A stretch of DNA of 64,000 nucleotides from Selaginella moellendorffii (GCF_000143415.4 NW_003314262.1:857878-921877); one strand, 5' to 3'. Numbered from the stretch's first letter, positions 1-64,000 are shown. Translations and numbers: made by a program. Notes: generated from the letters alone by a model not told the origin.

Positions 1-1889
1 CAAGACGTCTCTTCTCCTCTGGTATTCCTGTTGAAAAACTAAGCAACAAGTAAGCAATACAAAGCTTACACCATATCACTCACTGTCACTTTTGCAAAGG
101 CTTACTTAAATTCCATGTTTGCACGGACTCAGAATCATGTAAATATGAGCGCACACTCGCAGTTATGCTCACTGTCCCTCAGAATTTTCCTCCTCTTTAG
201 TGCTACTGATATCAGAGCATTTATCAAACAATTGCTCTGCTATCTCCTCTGCGTGTGAGTGAGCAAAAGGAAGGAGTTTCACGAGCAGGGGTCCCAATGG
301 AACCGTACACTCACTAACGAGAATCCATTCATTGCAAAGAGGAAACCACCAAAAAGAATCCCTCACGTGCTGTTTAGAACTCTCATAGCAGGCCGGAAGA
401 TAGGGTTTCATGCATTCTTCCAGGGCTTGAGCATAGAGTTTGGACGGTAGCATTCTCTGTGATAGCACCATTGCTAGGGATCTCAGTATACATGTTTTTG
501 GGGCCTAGATTGAGAAGCTTTATGGAACCGCTCCACTGGAATCATCTCCACATGGTGGGGGTAGCCTGGTGCAGATTGTTATGATGATCGCTATTTGTCT
601 CTGTCTTTCTGCACACGAGGCTTGGCGTAATGAGCCTCCAGGAAAGTCCTACAAACAGTTCATACGGTTTTAAAATATTTGCAGTGTATGGATCACAGAT
701 GTGGTGACCCTTGTACTCAGTGTGCTGCCTAACTGTTCACTTATTTCCTCTGGATGGATGATCAGAAAGTAATAACTTGAAATAAGAAGACAATGTTTTC
801 TCTGCTTCTAGATTTCCAGGCACTTCCACTCTTGTATGATCCTCCTGTGTGGCGTGAGATGATGATATTGAGAATGTGGCTAATGTGGACTTATCGCATG
901 AGCTCTAGACTTTCTCAAGAGAACTAAACTAATACAAGATGCACATAGGTTCATCAAGAGAATGTCATTCACTTCTTTAGTGACTGCTTGGTGCCTGTAA
1001 AGTTCACAAGGACTTGGAGAGATGATCAAAAGGTGGCAATGGATATGCTTAAGTGTGTGAAGTGTGTGAGTTCTGTGCTTTGTAGGAGCTTCATTATTGC
1101 TGATACCAGCTAAACTAAGTTTGAGTTGAATTCAAACTCTCTCTTTATTTTCTATCTAAGTCACGTGTATATGCACTGTTATAGTATAGAAACTGAATAA
1201 GAGTTTTGATGGGTTGATTCAAAAAATACCTCTCCAAGTTTTTGAAGAGATGGAGAATGATAACTCCACAATGGTGAGATGTGATGGTAAATAATGCTTG
1301 ACATAAACATGAAGTTTACCTATGTATGTATTAAGTTTCTAAGCATAAAAAAGTGACAAGAGGAAGATGGATAAAGACAATACATTCTACACAACCATGC
1401 AAACAAACTGTCAAGTAGGCAACAATTAAAAGTAAAAGGAAATGCAATAAGTATAACTATCCTTTCTTTGTGATTACAGAGTGGAACCTCTTATATCTAT
1501 TCTTTTCAGAGAAAGTCAGTGAATATTTTGGGATACATCGTGCTTTGTATGTTTTGCTATGAAGAAAGTTCTACGGTTGGGGTATGTTTTTTGTGTCACA
1601 GCTTTTAACGGTAGTATGGTGACAGAAAGGCTGCCTAGAACCTAATGGTAGAGCCAAATTCATGCTACAGGTAAGTTGGAATCACAGCAGCAGCAGCAGC
1701 AGCATCACCAGCGAGAAGACCTCAAGGTTGCACAAGAATTCTCCACCAGGTTTTTGGGAACGCTTACATGTATGTAGTGGTAAAGCCAGTGTCGGTGAGC
1801 ATGTTGGTGGGAGAGACAGGGACAAAGATCTCACAAGAGACAGGGAGAAAGATCTTGTAGGGTCTGCCATCACCCACAAGCAGCAAAAT

Positions 1890-2532
<643 letters not shown>

Positions 2533-4183
2533 GGTTCATTGCCATCTGGGTAAATTTTTTCTTCTTCTTCTCCATTTTGGGTAAATGAAAATACTTTAAA
2601 TCTCCTTTCACAGAAAAACCAAGCATATAAAGTATCTCTCTTATGAGGGACTCTTTCATTCCATGCCTCCTAGAATTTTTTCCCTGTAATAAATTGGGTG
2701 TAACACAGTTAATACTTTAATGACACAAACACAAACCTTTTGAATTCCATCACACATACGGAAAAAAGCAAACACTGTTACATTTCTAAACTCTTAAAAA
2801 AATGAAAATTACACTCACTCCTTTATACTCCTCTACAGCAATGGCTTTGTTAGGGATATGCTTCCAAACCCCACACTCCATGTAAAAAACGTTGGAAATT
2901 ATCAAAGACCTGTAACACAAAGAATAAATAGTCACAGCTTTTTTCTTGAATAGCCCAAGAAGTAATGGCATTCGCCATACGAAAGGATCCACATGCTTCC
3001 ATAACTTTATTGCCATCAGCACAGAAATCTTTCCTGCAATAGCACCAGGTTTGGAATCCAATTTTGTAATCCTCAGAACAATTCCCTCCTCTAGGTTGTC
3101 TCTGACCTTTTTCAGCCCACCCACTGTGCACTCCATTCTTCAACACAAACTCAGAAACCTAATATGAACAAAACTACTTGTTATAACAAAACCCAAATGT
3201 TCTAGAATAAAAACATGGAGTTATGCATCCAAGTAGACTGTGAGAATTGCTCATCCCTTGCTGAGCATGGCAAAATTTCTTGAGTCAGAGTTCTTGTTCA
3301 ATATCTCCTACCAAACTGAAAGTTCTATGGAATTAAGGCATGCTGGTTGTGTTCTTCGCGCTTGACACACAAACATCGAGAATGTTTTTAAACTCATAGC
3401 ATGGCTAAGAACAAGTGTGTCTCATATTCTATCATGATCTTTATTGTCTCAATGCATGATCATTTTAAGATCTTGGACATAAGCAGGGAGGCAGTAGATA
3501 GCACAACCAATAAGGCTGCTAAAATTACAATTTTTTTAGATTGAAAACATTTTCTACTTTTCCCAGCGGAGCTGGGATCCCTGCTAGTTTACTTTATAAA
3601 TGGTCATTCAGGTATTGTAGACTGAACGTTAAAGGTAAATGGTTGAACAGGTGTTATTTTCATAACTTCAAAAGATTTCAGACTCAATTCTGAAGTTATG
3701 TTGTGTACACCTATATCTGTTCGTGGTGAGATGTCACTCATTTGCTGGCTTGCAAAGCTTTCATCTAATCTGCATACTGGTAAATCTCGTTTAATTCAAA
3801 ACCCAACTTTGACCATAGCACACAATGGAGACTTTGACAGGAAGCCCTAAGGACCTGTAGCACCTAATACCCAAACTGAGGTTGCACACATGGCAGCTGA
3901 GCTTCTACTTTCAATAATGTACACTCAAAACTCAAGCTCTCACAATTCTACTGGCAAGCCAACCCTTGGAACCAACTGGATAAATCTATTGGGAGTTGAA
4001 AGAGCATGACATGTGTAGGAGAGAGATGATCAAAGTGATGATGGCACTTTTGTATTGTTGGTCACAAATCATCATAAAGAGCACAGTACTCTTTCACTTA
4101 CAACAAGTTGAATCTAGCAGCCAGAGTTTATCCTAAAGGGCAGCTGAAAATCGAAGCACAGCTATAACTAATGTGCACTACTA

Positions 4184-4693
4184 NNNNNNNNNNNNNNNNN
4201 NNNNNNNNNNNNNNNNNNNNNNNNNNNNNNNNNNNNNNNNNNNNNNNNNNNNNNNNNNNNNNNNNNNNNNNNNNNNNNNNNNNNNNNNNNNNNNNNNNNN
4301 NNNNNNNNNNNNNNNNNNNNNNNNNNNNNNNNNNNNNNNNNNNNNNNNNNNNNNNNNNNNNNNNNNNNNNNNNNNNNNNNNNNNNNNNNNNNNNNNNNNN
4401 NNNNNNNNNNNNNNNNNNNNNNNNNNNNNNNNNNNNNNNNNNNNNNNNNNNNNNNNNNNNNNNNNNNNNNNNNNNNNNNNNNNNNNNNNNNNNNNNNNNN
4501 NNNNNNNNNNNNNNNNNNNNNNNNNNNNNNNNNNNNNNNNNNNNNNNNNNNNNNNNNNNNNNNNNNNNNNNNNNNNNNNNNNNNNNNNNNNNNNNNNNNN
4601 NNNNNNNNNNNNNNNNNNNNNNNNNNNNNNNNNNNNNNNNNNNNNNNNNNNNNNNNNNNNNNNNNNNNNNNNNNNNNNNNNNNNNNNNNNNNN
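4184..4693. other. Assembly gap (N run)
   Basis: Run of n. Confidence 1.
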
Positions 4694-4724
4694 CAACCAC
4701 TTTAAGCGGTGACTGGCCTAAATT

Positions 4725-5683
4725 ATGACGAATTCGGCCCACGAACAAATGTATAGATTTATCTGTCAATCAAAGGAAACCTGTTTTCAATACGTGCTGC
4801 ATGGCTATCGTTTTTGCGTGAAGCACATTTTGGAGGATCCAAATGCGCCATATAGGCGATGTGAATTCAAGGGAGAAAGCTTTTGTTTTCTGCCTGTTTC
4901 AACCAGTGTTCAAGATCCAAGGTTGTTTGGTCAATCCAGGTTCGTTGCTGACTTTGGCTTTTCAGGTTTTGTAAACTGCACAAGATTGAAAACAGTGTTT
5001 TGCCTCAGGGAGAGTATTCTCTTTCAGTGTTCGCAGCTACCATGGCTCATCACCTGGAATTTGCAGGTGATCGCCAAAATAATCAGATGACATATCCGGA
5101 TAGAGACCATGATTTTTCTACTTTAAAAGATTGTACTCGAAAGGATACTACTATATATGGAGTAGAAAAGACCGGACACTGGGAGAGAAAAACAGTTTCC
5201 TGCCTAGTTGACATAGGCTCGATAAATTTCGAAACAATGAGCCTGAGTTGTGGCTCTCACAAGGCAAAGAGCTGGTCTTTGGATACAAGGCCTCAAAAAT
5301 CAAGATATATTGGAGTTTGTAGAAGGCCCTGGGGAACGTATGGTGCAGAAATCAGGACTCCGGCAGGCAAACGGCTGTGGTTAGGAACATATCTTACAGA
5401 AGACGCAGCAGCACATGCCTACGATGATGCCGCTCGGACATTTCGTGGAAAGAATGCAGCTACAAACTTTACTCACAAGCCATCTGCTAAAATAACAAAG
5501 ACTCACAAACTTGGTAGACGATTAAAGGCCGGGAGCGGGACAGCACAGCACCGGAAGTCTGATGAAGATCGTGGAATTGAAGGACTACTCGCTTTATCTG
5601 GTACTATGGAGGTCAAAACTGGATCTGGCAGGAAGAAACGAAAGTTTAAAAGTATATCGATTGTTACATGCTCTACAATCTGA
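4725..5683 (+). CDS. Fusion protein: N-terminal INO80D/KANSL2-type double C3H zinc finger plus AP2/ERF DNA-binding domain. A small extra exon ending at 5735 is possible, and the 5' end abuts the gap.
   Basis: A 44-nt GT-AG intron at 4922-4965 joins ORF 4725 to ORF 5000 in frame, giving [41 protein letters not shown]...DPRFCKLH. This is followed by the AP2 domain [56 protein letters not shown] and a basic NLS-like RKKRKFK. Confidence 0.8.
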
Positions 5684-5750
5684 GATAACGTTTATCAGTT
5701 GTTTTATTTCAGATCTCAAAGCAGGCGTCTTTTGACGTCGCATGCTGTCT

Positions 5751-7862
5751 TCAGGGACGACATTGCTTAAAATTGCTAGAGTGCTCTTTATGAACAGCTC
5801 GTAGAGCTCATTGTTTTTTATTTCTTACCTTCTGTGTGGAGAGTGTGTGGGGGGAGAATGTGACCCTGGTGAATCAGGCGGTGGAGAGTGTGAACTAGTG
5901 GCTGTCTGCATGGAGGTCCGAACCATCAGTGATTCTGCCTCTGAGATTGAAGTAGGAACTATATGTCTTGGTGTTCGTGGTGACGCTAAGCTGGCTCGCA
6001 ATCTGAAAAGAAATATCAGGTCAAGAGTTCTATCGTCATCGTGACATGTCCTCTTTGTTCTAATGCAGAAAAGACTTACTTATTGTAAAGCTCGCGTTGC
6101 TGGTCGGATTCGTCCCAGATTTCTTCCTGAGAAAGAAAGAAGAAGAAAAAAAAAACCCTTAGAAAGTAGCATGAAGAAAGATGTCATTATTCACCTGCAA
6201 GAGCTCTTCAATAACATCTTCCATCGTGATAATCCCCACAGCTTCGTCATCGTTTACACTTACCAATGGCAATACATCCAGTATGTCCTCAGAGGCATTT
6301 CGTTCTGATTTTGACTTCCGAGGGGTGCTCTCACCATCATGGGCTGGATAAAATTCCTGTTGGATCTCAGTCACTTGCGAGCCTGTTAGTCAGGACGCGA
6401 AGTTGATTTATTCTAATAAACTATACAGAGGTTTATCCTTGCAGTTTGTGCCTGAACAAAATGAGATTTTAGCTTTAATACCTTTCTTACTAAATCTTCT
6501 ACTACTGAGTCTTCTGTCCAGAGAATGTTTCTTTTTTAGGCTTTCAGGCTTTAATCGCGTGTTCCTCACAACGACTGCCATGTGGCTATGTCCTTTTTGA
6601 AACTCGTTTAAAATGTCATACAACGGCATCTTTTCTCCAACCCTGATGAACGTGTACACATACACCGAACAACAAAGAAAAATTCTAGTGCAACTAGCCA
6701 CAATTTTACGCACCTTGGTATCTTTCGGATCGTAAGATTAATAAGTGGAGTTGCAGTTTCGGGACGAACTGTAAGCAAGGTCTTGACCTATAAAAAATGC
6801 TATTTAGCCGGACCTCCTTTCTCTGCCTACCAGTATCAGACCAACTATATTAGTTGGTCTTTCAAAGTACACCGGCACTCGACTATGTCCTCGATCTATA
6901 ATGGCCTTCATCGTCTCTCTGCAAGTGAAAACACCAAATTAAAAGAATTTATATGCATGATTTGCACAAACTTAGTACAAGTCAAGCTTTACGTTGATGT
7001 CGACACAAAAGGCTTTAGAGATGGGAGTCATTGCGTCTTCTGCTGTTTTTTCTGTCAAATCTAATGCTCCCGTTATGATTGTCGCCTCATCGTGAGTTAG
7101 CTCTCCGCCTTTTCCAGCCTACCAATGGTCGATGCTAAAAGATTTATATGATTTGGCAGATCCTACTTCTTTGTCATGAAGCCCGACTAGTGTCTTGAGC
7201 TCTGCTCTACGAAACAATGCAACGTGGTCTTTTCCAAGAACAGAATCCAGTAGCTGAAATTTCCTTGTGATGAGCAAAATCAGGCAAAGTACTTGCTTAC
7301 CTTGCTTATTGGATAGGAGATTGGAAAGCATATCCAGACAAGAATGCGGACGAACGGGGTCATCTTTGCGCCAATTGCCAAGCCATAACGAGAGCAAATG
7401 GCTTGTGGCAGTATCTAAGAGAGGAAAGTCAGTTGTTTATCAATCCTCGTGTTTTGTAGCAACACCTACTTCTCCAAATAGGAGGATAAGAGTGACTGAA
7501 ATCAAGACTGCACTCCAAGCGTTCACGACTGCATCCAAGAAAATCGGAAGTGCCTCCATTGCGAGAGCATTACAGATTAGCAGCGTGCATAGCAAGAGGT
7601 GTTGCTCTTTAACCACAGGGTATATTATCTCTGTCAATCGGACACATTGTTAAGCTCATCAGGAAATACTGGAAACAGTCTTACCGGCGTGCTTGCGATC
7701 TTGCGGGGATCCAGACTTCATCAGAACCTCTAAGTCTACAAGTTCCAGTGACATAAGGCCAAGCGTGAGACCCGACATGATGCCAGCGAATACCACCAAA
7801 CAGATGCTTAAGACTATGTATGCCCAGAACATGCCTCCACAGCAATGTTCGTGGCTCGCCAT
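5751..7862 (-). CDS. DUF21/CNNM-CBS domain membrane protein (CNNM/Mam3-like metal transporter family), multi-exon
   Basis: Exons encode [69 protein letters not shown] and [23 protein letters not shown] at 7862. The terminal exon (stop at 5751-5753) is inferred from a GT-AG intron and is less certain. Confidence 0.92.
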
Positions 7863-8058
7863 CCTCGTGAGAGTGTTTTCTTCCTTCAGCAGAATCCAAA
7901 ACCTAGCAACCGTTTTATATGCAACAATGGAGGAGCAGCGTACGCGCAAAATTTCAAATAAACTTTTTCTCATTAAGTACTGCAAGTCTGGATCGATTGA
8001 CGTGTACCACATGGAACAAAACAAAACGCAATGGCACAGCAATTTATAAATATTATAC

Positions 8059-11000
8059 CTAGTAGTTTAATAGAAGCGGGCCAAAGCACTCACTAAAGAG
8101 ATCGCTCAGTGCAAATTGAACTTCCATGGAGCCATGTTCACAACCCACCAAGCTCGTCAGCACTGGAAAAAAACTACTGAGATACTTCTGAAATGGGGTG
8201 TTGCGAAACCGGCTAAGAGCTCTAAGAGTCATGATGACGAGTGGGGCTCGAGCGGTAAGCTCCCTCCTTCTCGTGTAGCTCACAGGGATCATCCACTGTG
8301 GCTTGAGGCGCTGAGGCTGGTGAGTGAAAGTGGACGTTTTAGCGTAAACTTGCAAGACCTCCTTGCAAAATTCCACAAAACGGGCCTCGACGTCCACGTT
8401 CTTCAGCAGCACCGGGTTGTCCTCGTGAAGTCTCTGGAGTATTTCCATATAGGTCTGCGAAGACTCGCTCTCCAGCCACAGTAAAGGTGGATCGCCCATC
8501 TGGGACGATAACTGAAGCTTGTAGATCTTGTTGCGTAGAAAGAGATCGTTGTTAACTTTGTGAGCGTGCACCACTATCACGTTTAAGATTCCAAGAAGCA
8601 GTGTCACGTGAGGCGATGCCATCTTCGGCCCAAAAGCGTCATAGATCTCCCTTACTGCCTGGAGGTTAGGATACAAATCTGTAGAAGAATAAAAATTGAA
8701 ACTATAACAAACAAGCTTGCCTGTACAAGGAGGAGCTGAACTGTTGAGTGGAACTTCAGCTCGGCCAGAAAACACTGCAACTTGCTATCTTCATCAGATG
8801 TAAACCCTTCTTCAGTTGAAGCACCCTCCATAAAAGTTACTATCTGCATTACGTTTGGAAACGTCTCCTCGGCCACTGATTGTAAGCCTTGTAATATGTC
8901 CACCCAGTCAACTTTGGAGAACTGAGGCCCTCCCTTGACGATGAGCCGGACGAAAGAGGCAATGGTAATTCCAACGATTTTTTCATGGTGTATTTTGAGG
9001 AAGTCCTTCATCAAAGATAGTACCTTACGCATAAATGGACGAACAACTGGGAAAAACTTCACGTAGAGCTCAACCAGTGGCTGCAAGGCCAGACTACACG
9101 TTTCATAAAGCCAGGCGTCCATGTCTTTTTCACTATCCACGTTCTGAAGCTTGATCGATCGCCTTGCTGAATCAAAGAGAGGGAATAAGACAGTGTTGTA
9201 TATCTGTTCCCAAGAACTTGTTGAGAACACATGTCCATGGCACTGTAAGACGTCAAATAAGACGTGCACGGCACTCTTACGAATCGCTGTCCGTGAGTCG
9301 TATGTTAACTCCGCCAATCCTAGGACAAAATTCAATAAAACCACGAAACTCAGATGGATGTTATTACCTGCAAGCAGAGGAAACCAGAAGAAGAGATGAT
9401 CATCTTGCTCAGGGCCACTTTCAGTATTTTGAACTTTTTCAGGGCTGTTGCGACAAGTACTGAGCTCTCCTTCACCAAGCTTTAAGGCGCAAAAACGCAG
9501 AAATGCGAGAGCATTGAGGCTGATATCGTCATTAAACTTGTTGTTTATGAACGCAAGAAGGCAATTCACACAGTCCGTGAATATTGTGTTCTCGGTTTCA
9601 GTAATGTGTTGAAAGTAATCTCTGACAACTTTCTCCACCGTTTCAAATGCAAGATGGACAATGCCGCTATCTCTATCTGTTGCGGCAGTAGTAAAGACCT
9701 GTAATTGATAAAGCATTGATACCTTCCAAAATGACTCTCAAACCTTTGTTACCATAAACGTAATTTTCCAGCCAGATTTCACGTTGCCAACTCGAGTGCA
9801 CACCATTTGAGAGACACAACGGATGATAAATTCTCGTATTTCAACAGAGGCACTTCTCTGCATGATGATGACAAAAGGCCGCATAAACTGATTTTGGAAG
9901 TTGTAATTTGCAAGCTCTTCACGATCCATGAATTTCATTGCCAACTGCCGCAGAGAGTCCATGGCATACATAGCAACTGAGAAATTGCTTGAACACCCAA
10001 CAGTAACAAAATAGTCAGACAACGTATTCCACATCCTGCTCCAAACCAGCCTGATCCGATTCATATTGAAGTGCCTATACAACAAGCAAGAGAATACATC
10101 ACAATCAAATCACTAAGTGACCTGAATACTTACGAGATTTCCACAATTTTGGTGAGACTGAACACTCGTGGATCAGTAGGAGATCGCAGTTCATCCATGG
10201 ACACTTTGCACAATGCTTTTACAAAGTCCACAATTCCTTCACTACTTAAGGCTTGACTTCGAGTAAAAATTTTGTTAGCTTCGTTCGAATCAATTTGACC
10301 AAGCAAACCGAGATTTGAAACGAGATTACTCATTTGCTCTGCTGTGACTGCACCAGGTATTGGGCTCTGCCTGCCACCAGTACTGTCGTATGATCCACGG
10401 CGTGCAGCTAGAGCAGCAAAATGCAATCTTCCTTTTCTTTTTGGAGCAGTTGATAGCTTAGTCTTTTCTGGATCGTTTGAAAAAAAAGTAGCATCGGGAA
10501 GAGCACCTTCGCCGATGAGATAAAGCTGATCAAATCGTGAAACGCATGTAAGTACATGCTCCCATGCGTCCTGCAAATAATTTCCATATTCATCTGCAAT
10601 ATTGAGCAAAACCTAAATATTTGGCCAGGGTAAGCACCATAACGTCATCACACTAAATTTACCTTGATAGCATTCACGTGTTTCTGCTTGATATCCACAG
10701 GAGAATGTAGCGATGTAAACTTTGCAAGAGAAGTCACAAAAGCATCCCGCTGTATTTGCATGCGCATCACTGAAGTGATATGTATTGCATGCCTGAACCC
10801 TTCCAGGCATGGTGAAGTCACAACCTCGTCGTCACTCTTGTCTAGTGGGACACTAAGCCCCGCAAGCATGGGTCCCCATGAAACTTCTACCATTGGCTTT
10901 ACAATCTCCACGTCTATCACAGCATAGTATGCAGATCTAGTAGAAAATGAAGGCAATGCTATCAAAACAATGACAACAGTGCATCTTACTGTGGTTTCTC

Positions 11001-13767
11001 AGCTTTTTCTTTGAGTTGATCTTGCATATAACGAATCGCGTCTTCACTGGACTCAAACAGCTTCTCTTCTTTGGGCTTTCGGATAACTATGTTCAAGATG
11101 TTGTCAATCCCAGCAGGAAATTTATTGTCCTTCCCAGCTGGTTTGGTGACCGGAATAACATTATCCGCTTTCATTTTAATTTCTTTTTTTACTATACGGT
11201 CATACAGTCCTCCCATAAACTCTTCAAGAAGATCCTTTCCATCGTCAATTCCTCTGTTATTTTTTATAAATGCAGCTTTAGACATCTGTAATAGCCCATG
11301 AGTGAGATCTTGGAAGGAAGTGGAGGCATTTGTTCACCTTATCTTTCACCATCACGTTGTGCGCATCAGTGTTAAGCATAATTACAGAATATGCGAGGAC
11401 ATAAGCAGTGTCGGCACTCGTGAAAGCTTTGGGATTACAGATGCAATATCGCTCCGCAAATTTTTCCATTATCCTGTCAATCTTCTGAGCCTCTCCAGGG
11501 AGTCTGAATCCCATCAAGAATGTTCGTATCGACTCGTCAAACTCCATATTATGAAAGTTGAAGGAGTCAACATACGCATGCATGACTTTTAACGAAAACT
11601 CCTCTTTTTCACCCAGGTAATCCCCGATCATGCCCTTGTTGAGACCTGTGGTACTCAGGAGGAACTTGGCAACCTCTTCAGGAATTTTCTCCACTTTCTT
11701 GGCTTTTACAAGGAAATCAATACCCTTGTGAGGCTTCTGGTTGAATACTTTGATTCCTTCCTGCATAGTGTAAGGAGCTTGTAATTGAATGCCCAGTCCT
11801 TCATGCATCCCTGGTGTATAAGGTGGAAAGTTACAGAAGAAATTCACAGCGCTGGCGCTTATTTACAATGAAGCGGGGATAGAGATTACCTGAAGCTCAA
11901 GCTTGTGAACACGTCTTTGCTCAAAAGTAACTGCACTTTCAGTTGATGCTTGATCTGTTTCTAATGGTTCAGCGATCTCATCCCCGACTTCTGTAGCACT
12001 AGCTCCTGCTGTGGACACGCTTGCAGCGTCCAGTTTGCCGGTTTCCACATCTGAGCTGTTGAAGTACGGAGAGTTCGAGGCACCAAGTTGCTTCTCCATC
12101 CAATCTCCCATCGCCTTTAATATTCCTGTCAAACACTTCATGGCAGTAAGCTTCAATGTTGCATCTTGAGCAGCTGTTAATCCTGTATCTGCACTGGCTG
12201 GTGCTCCTTGAGCACTTTTGAGTAAGCCATTCACAACCCTATAGAAAAAATTACTTTAACAAACTGCACTAAGTGGAACATAAAGCTTGCCTTTCAAAGA
12301 GATTCGTGGACTCCACATCACAGTCGTAGTTCACGAACATATCAGGAAGTACCTGTGGATCTGCTGATAGTTTTTCAATGAAACATAAGACAGTCATCTT
12401 CTGTTGGTAATTTGGCTGAATAACATTTTCAATGACTCTCAAAACGATCATTGGAAAAAACACACCGATTTCCGTTTTCAAAGAGGCCCTGAACTTTGCT
12501 ATAAGGCTCAAGAAAATAGAGCAAGACATCTGAAAAACAGATAATATGTCAGATACGGCACAGTTTTGCATGAGCGACAAGCACAGGTACTGCTTGATTG
12601 CATCTAAAAACCTGCAGAACTCAATTTGGTAAGAGTAAAACAATAAAAAAAATAGATGAGAGCGTACTTCGGATTGAAACAAAAAGATGTGCCAGCATTT
12701 TCAAGGACAAGTTTCAAGAGCTCCAAAGCCAGCACTTTTGAGCGTATAGCTAAGGGGTCTGGTGTCCCTTCTTGTTGAGGCTTTTTCATCGACAGGCGGC
12801 AAAGAGCTCTGAAGACCAAGAAGGCGTCCCTCTTAAACTTGTTGCCAATCTCCACGTCCAGTTCCATGTCCTTCATATCTTTGTCGACTTGCTCCCATGG
12901 TTTGGCATCTACGGCGTCCTTGTCACTTGACTCAAGCATGTCCATGGTGTTACTGCTTTCAGCTCCTGTGGCAGCAGAGAAAGCATCGTCGTGCTGAACA
13001 AGCTTGGGACCAACGTGAAGGACCACGTCAAAATCCAAGGCCACCTTTGTAAGGAAATTTTGGACGAAGGTGTCGGAAGTGGTCCTCTCGGCTTCGAGCA
13101 AATCAGTCAATATGACAGGTTGCAAGGGAACCGAAGCTGAGTCGGCCTCCATTCTTCTAAAAATGACCATGAGGATTTGGGTGAGAGTCGCCTTTGCGGA
13201 CGTCTGGTTAGCCACCACCTTGCTCCCCAGGAAGATGTTGTAGCAAGTGCTGATAGCCCGCAGCAAGTGATCCCCGTGGATGCTAAGTGAGGTGGACACG
13301 ACCGCTGTGAGCAGCGTCTTTAGAATGGCCAATTCAATTATTTCTTCCCCTAGATCATGACACTTGCAAACCGCGTCGAGGATCCTAAGAATGAGGCTGG
13401 ATTCCGACTGTGAATCGTTGCCTGTACCGATCTCCCCAACCAGATGACCGTGCACAATGAGCTTTTGAAAACAATCCAATGCGGGCTCAATAACCTTGGC
13501 CGACTGGAGATCGCAGGCCGCGAGGAGTGGTTGCACTAGCAGCTCAGCATCCGTAGCGCTGATTCGCACGGCACCATCAAAAAGAGGGCTCTCGGCACCG
13601 GCACTGGGGATAAACGCCACGAGATTGTCGAGGACGGCCTTACAATCCTGGACGAGCTTACCATGCTTGCGCCATGATGCGTTCTTGACTATTCTATCAA
13701 GGGCAGCGGTCAGCACCAGGACGAGCGACGACGCTCTGGGTGATCGAGGGGACTCCGGCGCGGACAT
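8059..13767 (-). CDS. BIG-family (brefeldin A-inhibited) Sec7 ARF guanine-nucleotide exchange factor, multi-exon
   Basis: N-terminal DCB region ([13 protein letters not shown]), HUS box (FVNYDCD), Sec7 catalytic motif [21 protein letters not shown] and HDS motifs ([46 protein letters not shown]). Confidence 0.96.
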
Positions 13768-13894
13768 TGGCAGGAACCCTAGAGACTTGGTGCGGTGGGT
13801 GTCTAAAATTCAAATATTTTAGTATGACACCTCATCAACTTGATATATTGGTAATTTGTCATTAGTTTGTTTTGCGCCTCCTCAGACAGACCGC

Positions 13895-16800
13895 TCACTT
13901 CTTGCCCTTCTTTGGTCCCTTGGATTCAGCTACTTCTTCCACAGTTTCTGGGGGCTTTTGGGTAATGCCCTGGCCTTCCATTACCAAACTGCAGCCCCGG
14001 CCATCTGCAACCTCTATTCGAAACACTTGCCTATAAAGTTTAGCTTCCATAGGTACAAAGGTAACAGTCACGACGTGCCTTACAGCTTCTTCAGTTCCTC
14101 TGCCAGGAAGCAAACCGCCTTGAATGTCCACATGAAATGGATCTTTGACAAATGGTTCCGCAGGAGGTTCCTCCACAAGTGGTAGCACGAGGGCAGGCTC
14201 CGGTGACATTGGCTTCCTATTATCTGATTTCTTTTTCAAACCCGACTGCACAATGAACAAAAACAGTTCAGCTCAGTAAGGAGAAACCCATACCGTAGGA
14301 ACCTCCTCCACTAGCTCTTCTTGAAGGCCCTCCTTTACTAAACGCCATTGACTGTCAAAGTAGCTTGCATTGGTCACGCTAAAGACAAGTGTCTGAGATG
14401 CGTTTATGACCACTGAACCAAACCAGATGCATTCTGAAAGTACTTTAACGGCAGGAAAAAACACTTTTGCTTGAACGGGTACAACCTAAGGAAAGAGAGA
14501 GAACAAAAAATATTTTTCACACCTAAAAAAATAATCGCCAATTTACCTGTGTATACTCTTCAAAGAACTTTAAAAGAATATCCTTCTCAAACCTTAGGTC
14601 TTTATGCTCACTAAGTATTTCCGGTTCGGGACAAAAGTTAATAGTTAGACGAATACTCCATTCGGAAGGCAGTACAACACATGAAAGCCCAAGAGGATCT
14701 GTTGCCTGTAGAGTATTGTCCTCATTTTCTGAAGACAAAAGGCCACTTTCAACCTTAATAACGTAAAACGGTGGGTCCAAGGCTACCGAGAAGGTGAGAC
14801 TGTGATTATAAACATTTTGCAAAACCACCACCTTGGTGTAACATTTATCTGATGATGGAACGGCTCCACAGCAGAAATATTCCACAGGATCATCGATGCT
14901 GGGTTTTAGCCTGTAATAAGGGGTAATTTCAAACCCGGAAACATCCCAGAGATCTGGAAGTACCTGGGCTCAAATACAATGGCCTCTAGGCAGACACGTA
15001 ATGGAGCAAAAAACTCTTGCAAGGGATCAAATACAATTGGGCCATCATCTAAAATGGCAGTCACTTGTTGTTGTATTCTTGCACTTTCATTGAGCATAAT
15101 TGACGATCTTTTCAGTGAAGACCTTTTCTCTGGTCCCAGTAAGCTTTGTCCAGTCAGTTGCAATGAAGATCTTTTCAAAGAAGACCGCCTTTCTGCTCGT
15201 AAATCCTGAAGTAAACCTTGTTGCGCTGTCTTTGGAGGCTTTCTTGTCTGTTCACTTGACTCGGATAGAGCATGAAGAGACGTTCTAACTGGTTCGTTCA
15301 AACTTCCCATCGATGACGTAATCCTAACTAGCTCATTTGTTAACATCGGTTTCTTGGTTTGTGAATCCGAAAATGTTACCGTTGAAGATTTTCGTCGTAC
15401 AGTATCCGTCTCTATAATCTGAGTTTTCTCAAGAAAAGTGACTCGTCTAGACGGCCGTTTACCATAAGCACCTGTATGTTCGTCTGGATAGGACGCAAAT
15501 TGTGTCTTCCCTGCTAGGATACAGGTAAAGTGTGCAGCTTGCATGGTATCGAACGTTACCTCAAAGCTAACGTTTCCGTGAGCAAGAATGACCTGGAAAG
15601 AACTATTAGGCATGAAAATTTGACTATAAAGTATTATATACCTGTTTCATTGGACAAACAGTAAATGGATGATCTTCCTTGGGATGTAAAAAAATCTCTT
15701 TTGTATGAAATTTTACCCGTTCTCTATCTATTATGTCTAGACGTAGTTGCACTGGGCCAAATTCGGGATTTCCCAGTAAACTCACACGCACCCAGGACTC
15801 ATCGGCATGAACCAAGTGGATTGTCGCTAATCGACTGGGTTCAGGCACCATCATCATCCACATGACTTCCAAAGGGTATGGAGATACGTTAGCCACCCAA
15901 AACCTTTTGGTGCGTCTAGGATTTCCCACGGACACCGGTGGCCATCTTAAAACAAGACTTGAATTGATTTTAGGATGTTGATAGCCTCTTGGTTCGAGGT
16001 GTTGAGGCCTTGCAAACAAAGGCGTGCCCGTCACTCCAATTGAAATTGGAATTTCAGCTGGTGGAAGTCCTCCCACCTACGCAAATACCGTAAAGAATTA
16101 GATTTATATAGCTCCAGAAACTTACTGAGCATGTTAGAATGTCTGAGTAGAAGCCTGGCAAGCAGCTAAACGCAAAAATGTCACAGAACCACTGCCCTTG
16201 GCTTTCCAAAAGGCCTTCGCAACCCGGGTAGACAAGTAGAGATAATGCTTCACCGTTCCTGATAAGAATATTGTGCATCTCAACTTCCAGCCTGCGAGAA
16301 ACCATCAAATGCCCAAAAACGGACCAGTACTTCTGGTGAACTTCATCGGGAAAGTCTAATATTGGGGGAACTTTCCGATTTTTAAGTTTCAAAACGGATT
16401 TAGAGTCTGTTGCCTGTGGTAATGTAAGCTGCCTTCCAGTAAGACCAGAAAGTACGACATAGTCGTCTTTTGCAAGGGGGGGAGGGTAGCCACTTCCGTA
16501 TTTGTTTACACCAACGTGTATCTTGCTAAAAATATCAGTGTGGTTTTGAACAACTAGCCTTAGCCAGTAAACGCATCCAAGTTGACATGTATTACCAAAA
16601 TCCAGTGAACAAGGATTGGTAGTGTCTATTAACAATTTTGATAAGGCCTTGATATTTGAACGTGGGTCTGCTTTGTTGTCTAGTTCACTTGGCCATACAA
16701 CGTGGTAGCTGCATCGAAAATCAGAAATGTAAGTCCGAAATATTACACCAATAGGCACGTCCGCTCCCAGGATGTCACACGTCAAAATTAGCTCCTTCTC

Positions 16801-19684
16801 ACCGATCTCTAGTGGAGTCATGCGAAAAAAAATTTGTTGAGAACCGTATGGGGCAAGTTCTCCATCTCTGGGCGTGATGTCGATCTTTATTGAAGAAGAG
16901 TCTCCAATATTTATGTCACAAATGGGCCACCTATAGTAGGTTGTCAAACCGGTAAGATTGTGTAATGTAGCCGTTCTTGAGATTTTTTTGTAGAGAAATG
17001 TTATACCAAGATCAAATCTGCAAGGGTCAAAGTACGCCTTTGGGGAATCCACAAATGCTCTCACTAGAGCATATTGCGTGGGAGAGAGACCGTCAACCAC
17101 TTGACAAACAATTGCATAACCCTTTTGCCCACAGGCCTTTGCGTGCAGGTCGACCTTTACATTTGTTGTTCCCCTCGCGAGTACAGTACCACTGTCTGGC
17201 CTAAAAAAGAGTTCATCTTTACAATTGCTCATTGCCTGTGACAATTGCTCATTAATATCAGAGCCTTCGCACACTGCAAGAAGTTTGAATGATGCTTCTA
17301 CAATGCTCCTGTTGGTGAGCGTTAGCTGTGTAGAAGCAGTCGTTCCTACCTAGACAGTGAACTTCAATACCACATGAAAAGAAACTTTAATATTTAGCTG
17401 TACCTGAACCAGTCCAAAGTCCAGCATAGGCTGAAGGATAGAAACACGTGGTCCTTGCACACAGCCTTCTATTAGCAAAGGTAGCTGCAAATAGCCAGTA
17501 TCCATAAAACTACATGTCACAGCCTCTTGTATAGGTCCAATTTTTGTAGCTCTTAGAGTAACGCTCACAGTGGTGCTTCCCAGAGCTACTATTTTACCAG
17601 TAATGGGAAGAAATGAAACAAAATTAAGTTCCTTGGCGATGCCCCACGGAGTTTCTGAGACTTGCCACGAGAAGGTGATATCGGCAAGAGTGTTGTTTCT
17701 TAGATGTATCTCTCGTGTGTATGTTTTACCTTGAACAAGCATTTCTGAGAATAGCAGCAAGGGAGGATAAATTTCAATATCGAAAGGATCTCCCACTCCA
17801 ATCAACTCAATATCAAGGGCCTTCATGATATATCCGTTGTTGTCTACGTCCTTGGTTGAAAAACCTTGATCACATACTAAAGCTACCTCCGGAGACACAG
17901 CACCTGAGACTTCGTCCCCATGTTTTGATGCTATAACTTCTTGGGCTAATTTATCTGCATTGGCCAGATTGCTTTGAAACTGCTCCCAGGAGTCGGCACG
18001 AAAAGAAAAGGCGTGGCGCGTGTCCACGTAGAAAACTGCACGCTGTCTATAGACCTCGATTTCTGCCGGACAAAAAGTAAAATCAAATGTTCCATTTGAC
18101 TCTGCTTCCAGCACCCCACAGCTAGGCTGCACGACGAATGCCGGGTGTTGTGCGGACTCAATCTTCCAGTAGAACCGAAGAGCAGTCAAGGTGTGGTTTC
18201 TTACTGTCAGTTTTTTCTTTGCATTGCGACTGGACATGGTTGCATTTCCGAACCACAATCCAGACTCAGCTTCTTTCTCTCTAAGAGCGTGCCCATCTAA
18301 TTCCAATAAGTCGACTTTCAACTTTGTCCCGCAGCCCTCAAGTAGCACCCGCCATTGATGACCAAACTCTGACGAAATATGTATTATACGCGAAAATTTT
18401 CCTTCAGAAACAGGTCTAAATATGACGATTACGTCAGCTGAATCATTGATCGAGAGATTAAAACTCTTCGGGTGAACAAGAAACGGAACAGCATAAAGAA
18501 CATTCTGGCATGAATAAAGAGATTGGAAAAAGTTTAATCTTTTCAAATCGCTCTCTGCCTCAAAAGAAAGATGAAACTTTGTAGCAACATCTAAGCTGGA
18601 AACTGGAAAAGAAACAGCTGTAGCATGATTGAGAAGACAGTGGCCTAGATCAAGGACGGTTGGAACAAATATTGTTGGTAGTGGTTTGGTTCCTATAAAC
18701 ATGACTTGGCAGCTGTCCATCTCCGAAGAAAGGAAGAGTGCATCTGAATTGTCGTTCAGTGACGTGGGCCTAAACGTCACCTTTAAAAAAACGTGCCTCC
18801 CTGGTGCTATTACTTTCCCTTGAAGGTCTTCCCCCTGGACCTGAAACGTTTTGCTTGATGGTAACAGAACCCTGACAAGGCGTAATTAGTTCCGGATTGG
18901 TGTTCTTTCTGATACCTCAGGCGCTGGCTCCAAGTGCTAACGTTCAAAATTTGGATCGTGCTCGTGTATGATCGTCCTACCTCTGCAGTTCGTGTAACGT
19001 CTCAGGCATGAGCCTTCACATGTCCTGTTTCACTAGAATTTTGCTTCCTATACGTAATTTTAGTGTATAGAGAGCTTACCAAAACGTTCAAAAACAAGCG
19101 TTGGTGGATCCAAAGGAATTAATTCTGTGATTTGACCATCCGTTTCTTTAACTTCTGTAATTGTTAATGCCTAAAAGAAAAATGGATTGAGAATTCCTGC
19201 TAACCTCATGAAATTCTTACTTTAACTGCTCTGGGAAGTCGGCAATATCTAGGATTGTTAAGATATTCGACCTTGTCTTTTAAATGGTAGGCAAGAAGTT
19301 GTGCCTATGGCATAGAAAACGTTAACAAGGATTTTCTTCTCCGTATGTTTACTAGTTTTATATCAGCGTCATCGGATTTCGACATCCAAGCACGTTTTTC
19401 GGCTTCGCTCAATCCCTTCCAGTCACCATTTAATATCGTGCCGCCTAGACGTTTTCGTGGACGTGGGGCATGATCGTGTGTGACCTTCAGGCTTATTTTC
19501 CATTGAGGGCGATCGAAGTCCTTAATTACAACAAACTGAAACGAGTGAGCCTTAAAATAGAGCCCCTTACCAGCACCATTTTCTTAAAGAGCTTTTTCTT
19601 TCTCGCCACTTCGCTTTGTGCGTTTTTCCCATCTGCATTTGAGACCGAAGCATCCCCTTGGCTTTCGGCTTCATCTCCCTCCAT
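13895..19684 (-). CDS. DLEC1: DLEC1/FAP81-like ciliary central-apparatus protein with repeated Ig-like (ASH) modules, multi-exon
   Basis: Exons give YLNNPRY, PPTLVF, VIAPGRHVFLKVTFRPTSL..DALFL..PTVLDLGHCLL and many 'F.V.P..G.L' Ig-like modules typical of DLEC1/hydin. The start ATG at 19684 (MEGDEAES) is inferred. Confidence 0.72.
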
Positions 19685-21389
19685 TGAATTTTGTATGCCC
19701 TAATGAGTCTGACGGTTTGTGGCTAAGATTACAATTGCCGAGTATAACAAAATTTTATATGCCAACTTCTCTGTTTAGATACCTGTGAGTACCGTTTGAC
19801 TCCCAAAAGATAACTAAATAGAACTAAACATCCCATCAAACACTTGAACACTAAAGCCACCAATTGCCAGCATTCTAGCCTCTCCCAGTCTCTTTACGTC
19901 TTGTAGAGTCCAATGTCTTCTCGTGATAGGCCCCTAAATTTATCAGCAAAACTGTAAACTGAAAAAATCTAAAATAGCAAAATCACATATAAGGTGGTCT
20001 AGCTTAGAAAAGAGAATAAAAAAAAGGTCTTAAAGAGTTTTCCTCCAAAGGTTTTGTTTAGAATGATCCAAAATTTTCCCATTTGATGCTTAGTAGGAAA
20101 CTCCCCAAACTCTATGAACCATCTTGTGAACTTGTCTAGTGTCCTATTCTCTATATGTTGAAGCTTACATAAGAAGCATAAATAAAGTCATAGTGCCTCC
20201 ACTCAAAGCATAAGGTAACTTTTACTCATACATGGATCTGCAATTTAAAGACTAGCTCTGATAGGCTGCCCTCTTGCATGAAAGTGCCCCTGAAAGCTTT
20301 GTGGACCTGTAATGCATATCATTGCTCAAAAACCATTTCAATGCCACAAAACTCTCTTTCCACTCAGATGGCACATTATTACATGATAATTATGTGAAAC
20401 ATCCACTATAGATCAGAATAAACTTTGTTACTTATCTTCCACTCATGACTCACTATGCTAGTCCATAAAACCTTAGCTAGGTTCTGAACTTTCCCTATTG
20501 CCCCCCCTTCAACCATGTTTAACACTCTATTTAAGATGCTAGTGATAGGATTTCAAGGGCAAAACAGGTTCTTCGGAGTCAATTCCCATCTAATATATTA
20601 CCTAAAACATTCCCACACCAACAAGATTAACACCACCTTGTGTGAGATTAACACTAGGAGAAGGCCACCACTCCTCAAGTATATATTTTTTTAAACTCAC
20701 TAAATTGGAACTAAAGATAAAAGCATTTGAAAACACAAATTAGAAGATTAGCTACTCACAGGAAGCCATTGCCTCAGTATTCTCTCTCAAGCAAAAGAGA
20801 ATGTCATGCTGTAGTTTGGGAAAATAATGAGTTAAGTTGTTCCATGATGGTGATCTGAGCTACAGTTGGAAGAGAGAGCCACACTGCTCTGATAAAAGAG
20901 ATACCCTCAGAAAGGCATCATTTTGGCAACTTGCACCTAACTCATAAGAGCTGCACTTTTCTAGTTATAGTTAATTGTACCCGACCTAAGATCAAAATCC
21001 TCACTTCTCTGCTGCAAGAACAATGTAAACTTAAACAAAAAAATAAACTGGTAGTGGTGGATGCTTGGCAGAAGATTGAATCCAGTGGTTCATTTGAATC
21101 ATCCGATCATTGGCATGTGGCGATAATTGTTTATCCAGTTGATGGATGGCTCCTTGAAATTCTGCTACTTCCCCATGTCCCACTTGTGTCACAGCTAGGA
21201 GCTACCAGAAAACTCAGCATTAACTTTTGTTAGATTGTGCTCTGTAATAAAATAAAAAGGGAAAACAAAGCAGGGTCAAAAACTAATTATAACCAAATGA
21301 TTGACATAACAAAAAAAATCATGGCCAACACCCTTATCCTATTGCAAATCATTGCTTTGCTCACAATGCCCACACTAACCCTAGCTCCT

Positions 21390-21975
21390 CTATAGAACAC
21401 ATATCCTTTGTGTAGCCACTGGATCAATATTAATTATAGAACTTCTTGGGTGATGAACATCCTCAAAATCATATATATGAAGCTTTGGAGCCCAATAAAT
21501 AATGCAACCAACTAAGTTTTTCCACTTCCATAATGAAGTAACCACAATATAATCACTTTTTAGTAATGGCTGAGAAGTATGCAAATATGCATAAAACTTC
21601 TTAAAACCCCAAATTTCTGCTAAACACTCATTCTCTATTATGGAGTAATTCACCTTTACTAGTTGTAATATATATTTGATGTATGTAATGGGATAACATT
21701 AATAGGCACACTCATGCTCTCTTGTATCAAATACATCTTCGAAACTGATAATAGAAGTATCTATGCTCAAAATGAAAGATCAAGTGTAGTCAGGATATGC
21801 TAAAATTGGAAGAGTTATCAACAAGTTTGTGAGACGCATAAATACCCACTTATAGTTCTCAGACCAGATGGAAAATGATGATGATTTTATTAATGCTCTC
21901 AATAGTGTAGTATGATAAAAAAGATAATCAATGAAATAACAAAGATATCGCACTTTGTTTAGAAAGTGCTACACA
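21390..21975 (-). mobile_element. Decayed Ty3/gypsy RNase H relic, same family as the element at 58039-63325
   Basis: NYSIIENECLAEIWGFKKFYAYLH...WAPKLHIYDF parallels NYSTTEKECLAAVWGFEKLHAYLH. The DNA is colinear with ~59780-60310. Confidence 0.85.
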
Positions 21976-21979
21976 TCAT

Positions 21980-22727
21980 TTGCCTTGGTTCCTTTAGTGA
22001 GTTATCTTCTCATGAACACTGGGTTTAAGCAAAAGTCTTTGGCCTTACATTGCCTTACCTTTAAATCCTGGGCCTCCATCCTAAATTGTTCTCCTCGAGC
22101 ATTTGCCAATACCACAAAGTTCCTACTTTGTCTATGCAAGACTACTAGAAATCGATTAAATCAATCCATCCTGAAAATCATGTCAAATCCCATCATGTCT
22201 AACATGGTGAAATCCATGTCCATTTTTTATGTGTTTACTTCTACTCTTGCTTGTCAAAGTGCTTCATTGATGCTTTAGTTACCTTGAATAAACTTTATAG
22301 TCCTTGGTTCACCCAACTGCGGGATTATTAGTCTGGCTTGCCAGACTATATTTACAACCACAAAACTATCTGAAACACTTGTGTTAATAAGGATCTTAAC
22401 AAAGTTACTTCTAATCTTCCCTCAGAAGGCTAGTAGATATTGTAGTTAATGAGTTACTTTTAGCTAGGGTTTATCTCATGTACCTCAGTTTGGACTTCAC
22501 CAAACTTAATGGCCATATTGACTCTAGCCTTGTTCGGGGATTCACTCTTAAAGAAACTCTTCTTGAATTTCCTTTTGCCATATGTCCTTTTTACTTTAGC
22601 TCATTTTCTAAATGTGGATCCCAACCCTTTTGTGTTCCTTTTTCATAGGTTATCATTGAAATGCACCTTAATAGTTGCTTGCAATGCTTCGTTGGGTTTC
22701 AATGCATCACCTCGCCTTAAGCCCAAC
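21980..22727 (-). mobile_element. Decayed Ty3/gypsy gag-protease relic, same family as the element at 32007-37230
   Basis: DNA is colinear with ~34320-35230 (e.g. atcatgtcaaatccc, tagtccttggttc, ataaggatcttaacaaag, ggttatcattgaaatgcacct). Confidence 0.85.
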
Positions 22728-24487
22728 TTTGAGGGTGAAAGCCTAAAGCATTCGTTTCCTAGACACTGGAGGGTTTGGTGAGCTCCAAAAGTATAATAAG
22801 GGGAGGACTCTAGTGGAGCGAGTTTAGCCAGGAAAGGCTAGTGTGACCAAGGAAGGCTATACCAATATGTTGGGTGGTGATATAACCATTAAGGAGTCTA
22901 AAGCTAAAGTGAATATGGATAAACAAATGGGGTAATTTGCTGAAGTGTTCAAGAGCCAGTTCTAGCTCCCTCTAGGGATTGGATGGTCGATGCTCCCAAT
23001 CCAAGTGCGGGTGGCACTACTTACTTGGATACCTAGTGTGGTTCATCAGGACCTCACTCTATCCATATGGGTAGGGCACCAAAAAGTAGAAGGTGGGGAG
23101 AGTACCCATGAAGCTCGTGTAAGGCCATAGTATTTTGAAATGTTGTCATAGAGTCCCAGATTGAGGAAAGGAAGAGCAATAGTTCTCTTGTGTGGTGACT
23201 AAGAATGCGGTCATGTGGGAAGGAAATCCCAAAGATCAATAGGATGTAGTGGTTGAGCCTTTAAGCCTTGACTTAGTGGCAATGTTGGTGAACATGGTTG
23301 TGAATGAAAAAGGACTTGCTAGGGATTGAAAAAGAGATATTTGGGAAGGTTATTCCCCTATCTATGGGCATCCTAAGGATGCTAAAGAGTGGATTTAGGA
23401 TAATCACTCATGGATGGATGGTTTAGTCTTTGAGAGACAGGAGTGTGATGTAGGTGGTGTTGGATCATCAGTGTGACAAAGGTGAATGGGCATGGCCTTA
23501 GTGTAACAGGCTGATATGGCAATGGTACCTTTGGGTGTCAGTCATGGGATTAAACACGTGGAGCACTTGGACTAAGTGCAAAAGTTGAGTGGCATAGATG
23601 CCATTCTCGGGGCTAGCAAGTCCCCAACTCTGGAATAGAACTTATGGAGGTTATGAATGAAAATCCTCCAAGTGGTCAAAGGTGTGGTTAAAGGACTAAA
23701 GTAGAATGGAAAACTTTGTCGCTTACAATTTGGTATTATAGTTATTTCTTAGTCTAACTTTTATTGGTGGTTAAATATATCACCACTTGTCTTGGCATTG
23801 AAAGGTTCTAAGAGTGGGCCTATCTTGGAGGAGTAACATGTCGAAAGGGCATGACTCTCCACTTTAATTCATAAGTGAATATGTTGGTAATGTGGTGGAT
23901 AGAAAGGGCCAATTTGTTAACAACTTTAGGATCTTTGGAATAGTATAAGGTTTTCCTTAAAGAGTTGAGGATGTGATCCAGATGTGAGTTTGACTGAGCA
24001 AACTGGCTAATGTGGTTGTGGTAAACAACTATAGTTAGGATCACAAGAAAGAGAGACTCTAAGACAATAAAAGAGTCACAATATTATCCTCATATAGTTG
24101 ACTCTAGTGCTCATGAATTTAAGACTAGAATTAATGACCATGGGAGGTTAAATACGGATAAGGACACAAGTTCTTGAAAAGGTAGCTGGGGCTATTTTTA
24201 ATAAATGTTAGAACAACCCAAGAAATTGAGGATATACTTAGAGGATGAGTCAGCATTTTCATTATTTGGACGAATAGTCCTAAGGGGCAAAGGTAGCCCA
24301 TAGGGAACAAAGAATAATCAAATGTCAGAGTAACATTTGCAAAAGATGGTCCTTATGAGTAGGACATGAATATAAGAAGTTGTATTTTAGTTGGCACCTT
24401 AAAAGTAAGACCTTTTAGATCGTCAGATTAGCAAAGTCCAAAAACTAAATTATTCAAGTGGAGTCAAGGTATAGTTTTAAAGGATTG
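22728..24487 (+). mobile_element. Old copy of the non-coding LTR element, left part: partial LTR ending ...gcttaca at 23727, degenerate PBS and the start of the internal region
   Basis: Colinear with 25265-26890 but AT-decayed, with an extra ~130-bp segment near 23965-24095. Continues at ~37230. Confidence 0.85.
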
Positions 24488-24705
24488 TGTGAAACACAAA
24501 ATCCCTAGGCCCCAAAGTGGAGCCAGAAGGGCGCCACATGGTAGTGGCCGAAGCGAGAGCCAAACGAGCGTAACACGTTTGGACCAAAAGCTCCGACTTG
24601 AAAAGTCAAGAGCAGGAGTGGAACTCCCAACGAAGTGCTCGAGGAACGAGCACGAAGCGAGCAAAAGGCAAGGCTCCAAAAAGGGACCCAAAAGTGGGAG
24701 TGTCC

Positions 24706-25120
24706 GAGATGGACTCGAGATGGAGTCCGAGATGGAGTCCGAGATGGACCCGAGATGGAGTCCGAGATGGAGTCCGAGATGAAGTCCGAGGTGGACCCGA
24801 GATGGACCCGAGTTGGAGTCCAAAGTGGAGTCCGAGATGGACCCGAGATGGAGTCCGAGATGGAGTCCGAGATGGAGTCCGAGGTGGACCCGAGATGGAC
24901 CCGAAATGGAGTCCGAGATGGACCCGAGATGGAGTCCGAGATGGAGTCCGAGATGGAGTCCGAGGTGGACCCGAGATGGACCCAAAATGGAGTCCGAGAT
25001 GGAGTCCGAGATGGACCCGAGATGGAGTCCGAGATGGAGTCCAAGATGGACCCGAGATGGACCCGAGATGGAGTCCGAGATGGAGTCCGAGATGGAGTCC
25101 GAAGTCAAGACCGAGACCGG

Positions 25121-25152
<32 letters not shown>

Positions 25153-25260
25153 TCGGGACCGAGACCGAGACCGAGGCCGAGGCCGAGACCGAGCTCGAGC
25201 CCGAGTCCGAGTCCGAATCCGAATCCGAGTCCGAGTCCGAGTCCGAGTCCGAGTCCGGAG
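24706..25260 (+). repeat. Minisatellite in LTR: GAGATGGAGTCC/GAGATGGACCC 11-12-mers, then GAGACC and GAGTCC hexamers
   Basis: Directly visible. Homologous arrays lie at ~30420-31010, ~36895-37175 (reverse) and ~44570-44915 (decayed). Confidence 0.97.
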
Positions 25261-25339
25261 CCTGAGAGGGTGAAAGCCCAAAGCGTTCGTCTCCCAGACC
25301 CTGGGGGGTTTGGTGAGCTCCAAAAGTATAGTAGGGGGG

Positions 25340-28300
25340 AGGACTGCAGTGGAGCCAGTTTGGCCAGGAAAGGCCAGTTTGGCCCAGGAAGGCCAGACCC
25401 AGTGTTGGGTGATGAACTGACCACTGGGAAGTCCAAGACTAGAGTGAATACGGACCGACAAGCGGGGTAGCTTGGTGAAGTGTTCAAGAGCCAGCTCTAG
25501 TTCCCCCGGGAGATCGACTGGCCGATGCTCCCAGTCCAAGTGTGGGTGGCACTACCTACTTGGATACCAAGCGTGGCTCAATGGAACCTCGCTCTAAGCC
25601 CATGGCTAGAGCACCTAAAGGCGATAGGTGGGGAGAGTACCCAGGTGGCTCGCGTAAGGCCACGGTGTTCCGAAATGTTGTCCCAAAGGCCCAGACTGTG
25701 GAAAGGAAGAGGAGCAGTCCTCTGGGGTAGTGACCAAGGACACAGTCATGTGGTGAGGAAGTCCCAGAGGACCGTGGGACTTAGTGGTCGGGCCTGTGGG
25801 CCTCGATCCAGTGGCAGTGTTGGCAAACACGGCTAGGGGCAGAAAGGGACTTGGTAGGAACTGACAAAGGGACTTTGGGGAAGGCAATTCCCTAGGTCTG
25901 TGGGCATCCTAAGGATGCTAAGGAGTGGATCTAGGATGACCCCTCGTGGACACATGGCCCAGTCTTGGAGAGACGAGGTGGTGATGCAAGTGGTGTTGAA
26001 CCACTAGTGCAGCAAAGGTGAATGGGCATGGCCTTAGCGTAACGGGCCGAGATGTCAGTGGTACCTTTGGGTGTCGGTCTCAGGACCGGACACGTGGAGC
26101 ACTTGGACCAGGTGCAAGTGTGGAGTGGCATGGATGCCATTCTTGGGGCTAGCAAGTCCCGAGTCCTGAATTGGATTGATGGAGGTTGTGAATGAGACTC
26201 CTCCAAGTAGTCGGAGGTGTGGTTAAGTGACTAAAGTAGAATGGAAAATTTAGTCGCTTACAATTTGGTATCGGAGCTGTTCCTTAGTTCGACTTTTATT
26301 GGTGCTCAAGTATATCACCACTAGTGTTGGCATCAGAAGGTCCGAGGAGTGGGCCTATCCTTGAGGAGTAGCAAGTCGGGAAGACATGGCTCTCCATTAC
26401 AGTTCATGTGTGAACTTGTAGACGAGGTGGTGGATAGAAAAGGGCCAATAATGGAACGACTTTGGGATCTTGGGAACAGTGCAAGGTTTTCCTCATATAG
26501 TTGAGGTTGGTGCTCATGAATGTGAGACCAAAGGTAATGACCGTGGAAGGTCAAATACGGAAGAGGACCTCAAGTCCTTGAAATGGTAGCCGGGGCTACC
26601 TCTAATAAATGCTGGAACAACCCAAGGAGTTGGGGGTGTATTAAGTGGATGAGTTGGTATTCTCATCACATGGACAAGTAGTCCTAAGGGGCAAAGGTTG
26701 CCCCCAGAGAACAAAATCAAGTGTCGGAGTAACACTTGTGAAAATAGTCCTTTTGAGTAGGACTGGAATGCAAGAAGTGTATTCCAGTGAGCTAGTGCCT
26801 CATAAGTAGGACCTTACGGGTCGGTGGATTAACCAAGTCCAAAACTGCTAGACGACTCAAGTAGAGTCAAGGGATGGTCCTAAAAGGACTGATAGAAGCA
26901 TTTGGACTGAGCTGCGTTGTACCCCACAAAGGATGGGGGGGGGATCATAGGATCCAAGGATGAGAACAGAGAGTATCTCATCGATGGCAAAATGTGCCAT
27001 GCTAAAGTTATGGGAAAGGTGTTCCCAGAAGAAAACAACTTTGACATAAAGTTGTGTGTGACCTCTATGGTGTAGTGCTAACGGATGGTTGGCATGAGAA
27101 AGAGCGGTGTTGGTCTTGGCAAAGACTTAAACACGAAGGGGAAGTGTCATAGAGGTAGGCTCGTGGAGCTGATGGTGTGGAGACACCAAATGTGCCAAGG
27201 TGTGATACCTTGAGGCTATGTTGGTGGGTTCATGAGAACCCCTTGCCAAAGGAATCCCAATTGGAATGGGAATGGCATAGCCTAAGCGGCAGAGCATGCA
27301 GTTAGAGTGCGGTGACCCAGATAATGATGGAGGTGTGCAAGCACCAAGCAATGAGTTGTAGGACTTGACAACCATGAGGCAACTAAGCAAGAGGTGCAAA
27401 ATAACTGGTTAAATGGGTAGAAGGTAGCTACCCAAGACTTCTAGTATAGGGAAGTCGGATATACCCTTACGGGGGATAAGTTGCTTATGTTGCGATATAA
27501 TAAGTCAATGTCATAAAAGGAAATACTCATTGTCAAGAAAGCCATCATTGGGACACCTGAACATTCTAGAACACCAGAAGGTGGTGTTTGATGTCGCGAG
27601 GGCAATGGATAAAGCCCAAGCGACTAAGTCCCTAGCGAATGATGGATAGAAGGTGCTATCCAAATGTCCAAGGTTGCGGAGACAGGAGAGGACTGTTTAC
27701 CCGAGTTGGACAAAGCCAAAAATGAAATTTTGGCAAGGCTAGTGATGGGCATGTAAAGGCCCATAAGCAACAATGTAATCCCAGTGTGTTGGATTATAAG
27801 GTGAGCATACCCGGATTGAGGAACCACTCCCTAGGCTATTGGGTAGGTTCATCCCTAAGAATACTTGCTAAGGCATGATAGAAAGTGCAAAGCTATCCTC
27901 CTGGTCTGGAGGAGAATGACCAAAGGAAAGGTGTGAAGCCAAAAAGCAAGAAGTAAGGGGATAGAACCGAACCATAGGAATCAAAGGGCATAACCAAGGT
28001 TGGTTATGCCAGCTGGGAGTGGAGAATCAAGAGGGTGCTCGAGGATGTTGTTGCTAGCAACCGTGATGCCATAGAGAGTCTAAAATATGGAATTGTCCAT
28101 GTTAGACTATATGGCAACTATAAAGCTTGCGAAAGGGGAGGCCTTAGCAAGCTGAGGGACAGAGTTCCTTCAAGGTTCCCAAAGACGATTCTAGGTAGCG
28201 TAGTACCTAGAAAGGCCAAGTGTAAATGATTCATGGAACGCGCGAAATCAGAGTGGCGCAGCAGAAGCGTGGTCTTGAAGCTTGCCATGAGGCAAGGTTA

Positions 28301-30040
28301 TCAAGGTTAGGGAAGTAGTTCCCGAGTGTTCAAAGAGAGGGCTTTGAACGAAAGTCGATGGTCAAGGACTTTCACGCTTATGCAGGAACCATGTTACAAT
28401 GGTCGGAGAACTTGCCAAGTGAGATTGGCACGTCGGGGGAACAAAGACCCTAGTTGAAGGTGATAACTTCAAAAAGGGTGGGCCATGGGGCCGAGCATGG
28501 AGGAGTCCATGCATGATCACAGACATGTCAAGTGAGAGGACTTGGCAGTGTGGAGGAACTAGGTTCCTAAGCTGTGATCTGTAGCGCACTTTAAAAATAA
28601 GTTGGTGCACCGGCGTGGGGAGTCACGCCAGGCATCTAGTGTGATGCCATCCGTAGATGCATATACGGAGGTTGGGTTCGAGTCCCGACCCTCTAGTGCT
28701 TGGGTTCGAGTCCCAAATCACTAGGGCGTGGTGATGGTTTGGAATATGAGGACACTCATATTTCGGTGGTCATGGACTCTCAGTGGGGAGACTGGTTTGG
28801 GCACACCGCCAAGCGAGGGATGCCTCGGAGTCGTGATGCACGGTTAGATTGCTTAGTGTGAAAGCTCAGCATATCTAACTTGAACACTTTGGTGCAAGTG
28901 GCACCAAGGTCGTGGTGAGTGAGATGGGGACACCTAATCTCAGTTGCTATGAACCCTTGGCCGTAAGGGCTAGCTTGGGTGCACCGCCAAGTGTGGGGGA
29001 TGCCCCCGGGGTTGTAGTCAACAACTTGGAGGTCTAGAAAACCAAGTACCTCTTGGCAACTCTGTTAAGGTGCTAAGGTGAGATCACTAGGTGATCTTAT
29101 GGCCAGATAAGGACAAGGTCCTTGGTTGGCTAAGGAATGAAGTTCCTGGTTCAAAATGTTGAAATTGAACTGTTTAAGGTGGTGTGGCTTGGTCGTGATA
29201 ACCAAGTGGGAAGAGCACCTAAGGGAAAATAAACTATGTCCGTGCGATGGCATAGTGAGTCCGAGGAAAGTAGTCTCTATAAAAGACCTATGGGAGGGTC
29301 ACGAAGTTGGGCCGTGGATAGAGCCCATAGCAGAAGATGCTAAAGAGACGTACTAGGGGTGAACGTCCTCCGGACTTGGCAAAGAAGCGTCTTTGCTATG
29401 GAACCGAAACAATACCTCAAGGAGGGAGGTAGAGATTCGATGTTGCTTGGTGCAACAATCAACGGATAGGAGCAAAAGATGAGTGGCCAAGATAGGGCCG
29501 TGGAATCCCTTGGAAGGAATCCAAGTGACAAAGTTAGGCGAGGAACATTAATGTGTTGGATGCTAACAAGTTGCGGGAAAGGAAGTGTGTTTCCAAGGAG
29601 GGATTCCGAAATGCTCCGAGTTGGCGAAAGTGGAAGCTCCAAGGGAGGGAGCGGTAAGGTAGCCAAATGATAGGGCCATGAACAGCCCTAGCACAAAGCA
29701 TGATAACTGGAACTTTGGCACGAAATAGAAGAGAGGATGATGGTGCCCTCGAGTAGAGAACTTCCTAGGATGGGAAGTGGAGTTGCACAAAAGGTGCAAG
29801 GCAAGGTGTCGGAGACACCTAGGAAATTGACTCCAAGAAGTCAAAAATTCAAAGTTCCAAAGTGCAAAGGTTATATCGATGGAAATTGAGACTACTCGAG
29901 AAGGAGTAGTGGGATTGACTTAGAGAAGGGTCTCTAAGAGGTTTAGCGAGAACTAAACCAATAAAAGGATGAACCATTACATGTGGTCCAATCAGTCTCT
30001 AAATTGGAGAGACTACGCTCCTTAAAGGATGGACAAGGCA
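25340..30040 (+). ncRNA. Candidate giant structured RNA (continuous chain of short stem-loops) forming the distal LTR and internal region of the non-coding element
   Basis: Dozens of adjacent 5-8 bp hairpins read by eye, e.g. 26401-26416, 26585-26600, 27035-27055, 27226-27241, 27643-27662, 28612-28690, 29804-29820, 29891-29910 and 29919-29938. Confidence 0.65.
26266..26277 (+). promoter_or_regulatory. Primer-binding site complementary to the initiator tRNA-Met 3' end
   Basis: TGGTATCGGAGC lies 3 nt after the LTR end; the plant consensus is TGGTATCAGAGC. Confidence 0.9.
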
Positions 30041-30419
30041 AAAGATGGTCCTTATGAGTAGGACATGAATATAAGAAGTTGTATTTTAGTTGGCACCTTA
30101 AAAGTAAGACCTTATAGATCGTCAGATTAGCAAAGTCCAAAAACTAAATTATTCAAGTGGAGTCAAGGTATAGTTTTAAAGGATTGTGTGAGACACAAAA
30201 TCCTTAGGCCCCAAAGTGGAGCCGGAAGGGCGCCACATGGTAGTGGCCGAAGCGAGAGCTAAACGAGCGTAACACGTTTGGACCAAAAGCTCCGACTTGA
30301 AAAGTCAAGAGCGGGAGTGCAACTCCCAACGAAGTGCTCGAGGAACGAGCACGAAGCGAGCAAAAGGCAAGGCTCCAAAAAGGGACCCAAAAGGACCAAC
30401 ACATGACACGTGGGAGTGT

Positions 30420-31010
30420 CCGAGATGGACTCGAGTTGGAGTCCGAAGTGGAGTCCGAGATGGACTCGAGTTGGAGTCCGAAGTGGAGTCCGAGATGGAC
30501 CCGAGTTGGAGTCCGAAGTGGAGTCCGAGATGGACCCGAGTTGGAGTCCGAAGTGGAGTCCGAGATGGACCCGAGATGGAGTCCGAGATGGAGTCCGAAG
30601 TGGAGTCCGAGGTGGACCCGAGATTGACCCGAGTTGGAGTCCGAAGTGGAGTCCGAGATGGACCCGAGATGGAGTCCGAGATGGAGTCCGAGATGGAGTC
30701 CGAGGTGGACCCGAGATGGACCCGAAATGGAGTCCGAGATGGACCCGAGATGGAGTCCGAGATGGAGTCCGAGATGGACCTGAGATGGACCCGAGGTGGA
30801 GTCCGAGATGGAGTCCGAAGTCGAGACCGAGACCGGGACCGAGACCGGGACCGAGACCGAGACCGAGATCGGGACCGAGACCGAGGCCGAGGCCGAGACC
30901 GAGCCCGAGCCCGAGTCCGAGCCCGAATCCGAGTCTGAGTCCGAGTCCAAGTCTGAGTCCGAGTCCGAGTCCGAGTCCGAGTCCGAGTCCGAGTCCGAGT
31001 CCGGAGTCTG
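30420..31010 (+). repeat. LTR minisatellite, second copy (adds GAGTTGGAGTCCGAAGTG variants)
   Basis: Directly visible tandem GAGTCC/GAGACC-based units. Confidence 0.97.
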
Positions 31011-32006
31011 AGAGGGTGAAAGCCCAAAGCGTTCGTCTCCCAGACCCTGGGGGGTTTGGTGAGCTCCAAAAGTATAGTAGGGGGAGGACTGCAGTGGAGC
31101 CAGTTTGGCCAGGAAAGGCCAGTTTGGCCCAGGAAGGCCGGACCCAGTGTTGGGTGATGAGCTGCCCACTGGGAAGTCCAAGACTAGAGTGAACATGGAC
31201 CGACAAGCGGGGTAGTTTGGTGAAGTGTTCAAGAGCCGGCTCTAGTTCCCCCGGGAGATCGACTGGCCGATGCTCCCAGTCCAAGTGTGGGTGGCACTAC
31301 CTACTTGGATACCTGGTGTGGCTCAACGGAACCCGCTCTAAGCCCATGGCTAGAGCACCCAAGGGCAGAAGGCGAGGAGAGTACCCAGGTGGCTCGCGTA
31401 AGGCCACGGTGTTCCGAAATGTTGTCCCAAAGGCCCAGACTGTGGAAAGGAAGAGGAGCAGTCCTCTGGGGTAGTGAGCAAGGACACAGTCACACAGTGA
31501 GGAAGTCCTAGAGGATAGTGGGACTTAGTGGTCGGGCCGGTGGGCCTCGATCCAGTGGCAGTGTTGGCGAACACAGCCAAGGACAGAAAGGGACTTGGTG
31601 GGGACCGGAACAGAGATATTGGGGAAGGCTATTCCCCATGTCTGTAGGCATCCTAAGGATGTTAAGGAGTGGATCTGGGATGATCACTCATGGATGGATG
31701 ACCCAGTCTTTGAGAGACGGGATTGGAATGTAGGTGGTGTCGGGCCACCAATGTGACCGAGGTAAATGGGCATGGCCTTAGCGTAGCAGGCCGATATGCC
31801 GGTGATACCGTGGGGTGTCGATCATGGGATCGGACATGTGAAGCACTTGGACCAAGTGCTAAGGTTGAGTGGCATGGATGCCATTCTAGGGGCTAGCAAG
31901 CCCCAAGTCCTGAGTTGGGCTTATGGAGGTTGTGAATGAGACTCCTCCAAGTGGTCGGAGGTGTGGTTAAGTGACTAAAGTAGAATGGAAAAATTAGTCG
32001 CTTACA

Positions 32007-35000
32007 GTGAGTTGTTATAACACATTTCCGCAGGTCCCAAATGACTTACCCAATCGGTCTGGTCTCCCGAGACATAGCATCGCAAATAATCCTCCAGCTG
32101 CCTATTCACCCTTTCCGTTTGTCCGTCTGTCAAGAAGTGTTAGTGCAAACAACTTGACTTAATACCCCATACCTGTCTGTGGGTGATAGGCTGTGCTAAA
32201 TTTCAACTTGGTGCGATACTATTCCAGGAGAGTCCTCCAGAACCTACTGGTGAAGATCTTATCTCGATCTGAGATGATCTCTTCCGGTCTTCCCCGCACT
32301 CGAACCACTTGTTCGAAGAATAGCTTTGCCACACCTTCCGCATCCACCTCCGTTGTGGTGGGTATGAAATGTGCCATTTTCAAAAATCGGTCCACCACCA
32401 CGAATATCGCATCAAACCCCTCGCTTGGGGGGAGTCCCGTGATGAAGTCCATCGTAAGATATTTCCACGGATGATCTGGAATTGGGATGCTTTGCAACAA
32501 GCCCCCACTAGCCTTAGTCACGGCTTTTACCTGCTGACATGTTGGACATGTCTTTACATAGTCTTGGACGTCCTTAGCCATATCTGGCCAATGGTACTTC
32601 CTCTTGAGTAAGCCCATCGTCTTGGGCACTCCGCCGTGTCCCGCAACAGGTCCGTCATGACACTCTTCTAATGCCACCTTCCTTAGTTCCCCTTCTGGAA
32701 CATACACCCTCGTTTGCTTGTAATAGATGAGTCTGTTGCGTTCCGCATAGCCCGTTTTTCTCTTCCGTTGGCAGCTCACCTCTCTGGTGAGCTTCCCGTG
32801 CCTCTAGATTCCTCAGCAACACTTCTTGTGCTAGACCATCGTTCTCATATGCTGTCCGCACATCGTCCCAGAAGGTTGCTGTTGCACTGGATATTGCCAA
32901 CCTCAAGCTCGCTTTTTGACTTAGCGCATCTGCCACAATGTTGCTCTTCCTAGGCTTGTACAGAATCTCGCAATCAAACTCGGCCAAGGCATTGGCCCAC
33001 CGACCTTGTTTCCCTCTTAGGTCGGGTTGTGACAAGAAGTGTTTCGTTGCCACATTGTCCGTGTAAACCTTGAAGTGTCTCCCAAGGTAGTGTCGCCACT
33101 CCTTGAGTGCCTTGACCACCACAAACAATTCCTTCTCGTGGGCAGGCCACTTCCGTTGAGCCTTGTCCAACTTCTTCGAGAAGAACGCTACCGGATCGTT
33201 GTCTTGCTTCAAAACTGCGCCCAACACAAAGTCCGAAGCATCCATTTCTACCTCAAAGTCCTTACCAAAGTCTGGTAATGCCAATACAGGAGCCTTCCTC
33301 AACTGCCCTTTGAGGTGGACAAATGCCACCTCGCATTCCGCTGTCCACACCATCTTCCCTTTTCCTGTTTGGTCCGTTAAGGGCAGGGCTACTCTCGAAT
33401 AGTGTCTGATAAACTTTCGATAGTAGTTGCATAGCCCCAGGAATGCCCTCAACTCGTATACATTCGGTGGTCGCTCCCATTCCTGGATCACTTGGACCTT
33501 CTTCGGGTCCACCTTGAGCTCGTCCTGGCCCACCACATGCCCGAGAAGCTTTACCTCTTGTTGAGCAAAGTCACATTTGCTCTCTTTAGCATACAGTTTG
33601 TGTTCCCTTAGTTTCTCAAACACCTTCGCCAAGTGTTCGGCATGCTCCTCTAGCGTCTCGCTATAGATCAGGATGTCGTCGATATAGACGACCACGAAGT
33701 GATCCAGATAGGGTACAAAGATGTGGTTCATTAGCGCCGAAAACGTTGCCGGCGCATTACATAGCCCGAAGGGCATCACCAGAAACTCAAAGCTCCCATA
33801 CCTCGTTCGACAAGTTGTCTTCTCGACATCTTCCTCGGCTACCCTGATCTGGTAGTATTCTGACCTTAGGTCAATCCTCGAGAAGTATTTTGCCTTTCCC
33901 AACCTATCGAACAGGTCCTCAATCCTTGGCAAAGGGTACTTGTTCTTCTTTGTATACTTGTTGAGCAACCGGTAATCTATGCACATGTGCATAGATCCAT
34001 CTTTCTTTTTCACAAATAACACCAGCGCCCCATACGGCGACTTGCTCAACCTAACATACCCTTTGTCCACCAACTCCTCTAGTTGGCACTTGAGCTCCTT
34101 GAATTCTTTTTCGTTCAAACGATAAGGGGGACGAACCACTGCCTCAGCACCCTCGACTAGCTCAATCTTATGTTCTATCGGTCGTGCTGGGGGTAGCCCC
34201 GCCGGTAGCTCCTCCGGCATGGTATCCTGGAATTGGTCCAACACCCGCTAGATCACTAAAGAACTTCTTCCATTCCTGTCTTTTCGTCACTCTTCACCGA
34301 GAGTAAGCACAAAAAGGCCGCCTTAGTTCCTTTAGTGAGTTGTCCTCTCGTGGACACCAGGTTTAAGCAGGAATCTTTAGCCTTGCTTTGCCCTACCTTT
34401 AGATCTTGGGCCTCCACCCTAGATCTTCTTCCTTGGGCATTCGCTAGTACCACAAGGTTCCTACCTTGTCCATGCAAGGCCACCACGAATCGATTGAACC
34501 AGTCCATTCCGAAGATCATGTCAAATCCCGCCATGTCCAACACGGTGAAATCCATGTCCACCTTCCAAGTCCCCACTTCGACTCTCGCTTGTCGAAGTAC
34601 CTCATCGGTGCTTTGGCTACCTTGAACAAACTCTATAGTCCTTGGTTCGCCTAGCCGCTGCACCGTTAGTCCGGCTTGCCGGACTATGTCTGCAGCCACA
34701 AAATTATCCGAAGCACCCGTATCAATAAGGATCTTAACAAAGCTACCTCCGAGCTTCCCTCGGAGGGCTAGTAAATGTCGCGAACGACTCTCTACCAAAG
34801 TTGCTCGTGTAATGAGTAACTTTGAGTTAGGGACTGGATCACATACCTCAGTTTGGACTTCACCCGACTTGATGGCCATATTGGCTCTGGCCTTCTTCGG
34901 GTAGGGACATTCCCTCGAGAAGTGTCCCGCTTCCCCACAATTGTAGCATACGTTGTTTCCCACGCTGCTATACGACTTGACCTTCTTATCTGTGGGTTTG

Positions 35001-37230
35001 TCTCTTTTCGCTTGACTCCCCCACATACTCACTCGCTGGCCACCGGATTTGCTTTTCCGAAACCCCGAGGACTCATTCTTAGAGAAACTCTTCTTGAATT
35101 TCCCTCTGCTAAACGTTCCCCTTGGTTTGGCCCCTTTGCTAAACGTGGATCCCGACCCTGTCGTGTTCCCCTTTTGCAGGTTATCATTGAAATGCACCTT
35201 GATGGCCGCATCCAACGCTTCCTTGTAGTTGGTCGGGTTCCACCGCATCACTTCACCGCGAGCCCAGGTTTGCAAACCTGATATAAAGGCATGGAACGCA
35301 TCCATATCCCCCATATCCGTGACAAGTATCCTCTTTGCCATAAACCCATTCTCATACTCCTGAATGGTTCCGGTCTACTTCAGCCTACTCAGCTCGTCCC
35401 TTAGATGCAGAGTAGCATTCGGAGGAACGTAAGTTGCGCGGATCCTCACCTTTATCATTTCCCAAGTGGCCACTGGTCCTTCGTTGGCCTCTGTTGTTCT
35501 CCACCAAGACTTGGCATTATCTGCCAAGTATGGTTTTGCATATGGGACCTTCTCCGAGCTCGGTAATCGCAACGCTCGGAAGTAGTCCTCCATATCGTAA
35601 AACCAATCCTCCACCACCTTATAGTCGTTCACTCCCTTAAAGACCGGTGGGGGCTTTGGTTTGTACTTGGGAACTGCCTGAAGGACTGATTCCACTTCGG
35701 TCTGTTCGACCTTGTCTGGTTTTACCTCAATCCTTGCCGAAGGTTTCGCACCTTCTGCGCTGCCAGCATCCGCAGTCTTTCGCTTTTTCTTCCGCTTCTC
35801 ATCACGCTTTAGCTTGCGTACGAGAGTCTCTAACAGGGCATTGGTCTACGCCAATTGTCCTTCTAGAATGTCCAATCGAGCCTTGGATGACCAAACCTCA
35901 CCACCAGACTCCTGTTTGAAAGTTGCTTCACTGGAGTCCTCCTCATGCAAGGATTCCTCATCCATAGCCTCCTGTTCGACCGGAGGCTCCAGCTCTGGAG
36001 GAGGTTCCGTCTCCGCCTGGGTTCGCTTACGTCCTGCCCTTGCCATCTCCCAGCAATCCGCCTCTATCCTTCGCTAGAGCTGAGGAAGAGGCTCCGATAC
36101 CAAATTGTAAGCCACAAATTTTTCCTTTCCAATTTGCTAGCTTACCTCGTCTATCCGACCAACTCTGCCTTGGCTTGTGCTAAGTTCCCTCGCCAAGGTT
36201 CCCGCGTATGGTACCAGCTCCTACTTGGTCCTACTTGGTTTCAGCTACTCACTGCACGAGCAACGGAGTGTTAGCCATCCATCTACGGATTCCCAAATCT
36301 CTCCCAATCCCCCTCCCTGGGTTAGACTAGACTTAAGGTTCAGCTACACTCCCCGCAGGCACAAGCAGCCAAGCACACCAAGCCTCTAGATTCCTAACAC
36401 CCCTTGGTACCAGAAGACTTGATCATGGGACCCTCTAAATCCCAAGTCTTGGGTGCAGCACTTGCTTCGGGACGTCGGGGCGAAACACCGTGGCCTAACG
36501 GCCCAGTATGGGTACCTCTACCCCCCCCACTTCCATCCCGAAGGGAAGGCCCAAGCTCCTAGGAAGGGCGAGGACCAATGAGCCACAAGGTACTCAAGTA
36601 GGGCACCACTCCACATGAGCCGGGAGCACCGCAGTCGGTTTCCCTTTCGGGAGTGGGAGCTGCTCTTGAGCACTTCCCTGGGTGGCCCCTCCGGCACCAC
36701 TCAAGCCCATGCTCACTCCCACCCAAGGCCCCTCGGCCCCAGTCTCAACCTCAAGTCAGTTTGGAAGCACCACTGGAGAGTTCCTTCAAGACTGGTTCCT
36801 GGACCTCACTATCCCTACTATACTTTTGGAACCCCCTGCAGCCCCCCCCCCAGGAGACGCACGCTTTGGGCTTTCACCCCTTGACCCGTATTAGTATTTG
36901 GACTTAGTCTCTGGCTCGATCTCGGACCTGATTTTGGATCTGACTTCGGATTCAGTCTCGGACTCGATCTCGGGCTCGATCTCGGACCCGATCTCGGACC
37001 GGACCTTGGACTCGACCTCGGACTCGGTCTCGGACCCAATTTCGGATCTCGGACTCCGTCTCGAACTCGGTCTCGAACTTGGACTCGAACTCGGTCCCTG
37101 AGTCGGTCTCGGACTCGATTCCGGACTCTATCTCGAACTCGGTCCTAGAGTCGGTCTTGGACTCGATCCTCGACTTGGTCCCATCCGATGAACTCTTTGT
37201 CATTTCGGTCAAGCTTTTGGGGATCCTTTA
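32007..37230 (-). mobile_element. Ty3/gypsy LTR retrotransposon (chromovirus-like pol), pseudogenised and truncated within integrase; 5' LTR ~36106-37230
   Basis: gag starts at ATG 36046. Motifs include the zinc knuckle CYNCGEAGHFSREC, protease [24 protein letters not shown], RNase H and integrase H-H-C-C and MDFITGLP. PBS TGGTATCGGAGC is at 36102-36091. Several in-frame TAG stops (35846, 35375, 34256) and frameshifts are present. Confidence 0.95.
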
Positions 37231-40200
37231 TGGGGAGTTGGTTCCTTACACCTATAAAGGATGGGGAGGATCATAAGTTCCAAATATGAAAAAAATAGAT
37301 ATCTCATTAATGACAAAAAATACCATAGTAAAGTCGTGGGAAAGGTGTTCCTAAAAGAAAAAACTTTGGTATGAATACTATGGTGCAATGTTAATTGATA
37401 GTTGGCATGAAAAACAACTGCTTTGGTCTTGGGAAAGTAAACACAAGTGAAAAGTATCATGAGAGTAGACTTATAGAACTGATCCCAAGTGTCTCAAGGA
37501 GGCCTTAAAGTCAAGTTGGTTGGTTCATAAGAACCCTTTGCGGAAAGAATATTAATGGAAATGGGATTGGTATAGCCTCAGTTGGAAGGCATGCAATTTA
37601 AGTGTGTGGACCCAAATAATAATGAAGGTGTGAAAGCACTAATAATGAGTTATAGGACTTGACAACTATGAGGCGATTAAGCAAAATATGTAGCATAATT
37701 GATTGGATTGGTAGAACTTAACTTCCCAAAACTTTTTATTGGGATAAGAAGGTTAAATATATCCCATCGGGGGATAAATTGTTTATGTTGCAATATAGTA
37801 AGTTAATATCATAAAGGAAAATACTCATTATCAAAGAAGGCCATCATTGGGATATCTAAACACTCTAAAACACCAAAAAGTGGTGTTTGATATTATGAGG
37901 GCATTAAATAAAGCCCAATGGACTACGTCCCTAAAGAATAATGGATAAAAAGTGCTATTCAATATCCAAAGTTGTGAAGACAAGAGGAGTCTATTTATTC
38001 GAATTAGGCAAAGCCAAAAAGGATTTTGGCAAGGCTAATGACAGGCATATAAAGGTCCATAAGTAGCAATGTTAATCTTAATGTATGGGATTATGAGGTG
38101 AGCATATCCAGATTGAAGAACCACTCTCTAGGCTATCAGGTAAGTTCATCCCTAAGAATACTTGCTAAGGCATGGTAGAATGTGCAAAATTATCCTTCTA
38201 GTCAGGAGAAGAATAACCAAAGAAAACGTATGAGGCCATAATCAAGTAGTAAAGGGATAGAATCAAACTATAGTAATTGAAAGGCATAACAAAGAGTGAT
38301 TATGCAAGTTGGGAGTGGAAAATCAAGTAGGTGCTCAAAAGTGTTGTTACTGACAGTTATGATGCCATGGAGAGTCTAAAGTGTGGAATTATCCATGCTA
38401 GACTATATGCAAATTAAAAAGCTTGTGGAAGGAGAAACTTTAGCAAGCTAAGGGATAAAGTCCCTTCAAAGTTCCCAAGGACAATTTTAGGCAAGTTAGT
38501 ACATAGAAAAATAACTATAAATGGTTCATAGAACGTATAAAATCAGAGTGGTGTAGCAAAATTATGGACTTGAAGCTTACCATAAGGCGAGGCTATCAAG
38601 GTTGGGGAAGTAGTTCCCAAGCATTCAAAGATATGACTTTGAATGAAAATTAATGGTTAAGGACTTTCACGTTTATGCATGAAACCATGTTATGCTGGTC
38701 AAATGACTTGCTAAGCGAGATTGGCAAGTTAGGGGAATAAAGATTCTAATTGAAGGTGTTGACTTCAAAAAGGTTGGCCCATAGGGTCAAGTATGGAGGA
38801 GTTTATACATGATCACAGATTTGAAACTTGCCATAAGGCAAAGTTATCAAGGTTGGGGAAATAGTTCCCAAGCATTCAAAGAGATGGCTTTGAATGAAAA
38901 TTAATGGTTATAGACTTTCACTCTTATGCATGAAACCATATTATGTTAGTTAGATGACTTGCTAAGCAAAATTGGCAAACCAAAGAAACAAAGACCTTAA
39001 TTAAAGGCGTTAACTTCAAAAGGGGTGGCCTATGGGGCCAAGCATGGAGGAGTCTATACATGATCACAGATTTGTTAAGCGAGAGGATTTAGCAGTTTAG
39101 AGGAACTAAGTTCCTAAGCTATGATCCGAAGCACTCATTGAGTATAATTTTATGCACTGGCATGGGGAGTCACGCCAGGCATCTTAAGTGATGCCATCTA
39201 TAGATGCATATATGGAGGTTGGGTTTGAGTCCCAACCCTTTAATACTTGGGTTCAAGTCCCAACTCATTAAGGCATGGTGATGGTTTGGAATATGAGGTC
39301 ATTTATCTTTTGGTGGTCATAAATTCTCAATAAGGAGATTGGCTTGGGCACACCACTAAGTGAGGGATGTTCCAGAGTCATGATGCATGGTTAGATTACT
39401 TAGAGTGAAAGCTTGGTATATCTAAACTGAACACTTTGGTGTAAGTGGCACTAAAGATGTGGTGATTGAGATGGGGACACCCAATTTCAGTTATTATGAA
39501 CCCTTAGCAGGAAGGGCTAAGTTAGGTGTACCACCAAGTGTGGGGGATGCCCCTAGGGTCATGATCAACAACATAAAAGTCTAAAAGACCTAGTATTTAT
39601 TAGCAAACCTATAAGGTGTCAAGGCTAGATCATTAGGTGATCTTATGGCTAAATTAGGACAAGTTTTTATGAGGTTAAGGAATAAGGTTCCTAGTTTAAA
39701 ATATAAATTTGAACTATTAGTAATTATGTGGCTTGGTCAAAGTGACCAAGTGGGAAAGAAATCTAAGAGAAATGAACTGCAACAATGTAGTGGTATTGTG
39801 AATCCAAGAAAATAATATTTAAGAAAAGGACTTATAGGTGGGTCGTAAAGTTGAGCCGTGGATAGAGCTTATAGCAAAAAATGCTAAAGAGAGCTACTAG
39901 AAGTGAACACCCTCTAGACTTGGCAAAGCAGAACCTTTACTATAGAATTGAAAAGATATCTCAAGGATAAAGGTAGTGATCCTATATTCCATGGTGCAAC
40001 AATCAAAGGATAGTAGTAAAAGGTTAGTGGCTAAGATTGGGTTATGGAAATCATTAGAAGGAATCTAAATGGCAAAGTTAGGCAAGGAACACTCATGTGT
40101 TGAATGCTAACGAATTGTGGGAAAAGACATATGTTTTTAAAAATGGATTGCCAAATACTCCAATTTAGCAAAAGTAAAAAGCTCTAAAAGAGATGGAATA

Positions 40201-40440
40201 GTGAAGTTGCCAAATAACAAGACTATAAATAACCCTAGCACAAATTATGGATGAGTGGACTTATGCTAATAGTGGCATGAAATAAAAGAGAGGATGATGG
40301 TGCCCTCTAATAAAGAACTTCCTAAAATGGGAAAGTAGGGTTTGCATAACCAATGCAACATAAGGTGTCAGACACACCTAGGAAGTTGACTTTGAAAAGT
40401 CAAAATTAAAAGTTCTAAAGTGTGATAGTTATGTTGATCC
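37230..40440 (+). mobile_element. Old copy of the non-coding element internal region (continuation of 22728-24487), with a ~250-bp tandem duplication at ~38570-39070
   Basis: Colinear with ~26900-29880 with many C->T/G->A changes. Confidence 0.88.
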
Positions 40441-41893
40441 CCAAGTCTGAGTTCAACTAGAGTCCGAGGTCGAAGCCCATGACTGACATCCAAAGGTACC
40501 ACTGACATATTAGCCCTTTACAGGCCATGCCCATTCATCTTTGTTACATCGGTGATCCAACACCACTTGTATCACAGTCCCATCTCTCAAAGACTGAGCT
40601 ATCTGTTCATGATTGACCATCCCAGATCCACTCCTTAGCATCCTTAGGATGCCTACAGACATGGGGAACAACCTTCCCCAATATCACTTTTTCGATCCCC
40701 ACCAAGTCCCTTTCCGTCCATGGCTGTATTTGCCAACACTGCCATTGAGTTAAGGCTCAAAGGCCCACCATTGACTTCTAGGACTTCCTTGCCACATGAC
40801 CACATCCTTGGTCACCACATAAGAGGACCACTCCTNNNNNNNNNNNNNNNNNNNNNNNNNNNNNNNNNNNNNNNNNNNNNNNNNNNNNNNNNNNNNNNNN
40901 NNNNNNNNNNNNNNNNNNNNNNNNNNNNNNNNNNNTGGCCAAACTCGCTCCACTACAATCTTCCCCCTACTATAGCTTGGGAGCTCACCAAACCCCCTAG
41001 GGTCTAGAAGACGAATGCTTTGGGCTTTCACCTTCGGACTTGAACTCAGACTTAAACTCGGACTCAAACTCAACCAAGGCATGGAACACATCTATGTCAC
41101 CCATGTATGTGACAAGGATCCTCAGACAAGGATTGGGATTGGGACGTGGTTTTGGTTTTGGTCTTGGTCTTGGACTCTTTATCGGCCTCAACCTCGGACT
41201 CTTATTCAAGTTTGAGTTCCAGTCTGAGGGTGAAAGCCTAAAGCATTCGTCTCCTAAACCCTAGGGGGTTTGGGGAGCTCTAAAAGTATAGTAGGGGGAG
41301 GATTGTAGTGGAGCGAGTTTGGCCAGGAAAGGCTAGTGTGACCAAAGAAGGATATACCCATATGTTGGGTGGTGATATAACCATTGAGGAGTATAAGGCT
41401 AGACTGAATATGGATAGACAAGTGGGGTAGCTTGCTGAAGTGTTCAAGAGTCAGCTCTAGCTCCCTCGGGGGATTGAATGGTCGATGCTCCCAATCTAAG
41501 TGTGGGTGGCACTACATACTTGGATACCTGGCATGGCTCATTAGAATCTTGCTCTAGCAACATGGGTAGGGCACCCAAAGGTGGAAGGTGAGGAGAGTAC
41601 CCATAAGGCTCATATAAAGTTGTGGTGTTTTGAAATGTTGTCCTAACAAAGATGAATGGGCATGGCCTTACTATAATAGGCTAATATGTTAGTGGTACCT
41701 TTGGATGTCAGTCATGGGATTGGATATATAGAGCACTGGGACCAAGTGCAAAGGTTGAGTGGCATAGATGCCATTCTCGGAGCAAATCCCTAAGTTTGGA
41801 ATAAGACTTATGGAAGTTGTGAGTAAGACTCCTTCAAGTGGTCGGATGTGTGGTTAAGGGACTAAAGTAGAATGGAAAATTTAGTCACTTACA
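40440..41893. mobile_element. Jumble of LTR fragments of the non-coding family in both orientations (reverse ~40480-41040, forward ~41225-41893), a short gag scrap (~41078-41125) and an N gap at 40836-40935
   Basis: The gggtgaaagccc...ctccaaaagtatagtagg motif is present on both strands. The forward fragment ends ...cacttaca at 41893. The gag scrap matches 35288-35335. Confidence 0.82.
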
Positions 41894-44800
41894 CTATCCT
41901 TTTAGTTTGGAGGAGAATAACAAAAGAGAATGTGTAGGGCTGAAAACAAGTAATAAAGGGATAGAACCAAAATCATAGAAATCAAAGAGCATAATAACCA
42001 AAGGTGGTTATACAAGTTGGGAGTGGAGAATTAAATGGGTCCTTAAACATGTTGCTACTAACAATTGTGGTGCTAAAATGAGTCTAAAGTATAAAATTAC
42101 CCATGTTAGACCATATGGTAGTTAGGAAACTTATGAAAGAGGAAGCTTTAGCAAGCTAAGGGATAGAGTCCCTTCAATGTTTTCAATGTTCCCAATAATA
42201 ATTCTAGGTAAGTTAATATCTAAAATGCCAAGTGTAAATGGTTTATAAGAATGCACAAAATTAAAGTGGTGCAGCAAAAGCGTGATCTTGAAGATTGCCA
42301 TAAGGCGAGGCTATCAGGGTTAGGGAAATGGTTCCCGAGTGTTCAAATAGATGCTTTTGAATGAAAGTTGATGTTTGAGGACTTTCATGCTTATGCATAT
42401 AACCATGTTACACTAGTCAGGTGACTTGTTAAATGATGATGGCAAGTCAAAAGAACAAAGATCCTAGTTCAAGGTGTTGACTTCAAAAGGGGTGGCCCAT
42501 GATACCAAACATGGAAGATTCCATGCATGATCATAGGCTAATTAACTAGTTTGTCAAGTGGAAAGACTTGAAAGCTATGATGAACTAAGTTCCTAAGTTG
42601 TGATTTGTAACATGCCTTGGGTATAAGTTAATGCACTAGCATGGGGAATCATGTTAGGCATCTTGGGTGATGCCATCTGTAAATGTATATGCGGAGGTTA
42701 GGTTCGAGTCCCAACCCTTTAGTGTTTGGGTTCGAGTCCCAACTCACTAGGGTGTGGTGATGGTTTGTGTAGTGCACCTTATCTCTCTCCCCTTAAGCCA
42801 ACTGGAAAAGGGGTAATTGCTTGATGAGAGAGCCCTTAGTGGCTATTTTATCCCCATTTATCCCCCAAGGTTCCAAGGATCCATGGTGATAGTATATCCA
42901 AATCTCATCCCATGATCACATGTGCTATAGTTTGGATTATGAGGACACTTATTTTTCAGTGGTCATGGACTCTCAGTAAGGAGGCTAGCTTGGGCACATT
43001 GCCAAGTGGGGGATGCCCTAGAGTTGTGATGCACAATTAAATTGCTTAGTGTGAAAGCTCAATATATTTAACTTAAACACTTTAGCGCAAGTGGCACCAA
43101 AAATATGGTGAATGAGATAGGGATATGTAGTCTTAGTTACTATGGACCCTTGGCCTGAAGGGCTGGGTTGGGCACACTACCAAGTGTGTGGGATACGTTC
43201 GGGGTCGTGGTAAATAGTTTAGAGGTATAGTAGACCTAGTGCTTATTGGTAAACCCATTAAAATTTCTATATAGGATCACTAGGTGATTCCATGGCTGAT
43301 AGTTAAGGATAAGTTCCTTGGTGGGTTAGAGAATAATTCAAAGTAGTGATTTGAACAAATAATATAGTGTGACTTGGTCAAGGTGACCTTGTGGGAAGGA
43401 CACCTAAGGGAAATGAGCTGTGACAATGTAATGGTATAGTGAATTCAAGAATGTAGTCTCTAAGAAAGACATATGGGAAGGTCATAAAGTTTAGCTATGG
43501 ATAAAATCCATTATAGAAAATGCTAAAGAGACTTATTAAGAGTGAACACCCTTTGGACTTAGCAAAGCATAGACTTTGCTATGGAACTAAAAGAATACTT
43601 GGAGGTAATGATTCCATGTTATCTAGTGCAACAATCAAAAGATAGGAGCAAAAGATTAGTGGCCAAGAATGGGCTATAAAAATCATTAGAAGGAATCCAA
43701 ATGACAAGTTAGACAAAAAAACATCCATATAGTGGATGCTAATGGATTATGGGAAAGAAAATATATTTCTAATTAGGGATTCCTAAATGGTCTAATTTGG
43801 CAAAGGTGAAATCTCTAAGGGAGGGAGCAACAAGGTAGCTAAATGATACGGTTGTAGACAACCTTAACACAAATTACAGATAAATGGAACTTAGTGCCTG
43901 AAATGGCACAAAATACAAAAAAGGATGATGATGCCCTCAAGTAAAGAACTTTCTAGAATGGGGAAGTGGAGTTTGCACATGTGCAATATAAGATATTGGT
44001 GACACTTAAGAAATTGACTTGATAAGTAGTTCCTAAGTTTGATGATTATGTTGATAGAAGTTGAGACGACTTAGAACTAAGTAGTGGGATTGAGGTAAAG
44101 AAGATGTCTCTAACAAGTTTAGGGAGAACTAAACAAACATAGGAGAAAGACCATCACATGTGATCAAATAAGTTTCTAAGTTTAAAAAATTATGCTTCTT
44201 AAAGGATGGGTAAGGCATAATAAGCCTTTAGTGTCAAACCATTAATGAATATTAGCTTGGTGCTAAGGATGAAATGGTAATCCATGATAAGATTACTTTA
44301 TAAAATGATTTATCATTCAATAAAGATATTGAACTTTGTCTATGGGTGGTGGAGTTGTGAGACATAAATCCCTAAGTCCCAAAGTGGACTCAAGAGGGTG
44401 CCACATGGTAGTGGCCAAAATAGAAGCCAAACTCTTGGACTAAAAACTTCGACTCGAAAAGCAAGAGTGGAACTCCTAATGAAGTCTCGAAGAACGAGTA
44501 TGAAGCAATTAATAAATGATCCTCTAGAAAAGGGATACAAAAGGATCAATACATAACATATGGAAGTGTCAAGATAGAGTCTGACATGGACCCGAAATGA
44601 AGTCTGAGAAGGAGTCCAAGAAGGAGTCTGAAAAGGAGTTTGAGATGGAGTCTAAGGAGGAGTTTGAGAAGGAGTTTAGAGATGGAGTCCAAAACGGAGT
44701 TTGAGAAGGAATCTGAGATGGAGTCCAAGGAGTTTAAGATGGAGTTTGAGAAGGAGTTCGAGATAGAGTCAGAGAACGAGTTGGAGATGGAATTCAAGAA

Positions 44801-45880
44801 GGAATATAAGATGGAATATGAGAAGGGGATTGAGACTAGGACCAAGACTAAGACCAAGACTAAGACCAAGACCGAGATTGGGGCTGAGACTGAGTTTGAG
44901 CTTGAGTCCAAGTCCGCAAAGTGATCATCTCCTAAACCTTAGGTGAGCTCCAAAAGTATAGTAGGGGGGAAGACTTTAGTGGAACCAGCTTGGGTAGGAA
45001 AGGTTAGTGTCACCAAGGAAGGCTATACCCATGTGGTGGGTGATGATATAACCACTGAGGAGTCCAAGACTAAAGTGAACATTTACAAATAAATGTGGTA
45101 ATTTGGTGAAGTATTCAAGAGCAGGCTATAGCTCCCCCAGGAAATCGAATAATCAATGTTCCCAATGTAGGTGTGGATGGCATTACCTACTTGGATACCT
45201 GGCATGGCTCATTAAAACTTCACTCTAGCCATATGGCCAGAAGCAAAAGATGGGGAGAATACCCACGAGGCTTGTATTGGGTTGTAGTGTTTCAAAATGT
45301 TGTCCCAAAGTCCCAAATTGTGGAAAAGAAGAAGAGCAATCCTCTTGTGTAGTGACCAAGGATATGGTTATATGGTAGGGAAGTCCCTGAGGTCAATAGG
45401 ACTAAGTGATCAGTCTTCGGGCCCTGACATAATGGTAGTATTACCGATCACGGCCATGGACAAAAAGGGACTTAGTGGGAACTAAAAAAGGGATATTGGG
45501 GAAAGTTATTCCCTATGTCTCTAAGCATTGTAAAGATGCTAATGTGTGGTAATGGAATGACCCTTCATAGACAGATGGCCTAGTTTTTGGGAAATGACTA
45601 TAGTATGGATGGTCTTGGACTACCCACGAGACAAAAATGAATGGCTATAGCCTTAGTGTAATGAGCTAATATATCAATGGTACTATTGGGTGTCTGTTGT
45701 GGGATTGAACATGTGGAGCACTTGGACCAAGTGCAAAGGATGAGTGGCATAAATGCCATTCACAAAGTTAGCATATCCCCAAGTCAAGAATAAGACTTAT
45801 GAAGGTTGTGAGTGAAATTCCTCCAAGTAGTCAAAAGTGGGTTAAATGATTAAAGTAAAAAAAAAAATTAGTTGCTTACA
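41894..45880 (+). mobile_element. Third decayed copy of the non-coding element: 3' part of the internal region, purine-rich tract and 3' LTR (44356-45880)
   Basis: Colinear with ~27895-30040. GGGTGGTGGAG lies just before TGTGAGAC at 44356, and the LTR ends gttgcttaca. Confidence 0.88.
42768..42929. mobile_element. 162-bp insertion, probable solo LTR
   Basis: Flanked by the 5-bp TSD GTTTG (42763-42767 and 42930-42934). Termini are TGTAG...CTATA. It is absent from the homologous sites at 28737 and 39283. Confidence 0.8.
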
Positions 45881-46491
45881 CACGCAAAACCATTGGAATA
45901 ACAACTAAAGCCTTTCCATCTAGAATTCTTTTAGCATTCAAGAACTTCTTCATATTGGCTAGCCAAGCCAGACAGTCATCCATGCCAGCATCACCCAAAA
46001 AAGCTAGAAGTTTGAGCCGATCCACCAAAAAAGTCTTATTTAGAGCACCACCACTGCCAACCTCAAATGCCTCAACACACCCATGCATGATAGCTATCAT
46101 GCTATGCATCTCTTTTTGCATCTTTTTTTAGTTTTTATTGAGGACTTGCAACTTATGAACAATATCATGGATAGTTTAAACCTTTGCAACTTTATTGGCA
46201 CCACCATTTACATTAGGATTCCAGCATTCATCTTGGTCAGCCATCACAATTAACCTCCATTTGATACTAATGTTATGACCTGGGGCTAAATAACAAGACA
46301 AAGAGGCCTAAATTATACTATGCCTCCTCTTAGAGTTCCTCACCACCCAACCACCCCTAATCTATCTCAAAAGATCCACTATATTGCTACTCCATTGTGA
46401 GCCCTTAAGGTTAAATTCTTTACCCTAAGTCCATGCTTTAATATACCCTTGTACCCCATATTGACTATATGGTCAAAGCTAGCATCTAACA
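45881..46491 (-). mobile_element. Relic of another LTR element: gag-like fragment, degenerate PBS and a short LTR-like segment (46271-46491)
   Basis: Gag-like motif KLLAFLGDAGMDDCLAWLANMKKFL. The segment is bounded by TGTTA...TAACA and followed on the minus strand by ttagtatcaa. Confidence 0.5.
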
Positions 46492-49400
46492 TGAATCCAT
46501 GCTTTGGCTGAAGGGATTTTACCTAGGGTATGGAAAATTCTTTAAACTGTTCATGATTTATAGTATAAATAAACTAGAACCTAAATAATTCATAAATTAA
46601 AATTAATTTAATTATAAGTATTTATTAGGTGGCACTATTAATATATTATATATATTTTAAATTAGAATTAATTTTAAAAGTAAGTTGAATACATTTAAAT
46701 TAGGTTATTATATATCTGAATAAGTTCATAAGTTCAAAAATTAAAGTAGAAAATATATTTTCTGATTTATTGATTATTTGAGCAATATATTCCAAAATTT
46801 TGATCTAAAAGTCACTTTGATAGTGACTAAAGCTCTTTTAAAAAATAGTACATAAAAAATCAATATAAAAAATTATTATGAATATGCCACTATGCGAAGG
46901 CTTACAATGAAGATGATGAGCCTTTGGGACCTCAAGTCCAGTGTCCCTAGCAGTGACCACCACAAGCAAAAACTAGTTCGCATTAGTTTTATGACCAAGT
47001 TTTTCTTAGATTTTCTAGTGTGGGCGAGTGTCCTACATTATGACTGTTTTGGCTGAGGGGGAGTATGGGGAGAACGCCATAGGATGGGACAACTGGAGCA
47101 CCATGAGACACCATGGAAAGCTAGAGTATATAGAGAGAGTGCTTGATGTGACATTTATCATGCTCCTTTTTCTGTTTCCAATAGGATGATCTTTCAAGGA
47201 CTTTTTTAGCCACTGACAAACATTAACTATGTTGTACAAGTCTCTGTAAATCCTGTAAATCCAGGTGTAGGTTTTGTTCGTGCACCAGTTTCTGTTCTTT
47301 CTTCCCGAGAAAACTTTTAACCTTGGAGTGCAGTTTAGCATGCTCATTGATCACGTGAGGCCTATATAAGAGATGCTGCAGGTTGAGATAAACACCATCT
47401 CATCTTCTTTTGCTGGCCTTGATTCACTTGTAAGCTAGTTGTAAAGGTAGTCAGTCACTCATGTCTTTCTGAGGAACGTCATTAAAAGAATCAAGCATTT
47501 ATTAAAAGAGTGACTCTGCTGTTGCTGCCAGACTCGCAGACACAGACTCGTATGTCAGTGCACAAAGTTGTACTTGGTGATGTCTTGGGACTTGCTTAAA
47601 AGGAATTTGGGAACACAAGGTTAGTGAATGCATGTTTTATAAAACTATTCTCTGTTCTTTGTTGCACAATGAAACGAGTGTATGTAATAGTGTTATCTCT
47701 TGCCTATTCAAATTCTATATTTATCTTTTATATTTTGATTTAGTATGTGCCTTGTCTTCTGCCGTCGAGAAGACGAGGTAACCGAGAAATCTACGTAGCT
47801 CGCATGTCCATTAGCATGGTCAAAAACTGTGGCGTTGTAGCTTGCAGTAACCAAGCTTCAATTGATCTCGTGGATAGTCCTGCCAACAAATATTGTCACC
47901 AAGAGAAATACTAGAAAAGAAAAAAGAATTTTATTCTAGCAATCTCCTCACAAACTGCTTCAACTTCACCCCATGATGCTACTTGCAATCAATATCTTAG
48001 AAAGATGGAGAAAGAAATATTTGGCATCTACACACCACTGATCATGAAACTCTATGAGCTCAAGAAGCTTCATAATAAAAAACGTTTCTACTCCGCCCAG
48101 CAGAGATTTGGTCCCAGCTAGTGTTTGACTTAAAAAGAACATTGAAAGAAACGAGATACCCATAGAGATGTATCAATGATAAACTATTTCATGGTTTATC
48201 GCTGGAGCTTGCCACGTTGTCACCTTACAACTTAGCATCGTATCATCCGCTTGAACTTAAACGAAAAAGAGCCACGACAACGGTATACACATGGAACATA
48301 AAAAATGCCGCTTCCAATCAACCTGTTAACAAGATAAGTTCAAACCGGGAAGCTAGCTGGCGAGGGAAGTATGCTGCTGCCAAGAGCAGGGTGCTGCAAC
48401 ATGCCACATGCCAAGTAAAGGAACAGCATACAAGATTTGACAAGGGAAAACTTTACTGGATGGTTTTCTGTGCGAGAATCAGGAAGCATATGTTTTTGTG
48501 GTTTAACAACAGAATTTCCTACATCTCGCATCAAGAGAAAGGCCAACATGTGAGCTAGACATTTGATCTCTCTTCTCACTCACTCGCTCTTTACTGTATC
48601 TTCTATTCGCTCTTCATTGAGAGTGCAGTTCCAGGGTCTAACTGTTTCTTTCGTCATGTATTTTATTTTTAAAACTAACCTTAGACATAGATGTTTTAGC
48701 ATATCATCAGATTTGCCATACAGAGAAAATGCCCACGACGACAGATCCAAGACAACAACCATGGGTTTCCTGTGCTTTAGTGCAAAAAGTTACTCCTTTC
48801 GAATTCTTTTGTCTCTTAGTAGCTGGACCAGGAAGTAAACGAGCTTGAAAATCGAGAGAAAAGGATTCAGCTTCATCCAGATACTTCTCTAGGTCATTGG
48901 AAATTTTCCTTCCATCTTGTCATCAGGGCCACCAGTCCAGAATAAAGAAATCAATCTTGAGGTAGTAGGTGAATCTCACGGGGCTTTGTTCCCTAGGTGG
49001 ATCACTCCCCTCAACCCGAAACTTCCACATGACCGTCGGAGGGACTTGCAGGTAAAACCAATGTGCATCAGCAACGGATTCATCCCTTTTTAAGCCATAA
49101 AGCAAAGAATGATTGGCTCAAACTCGTCCAGTGGCTTGTCCAAGGCCAAAAGGATACTTCTAATAAGAGCTGGCCATGAAGCTCGTCGGCAATCAAGAGC
49201 TGCAGCAGGCCTCGAATACCACAACAAATGTTTCTCTGAGGGGAATGTGGAACACCACTTTATCTTTTTTTTGCTTGTGGCACAAGGATTGGTTTGGCAC
49301 ACAATCTGTTCTACACGTGAGCTTTGGGAGTTTGGCACTACTTATGTTTAGAGTTATGTACCAAAGCAATCACAGGGACTCTTGGCATTGTGGCAACTGA

Positions 49401-51577
49401 ATGATCAAGCCAATCTGGTCTGGTCTCACTGTGCTTTGACATTGTCGATGCTGACAGTATATCTAGTGCTTTCTTCTTGGATTTACAACCATAGTTTCTT
49501 TGTTCTTCTGGCAGGAAGACTGTCGACATACAACTGGAATGTTGCATGGATTGCCACACCTTTTTGGCTGCAGTGTACAAACAACTACATCATTATTCTG
49601 TGCAGCATCCTTCTGATTCAGCAGAAAATCAAGTCAGCAGGCATGCACTTGATCTTTGGCTTCTTATAATGCCTTTCTTAGGATCTGACAGGGACCAATG
49701 CCTCTGGCAGTACATCCTCTTCTATAAAACAGATCAGGAGAATGCAAAAGGCTATAAATTTGAAAATGGTGTAGAGACAATGAGAATGCAAAATGCTGCA
49801 AATCTGTGTAACATAATGTGCTATAAGTCAGATTGGTGGCGTTGTCGTAAATGTGTCGCTAAATTATGTTGCTGGATCTTTGGAATTAAATTTTTTTTAA
49901 ACAACTGCCTCTCATGCCTTGGGGCTGCTAAAGAGATGATTCATCACCAATAGGGTGAGCTAAATATTACATTTGGCACAAATATTTATGGAGGGAGTCA
50001 GGGACAATCTTGTTCCACCAACATAGTAGGTCCTAGTAATTATTGACAGCCTCAACAGAACAGCAGAGGATATTATTGAGTGGCATTCCAAGGTGTTATT
50101 TCTTGTTTTGCTGGACAATTACATGCCTTTGTGATTAAATTTATTTGATTTGAAATGATAACATGATTTTAAATTTTAGAAGATTTGCTTTGTGGAAGTC
50201 ATTCTAAGGGCTCTATTCTATTTCTGAGATTTACTTTTGAAACTGTTTTACAATTTTGCAAAAGTTAAATTTGCAAGATTCAGGGTTCTTGAGGCAATGA
50301 GAATCCTTGGTAGTGGTCCTCAGGAGATGCACCAGGAAAGTTTCTTGCCTGAGTCACATGTATAGTGATGCTTTTTGCTTACTTGAGGCCTGGCTGCTTG
50401 TCCAAAGCAAAACTCGTCTCCTCCCCGGTATCCTGCAGAAACACTATGAGCTCATCAAGGCATAGTTTACCATTGATGCAGAGTTTTACTGTTGGCTCTA
50501 ATCTCACATGACCCAATACTTCACGGACTACTCTGTGACTTTGAAGAACTTCAATCACTTTGCGCAAGTTGCTGCAATGAACTTGCACAGAAGGGCTCTA
50601 TTCTATTTCTGAGATTTACTTTTGAAACTGTTTTACAATTTTGCAATAGTTATGAGAATCCTGGTTAGTGGTTTGATCGCATGCCCAGAAGATACAACAT
50701 GAAAGCTTCTTGCCTGAGCTGCATGTATAGTGGTGATGCTTTTTGCTTTCATAGAAATGTGTCTTTATTTTCAACATGAAAGCTTCTTGCCTGAGTTGCA
50801 TGTATAGTGATGATGCTTTTCACTTTCATGGAAACAAGGAAAGCAAAAAAATAAAATAGGTTGTCTTTATTTTCAAATTTTTGCCATATTCAGTAACTCC
50901 TGCTAGTTCAAACATTCAGATGCGACAGAAAAGCTAATACAGGTGAATAAATGGACATCAGAAATAGGAAATTGAATAGCCTGAAATGAAATTCGTTTTG
51001 TCATACCTTTTGCCATCAGAGGTTGAGTTTGTCTCCTTTTACGAATTATGTTACATAAGTCTTCTAAAATCTTCCAATGCTGTCTAGAAATGGATTCTTG
51101 TTCAGGATTTGTGTGAGGTTTTTGAAGCTTGGCAAATAAATTATCTGTCAATTCAGGCACATACCTTTCATCTAGCCAGTGCTGTGCCATCTGCCACTGC
51201 AAGAGTTTTAGAAACCAGGCAGCAATGAGAGAATACAAAGTTCAAAAGCATCTAATTCTTTGATATGAAATTACCACTCGCTCATGAAGAGAGTATCTTT
51301 TTTTTTGTACAGCGAGCAGCATCATTCAGAAAATTGTGGCAATCCTTTGGCTGAAGAACTAATTCCAAGCTTTGAGCCCTTTTGCAGTGTGTCATCATGT
51401 TGTAAAGGATGAAATAAAGAGTGATGTCAAGCTACCACAGAAGGCACCAATTCGCATGGTCTTGTAGAACAGCTTTTCACACTCATCCTCTTTGGAGGTT
51501 AAAATAGGTTCATATTGCAAAGGAACGCACAAGAGTAAGTGCGAAAGGAAATGAAACAATAGAAAAACTTCGAGCAT

Positions 51578-51735
51578 GCCTGGCCTAGAGTTAATGTCTT
51601 CCCATTCATTTTAACAGGAGAGAATGGGTTCCCATTCACAAAAAGGGCATGCCCCTGTGTGTGTTTCAGTGCCACTTCTGCTATACATTCAGTCTTGGAT
51701 ATTGGATTTGAGAGAGATAAAACGATTGGTCTTTG
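51578..51735 (-). pseudogene. Isolated malic-enzyme exon fragment
   Basis: RPIVLSLSNPISKTECIAEVALKHTQGHALFVNGNPFSPVKMNGKTLTLGQ resembles the malic-enzyme motif RPIIFALSNPT..ECTAE.A..W..G.A.FASGSPF.PV..NGK...PGQ. No other exons were found. Confidence 0.8.
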
Positions 51736-52119
51736 ATGGATCATTTATAAGAAGAAAAGATAGGAAAAGAGAAAGAAACACAAACCTCCGTGAAAGACAC
51801 AGCCTCTTCAAAAATTTCTTTAAACATGCCTTTTCTTTGACATTGGGCTTTATTTGCCACATTTTAAATTATCACACACACACACACACACAGCAGCTCA
51901 CAATCTAGCCTGATTGCCCTAAAAAGTTTCGCTTGATTTTGAGTGTCATTAAATCAAAATTGAAGTGTTGCCACCCTTTTGGCACATGATCTATATAATC
52001 TATTTGAAGGTTTTGAATTTTAACAGTTAAATTATAAGTATATTCACAAATAATATTCTAAATATAGAATAAAAGACGCCAGATGCCAGATGCCAATAGC
52101 ACTTTTAAATAAGGGAGTA

Positions 52120-52280
52120 CTAGCAAAAGTCCCAGCTACGCTGGGAGCATTATGTTTATTCTTAATGTTTTAGTATTTCAAAAATTTGAAATCATAATTA
52201 TAATTTTAATATAATCATAATTATAACATACATAGTTAACATAACATAATATAATATTTATATTCAAAATCCATTTTAAA
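52120..52280 (-). mobile_element. Helitron-like 3' terminus
   Basis: The minus strand reads TCCCAGC-GTA-GCTGGGA (hairpin), a short spacer, then CTAG and T. Similar subterminal sequence occurs at 57919, ~53500 and ~54283. Confidence 0.65.
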
Positions 52281-55200
52281 AATATAACATAAATTCTCAT
52301 ATGTACTATAATCATCCACACTTTCTTGGCACTTCTAGGATTGAATGATCAAGACCTCTTTCCCATGTTTGAGAAACACTGTTACCACCAGTACACCTTC
52401 AATCAATCCTTATACAGAACAATTGTCATGAAACTTGGCACTGGAGACAAGATTCCTCCACACTCTGTTCATTTTATGCATTTGCCCGTGGGTTGATAAT
52501 GGCACTCACAAGAGGCACCAGTACCCAGCATCATCATCTAATACAGGAATTAATGTTGTTGTTGCCATGGTTGAGGGACCTATTTGCCCTGAATTCAAGA
52601 GGCAAACTGTTCATCTCATCACCATCGCCACCCATTATTATGGATCATTCCATGTACTATTAACCTCAAAGAAAAGCTACCTACCTAATCATTGCCCTAG
52701 CTTTCTTGACATTGATTTGCTCCTGGCCATGACATTCTTGCTATAGCAATTCTCTAGCATTGCCTACCTCTATTCAATGTATCTCTCACATTCTCCTTGA
52801 TGCCCATACCCAAGAATCAATAGTGCAAGTTCAACACCTAAAATAGGTTTTCTTTGTCATGTTACTGAAAAAAAAAGGGCCATAACATGTATAAAGTTTT
52901 TTTATTTCCTACAACATTCACAGCTCCAATGGTTTTATATTGGACATTTAATTCTTATACAAGGAAAATATGTGGTTGAGGGAGATTAAATTTTATATTA
53001 GTTTTTTATTTTATTAGTGAGCTGTATTGGATTGAGTCTTTATAAAGTTTACAACATGTTTGAGATAACTATTTATCATGACACTTATATGAGCTTGGTT
53101 TACAAAGGTTATAGCCAATGAAATATAGAGGATTATAATTAAAGTTTGAACCTGCATAAAATTAACCATACCATTTGTTAACTTCTATGGTTATGCTAAT
53201 GTTATGTTAAATATTCTTGAGCAAGCCAGCCTTAGAGGATACTCATTTTCCACAATCATTTTATTATATGCTAGATTATGCTATTTCCAGAAATCCTGCC
53301 AAGAGAGAAAAAGAAAAATTAACAAAGAATCTGATAATTGACTAACAAAGAGAAAGGTACTGACTACTTGTAGTGATTAACATGAGTTGTCACAAAAACT
53401 TGTGATCTAGCAGCCCTAGAATGCATGGTCAATGAAACAAACACTACATGCTAAAATTACTGCTATTGGCAATATATTCAATCACACTCATCCAAGGCAC
53501 AAGTCCCAGCTTTGCTGGGAGTGTCATGTACATTTTTGTTATTTAGTAATTCTGAAAAGTTCATATTCATCTTTATATTTGAAAAGTTCATACTAATCAT
53601 AACATACATAACAATTCTAATATAAAAACACACATCAGAGATATTTAGCACCTTTAGTGGTTTGGACAAGACTGCCAATTTGGGATATATCATCATTCAT
53701 CATACAAGTGTAATTAACTTTTATAATGTAGTATCAAAAATTAGATGGAGATATAGAAATATAAGTAGCTTTACATATGACAATTCATTTTCTTGACATG
53801 ACAAGTCAGTTCCCATGTGTTCTTAACCAAACCCTAGTTAAAAAATCAAATGAGAATATCTATTAAATATCAACTGCTATTGTACAAATTATGTGTAGTA
53901 CTGAACATCCAGCAGCAGCATTAACAACATTGATGCTGAGTGGTGGCAGAATTAGAAATGTCATATAACTTTGGTAAATCATCATGGTAAATCATCATAG
54001 AATAAAGGGTGAAAACCATGTGCGCTACAATAATTTCTCATACACAGTATAAATGCTAAATTGGTCAACTCATTATATTGAGAACTAACTTTTTATGTGT
54101 CATGAATCTATTATAGAGAATTAATTATCATTATATAAGATCACAATTACCATTAATAATAATTTTTGTGATTGAGTTACTCTAGAGTAAATATATATTT
54201 TACAAACACTTCTTGATGCATCATAGTTATTTATAGTTAGATACAGAAGTTTTAGCTATACAAGTTTCCAAATATATATTTTCTGGGAGTGTCATGTACA
54301 TTTCTGTTATTTAGTAATTTCTAAAAATTTTATATTCATATTTATATATAAAATTTTCATATTAATCTTAACATGCATAAAAAACTTTTCTGAAACCTTT
54401 ATCAAAAGGCTAACATTATTAGTCATAGTTTTTTAAAAATTAATCTACTTTTCTAATAATATGCAGAAGGAGAAAATTAATGGATGAATCATGAGCTAAA
54501 AACCCCACTTTTATTAAAGAATTAAAATAATACTTAATCAATCATAAATTATAAAGTATTTATTAATATATTATCATTCTTGTCTGAAAATATATAATAG
54601 TACAATAATGATTTGGAATGTGTTTAGAATTTATAGACTTTCCCAAATACATATTGTATACTCTAGTTTATTCTACCACCTAATAATTGATATACAATAA
54701 GATTAATCTTGCAAACTAAGTGTTTCTCTATGTAACACACTGTTATTTCATGTTATATATGTGTTTGCCATAACAGTTTTCTAGTAACACAATTATCACA
54801 ATAAAGGTTGAAACTCATATTCTTTATTGTTCATATATACTTTTTTGATATTTCAGATCTTCAGAGCTACCAAGTAGCTTTGGATACCATTCCATTGCAT
54901 GTCCCACAACCAGAGCAAAATCACCATAAGAGAATAACCAGCCTCAGCCTACTTTGGTCATATTATAGCAATAGATCATGGTGGTTTGATAATAGATCAT
55001 TGTTCCCAGCAATCTCCTAATGTTTTGCATTACTATAAAGTTTATCAGTGGGTTCTGTTAAAGCTAGAAAACAGAGCAAGGACTTAAATCCATTAGCTGT
55101 AAATGAATTGTTACCTTATTTTATAATATTCCAGCTCTAGGCAATGTGATATCTTAAAAATTGGGAAAAATAAGAAAGAACTACATCAAGGGCCTAAAGC

Positions 55201-56114
55201 TTCCATCTACTGCTCCATACTTCCTTGGAGATTGCCTTCCTTGTATAATTTCCTATGCTCTACTCTAACAGCTAAGAAGACCTCCCCTAGTGAGCACATG
55301 TTTCCTTCGGAAGCTTGCTTTTGTTACTGCTGCTCTTACCAAAAGGACAAGAAGAGGCAAAAAAAACAATAAGAGGCCAGGTGAGCAATGAGGCCGTGGT
55401 TGTGAAGTGGAGGTGATAGGCTCTGCGGAAGTGGAAGATTGCTTCCTGGGGTTTTCAAGGCTGCAGAACTTAAGCCTCTACTTGGAGACGTGACTCTGAC
55501 TTTTGAACTCTCTTGGGTAGGTCAGCTTTATAAATCTGTGAAACAAAGAGCTAAACTTCCACTTTGGATTAACAATAAAACTGGAAAAACAGGAACTTTA
55601 ATGAACAGGAAAGCATGAGAGTGAGGCACGTCACTTGGATTAGCTCATTGAGCTGCGTGTGAAGATATTTGGAATTCACCAGTGGACATCTTGAGCAGAG
55701 GCTGCCACAGCAATGGTAGTCGGGTCTTTGGCAACTGGAGAGCTCAATCAATCTCTTTGGCTGAAGTTACTCTAGATTATTTTTCAGTGGCTCCTTGATA
55801 TTGATATCGATAAGATCGTTTGCTGGAAGGATCTCCTCAAGATCTTTGCAGACCAGTGATCGAACAGAGAGGGGTGCTCGGCTGTGATGTGTTACCACCA
55901 CCACATTCTGCATAAACCCTAGCCTTAACCATTCCATCTCGTGGCCACTCTAGTCTCTGGGACAAAGGATCTAGCTCGCGGCCACTCTGGTCTCCAGGAC
56001 AAAGGATCCAGCTCCCAATCCTTGGTGGAGTCCATTCCATCCTCTTCTGTGACAACTGCCTAGAGTTAACAACTATTGTATTAAAACCATGCACAACGTG
56101 CCTAACGGCCTCAC

Positions 56115-56233
56115 TCTTGTCGAGACCCATTCTGATGAGTGCATCCAACAGCTAATCTGATCCATTGTGGAGGCAACAGCACAAGGAACTCCCGCTGAAT
56201 AAAGAGCTGCCAGCCATTCTCGTGGGCCAGCAC
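56115..56233 (-). pseudogene. HAD-superfamily phosphatase exon fragment, frameshifted
   Basis: GPREWLAALYSAGVPCAVASTMD.../LDALIRMGLDK resembles plant chloroplast HAD-IA phosphatases (EWL.A...A.IPCAV.S.LDR..L...L.RMGL). An AG acceptor precedes it. Confidence 0.6.
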
Positions 56234-57918
56234 CTGCAAAACAAGTTTCATGACAAATTGTAAACCTTGGATAGCTCTGTATATTTCTGATAGCCAATTC
56301 ATCAATCCATACTCCGCCCAAGCTAGCTGGGAAAACAAAGTTACATTTCACTCTAACCTCTTCAGACTAACCACCCTTTCCAGGTCATGCTTGGAGGTAC
56401 TACAGATGATCAATCGCCGGATCATCTCCAATAATTTTTTCTGCAAAAATGGTGAAAACAAAAAATCGATATAAAAAAGAAACCTTCCTCCAACGATGTC
56501 CCAGTCTCTGCAGTTCCTGGGACTTTGTCAAGTCGGGAGTGGACTTGTACACGTCCATGGCTGTAACGCTTGAAAGCTGATGCCAGTCGGCACTCATGGC
56601 AAGATCTAAAACGAAAAGGACCTCAGCAGTAGTGATCTCGTCCAGGAGGGTGCCAAGAGCTGGTCGAGAGTGATCGGCAGCCTGTTGTCGCAGCCTGGGA
56701 CTCTTGTGAGCCAGATTGTGCACGAGAATTACCAAGTCAAAACTTTATATGGATCTGCTCTCAACAAACCATTCTTCAGCTGCTCTTCTTCATATGATAG
56801 GTCCTATATGGAACCAATTGGTAAACCATTCAAAGCAGAGTAAGGAAGAAATTTTTACCTGAAAGTTAACGCCTACTGAATCTATGTATCTTACACTGCA
56901 TGAAACACTTTCATGACACTTGATGTCTGGAAAAAAAATTGTTGATATCAGTGTTCATGCCACCACAGTGCATATTATGGAGGTCTTTCCAGCACCCTGC
57001 CATGCCACTTGATTAGTAACATACGTGATTAATTAAAAAAAGTGATTTACCTCCAAACAAGAAGTCGTACCCATCTTAGTTTCGTAGACACGCTCTTCGT
57101 CACAGAGTTAGTGCTACATAGTATAGTAGCTTGACTTAGACCTTCCACAGAAATATTAACAATCTTCACACCCTCACTGTCCACAAAACCTTTTCTACAT
57201 GAGTTTTCAGTTTTGTAGCACACCTGCACATTACCTGACGAGAATGAGCAACAAGACCTTGAGCAGCTCATCGTCTGAGGAACCAGAGGAGATGACTCAG
57301 ATGCTGGAGCTGGTTGTCGTCCCAGATTGGTTCTTCACTTCTCTGGAAATTTTTCTGGGCTACGAGAAGAGTGCCTCCATGGTTTATAGTCAGGTATATT
57401 GAGTTGCCTCCCATTAATCGATGAGAAGTTCTACTGCTAACCTCTTCCAGAGTTTTTGGTGCGGCTCCTTGAGAATCACTGGAGGATAATAACCGGAGGA
57501 TGCAACACCGTCTTCTTCTTCTCCTTGCTCTTGGCTGGAGGTGCTAAGAAAAGAAGCATTCATATTTCCAGATTTACCTACCAATCCGTGGAAGGCAGAG
57601 AAAAATATAAATTGAGAAACAAAAAGAGAAAATACCAATCTGCGAAGAATCGGGCATCAAATTCTAACCTCCAGTGGAAAATATAAGTAGTCTGCAAGAA
57701 CAGAATCCAGGAGAGAGTACATCTGCTCACTGCCCCTCCCGTCGCTGAACGCATTTTTTCCAGCCCTAAAAAGCCACATAAAATTTTTCTCTGATTTGAA
57801 ACGACATGACCTTCGACAATTAGATCTTGGCCGTTAGATCTCAGCATATACCCAGAATAAGTATCCCCAGTATATGCTATTATTATACCGGCTCTTTCGT
57901 TTAAATATATGAGTATGA

Positions 57919-58038
57919 CTAGCAAAAGTCCTAACTATGCTGGGAGCATCGTGTTTATTTCTGATATGTTAATAATTTCAAAGAGTTGTATGTGTAATTG
58001 TAATTTTTAACATAATCATAATTATAAAATATATAGTT
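57919..58038 (-). mobile_element. Second Helitron-like 3' terminus, interrupted by the Ty3/gypsy insertion and resuming at ~63330
   Basis: ctagcaaaagtcctaactatgctgggagcat is nearly the same as 52120 onward. The reconstructed empty site (atagtt-aaacataac) matches 52232-52245. Confidence 0.65.
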
Positions 58039-61000
58039 TGTGAGTGCTTGGAATATGGAAAGGGAATACAGAAATGTGCATATCAATTAGCCCAAAAACC
58101 CTAGCTTATATACAAGAGCGAGTGGTCCGGATTGAAACTAATCCAATGGCTACCAAAATCCCACTACGCTAATATTAGTATACGGCATCGTAACCGTACA
58201 CTTGGCCCTCACATCATCCCCCCCCTCAGGATAATGGAAGACCATCAGGGTTCTCTTGTAGATGGGCCAGGATCTGGAGGAACATCAGAAGGAGGCATCG
58301 GCATATCTGTAGATGGTATTAACTGCTCCTGATCCCTTTGTATGAAGCGTTTTAACCGCTGCACATGCACAATCTTTGGAGGATCGGCTTGCTGGACGTC
58401 ATGCCGAACCTCATAAACTTGTGGTCCAACTTGCCGCAATACCCGATACGGTCCTTTCCACTGTGCAAGGAGCCCCTTAGATAAACCACGTACCGTAAGA
58501 TGGGGAAAACAGACTAACACCAAATCATCCACTTTGTACTCCGCAGGTGGACGATGACGGGAGTTGTAGCACCGTTGTTGTCCCACTTGTATGCGGCCTA
58601 AGTGTTCGGCAGACTCCGCTCGGACAAGTGGAAGAATGCTTGTCAAATATTGATCCCATGACTTAGCATCCGCAGCTCGTGGCAATCGCAAAGGTAAACC
58701 CAGCTCCGTTGGTAATATTGGATCATGACCATATAGGAGTTTATATGGTGAAGCACCAACAGAACTCAGCACCCTAGTGACATATGCATACCGAAGAGAC
58801 GGCAAATAACCATCCCAATCCGAATGCTGAAAGTTCACATACTTCGCAATCATCCCTTTGAACGTCCGAACGAGCCGTTCCACCAGACCGTCTGATTGTG
58901 GATGATAAGCACTTATGAAAGTGTGGCGAATCCCCAACTGAGACGTCAAAACATGAAACGCCTCAGCCATAAAAGCGGGACCATTATCCGAAAGAATCTG
59001 CTCTGGACAATAATGCTGGAACACCACTCGATTGAGGAGGAAGTATCTAACAGCAGTTGCAGAGGCACTAGCAAGAGCACCAACTTCCACCCAACGAGTC
59101 AAATAGTCAGAAGCAATAATAACATACTCATTGCCAGCAGTTGACCGTGGAAAAGGTCCCATAAGATTAAACGCCACCAATTGAAACGGACGGGAAACTG
59201 TAATTGACTCCAACCGTCCTTCCGCAGTCCGAGAGGGAGTATTACGAGCTTGGCACCAAACACAGCTACGCACATACCGGATAATATCACGTCGCATCTC
59301 CGGCTAATAGAAAGACCTGCTTAGCTTCTCGATTACACGACAATGTCCCATATGCCCACCTAGAACAGGAGAATCATGGTAGGCATGGAGAAACCGCAGA
59401 ATAAAGATAGAAGGCACGACCAGCCGTAAATGATCATCAGGCCCCACAAAATAAAGAAGGCCACCTTCAAGACGATATTGAGAATGTAAATGCCAGAAAG
59501 GCAAGTCATCAGCAAGTGATGCAGGATTCTCAAACCCATCTCAAAGCCTTCGAATCCATGGCTCAATCTTTTGAGCCTCGCGAACCTCATGAAACGAAGG
59601 TAGATCTTGCTCTGCACCTTGTGGACACTGAATGTCAAGTATAGCAACCGCCGACAGCACAGAATCCTCGTCTAGAAAATCCAATGATGCTGGAACGACA
59701 AGTTCATAAAAAACATGAGAAGAGAATGAAGAAGGAAGAGGAGCTCGAGAAAGGGCATCAGCATCAGCCATAGAACTCCCTGGGCGGTGAACAACATCAA
59801 AATCATATATCTGAAGCTTCAAAGCCCACTGAGCAGTACGACCAACCAGGTTCTTTCTCTTTAATAATGAAGTAACAGCAGTATGGTCACCTTCAAGTAA
59901 CGTCCGAGAACCATGTAGATATGCATGAAGTTTCTCGAAACCCCAAACTGCTGCTAAACACTCCTTCTCTGTCGTGGAGTAGTTCATCTCCGCTGGTTGT
60001 AATGTACGGCTTATATATGCAATGGGATGGTGTTGACCAGGCACACTCGAGCTCTCTTGCATTAACACACCTCCAAGACCAATGTCAGAAGCATCCACGC
60101 GCAAAATAAAAGGTCGAGTGTAGTCAGGATATGCCAAAACCGGAGGAGTTGTCAATAACTTTTTGAGATCCCCAAATGCCCGCTCACAATCCGGAGACCA
60201 AATGAAAGATGATGTTGATGACTTCAGCAATGCTCGCAATAGTGCAGTGCGATCAGAAAGATAATCCACAAAACGCCCGAGATATTGCACCTTGCCCAAG
60301 AAGCGCTACACATCATTCACACACTTCGGAGTAGGGAACTTTAGAACAGGCACAAGTTTGTCAGGATCAACTTGCAAACCCTCACGAGAAATACGGTACC
60401 ATGCTTTATTTCGTTAAAGTGGGACTTATTCAGTAAAGTGGGACATTAATTAGCATGTGTCCATATGCCATTTCCTAGTACTTAATTAATATTTATTAAT
60501 ATTTCTATCAGTTTTTTAATATATTTTTTTATATTTCACAATATTATAACACAAAATCATATGAAAAGTTTTTAATTTATAAATTATAAAGTTAAAACTT
60601 CAATTTTTTATTGTTGTTATAAAAATGGCATGTGGCCACACACCATAAGTGGGATAATGAAAAGTCCCACTTTAATGAAATAAAGCATTACCCAAGATAA
60701 GTTGTGTCCTTGGATCCAAACACGCACTTCGACCGCTTTAGCTTTAAACCAACGTCGCGTAGCTGATCCAACACTTTACAAACATCACGAACGTGCTCCT
60801 CCCACGTCCCCTCCGAGTGGATCAAGACATCATCAATGAAGTCAGCAGTCACCTCTGGCATATCGCAAAGAACCTCGTCCATCATCCGTTGAAAAGTTGC
60901 TGGAGCATTGTTCAAACCAAATGGCATCACCAAGAACTCATACAAACCAAATGGTGTACAAAAAGTAGTCTTAGGAATATCTTCTTCGGCCATCGGTACT

Positions 61001-63325
61001 TGCCAGTACCTAGAAGCAAGATCTAGCTTGGTGAACTAACGACTTCGCCCCAGACGATCCAAGAGATCAGTAGTGTGAGGAAGAGGGTACACATCCGGAA
61101 TCGTTACGTCGTTTAACGGACGATAGTCGATGCAGAAATGAATACTCCCATCAGGCTTCGTCACAAGATGAGGTTCACATGCCCAAGGACTTCGTGACTT
61201 CCGAATAACACCCTTCTCCAACATCTCCTGGACATTCGCACGTAAAATCTTGATCTCCTTTGGTGACCGACGACGAACAGGAACCTTGATTGGACGAGCA
61301 TCCCCAGTTGGAATTGGATGACGTGTAGCAATCTTGGCTCCAGACGATAGGTCAAAGTCAAAGAGATCAGAATACTCCTTCATGAGCCGGTCAACTGCTG
61401 CAACACAAAGATCGTCGGAGGGATCGGAAAAGGGAAGAGCAGAACAAGATGGAAAGATAAAAGGAAATAGTGGGGGAACAAAAGTAATGGAAGCAGAGGT
61501 AGAAGTAGAGGGACGAAGAGGTACGGATGTGAGAGGAATGGAGGAAACATAAGGAAGTATGAGACAAGGGGGAGAAGCCTCAAAGTCACACTTGGCATGA
61601 TTGCGCTGTAACCAATCCATACCAAGAATGAGGTCAAAAGCTTGACTCGGCACCACCCGCAACGACTGCAACTCAAGCTCGAGATCGCCCACACGCACAA
61701 CTAGGTCTGCTTCATCCCGTGCACATGCATGTGTACGGCCGTTGCCATAAAGAATGAAAAATGGTTCCGCTGCATGACGCAAGTGTAGACGACAACGTGT
61801 GGCAATAGGTCGAGCAATAGAAAATAAACTCGAACCTATATCAACCAACACAGAGAGAATAATAGGAGACCTCTTGTTATAAAGATGAGCTTGGAAAGTA
61901 AACACTGGATGAACTGGTGCCGAATGAACCCCTTGATGATACTCCCGAAAGAAAAATGGAGGGGTCACTGACTTATTCGCGCAAGGTCCCTCCAGACTCC
62001 TCGTTTCCCAGATTCATCTCTGTGTCCAAACCTTCCACTACAGCAGCACCAACGGGACATTGTTGATGCCAAGGTCTCCACCTAGGAAATGGAGGTCACC
62101 AATCCGGAAAGCACTGACAATGCCGATAAGTATGACCAACTTCATCACACGCCCAGCAACGAACATCATGGCCACGACCACGTCCTCGTCCTTGTCCTTG
62201 GACTCGAGTAGCAGCAGCATCAACCTCCATGGGAACAGGACCATCACTCATAGAAAGTGGAGTGGAAGGACGTGCAGCGAGAAGTGGAAGAGGCGACGTC
62301 TCATAACGTTGTGCCAAGCGAAGAGCATCGTCAAGGGTGGCAGGAGCAAGTGCATGCACAAGGCCGACAAGATCTTGACGAAGTGCTGGCCACAACATTC
62401 CTAGCTTGATCCGCTCCGACATATTGGGCTCCGCACGAAGCAAAAGACTTCGGAAACAAATGCCAAATTGCATCACCGACTCAAATGGCCCTTGGCGAAG
62501 ACGATGCAATTGTTGGAAGGCATCGTCACAATCGTCGGCATGTCCGAAGGTGCGTTTGAAGACGTCCGGAAGAACACTCCAATCCGCACGAGTGGTCGCA
62601 CTCAATCCATTGTACCACTGCAACGCCGTCCCTTGGAGACACGTGGGAAACTCACATAAATGTTGAGCATCATCCCAAGAATGATATGTGGCAATCACCG
62701 TGAAGTGATCAAACCAATGGTACACATCATCCCCGGGATTCCCACGAAAGAACTCTGGCCGAACGCGAGGATTGGCACCAAGAGCAGGAGGAGTTGGACC
62801 ACGTGCCGTGAATGCTGCCATCAATTGAGTTTGGTTGTTCAATTGCAAGCGCATAGCATCAAGCAATTGGACCAACTGCTGCTCGAGAGTCAAAGGAGGA
62901 GATTGCTGATCTGCCATGGAGATGAATGAAAAAGAAAGAGCAAAAGAAGAGAAATGACAAAAAGCTAGAAGGAAATGGTAGATCTAGACAATGCAAAAAG
63001 CTAAATCTAAACCAAAATCCTGAAAGGAAAGAACAAAAAGAAGGAAATGGAAAAAGCTAGATCTAGACAATGCAAAAGCTAGATCTAAACCAAAATCCCA
63101 AATCCAAGCACTCCTCAGGGACAATCAAAGGTGCCCCTCATCTCCACCAATGTGAGTGCTTGGAATATGGAAAGGAAATACAGAAATGTGCATATCAATT
63201 AGCCCAAAAACCCTAGCTTATATATAGGAGCGAGTGGTCCGGATTGAAACTAATCCAACGGCTACCAAAATCCCACCACGCTAATATTAGTATACGGCAT
63301 TGTAGCTGTACACTTGGCCCTCACA
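58039..63325 (-). mobile_element. Full-length Ty3/gypsy retrotransposon without chromodomain, 175-bp LTRs (58039-58213 and 63151-63325), inactivated
   Basis: The LTRs are TGTGAG...CTCACA with a 4-bp TSD AGTT. The PBS TGGTGGAGATGAGGGG is tRNA-Ala-like, and a G-rich PPT lies at ~58217-58228. Coding motifs include gag with CWACDEVGHTYRHC, protease VDIGS, RT FIDD, RNase H and integrase ending in GPY...VHVQRLK. Premature stops are at 62096, 61036, 59541 and 59304. Confidence 0.96.
60401..60688. mobile_element. 288-bp AT-rich MITE inserted in the RT domain
   Basis: TIRs are ATGCTTTATTTCGTTAAAGTGGGACTT and AAGTCCCACTTTAATGAAATAAAGCAT, with TACC on both sides. Removing the insert and one TACC restores TTYLG-YRISREG. 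Confidence 0.92.
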
Positions 63326-63859
63326 AGTTAAACATAACAAAATCTTTATATTAGAAATCTCTTCTACAATTGATTCTATCACATCATAACATAATAAATA
63401 TAACTCATTACATTATATTATATTTAAAACTCTGATTATTGAGTGAAGTCTTGGATCTCCTATAAATGGAATTTCTCATTGTGAGAGAACATGGCCAGAT
63501 GAGTCATTTAGAGATTGAGGTTTAATAACATGTTTTTTCATTTGAAATATCTATATAATTAATAAAAAGATATTACTTGATGATACATTCAACTCTATAA
63601 TTTTCCCTCTCAATAAAGTAAGTATATAATGATGTTAAAAATATATTTAACATATATTTAAAACTCACCTAAAGTACATACATCTTTTAAATTTTAAAAA
63701 TATAGATATTGTTTTGGAGTTTCTCTTTTCATCATTTCAGACTGAAAGTTTTGGAATTGCATAATACTAAGTGAAAGATGTTAGCTTTATGTGTTATATT
63801 TTCTTTTAAAAACTTTTAATATTTTACATGTTTATTTTTTATATTCCATTTTTACCTAA

Positions 63860-64000
63860 TGGAGGACTCTAGTGGAGCCAGTTTGGTCAGGAAAGACTAG
63901 TGTGACCAAAGAAGGCTATACGCATATGGTGGGTGATGCTATAACCATTGAGACATCCAAGGCTGGAGGGAACATAAATGGCCAAGTTGGGTAACTTGGT
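63860..64000 (+). mobile_element. LTR fragment of the non-coding hairpin-chain family, running off the window end
   Basis: ggaggactctagtggagccagtttggtcaggaaag... matches 25338 onward and 22802 onward. Confidence 0.8.

Follow-up and report, generated by a model that had tools for sequence, protein, structure and literature searches.

The window, a 64,000-nucleotide stretch of the Selaginella moellendorffii genome (GCF_000143415.4 NW_003314262.1:857878-921877), contains on its + strand an LTR element with a hairpin-bearing interior, here called element B, a Ty3/gypsy element on the opposite strand, and further copies of the element B family, A, C and D (Table 1). The two LTRs of element B begin with TG (24347/30046), both end in TTACA, and are 88.7% identical overall in a direct-repeat comparison, with 96.7% identity at the start and 89.7% past the 12/6-nt tandem arrays that lie within the 5' LTR at 24702-25257 (TRF). 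Both a PBS after the 5' LTR (TGGTATCGGAGC) and a purine run before the 3' LTR (AAAGGATGGACAAGGCAAAAGA) are found; we take the former to differ at one position from the tRNA-iMet PBS that is usual in plants, and the latter, from its position, is a candidate polypurine tract. The original prediction had assigned 25340-30040, or 4.7 kb, to the hairpin-bearing RNA, which is too long, because the LTR repeat runs to 26262/32006 and is then followed by the PBS, leaving an interior of 3.77 kb. No target-site duplication was found around element B, the flanks being AAAGA (5') and GTGAG (3'), and on the 5' side it joins the older copy A colinearly, from which it follows that copy B has been rearranged. 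Part of the interior also resembles the LTR, in that positions 26742-26884, the last 143 nt of the segment colinear with 24084-24481, repeat the LTR start at 76%.

Table 1. Coordinates of the element B family and the adjoining Ty3/gypsy element, counted from the first letter of the window.
Feature	Position	Strand	Basis or detail
Copy A	22731..24338	+	3' kilobase of an older LTR (78% to B) plus 611-nt interior, colinear into the 5' LTR of B
5' LTR of element B	24339..26262	+	TG at 24347; GCTTACA end at 26256-26262
Non-coding internal domain with hairpin chain	26263..30037	+	3,775 nt
PBS-like TGGTATCGGAGC	26266-26277	+	Starts 3 nt past the 5' LTR end; read in the sequence
Segment colinear with 24084-24481	26487..26884	+	Sequence comparison
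Five adjacent hairpins	28612..28731	+	Last two carry GGTTCGAGTCCC
Polypurine-tract-like run AAAGGATGGACAAGGCAAAAGA	30025-30045	+	Directly before the TG of the 3' LTR
3' LTR of element B	30038..32006	+	GCTTACA end at 32000-32006; abuts the gypsy integrase region
Ty3/gypsy element	32007..37250	-	gag, CCHC knuckle, protease, RT, RNase H, integrase (Pfam)
LTR of the gypsy neighbour	about 37250-36106	-	Sequence comparison
PBS of the gypsy neighbour	36102-36091	-	12-mer identical to that of element B, same GCTTACA-ATT context
Copy C	37256..40438	+	Decayed interior, 78% identical to B 26928-29880
Copy D	40936..45880	+	Decayed LTR-interior-LTR copy

The longest ORF of the element B interior, 108 aa, is antisense, and ten ORF pieces from the interior match no Pfam family at E ≤ 1. 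Comparison of the interior with the neighbouring gypsy element by tblastx and blastn gave nothing (best tblastx E 0.36), and a tblastn search of the interior gave nothing significant with 127 retroelement proteins, made up of 120 RT-RNase H proteins and seven ORF translations (gag, protease, RT, integrase) from both gypsy elements of the window. One weak antisense alignment recurs at 28471-28671 (E 0.2-0.9), the queries being non-independent, and was judged to be noise. With the LTRs, the PBS and the PPT-like run in place and these searches empty, the description of the locus as a non-coding LTR element holds, and tblastn, which the original prediction had named as the search that might expose a decayed protein-coding sequence, found no coding relic in the interior. 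Hairpins do occur in the intact helper CDS as well, as would suit an interior that is decayed gag-pol or other coding sequence with incidental hairpins, but the short antisense ORF and the three empty searches all argue against such an origin and we consider its probability to be close to negligible. Element B is, in our assessment, a LARD-type non-autonomous LTR retrotransposon with an unusually extreme hairpin architecture.

The adjoining Ty3/gypsy element, whose integrase is cut off at 32007, has the LTR end, the PBS, tandem 12-mers and two LTR motifs in common with element B. Because the LTR end, PBS and LTR motifs are shared, it represents the probable helper lineage, and on these cis sequences element B belongs to, and is probably mobilised by, this lineage.

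The interior is far richer in hairpins than chance would allow. Counting perfect stems of at least 6 bp with loops of 3-12 nt, there are 57 hairpins in 26263-30037 compared with 6.7 ± 2.4 in dinucleotide shuffles (z about 20), and the excess extends to stems of at least 7 bp (23 against 1.3-2.0) and of at least 5 bp (103 against 26). These stem-loops, of 6-10 bp, increase in density from 10 to 19 per kb toward the 3' end. The local MFE (span 40) of the interior is -1106 kcal/mol while shuffles give -785 ± 24 (z -13), 300-nt pieces have folding z-scores of -5.1 and -6.8, and 57% of bases are paired in the MFE structure (51% in shuffles), such that the predicted density above chance is borne out by both the hairpin count and the energy. 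The LTR part at 25340-26262 is also in local-fold excess (z -8.1). The transcript-forming part of the element, made up of the R-U5 part of the LTR and the 3.8-kb interior, consists throughout of about 100 short, perfect Watson-Crick stem-loops of 5-10 bp, and the single strands that lie between the stems and close them as loops are rich in purines and poor in C. All ten hairpins that were originally quoted lie where they had been placed, as does the 8-bp stem AGGCTATG/CATAGCCT with smaller hairpins enclosed, and the stems are indeed mutually unrelated rather than a tandem repeat, the lone exception, and the only tandem repeat of the interior, being a 28-nt doublet at 28672-28731. On the other hand, "almost unbroken" overstates what is a strong excess, in that perfect hairpins of at least 5 bp cover 45% of the interior bases (12% in shuffles), and the linkers described as A-rich are purine-rich but not specifically A-rich (A 0.31, G 0.31). 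Long-range 5'-3' pairing was set aside, since an 11-nt perfect pair such as 26293/29957 is to be expected by chance.

The architecture is specific to one retroelement lineage. Seven control stretches of the window are all at expectation, and the controls without the excess include a second gypsy element, at 58-63 kb (z +0.8), and a host gene (z -0.6). The neighbouring pol, which had been suggested as a control, does show a weaker excess than the interior, about half its strength, but the helper CDS is not free of it: the gag-pol CDS contains 22 hairpins where 5.8 are expected, has a local MFE z of -10.6, and includes eight-bp perfect stems inside its long ORFs. Expressed per kb, the energy excess is 85, 75 and 48 kcal/mol for the interior, the LTR and the helper CDS, respectively, and is thus higher in non-coding than in coding sequence.

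We now put forward, with a probability of roughly 0.45, the proposal that element B is a LARD-type element mobilised by the gypsy lineage and that selection on the sense RNA for packaging preserves its hairpin array. The architecture would be maintained by selection on the single-stranded sense genome, where short hairpins, each exposing unpaired G or A, could provide many docking sites for the CCHC knuckle of the helper Gag/nucleocapsid, and such multiple sites would lead to efficient packaging in trans of an RNA that encodes no protein. Every duplex would remain far below Dicer length, the purine linkers, being unable to pair with one another, would limit long-range pairing, and the parasite, freed from coding constraint, carries this lineage trait at about twice the density of the helper. 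In a retrovirus, unpaired purine loops are Gag-binding packaging determinants (PMC8096270). The CCHC knuckle in the gag-pol of the helper lineage counts for the proposal, as does the presence of the excess in the helper CDS together with its absence from the second gypsy element and the host gene. The ancestral age of the hairpins, a longest perfect inverted repeat of 11 bp and the very high copy number, all described below, speak for it as well, and the loop composition given next is its only strand-specific support.

Signals specific to the sense strand are limited to purine-rich, C-poor loops and a purine-rich 5' arm. The purine fraction of the loops is 0.71, compared with 0.60 in shuffled-sequence hairpins and linkers, and none of 5000 permutations reaches 0.71; loop C content is 8% rather than 17%, and G is present in 57 of the 57 loops of the interior. 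Purines are also enriched in the hairpin loops of the helper CDS, at 0.68 compared with 0.58. Of the two stem arms it is the 5' one that is rich in purines, as the background is, with a ratio of 18:5 among stems of at least 7 bp. A motif search in the loops of the element B hairpins revealed purine richness only and no shared motif.

The remaining strand evidence is negative. The original prediction had interpreted G.U pairs as a sign of selection on the sense RNA. G.U accounts for a fraction of 0.10 of the pairs in the interior and is rarer than in shuffles (0.17), the one-mismatch stems of element B (7 G.U, 2 A.C and 18 other) fit purine-rich flanks and local composition, and the stem mismatches of the decayed copies (51 G.U, 41 A.C) are without asymmetry. 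The two strands do not differ in energy excess (-322 and -311 kcal/mol), and the - strand folding z-scores are equal to or stronger than those of the + strand, which is the outcome that the prediction had itself named as telling against it. With element B, the decayed copies and the two-strand energies all negative, the G.U asymmetry was rejected. Both the equal energy excess and the under-representation of G.U count against the packaging proposal, as a constraint acting only on RNA should tolerate G.U. They are as expected if the structure matters in DNA or on both strands, with minus-strand cDNA hairpins or cruciform-prone DNA affecting integration, recombination or chromatin. However, the loop composition is strand-specific, cruciform extrusion in duplex DNA needs longer stems than those of 5-8 bp with 3-12-nt loops, and we know of no role for such hairpin arrays in cDNA, which makes this explanation a very improbable one.

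Perfect Watson-Crick stems, few G.U pairs and a strand-identical excess are also what copying would give. The array may accordingly be a mutational by-product in which short intramolecular template switches, that is, snap-back copying of the nascent strand, make or perfect inverted repeats for which no function is needed, and these accumulate where they are not selected against (the LTR and the non-coding interior) and less in the coding region. Published work shows that perfect hairpins can arise and be maintained through template switching (PMC8794818, PMC5453318), and the non-coding to coding gradient in energy excess points the same way, as do the arm polarity, where the 5' arm resembles the background and the 3' arm is copy-like, the absence of a covariation signal, and the restriction to one lineage with nothing in the second gypsy element, as expected of one reverse transcriptase. 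Indeed, a template-switch origin explains the perfect stems at least as simply as packaging, Gag-decoy or Dicer-avoidance roles. Copying does not, however, predict loops that significantly exceed linkers and chance hairpins in purine content and are significantly poorer in C, stem length reaches only about 10 bp and the long inverted repeats that template switching also produces are missing, all hairpins compared are ancestral with no private clustered gain among B, C and D, and the eight-bp perfect stems in the helper ORFs would need many tolerated multi-codon changes. We regard this origin as possible, though on the unlikely side.

The decayed copies place the hairpins in time. The stems of element B recur, eroded, in copies C and D (the latter missing the PBS and 1.6 kb from the start of the interior, with an assembly gap at about 40761-41000), and the architecture thus dates back to the ancestor that the copies in the window have in common. 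At columns defined by B, the divergence between C and D is 21% in stems, 26% in linkers and 29% in loops, a marginal difference in which the loops are the fastest-evolving part of the hairpins. Stem double transitions number 7 and 6 (13), against 9.8 and 7.9 (17.7) expected from context-specific decay, in a comparison of two old decayed copies with low power, so that the covariation check on the two available copies shows nothing beyond C>T/G>A decay. A two-fold excess of compensatory pairs obtained with uniform rates vanished when CG/CHG/CHH-specific rates were used. With RNAalifold on three copies the consensus energy was -243 kcal/mol on the + strand and -176 kcal/mol on the - strand, with covariation terms of -6.7 and +5.7, respectively. 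We give this better + strand consensus no weight, since that strand is rich in G+T and the counts are in line with neutral decay. The lack of a covariation signal, together with fast-evolving loops that have no motif in common, weighs against the packaging proposal. Searches for further relatives yielded no close copies in the protein collection with the 108-aa ORF, no match to the 22-mer of LTR end plus PBS in metagenome contigs, and, in the RT search, relatives of at most 63% identity.

The decayed copies also show heavy methyl-C decay (CG 50%, CHG 35%), which marks the family as a target of host silencing. This would be in keeping with dense local structure having been selected, not for packaging, but as protection that hides the transcript from siRNA slicing and RDR/Dicer, with target sites buried in short stems and no duplex long enough to dice. 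The structural excess is the same as that behind the packaging proposal, the longest perfect inverted repeat of the interior is only 11 bp, and structured viroid RNA resists RISC. This protection would nevertheless leave the purine-rich loops and the arm polarity unexplained, and many sites would stay accessible since more than half of the bases lie outside perfect stems. We therefore consider protection from silencing to be an improbable reason for the array.

The element B family is of very high copy, with 115,510 contig pieces in one DNA run matching element B at an identity of at least 90%, many of them at 99% or more. Two further observations run counter to selection for packaging. RNA-seq raw reads on element B are almost absent (4 and 11 of 9.2 million), and the few there are point in both directions. 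In run X1, DNA contigs connect 26737 directly with 30038, meaning that the genome also has a short form lacking the 3.3-kb hairpin module and that the module is not indispensable for spreading. We hold as doubtful a more far-reaching version of the packaging proposal, in which the genomic RNA of the gypsy lineage is a series of about 100 purine-exposing stem-loops that serve as a multivalent Gag-recognition and anti-silencing coat, and the protein-less derivative is a "pure structure" hyper-parasite of double density that has out-multiplied its helper. As the trait reaches into the gag-pol reading frame of the helper, packaging signals would then be a genome-wide code and not restricted to the leader.

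How protein-less LTR elements such as LARDs and TRIMs compete for helper capsids is a long-standing question, to which the usual answer is "conserved structure", and the LARD internal domain is said to specify a conserved RNA secondary structure (PMC7215508, citing a 2004 description). LARDs, for example Sukkula of the Triticeae, are like element B in their long LTRs, kilobase-scale non-coding interior, PBS, PPT and high copy number, and they depend on an autonomous gypsy-type partner, to which the adjoining gag-pol element with its common cis signals may correspond. The likeness is drawn from these descriptions, and LARDs as described differ in that element B has an 8-fold excess of short perfect purine-loop hairpins that reaches into the LTR and the helper CDS. 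Retroviral packaging signals (HIV-1 SL3 GGAG, and the single-stranded purines of MMTV and MPMV) are likewise short stem-loops that expose unpaired G/A and are bound by Gag/NC zinc knuckles (PMC8096270). They comprise a few hairpins in the 5' leader, whereas in element B about 100 are predicted along the entire RNA, and their loops have no motif in common. Our literature search found no retroelement described with such a hairpin array or with its extension into the LTR and helper CDS. The family is an unusually clean case (8-fold hairpin excess, z -13 to -17, lineage-specific), and as the signal is strong and graded from parasite to LTR to helper CDS in a family of very high copy number, decisive tests are practical.

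Template-switch hairpins share with those of element B their perfect Watson-Crick inverted repeats and strand symmetry and arise in one step (PMC8794818, PMC5453318), but they are described as scattered events of cellular DNA replication and not as a kilobase-scale array in one retroelement lineage. If the array did originate in this way, template-switch mutagenesis by a retroelement polymerase would for the first time have been seen to leave its mark on the kilobase scale, which would bear on the de novo origin of RNA hairpins. If neither selection nor a special mutational process is found, element B is an ordinary LARD with an odd composition.

TRIMs/Cassandra and retrozymes are likewise LTR elements that encode no protein and have an RNA module as their interior, which resembles 5S in Cassandra and is a hammerhead in retrozymes (PMC7215508, PMC4918200). 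They are below 1.5 kb and have one known RNA fold, unlike the 3.8 kb of unrelated hairpins in element B, which match no Rfam family; over 22000-47000 nothing exceeds the gathering score of any family, and the best hit, an unrelated scaRNA (E 0.083), is at chance level. Beside these RNA modules it should be noted that element B has a tRNA T-arm-like doublet of its own, in which GGTTCGAGTCCC, which resembles a T-arm/B-box, is present in the two units of the 28-nt tandem repeat at the end of the five adjacent hairpins. The T-arm-like hairpins have no tRNA match in Rfam, and the homologous site in copy D is called a pseudo-tRNA by ARAGORN (42628-42723), its sole call.

Element B is securely a LARD-type non-autonomous LTR retrotransposon with a real and extreme hairpin architecture. 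Counting perfect stems with loops of 3-12 nt against dinucleotide shuffles, we found 57 stems of at least 6 bp in its interior (6.7 ± 2.4 in shuffles), 23 of at least 7 bp (about 2) and 103 of at least 5 bp (26). With pair span limited to 40 nt, the interior MFE is -1106 kcal/mol versus -785 ± 24 kcal/mol shuffled (z -13), and fold z-scores on two 300-nt pieces were -5.1 and -6.8. All ten hairpins quoted in the original prediction are present, as is the 8-bp stem enclosing smaller hairpins, and the stems are indeed mutually unrelated, since tandem repetition within the interior is limited to one 28-nt doublet. The claim of an almost unbroken chain was overstated, as perfect hairpins of at least 5 bp cover 45% of interior bases (12% in shuffles), but the excess is large and specific (10-19 hairpins per kb versus 1-5 almost everywhere else in the window). 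No inverted repeat in the interior exceeds 11 perfect base pairs.

Window self-comparison placed the LTRs as a direct repeat of 88.7% identity, both copies terminating in GCTTACA, with a PBS-like 12-mer three bases past the first copy and a purine run directly before the TG of the second. The element start proposed earlier, 25340, falls within the LTR, just past its 12-nt and 6-nt tandem arrays. The LTR pair is 96.7% identical at its start and 89.7% beyond the arrays; this uneven divergence (25270-26262 vs 31012-32006), which consists mostly of transitions and rises from 3% where U3 begins to 10% across the GC-rich 3' kilobase, could reflect faster methyl-cytosine decay in the 3' kilobase or a hybrid LTR made by recombination. 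The arrays are variable, some of their units (GAGTCC-gagat-GGACTC) are hairpins in themselves, and their windows give the strongest + strand z-scores, down to -8. No target-site duplication flanks the element, which on its 5' side joins the older copy A colinearly and has thus been rearranged. The interior is non-coding, as predicted: no ORF exceeds 108 aa, Pfam gave no match at E ≤ 1, tblastx found no similarity to the neighbouring gag-pol element, and tblastn with 127 retroelement proteins returned nothing significant, so that decayed coding sequence is a highly improbable source of the interior. Rfam has no family matching it.

Features of element B and its surroundings, with excess local folding energy (kcal/mol per kb) by region
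Feature	Position	Strand	Content	Excess
Host genes, long exons	5000-18780	+, -, -	AP2-domain ORF (+); BIG/Sec7-type ARF-GEF (-); CFAP65-like cilia/flagella protein (-)	
Host gene				-3
Copy A	22731-24338		older family copy, short form	
Element B, first LTR	24339-26262		1.9 kb	
LTR tandem arrays	24702-25257; 30418-31012		12-nt (GTCCGAGATGGA) and 6-nt (AGACCG/GAGTCC) units	
B LTR, R-U5 part				-75
B interior	26263-30037		3,775 nt	about -85
PBS-like 12-mer	26266-26277		TGGTATCGGAGC	
Five back-to-back hairpins	28612-28731		last two, a 28-nt tandem doublet with tRNA T-arm/B-box-like GGTTCGAGTCCC	
Purine run	30025-30045			
Element B, second LTR	30038-32006		1.9 kb	
Adjoining Ty3/gypsy element	32007 to about 37250	-	gag, CCHC knuckle, protease, RT, RNase H, truncated integrase	
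Helper CDS				-48
Arrays in its LTR	36900-37180	-	related to those of B	
Copy C	37256-40438		family copy	
Assembly gap (run of N)	40761-41000		within cluster of family copies	
Copy D	40936-45880		family copy	
Second Ty3/gypsy element	58245-62917	-	gag, protease, integrase	+3

The adjoining Ty3/gypsy element probably belongs to the helper lineage of element B, judging from the sequence features that they have in common: the LTR end GCTTACA, an ATT spacer, a PBS identical at 12/12 positions, 12-nt tandem arrays and two further LTR motifs. Its coding region also has an excess of hairpins (22 vs 5.8 expected), whose loops are likewise rich in purines, and a local energy z of -10.6. The closest RT relatives in the protein collection reach at most 63% identity, and among the host genes the CFAP65-like one points to a land plant or alga whose gametes are flagellated. 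The second gypsy element lacks the excess (z +0.8) and is a useful internal control, which shows that the trait is lineage-specific. Because both this element and the host gene are near zero, the trait is confined to one retroelement lineage and is neither genome-wide nor general to retroelements. None of the literature searched describes short, perfect, mutually unrelated hairpins with purine loops that are arrayed over kilobases and shared, in graded form, by the LTR and the helper's reading frame. A 7-bp hairpin in the protease-coding region, ACAAGGT-agga-ACCTTGT (34452-34469), remains perfect in a 79% identical gypsy fragment (22133-22150 region) because G>A and C>T have occurred together, a single case compatible with chance.

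The original argument for selection on the sense RNA, drawn from G.U pairs, fails. The - strand shows an equal energy excess (local MFE -938 kcal/mol vs -627 kcal/mol shuffled, an excess of 311 where the + strand has 322), its folding z-scores equal or surpass those on the + strand, and G.U pairs are scarce (0.10 of pairs, below the shuffles' 0.17). One-mismatch stems comprise 7 G.U, 2 A.C and 18 others, mostly A.G, because purine-rich flanks yield such pairs by chance. Two features are strand-specific, namely loop composition and a purine bias of the 5' arm. Purines make up 0.71 of loop bases versus 0.60 in linkers or chance-hairpin loops, a value reached in 0/5000 permutations; C is reduced to 8% from 17%, G occurs in 57/57 loops, and the purine-rich arm is the 5' arm in 18:5 stems of at least 7 bp and 30:18 of at least 6 bp. 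A role of the hairpins in DNA or in the minus strand seems quite unlikely.

Copies C and D, 76-78% identical to element B, contain the same stems in eroded form, and the hairpins are therefore older than these copies. Their differences from B are mainly methyl-cytosine decay: transitions are most frequent at CG (50%), followed by CHG (about 35%) and the remaining C/G positions (23%), and drop to 7% where the base is A or T. Covariation did not exceed this decay in the two dead copies, which offer little power: 7 and 6 double transitions in stems compare with 9.8 and 7.9 expected from context-specific rates, and G.U (51) and A.C (41) pairs are balanced. At columns defined by B, C and D differ slightly less in stems (21%) than in linkers (26%) and loops (29%), a marginal contrast. 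RNAalifold favors the + strand, but this preference was rejected as structure evidence, being explained by composition.

We favor, at a probability of about 0.45, the reading that the array is kept by selection on the single-stranded sense genome, because of its loop composition, lineage specificity and presence in the helper CDS, and because the stems are ancestral and the family abundant. Short stem-loops would expose unpaired purines, which have a known role in Gag recognition (PMC8096270), along the sense genome, forming a multivalent putative Gag/NC docking array that could enable trans-packaging, with duplexes presumably too short for dicing. Strand symmetry, scarce G.U, absent covariation, fast-evolving loops and the existence of a short form count against it. 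Ranked second, and rather unlikely, is the reading that the hairpins arose by mutation, when the polymerase of this lineage made short template switches (PMC8794818, PMC5453318). This would account for stems that pair perfectly by Watson-Crick rules, for the strand symmetry, for the greater excess in non-coding than in coding regions and for the arm polarity, but leaves the purine loops and the upper limit on stem length unexplained. That the hairpins serve as armour against silencing is less likely still.

The family is very abundant and recently active: in one DNA run, 115,510 contig pieces match over 5.1 kb with an identity of ≥90%, and for 28,115 of these the identity is ≥99%. Raw RNA-seq gave only 4 and 11 reads of 9.2 million in two runs, in both directions, and a deletion derivative is represented by a 2.6-kb contig in a run guessed to be RNA. 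DNA contigs join 26737 to 30038, which reveals a short form, present genome-wide, from which the 3.3-kb module is missing; copy A is one, its 611-nt interior continuing colinearly into the 5' LTR of B. Interior segment 26487-26884 is colinear with 24084-24481, and its part 26742-26884 repeats the start of the LTR at 76% identity. This arrangement suggests that recombination or template switching between the two direct repeats converts long forms into short ones and back. Deletion derivatives beginning exactly at the LTR/PBS boundary seem recurrent; in copy D the LTR end is fused to interior position 27893 (41893/41894) with loss of the PBS, and a contig of the possibly-RNA run X15 joins 26263 to 28426. 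Rfam found no tRNA at the T-arm-like hairpins, ARAGORN reports a pseudo-tRNA at the homologous place in copy D (42628-42723), and they may represent a captured tRNA/SINE-like module.
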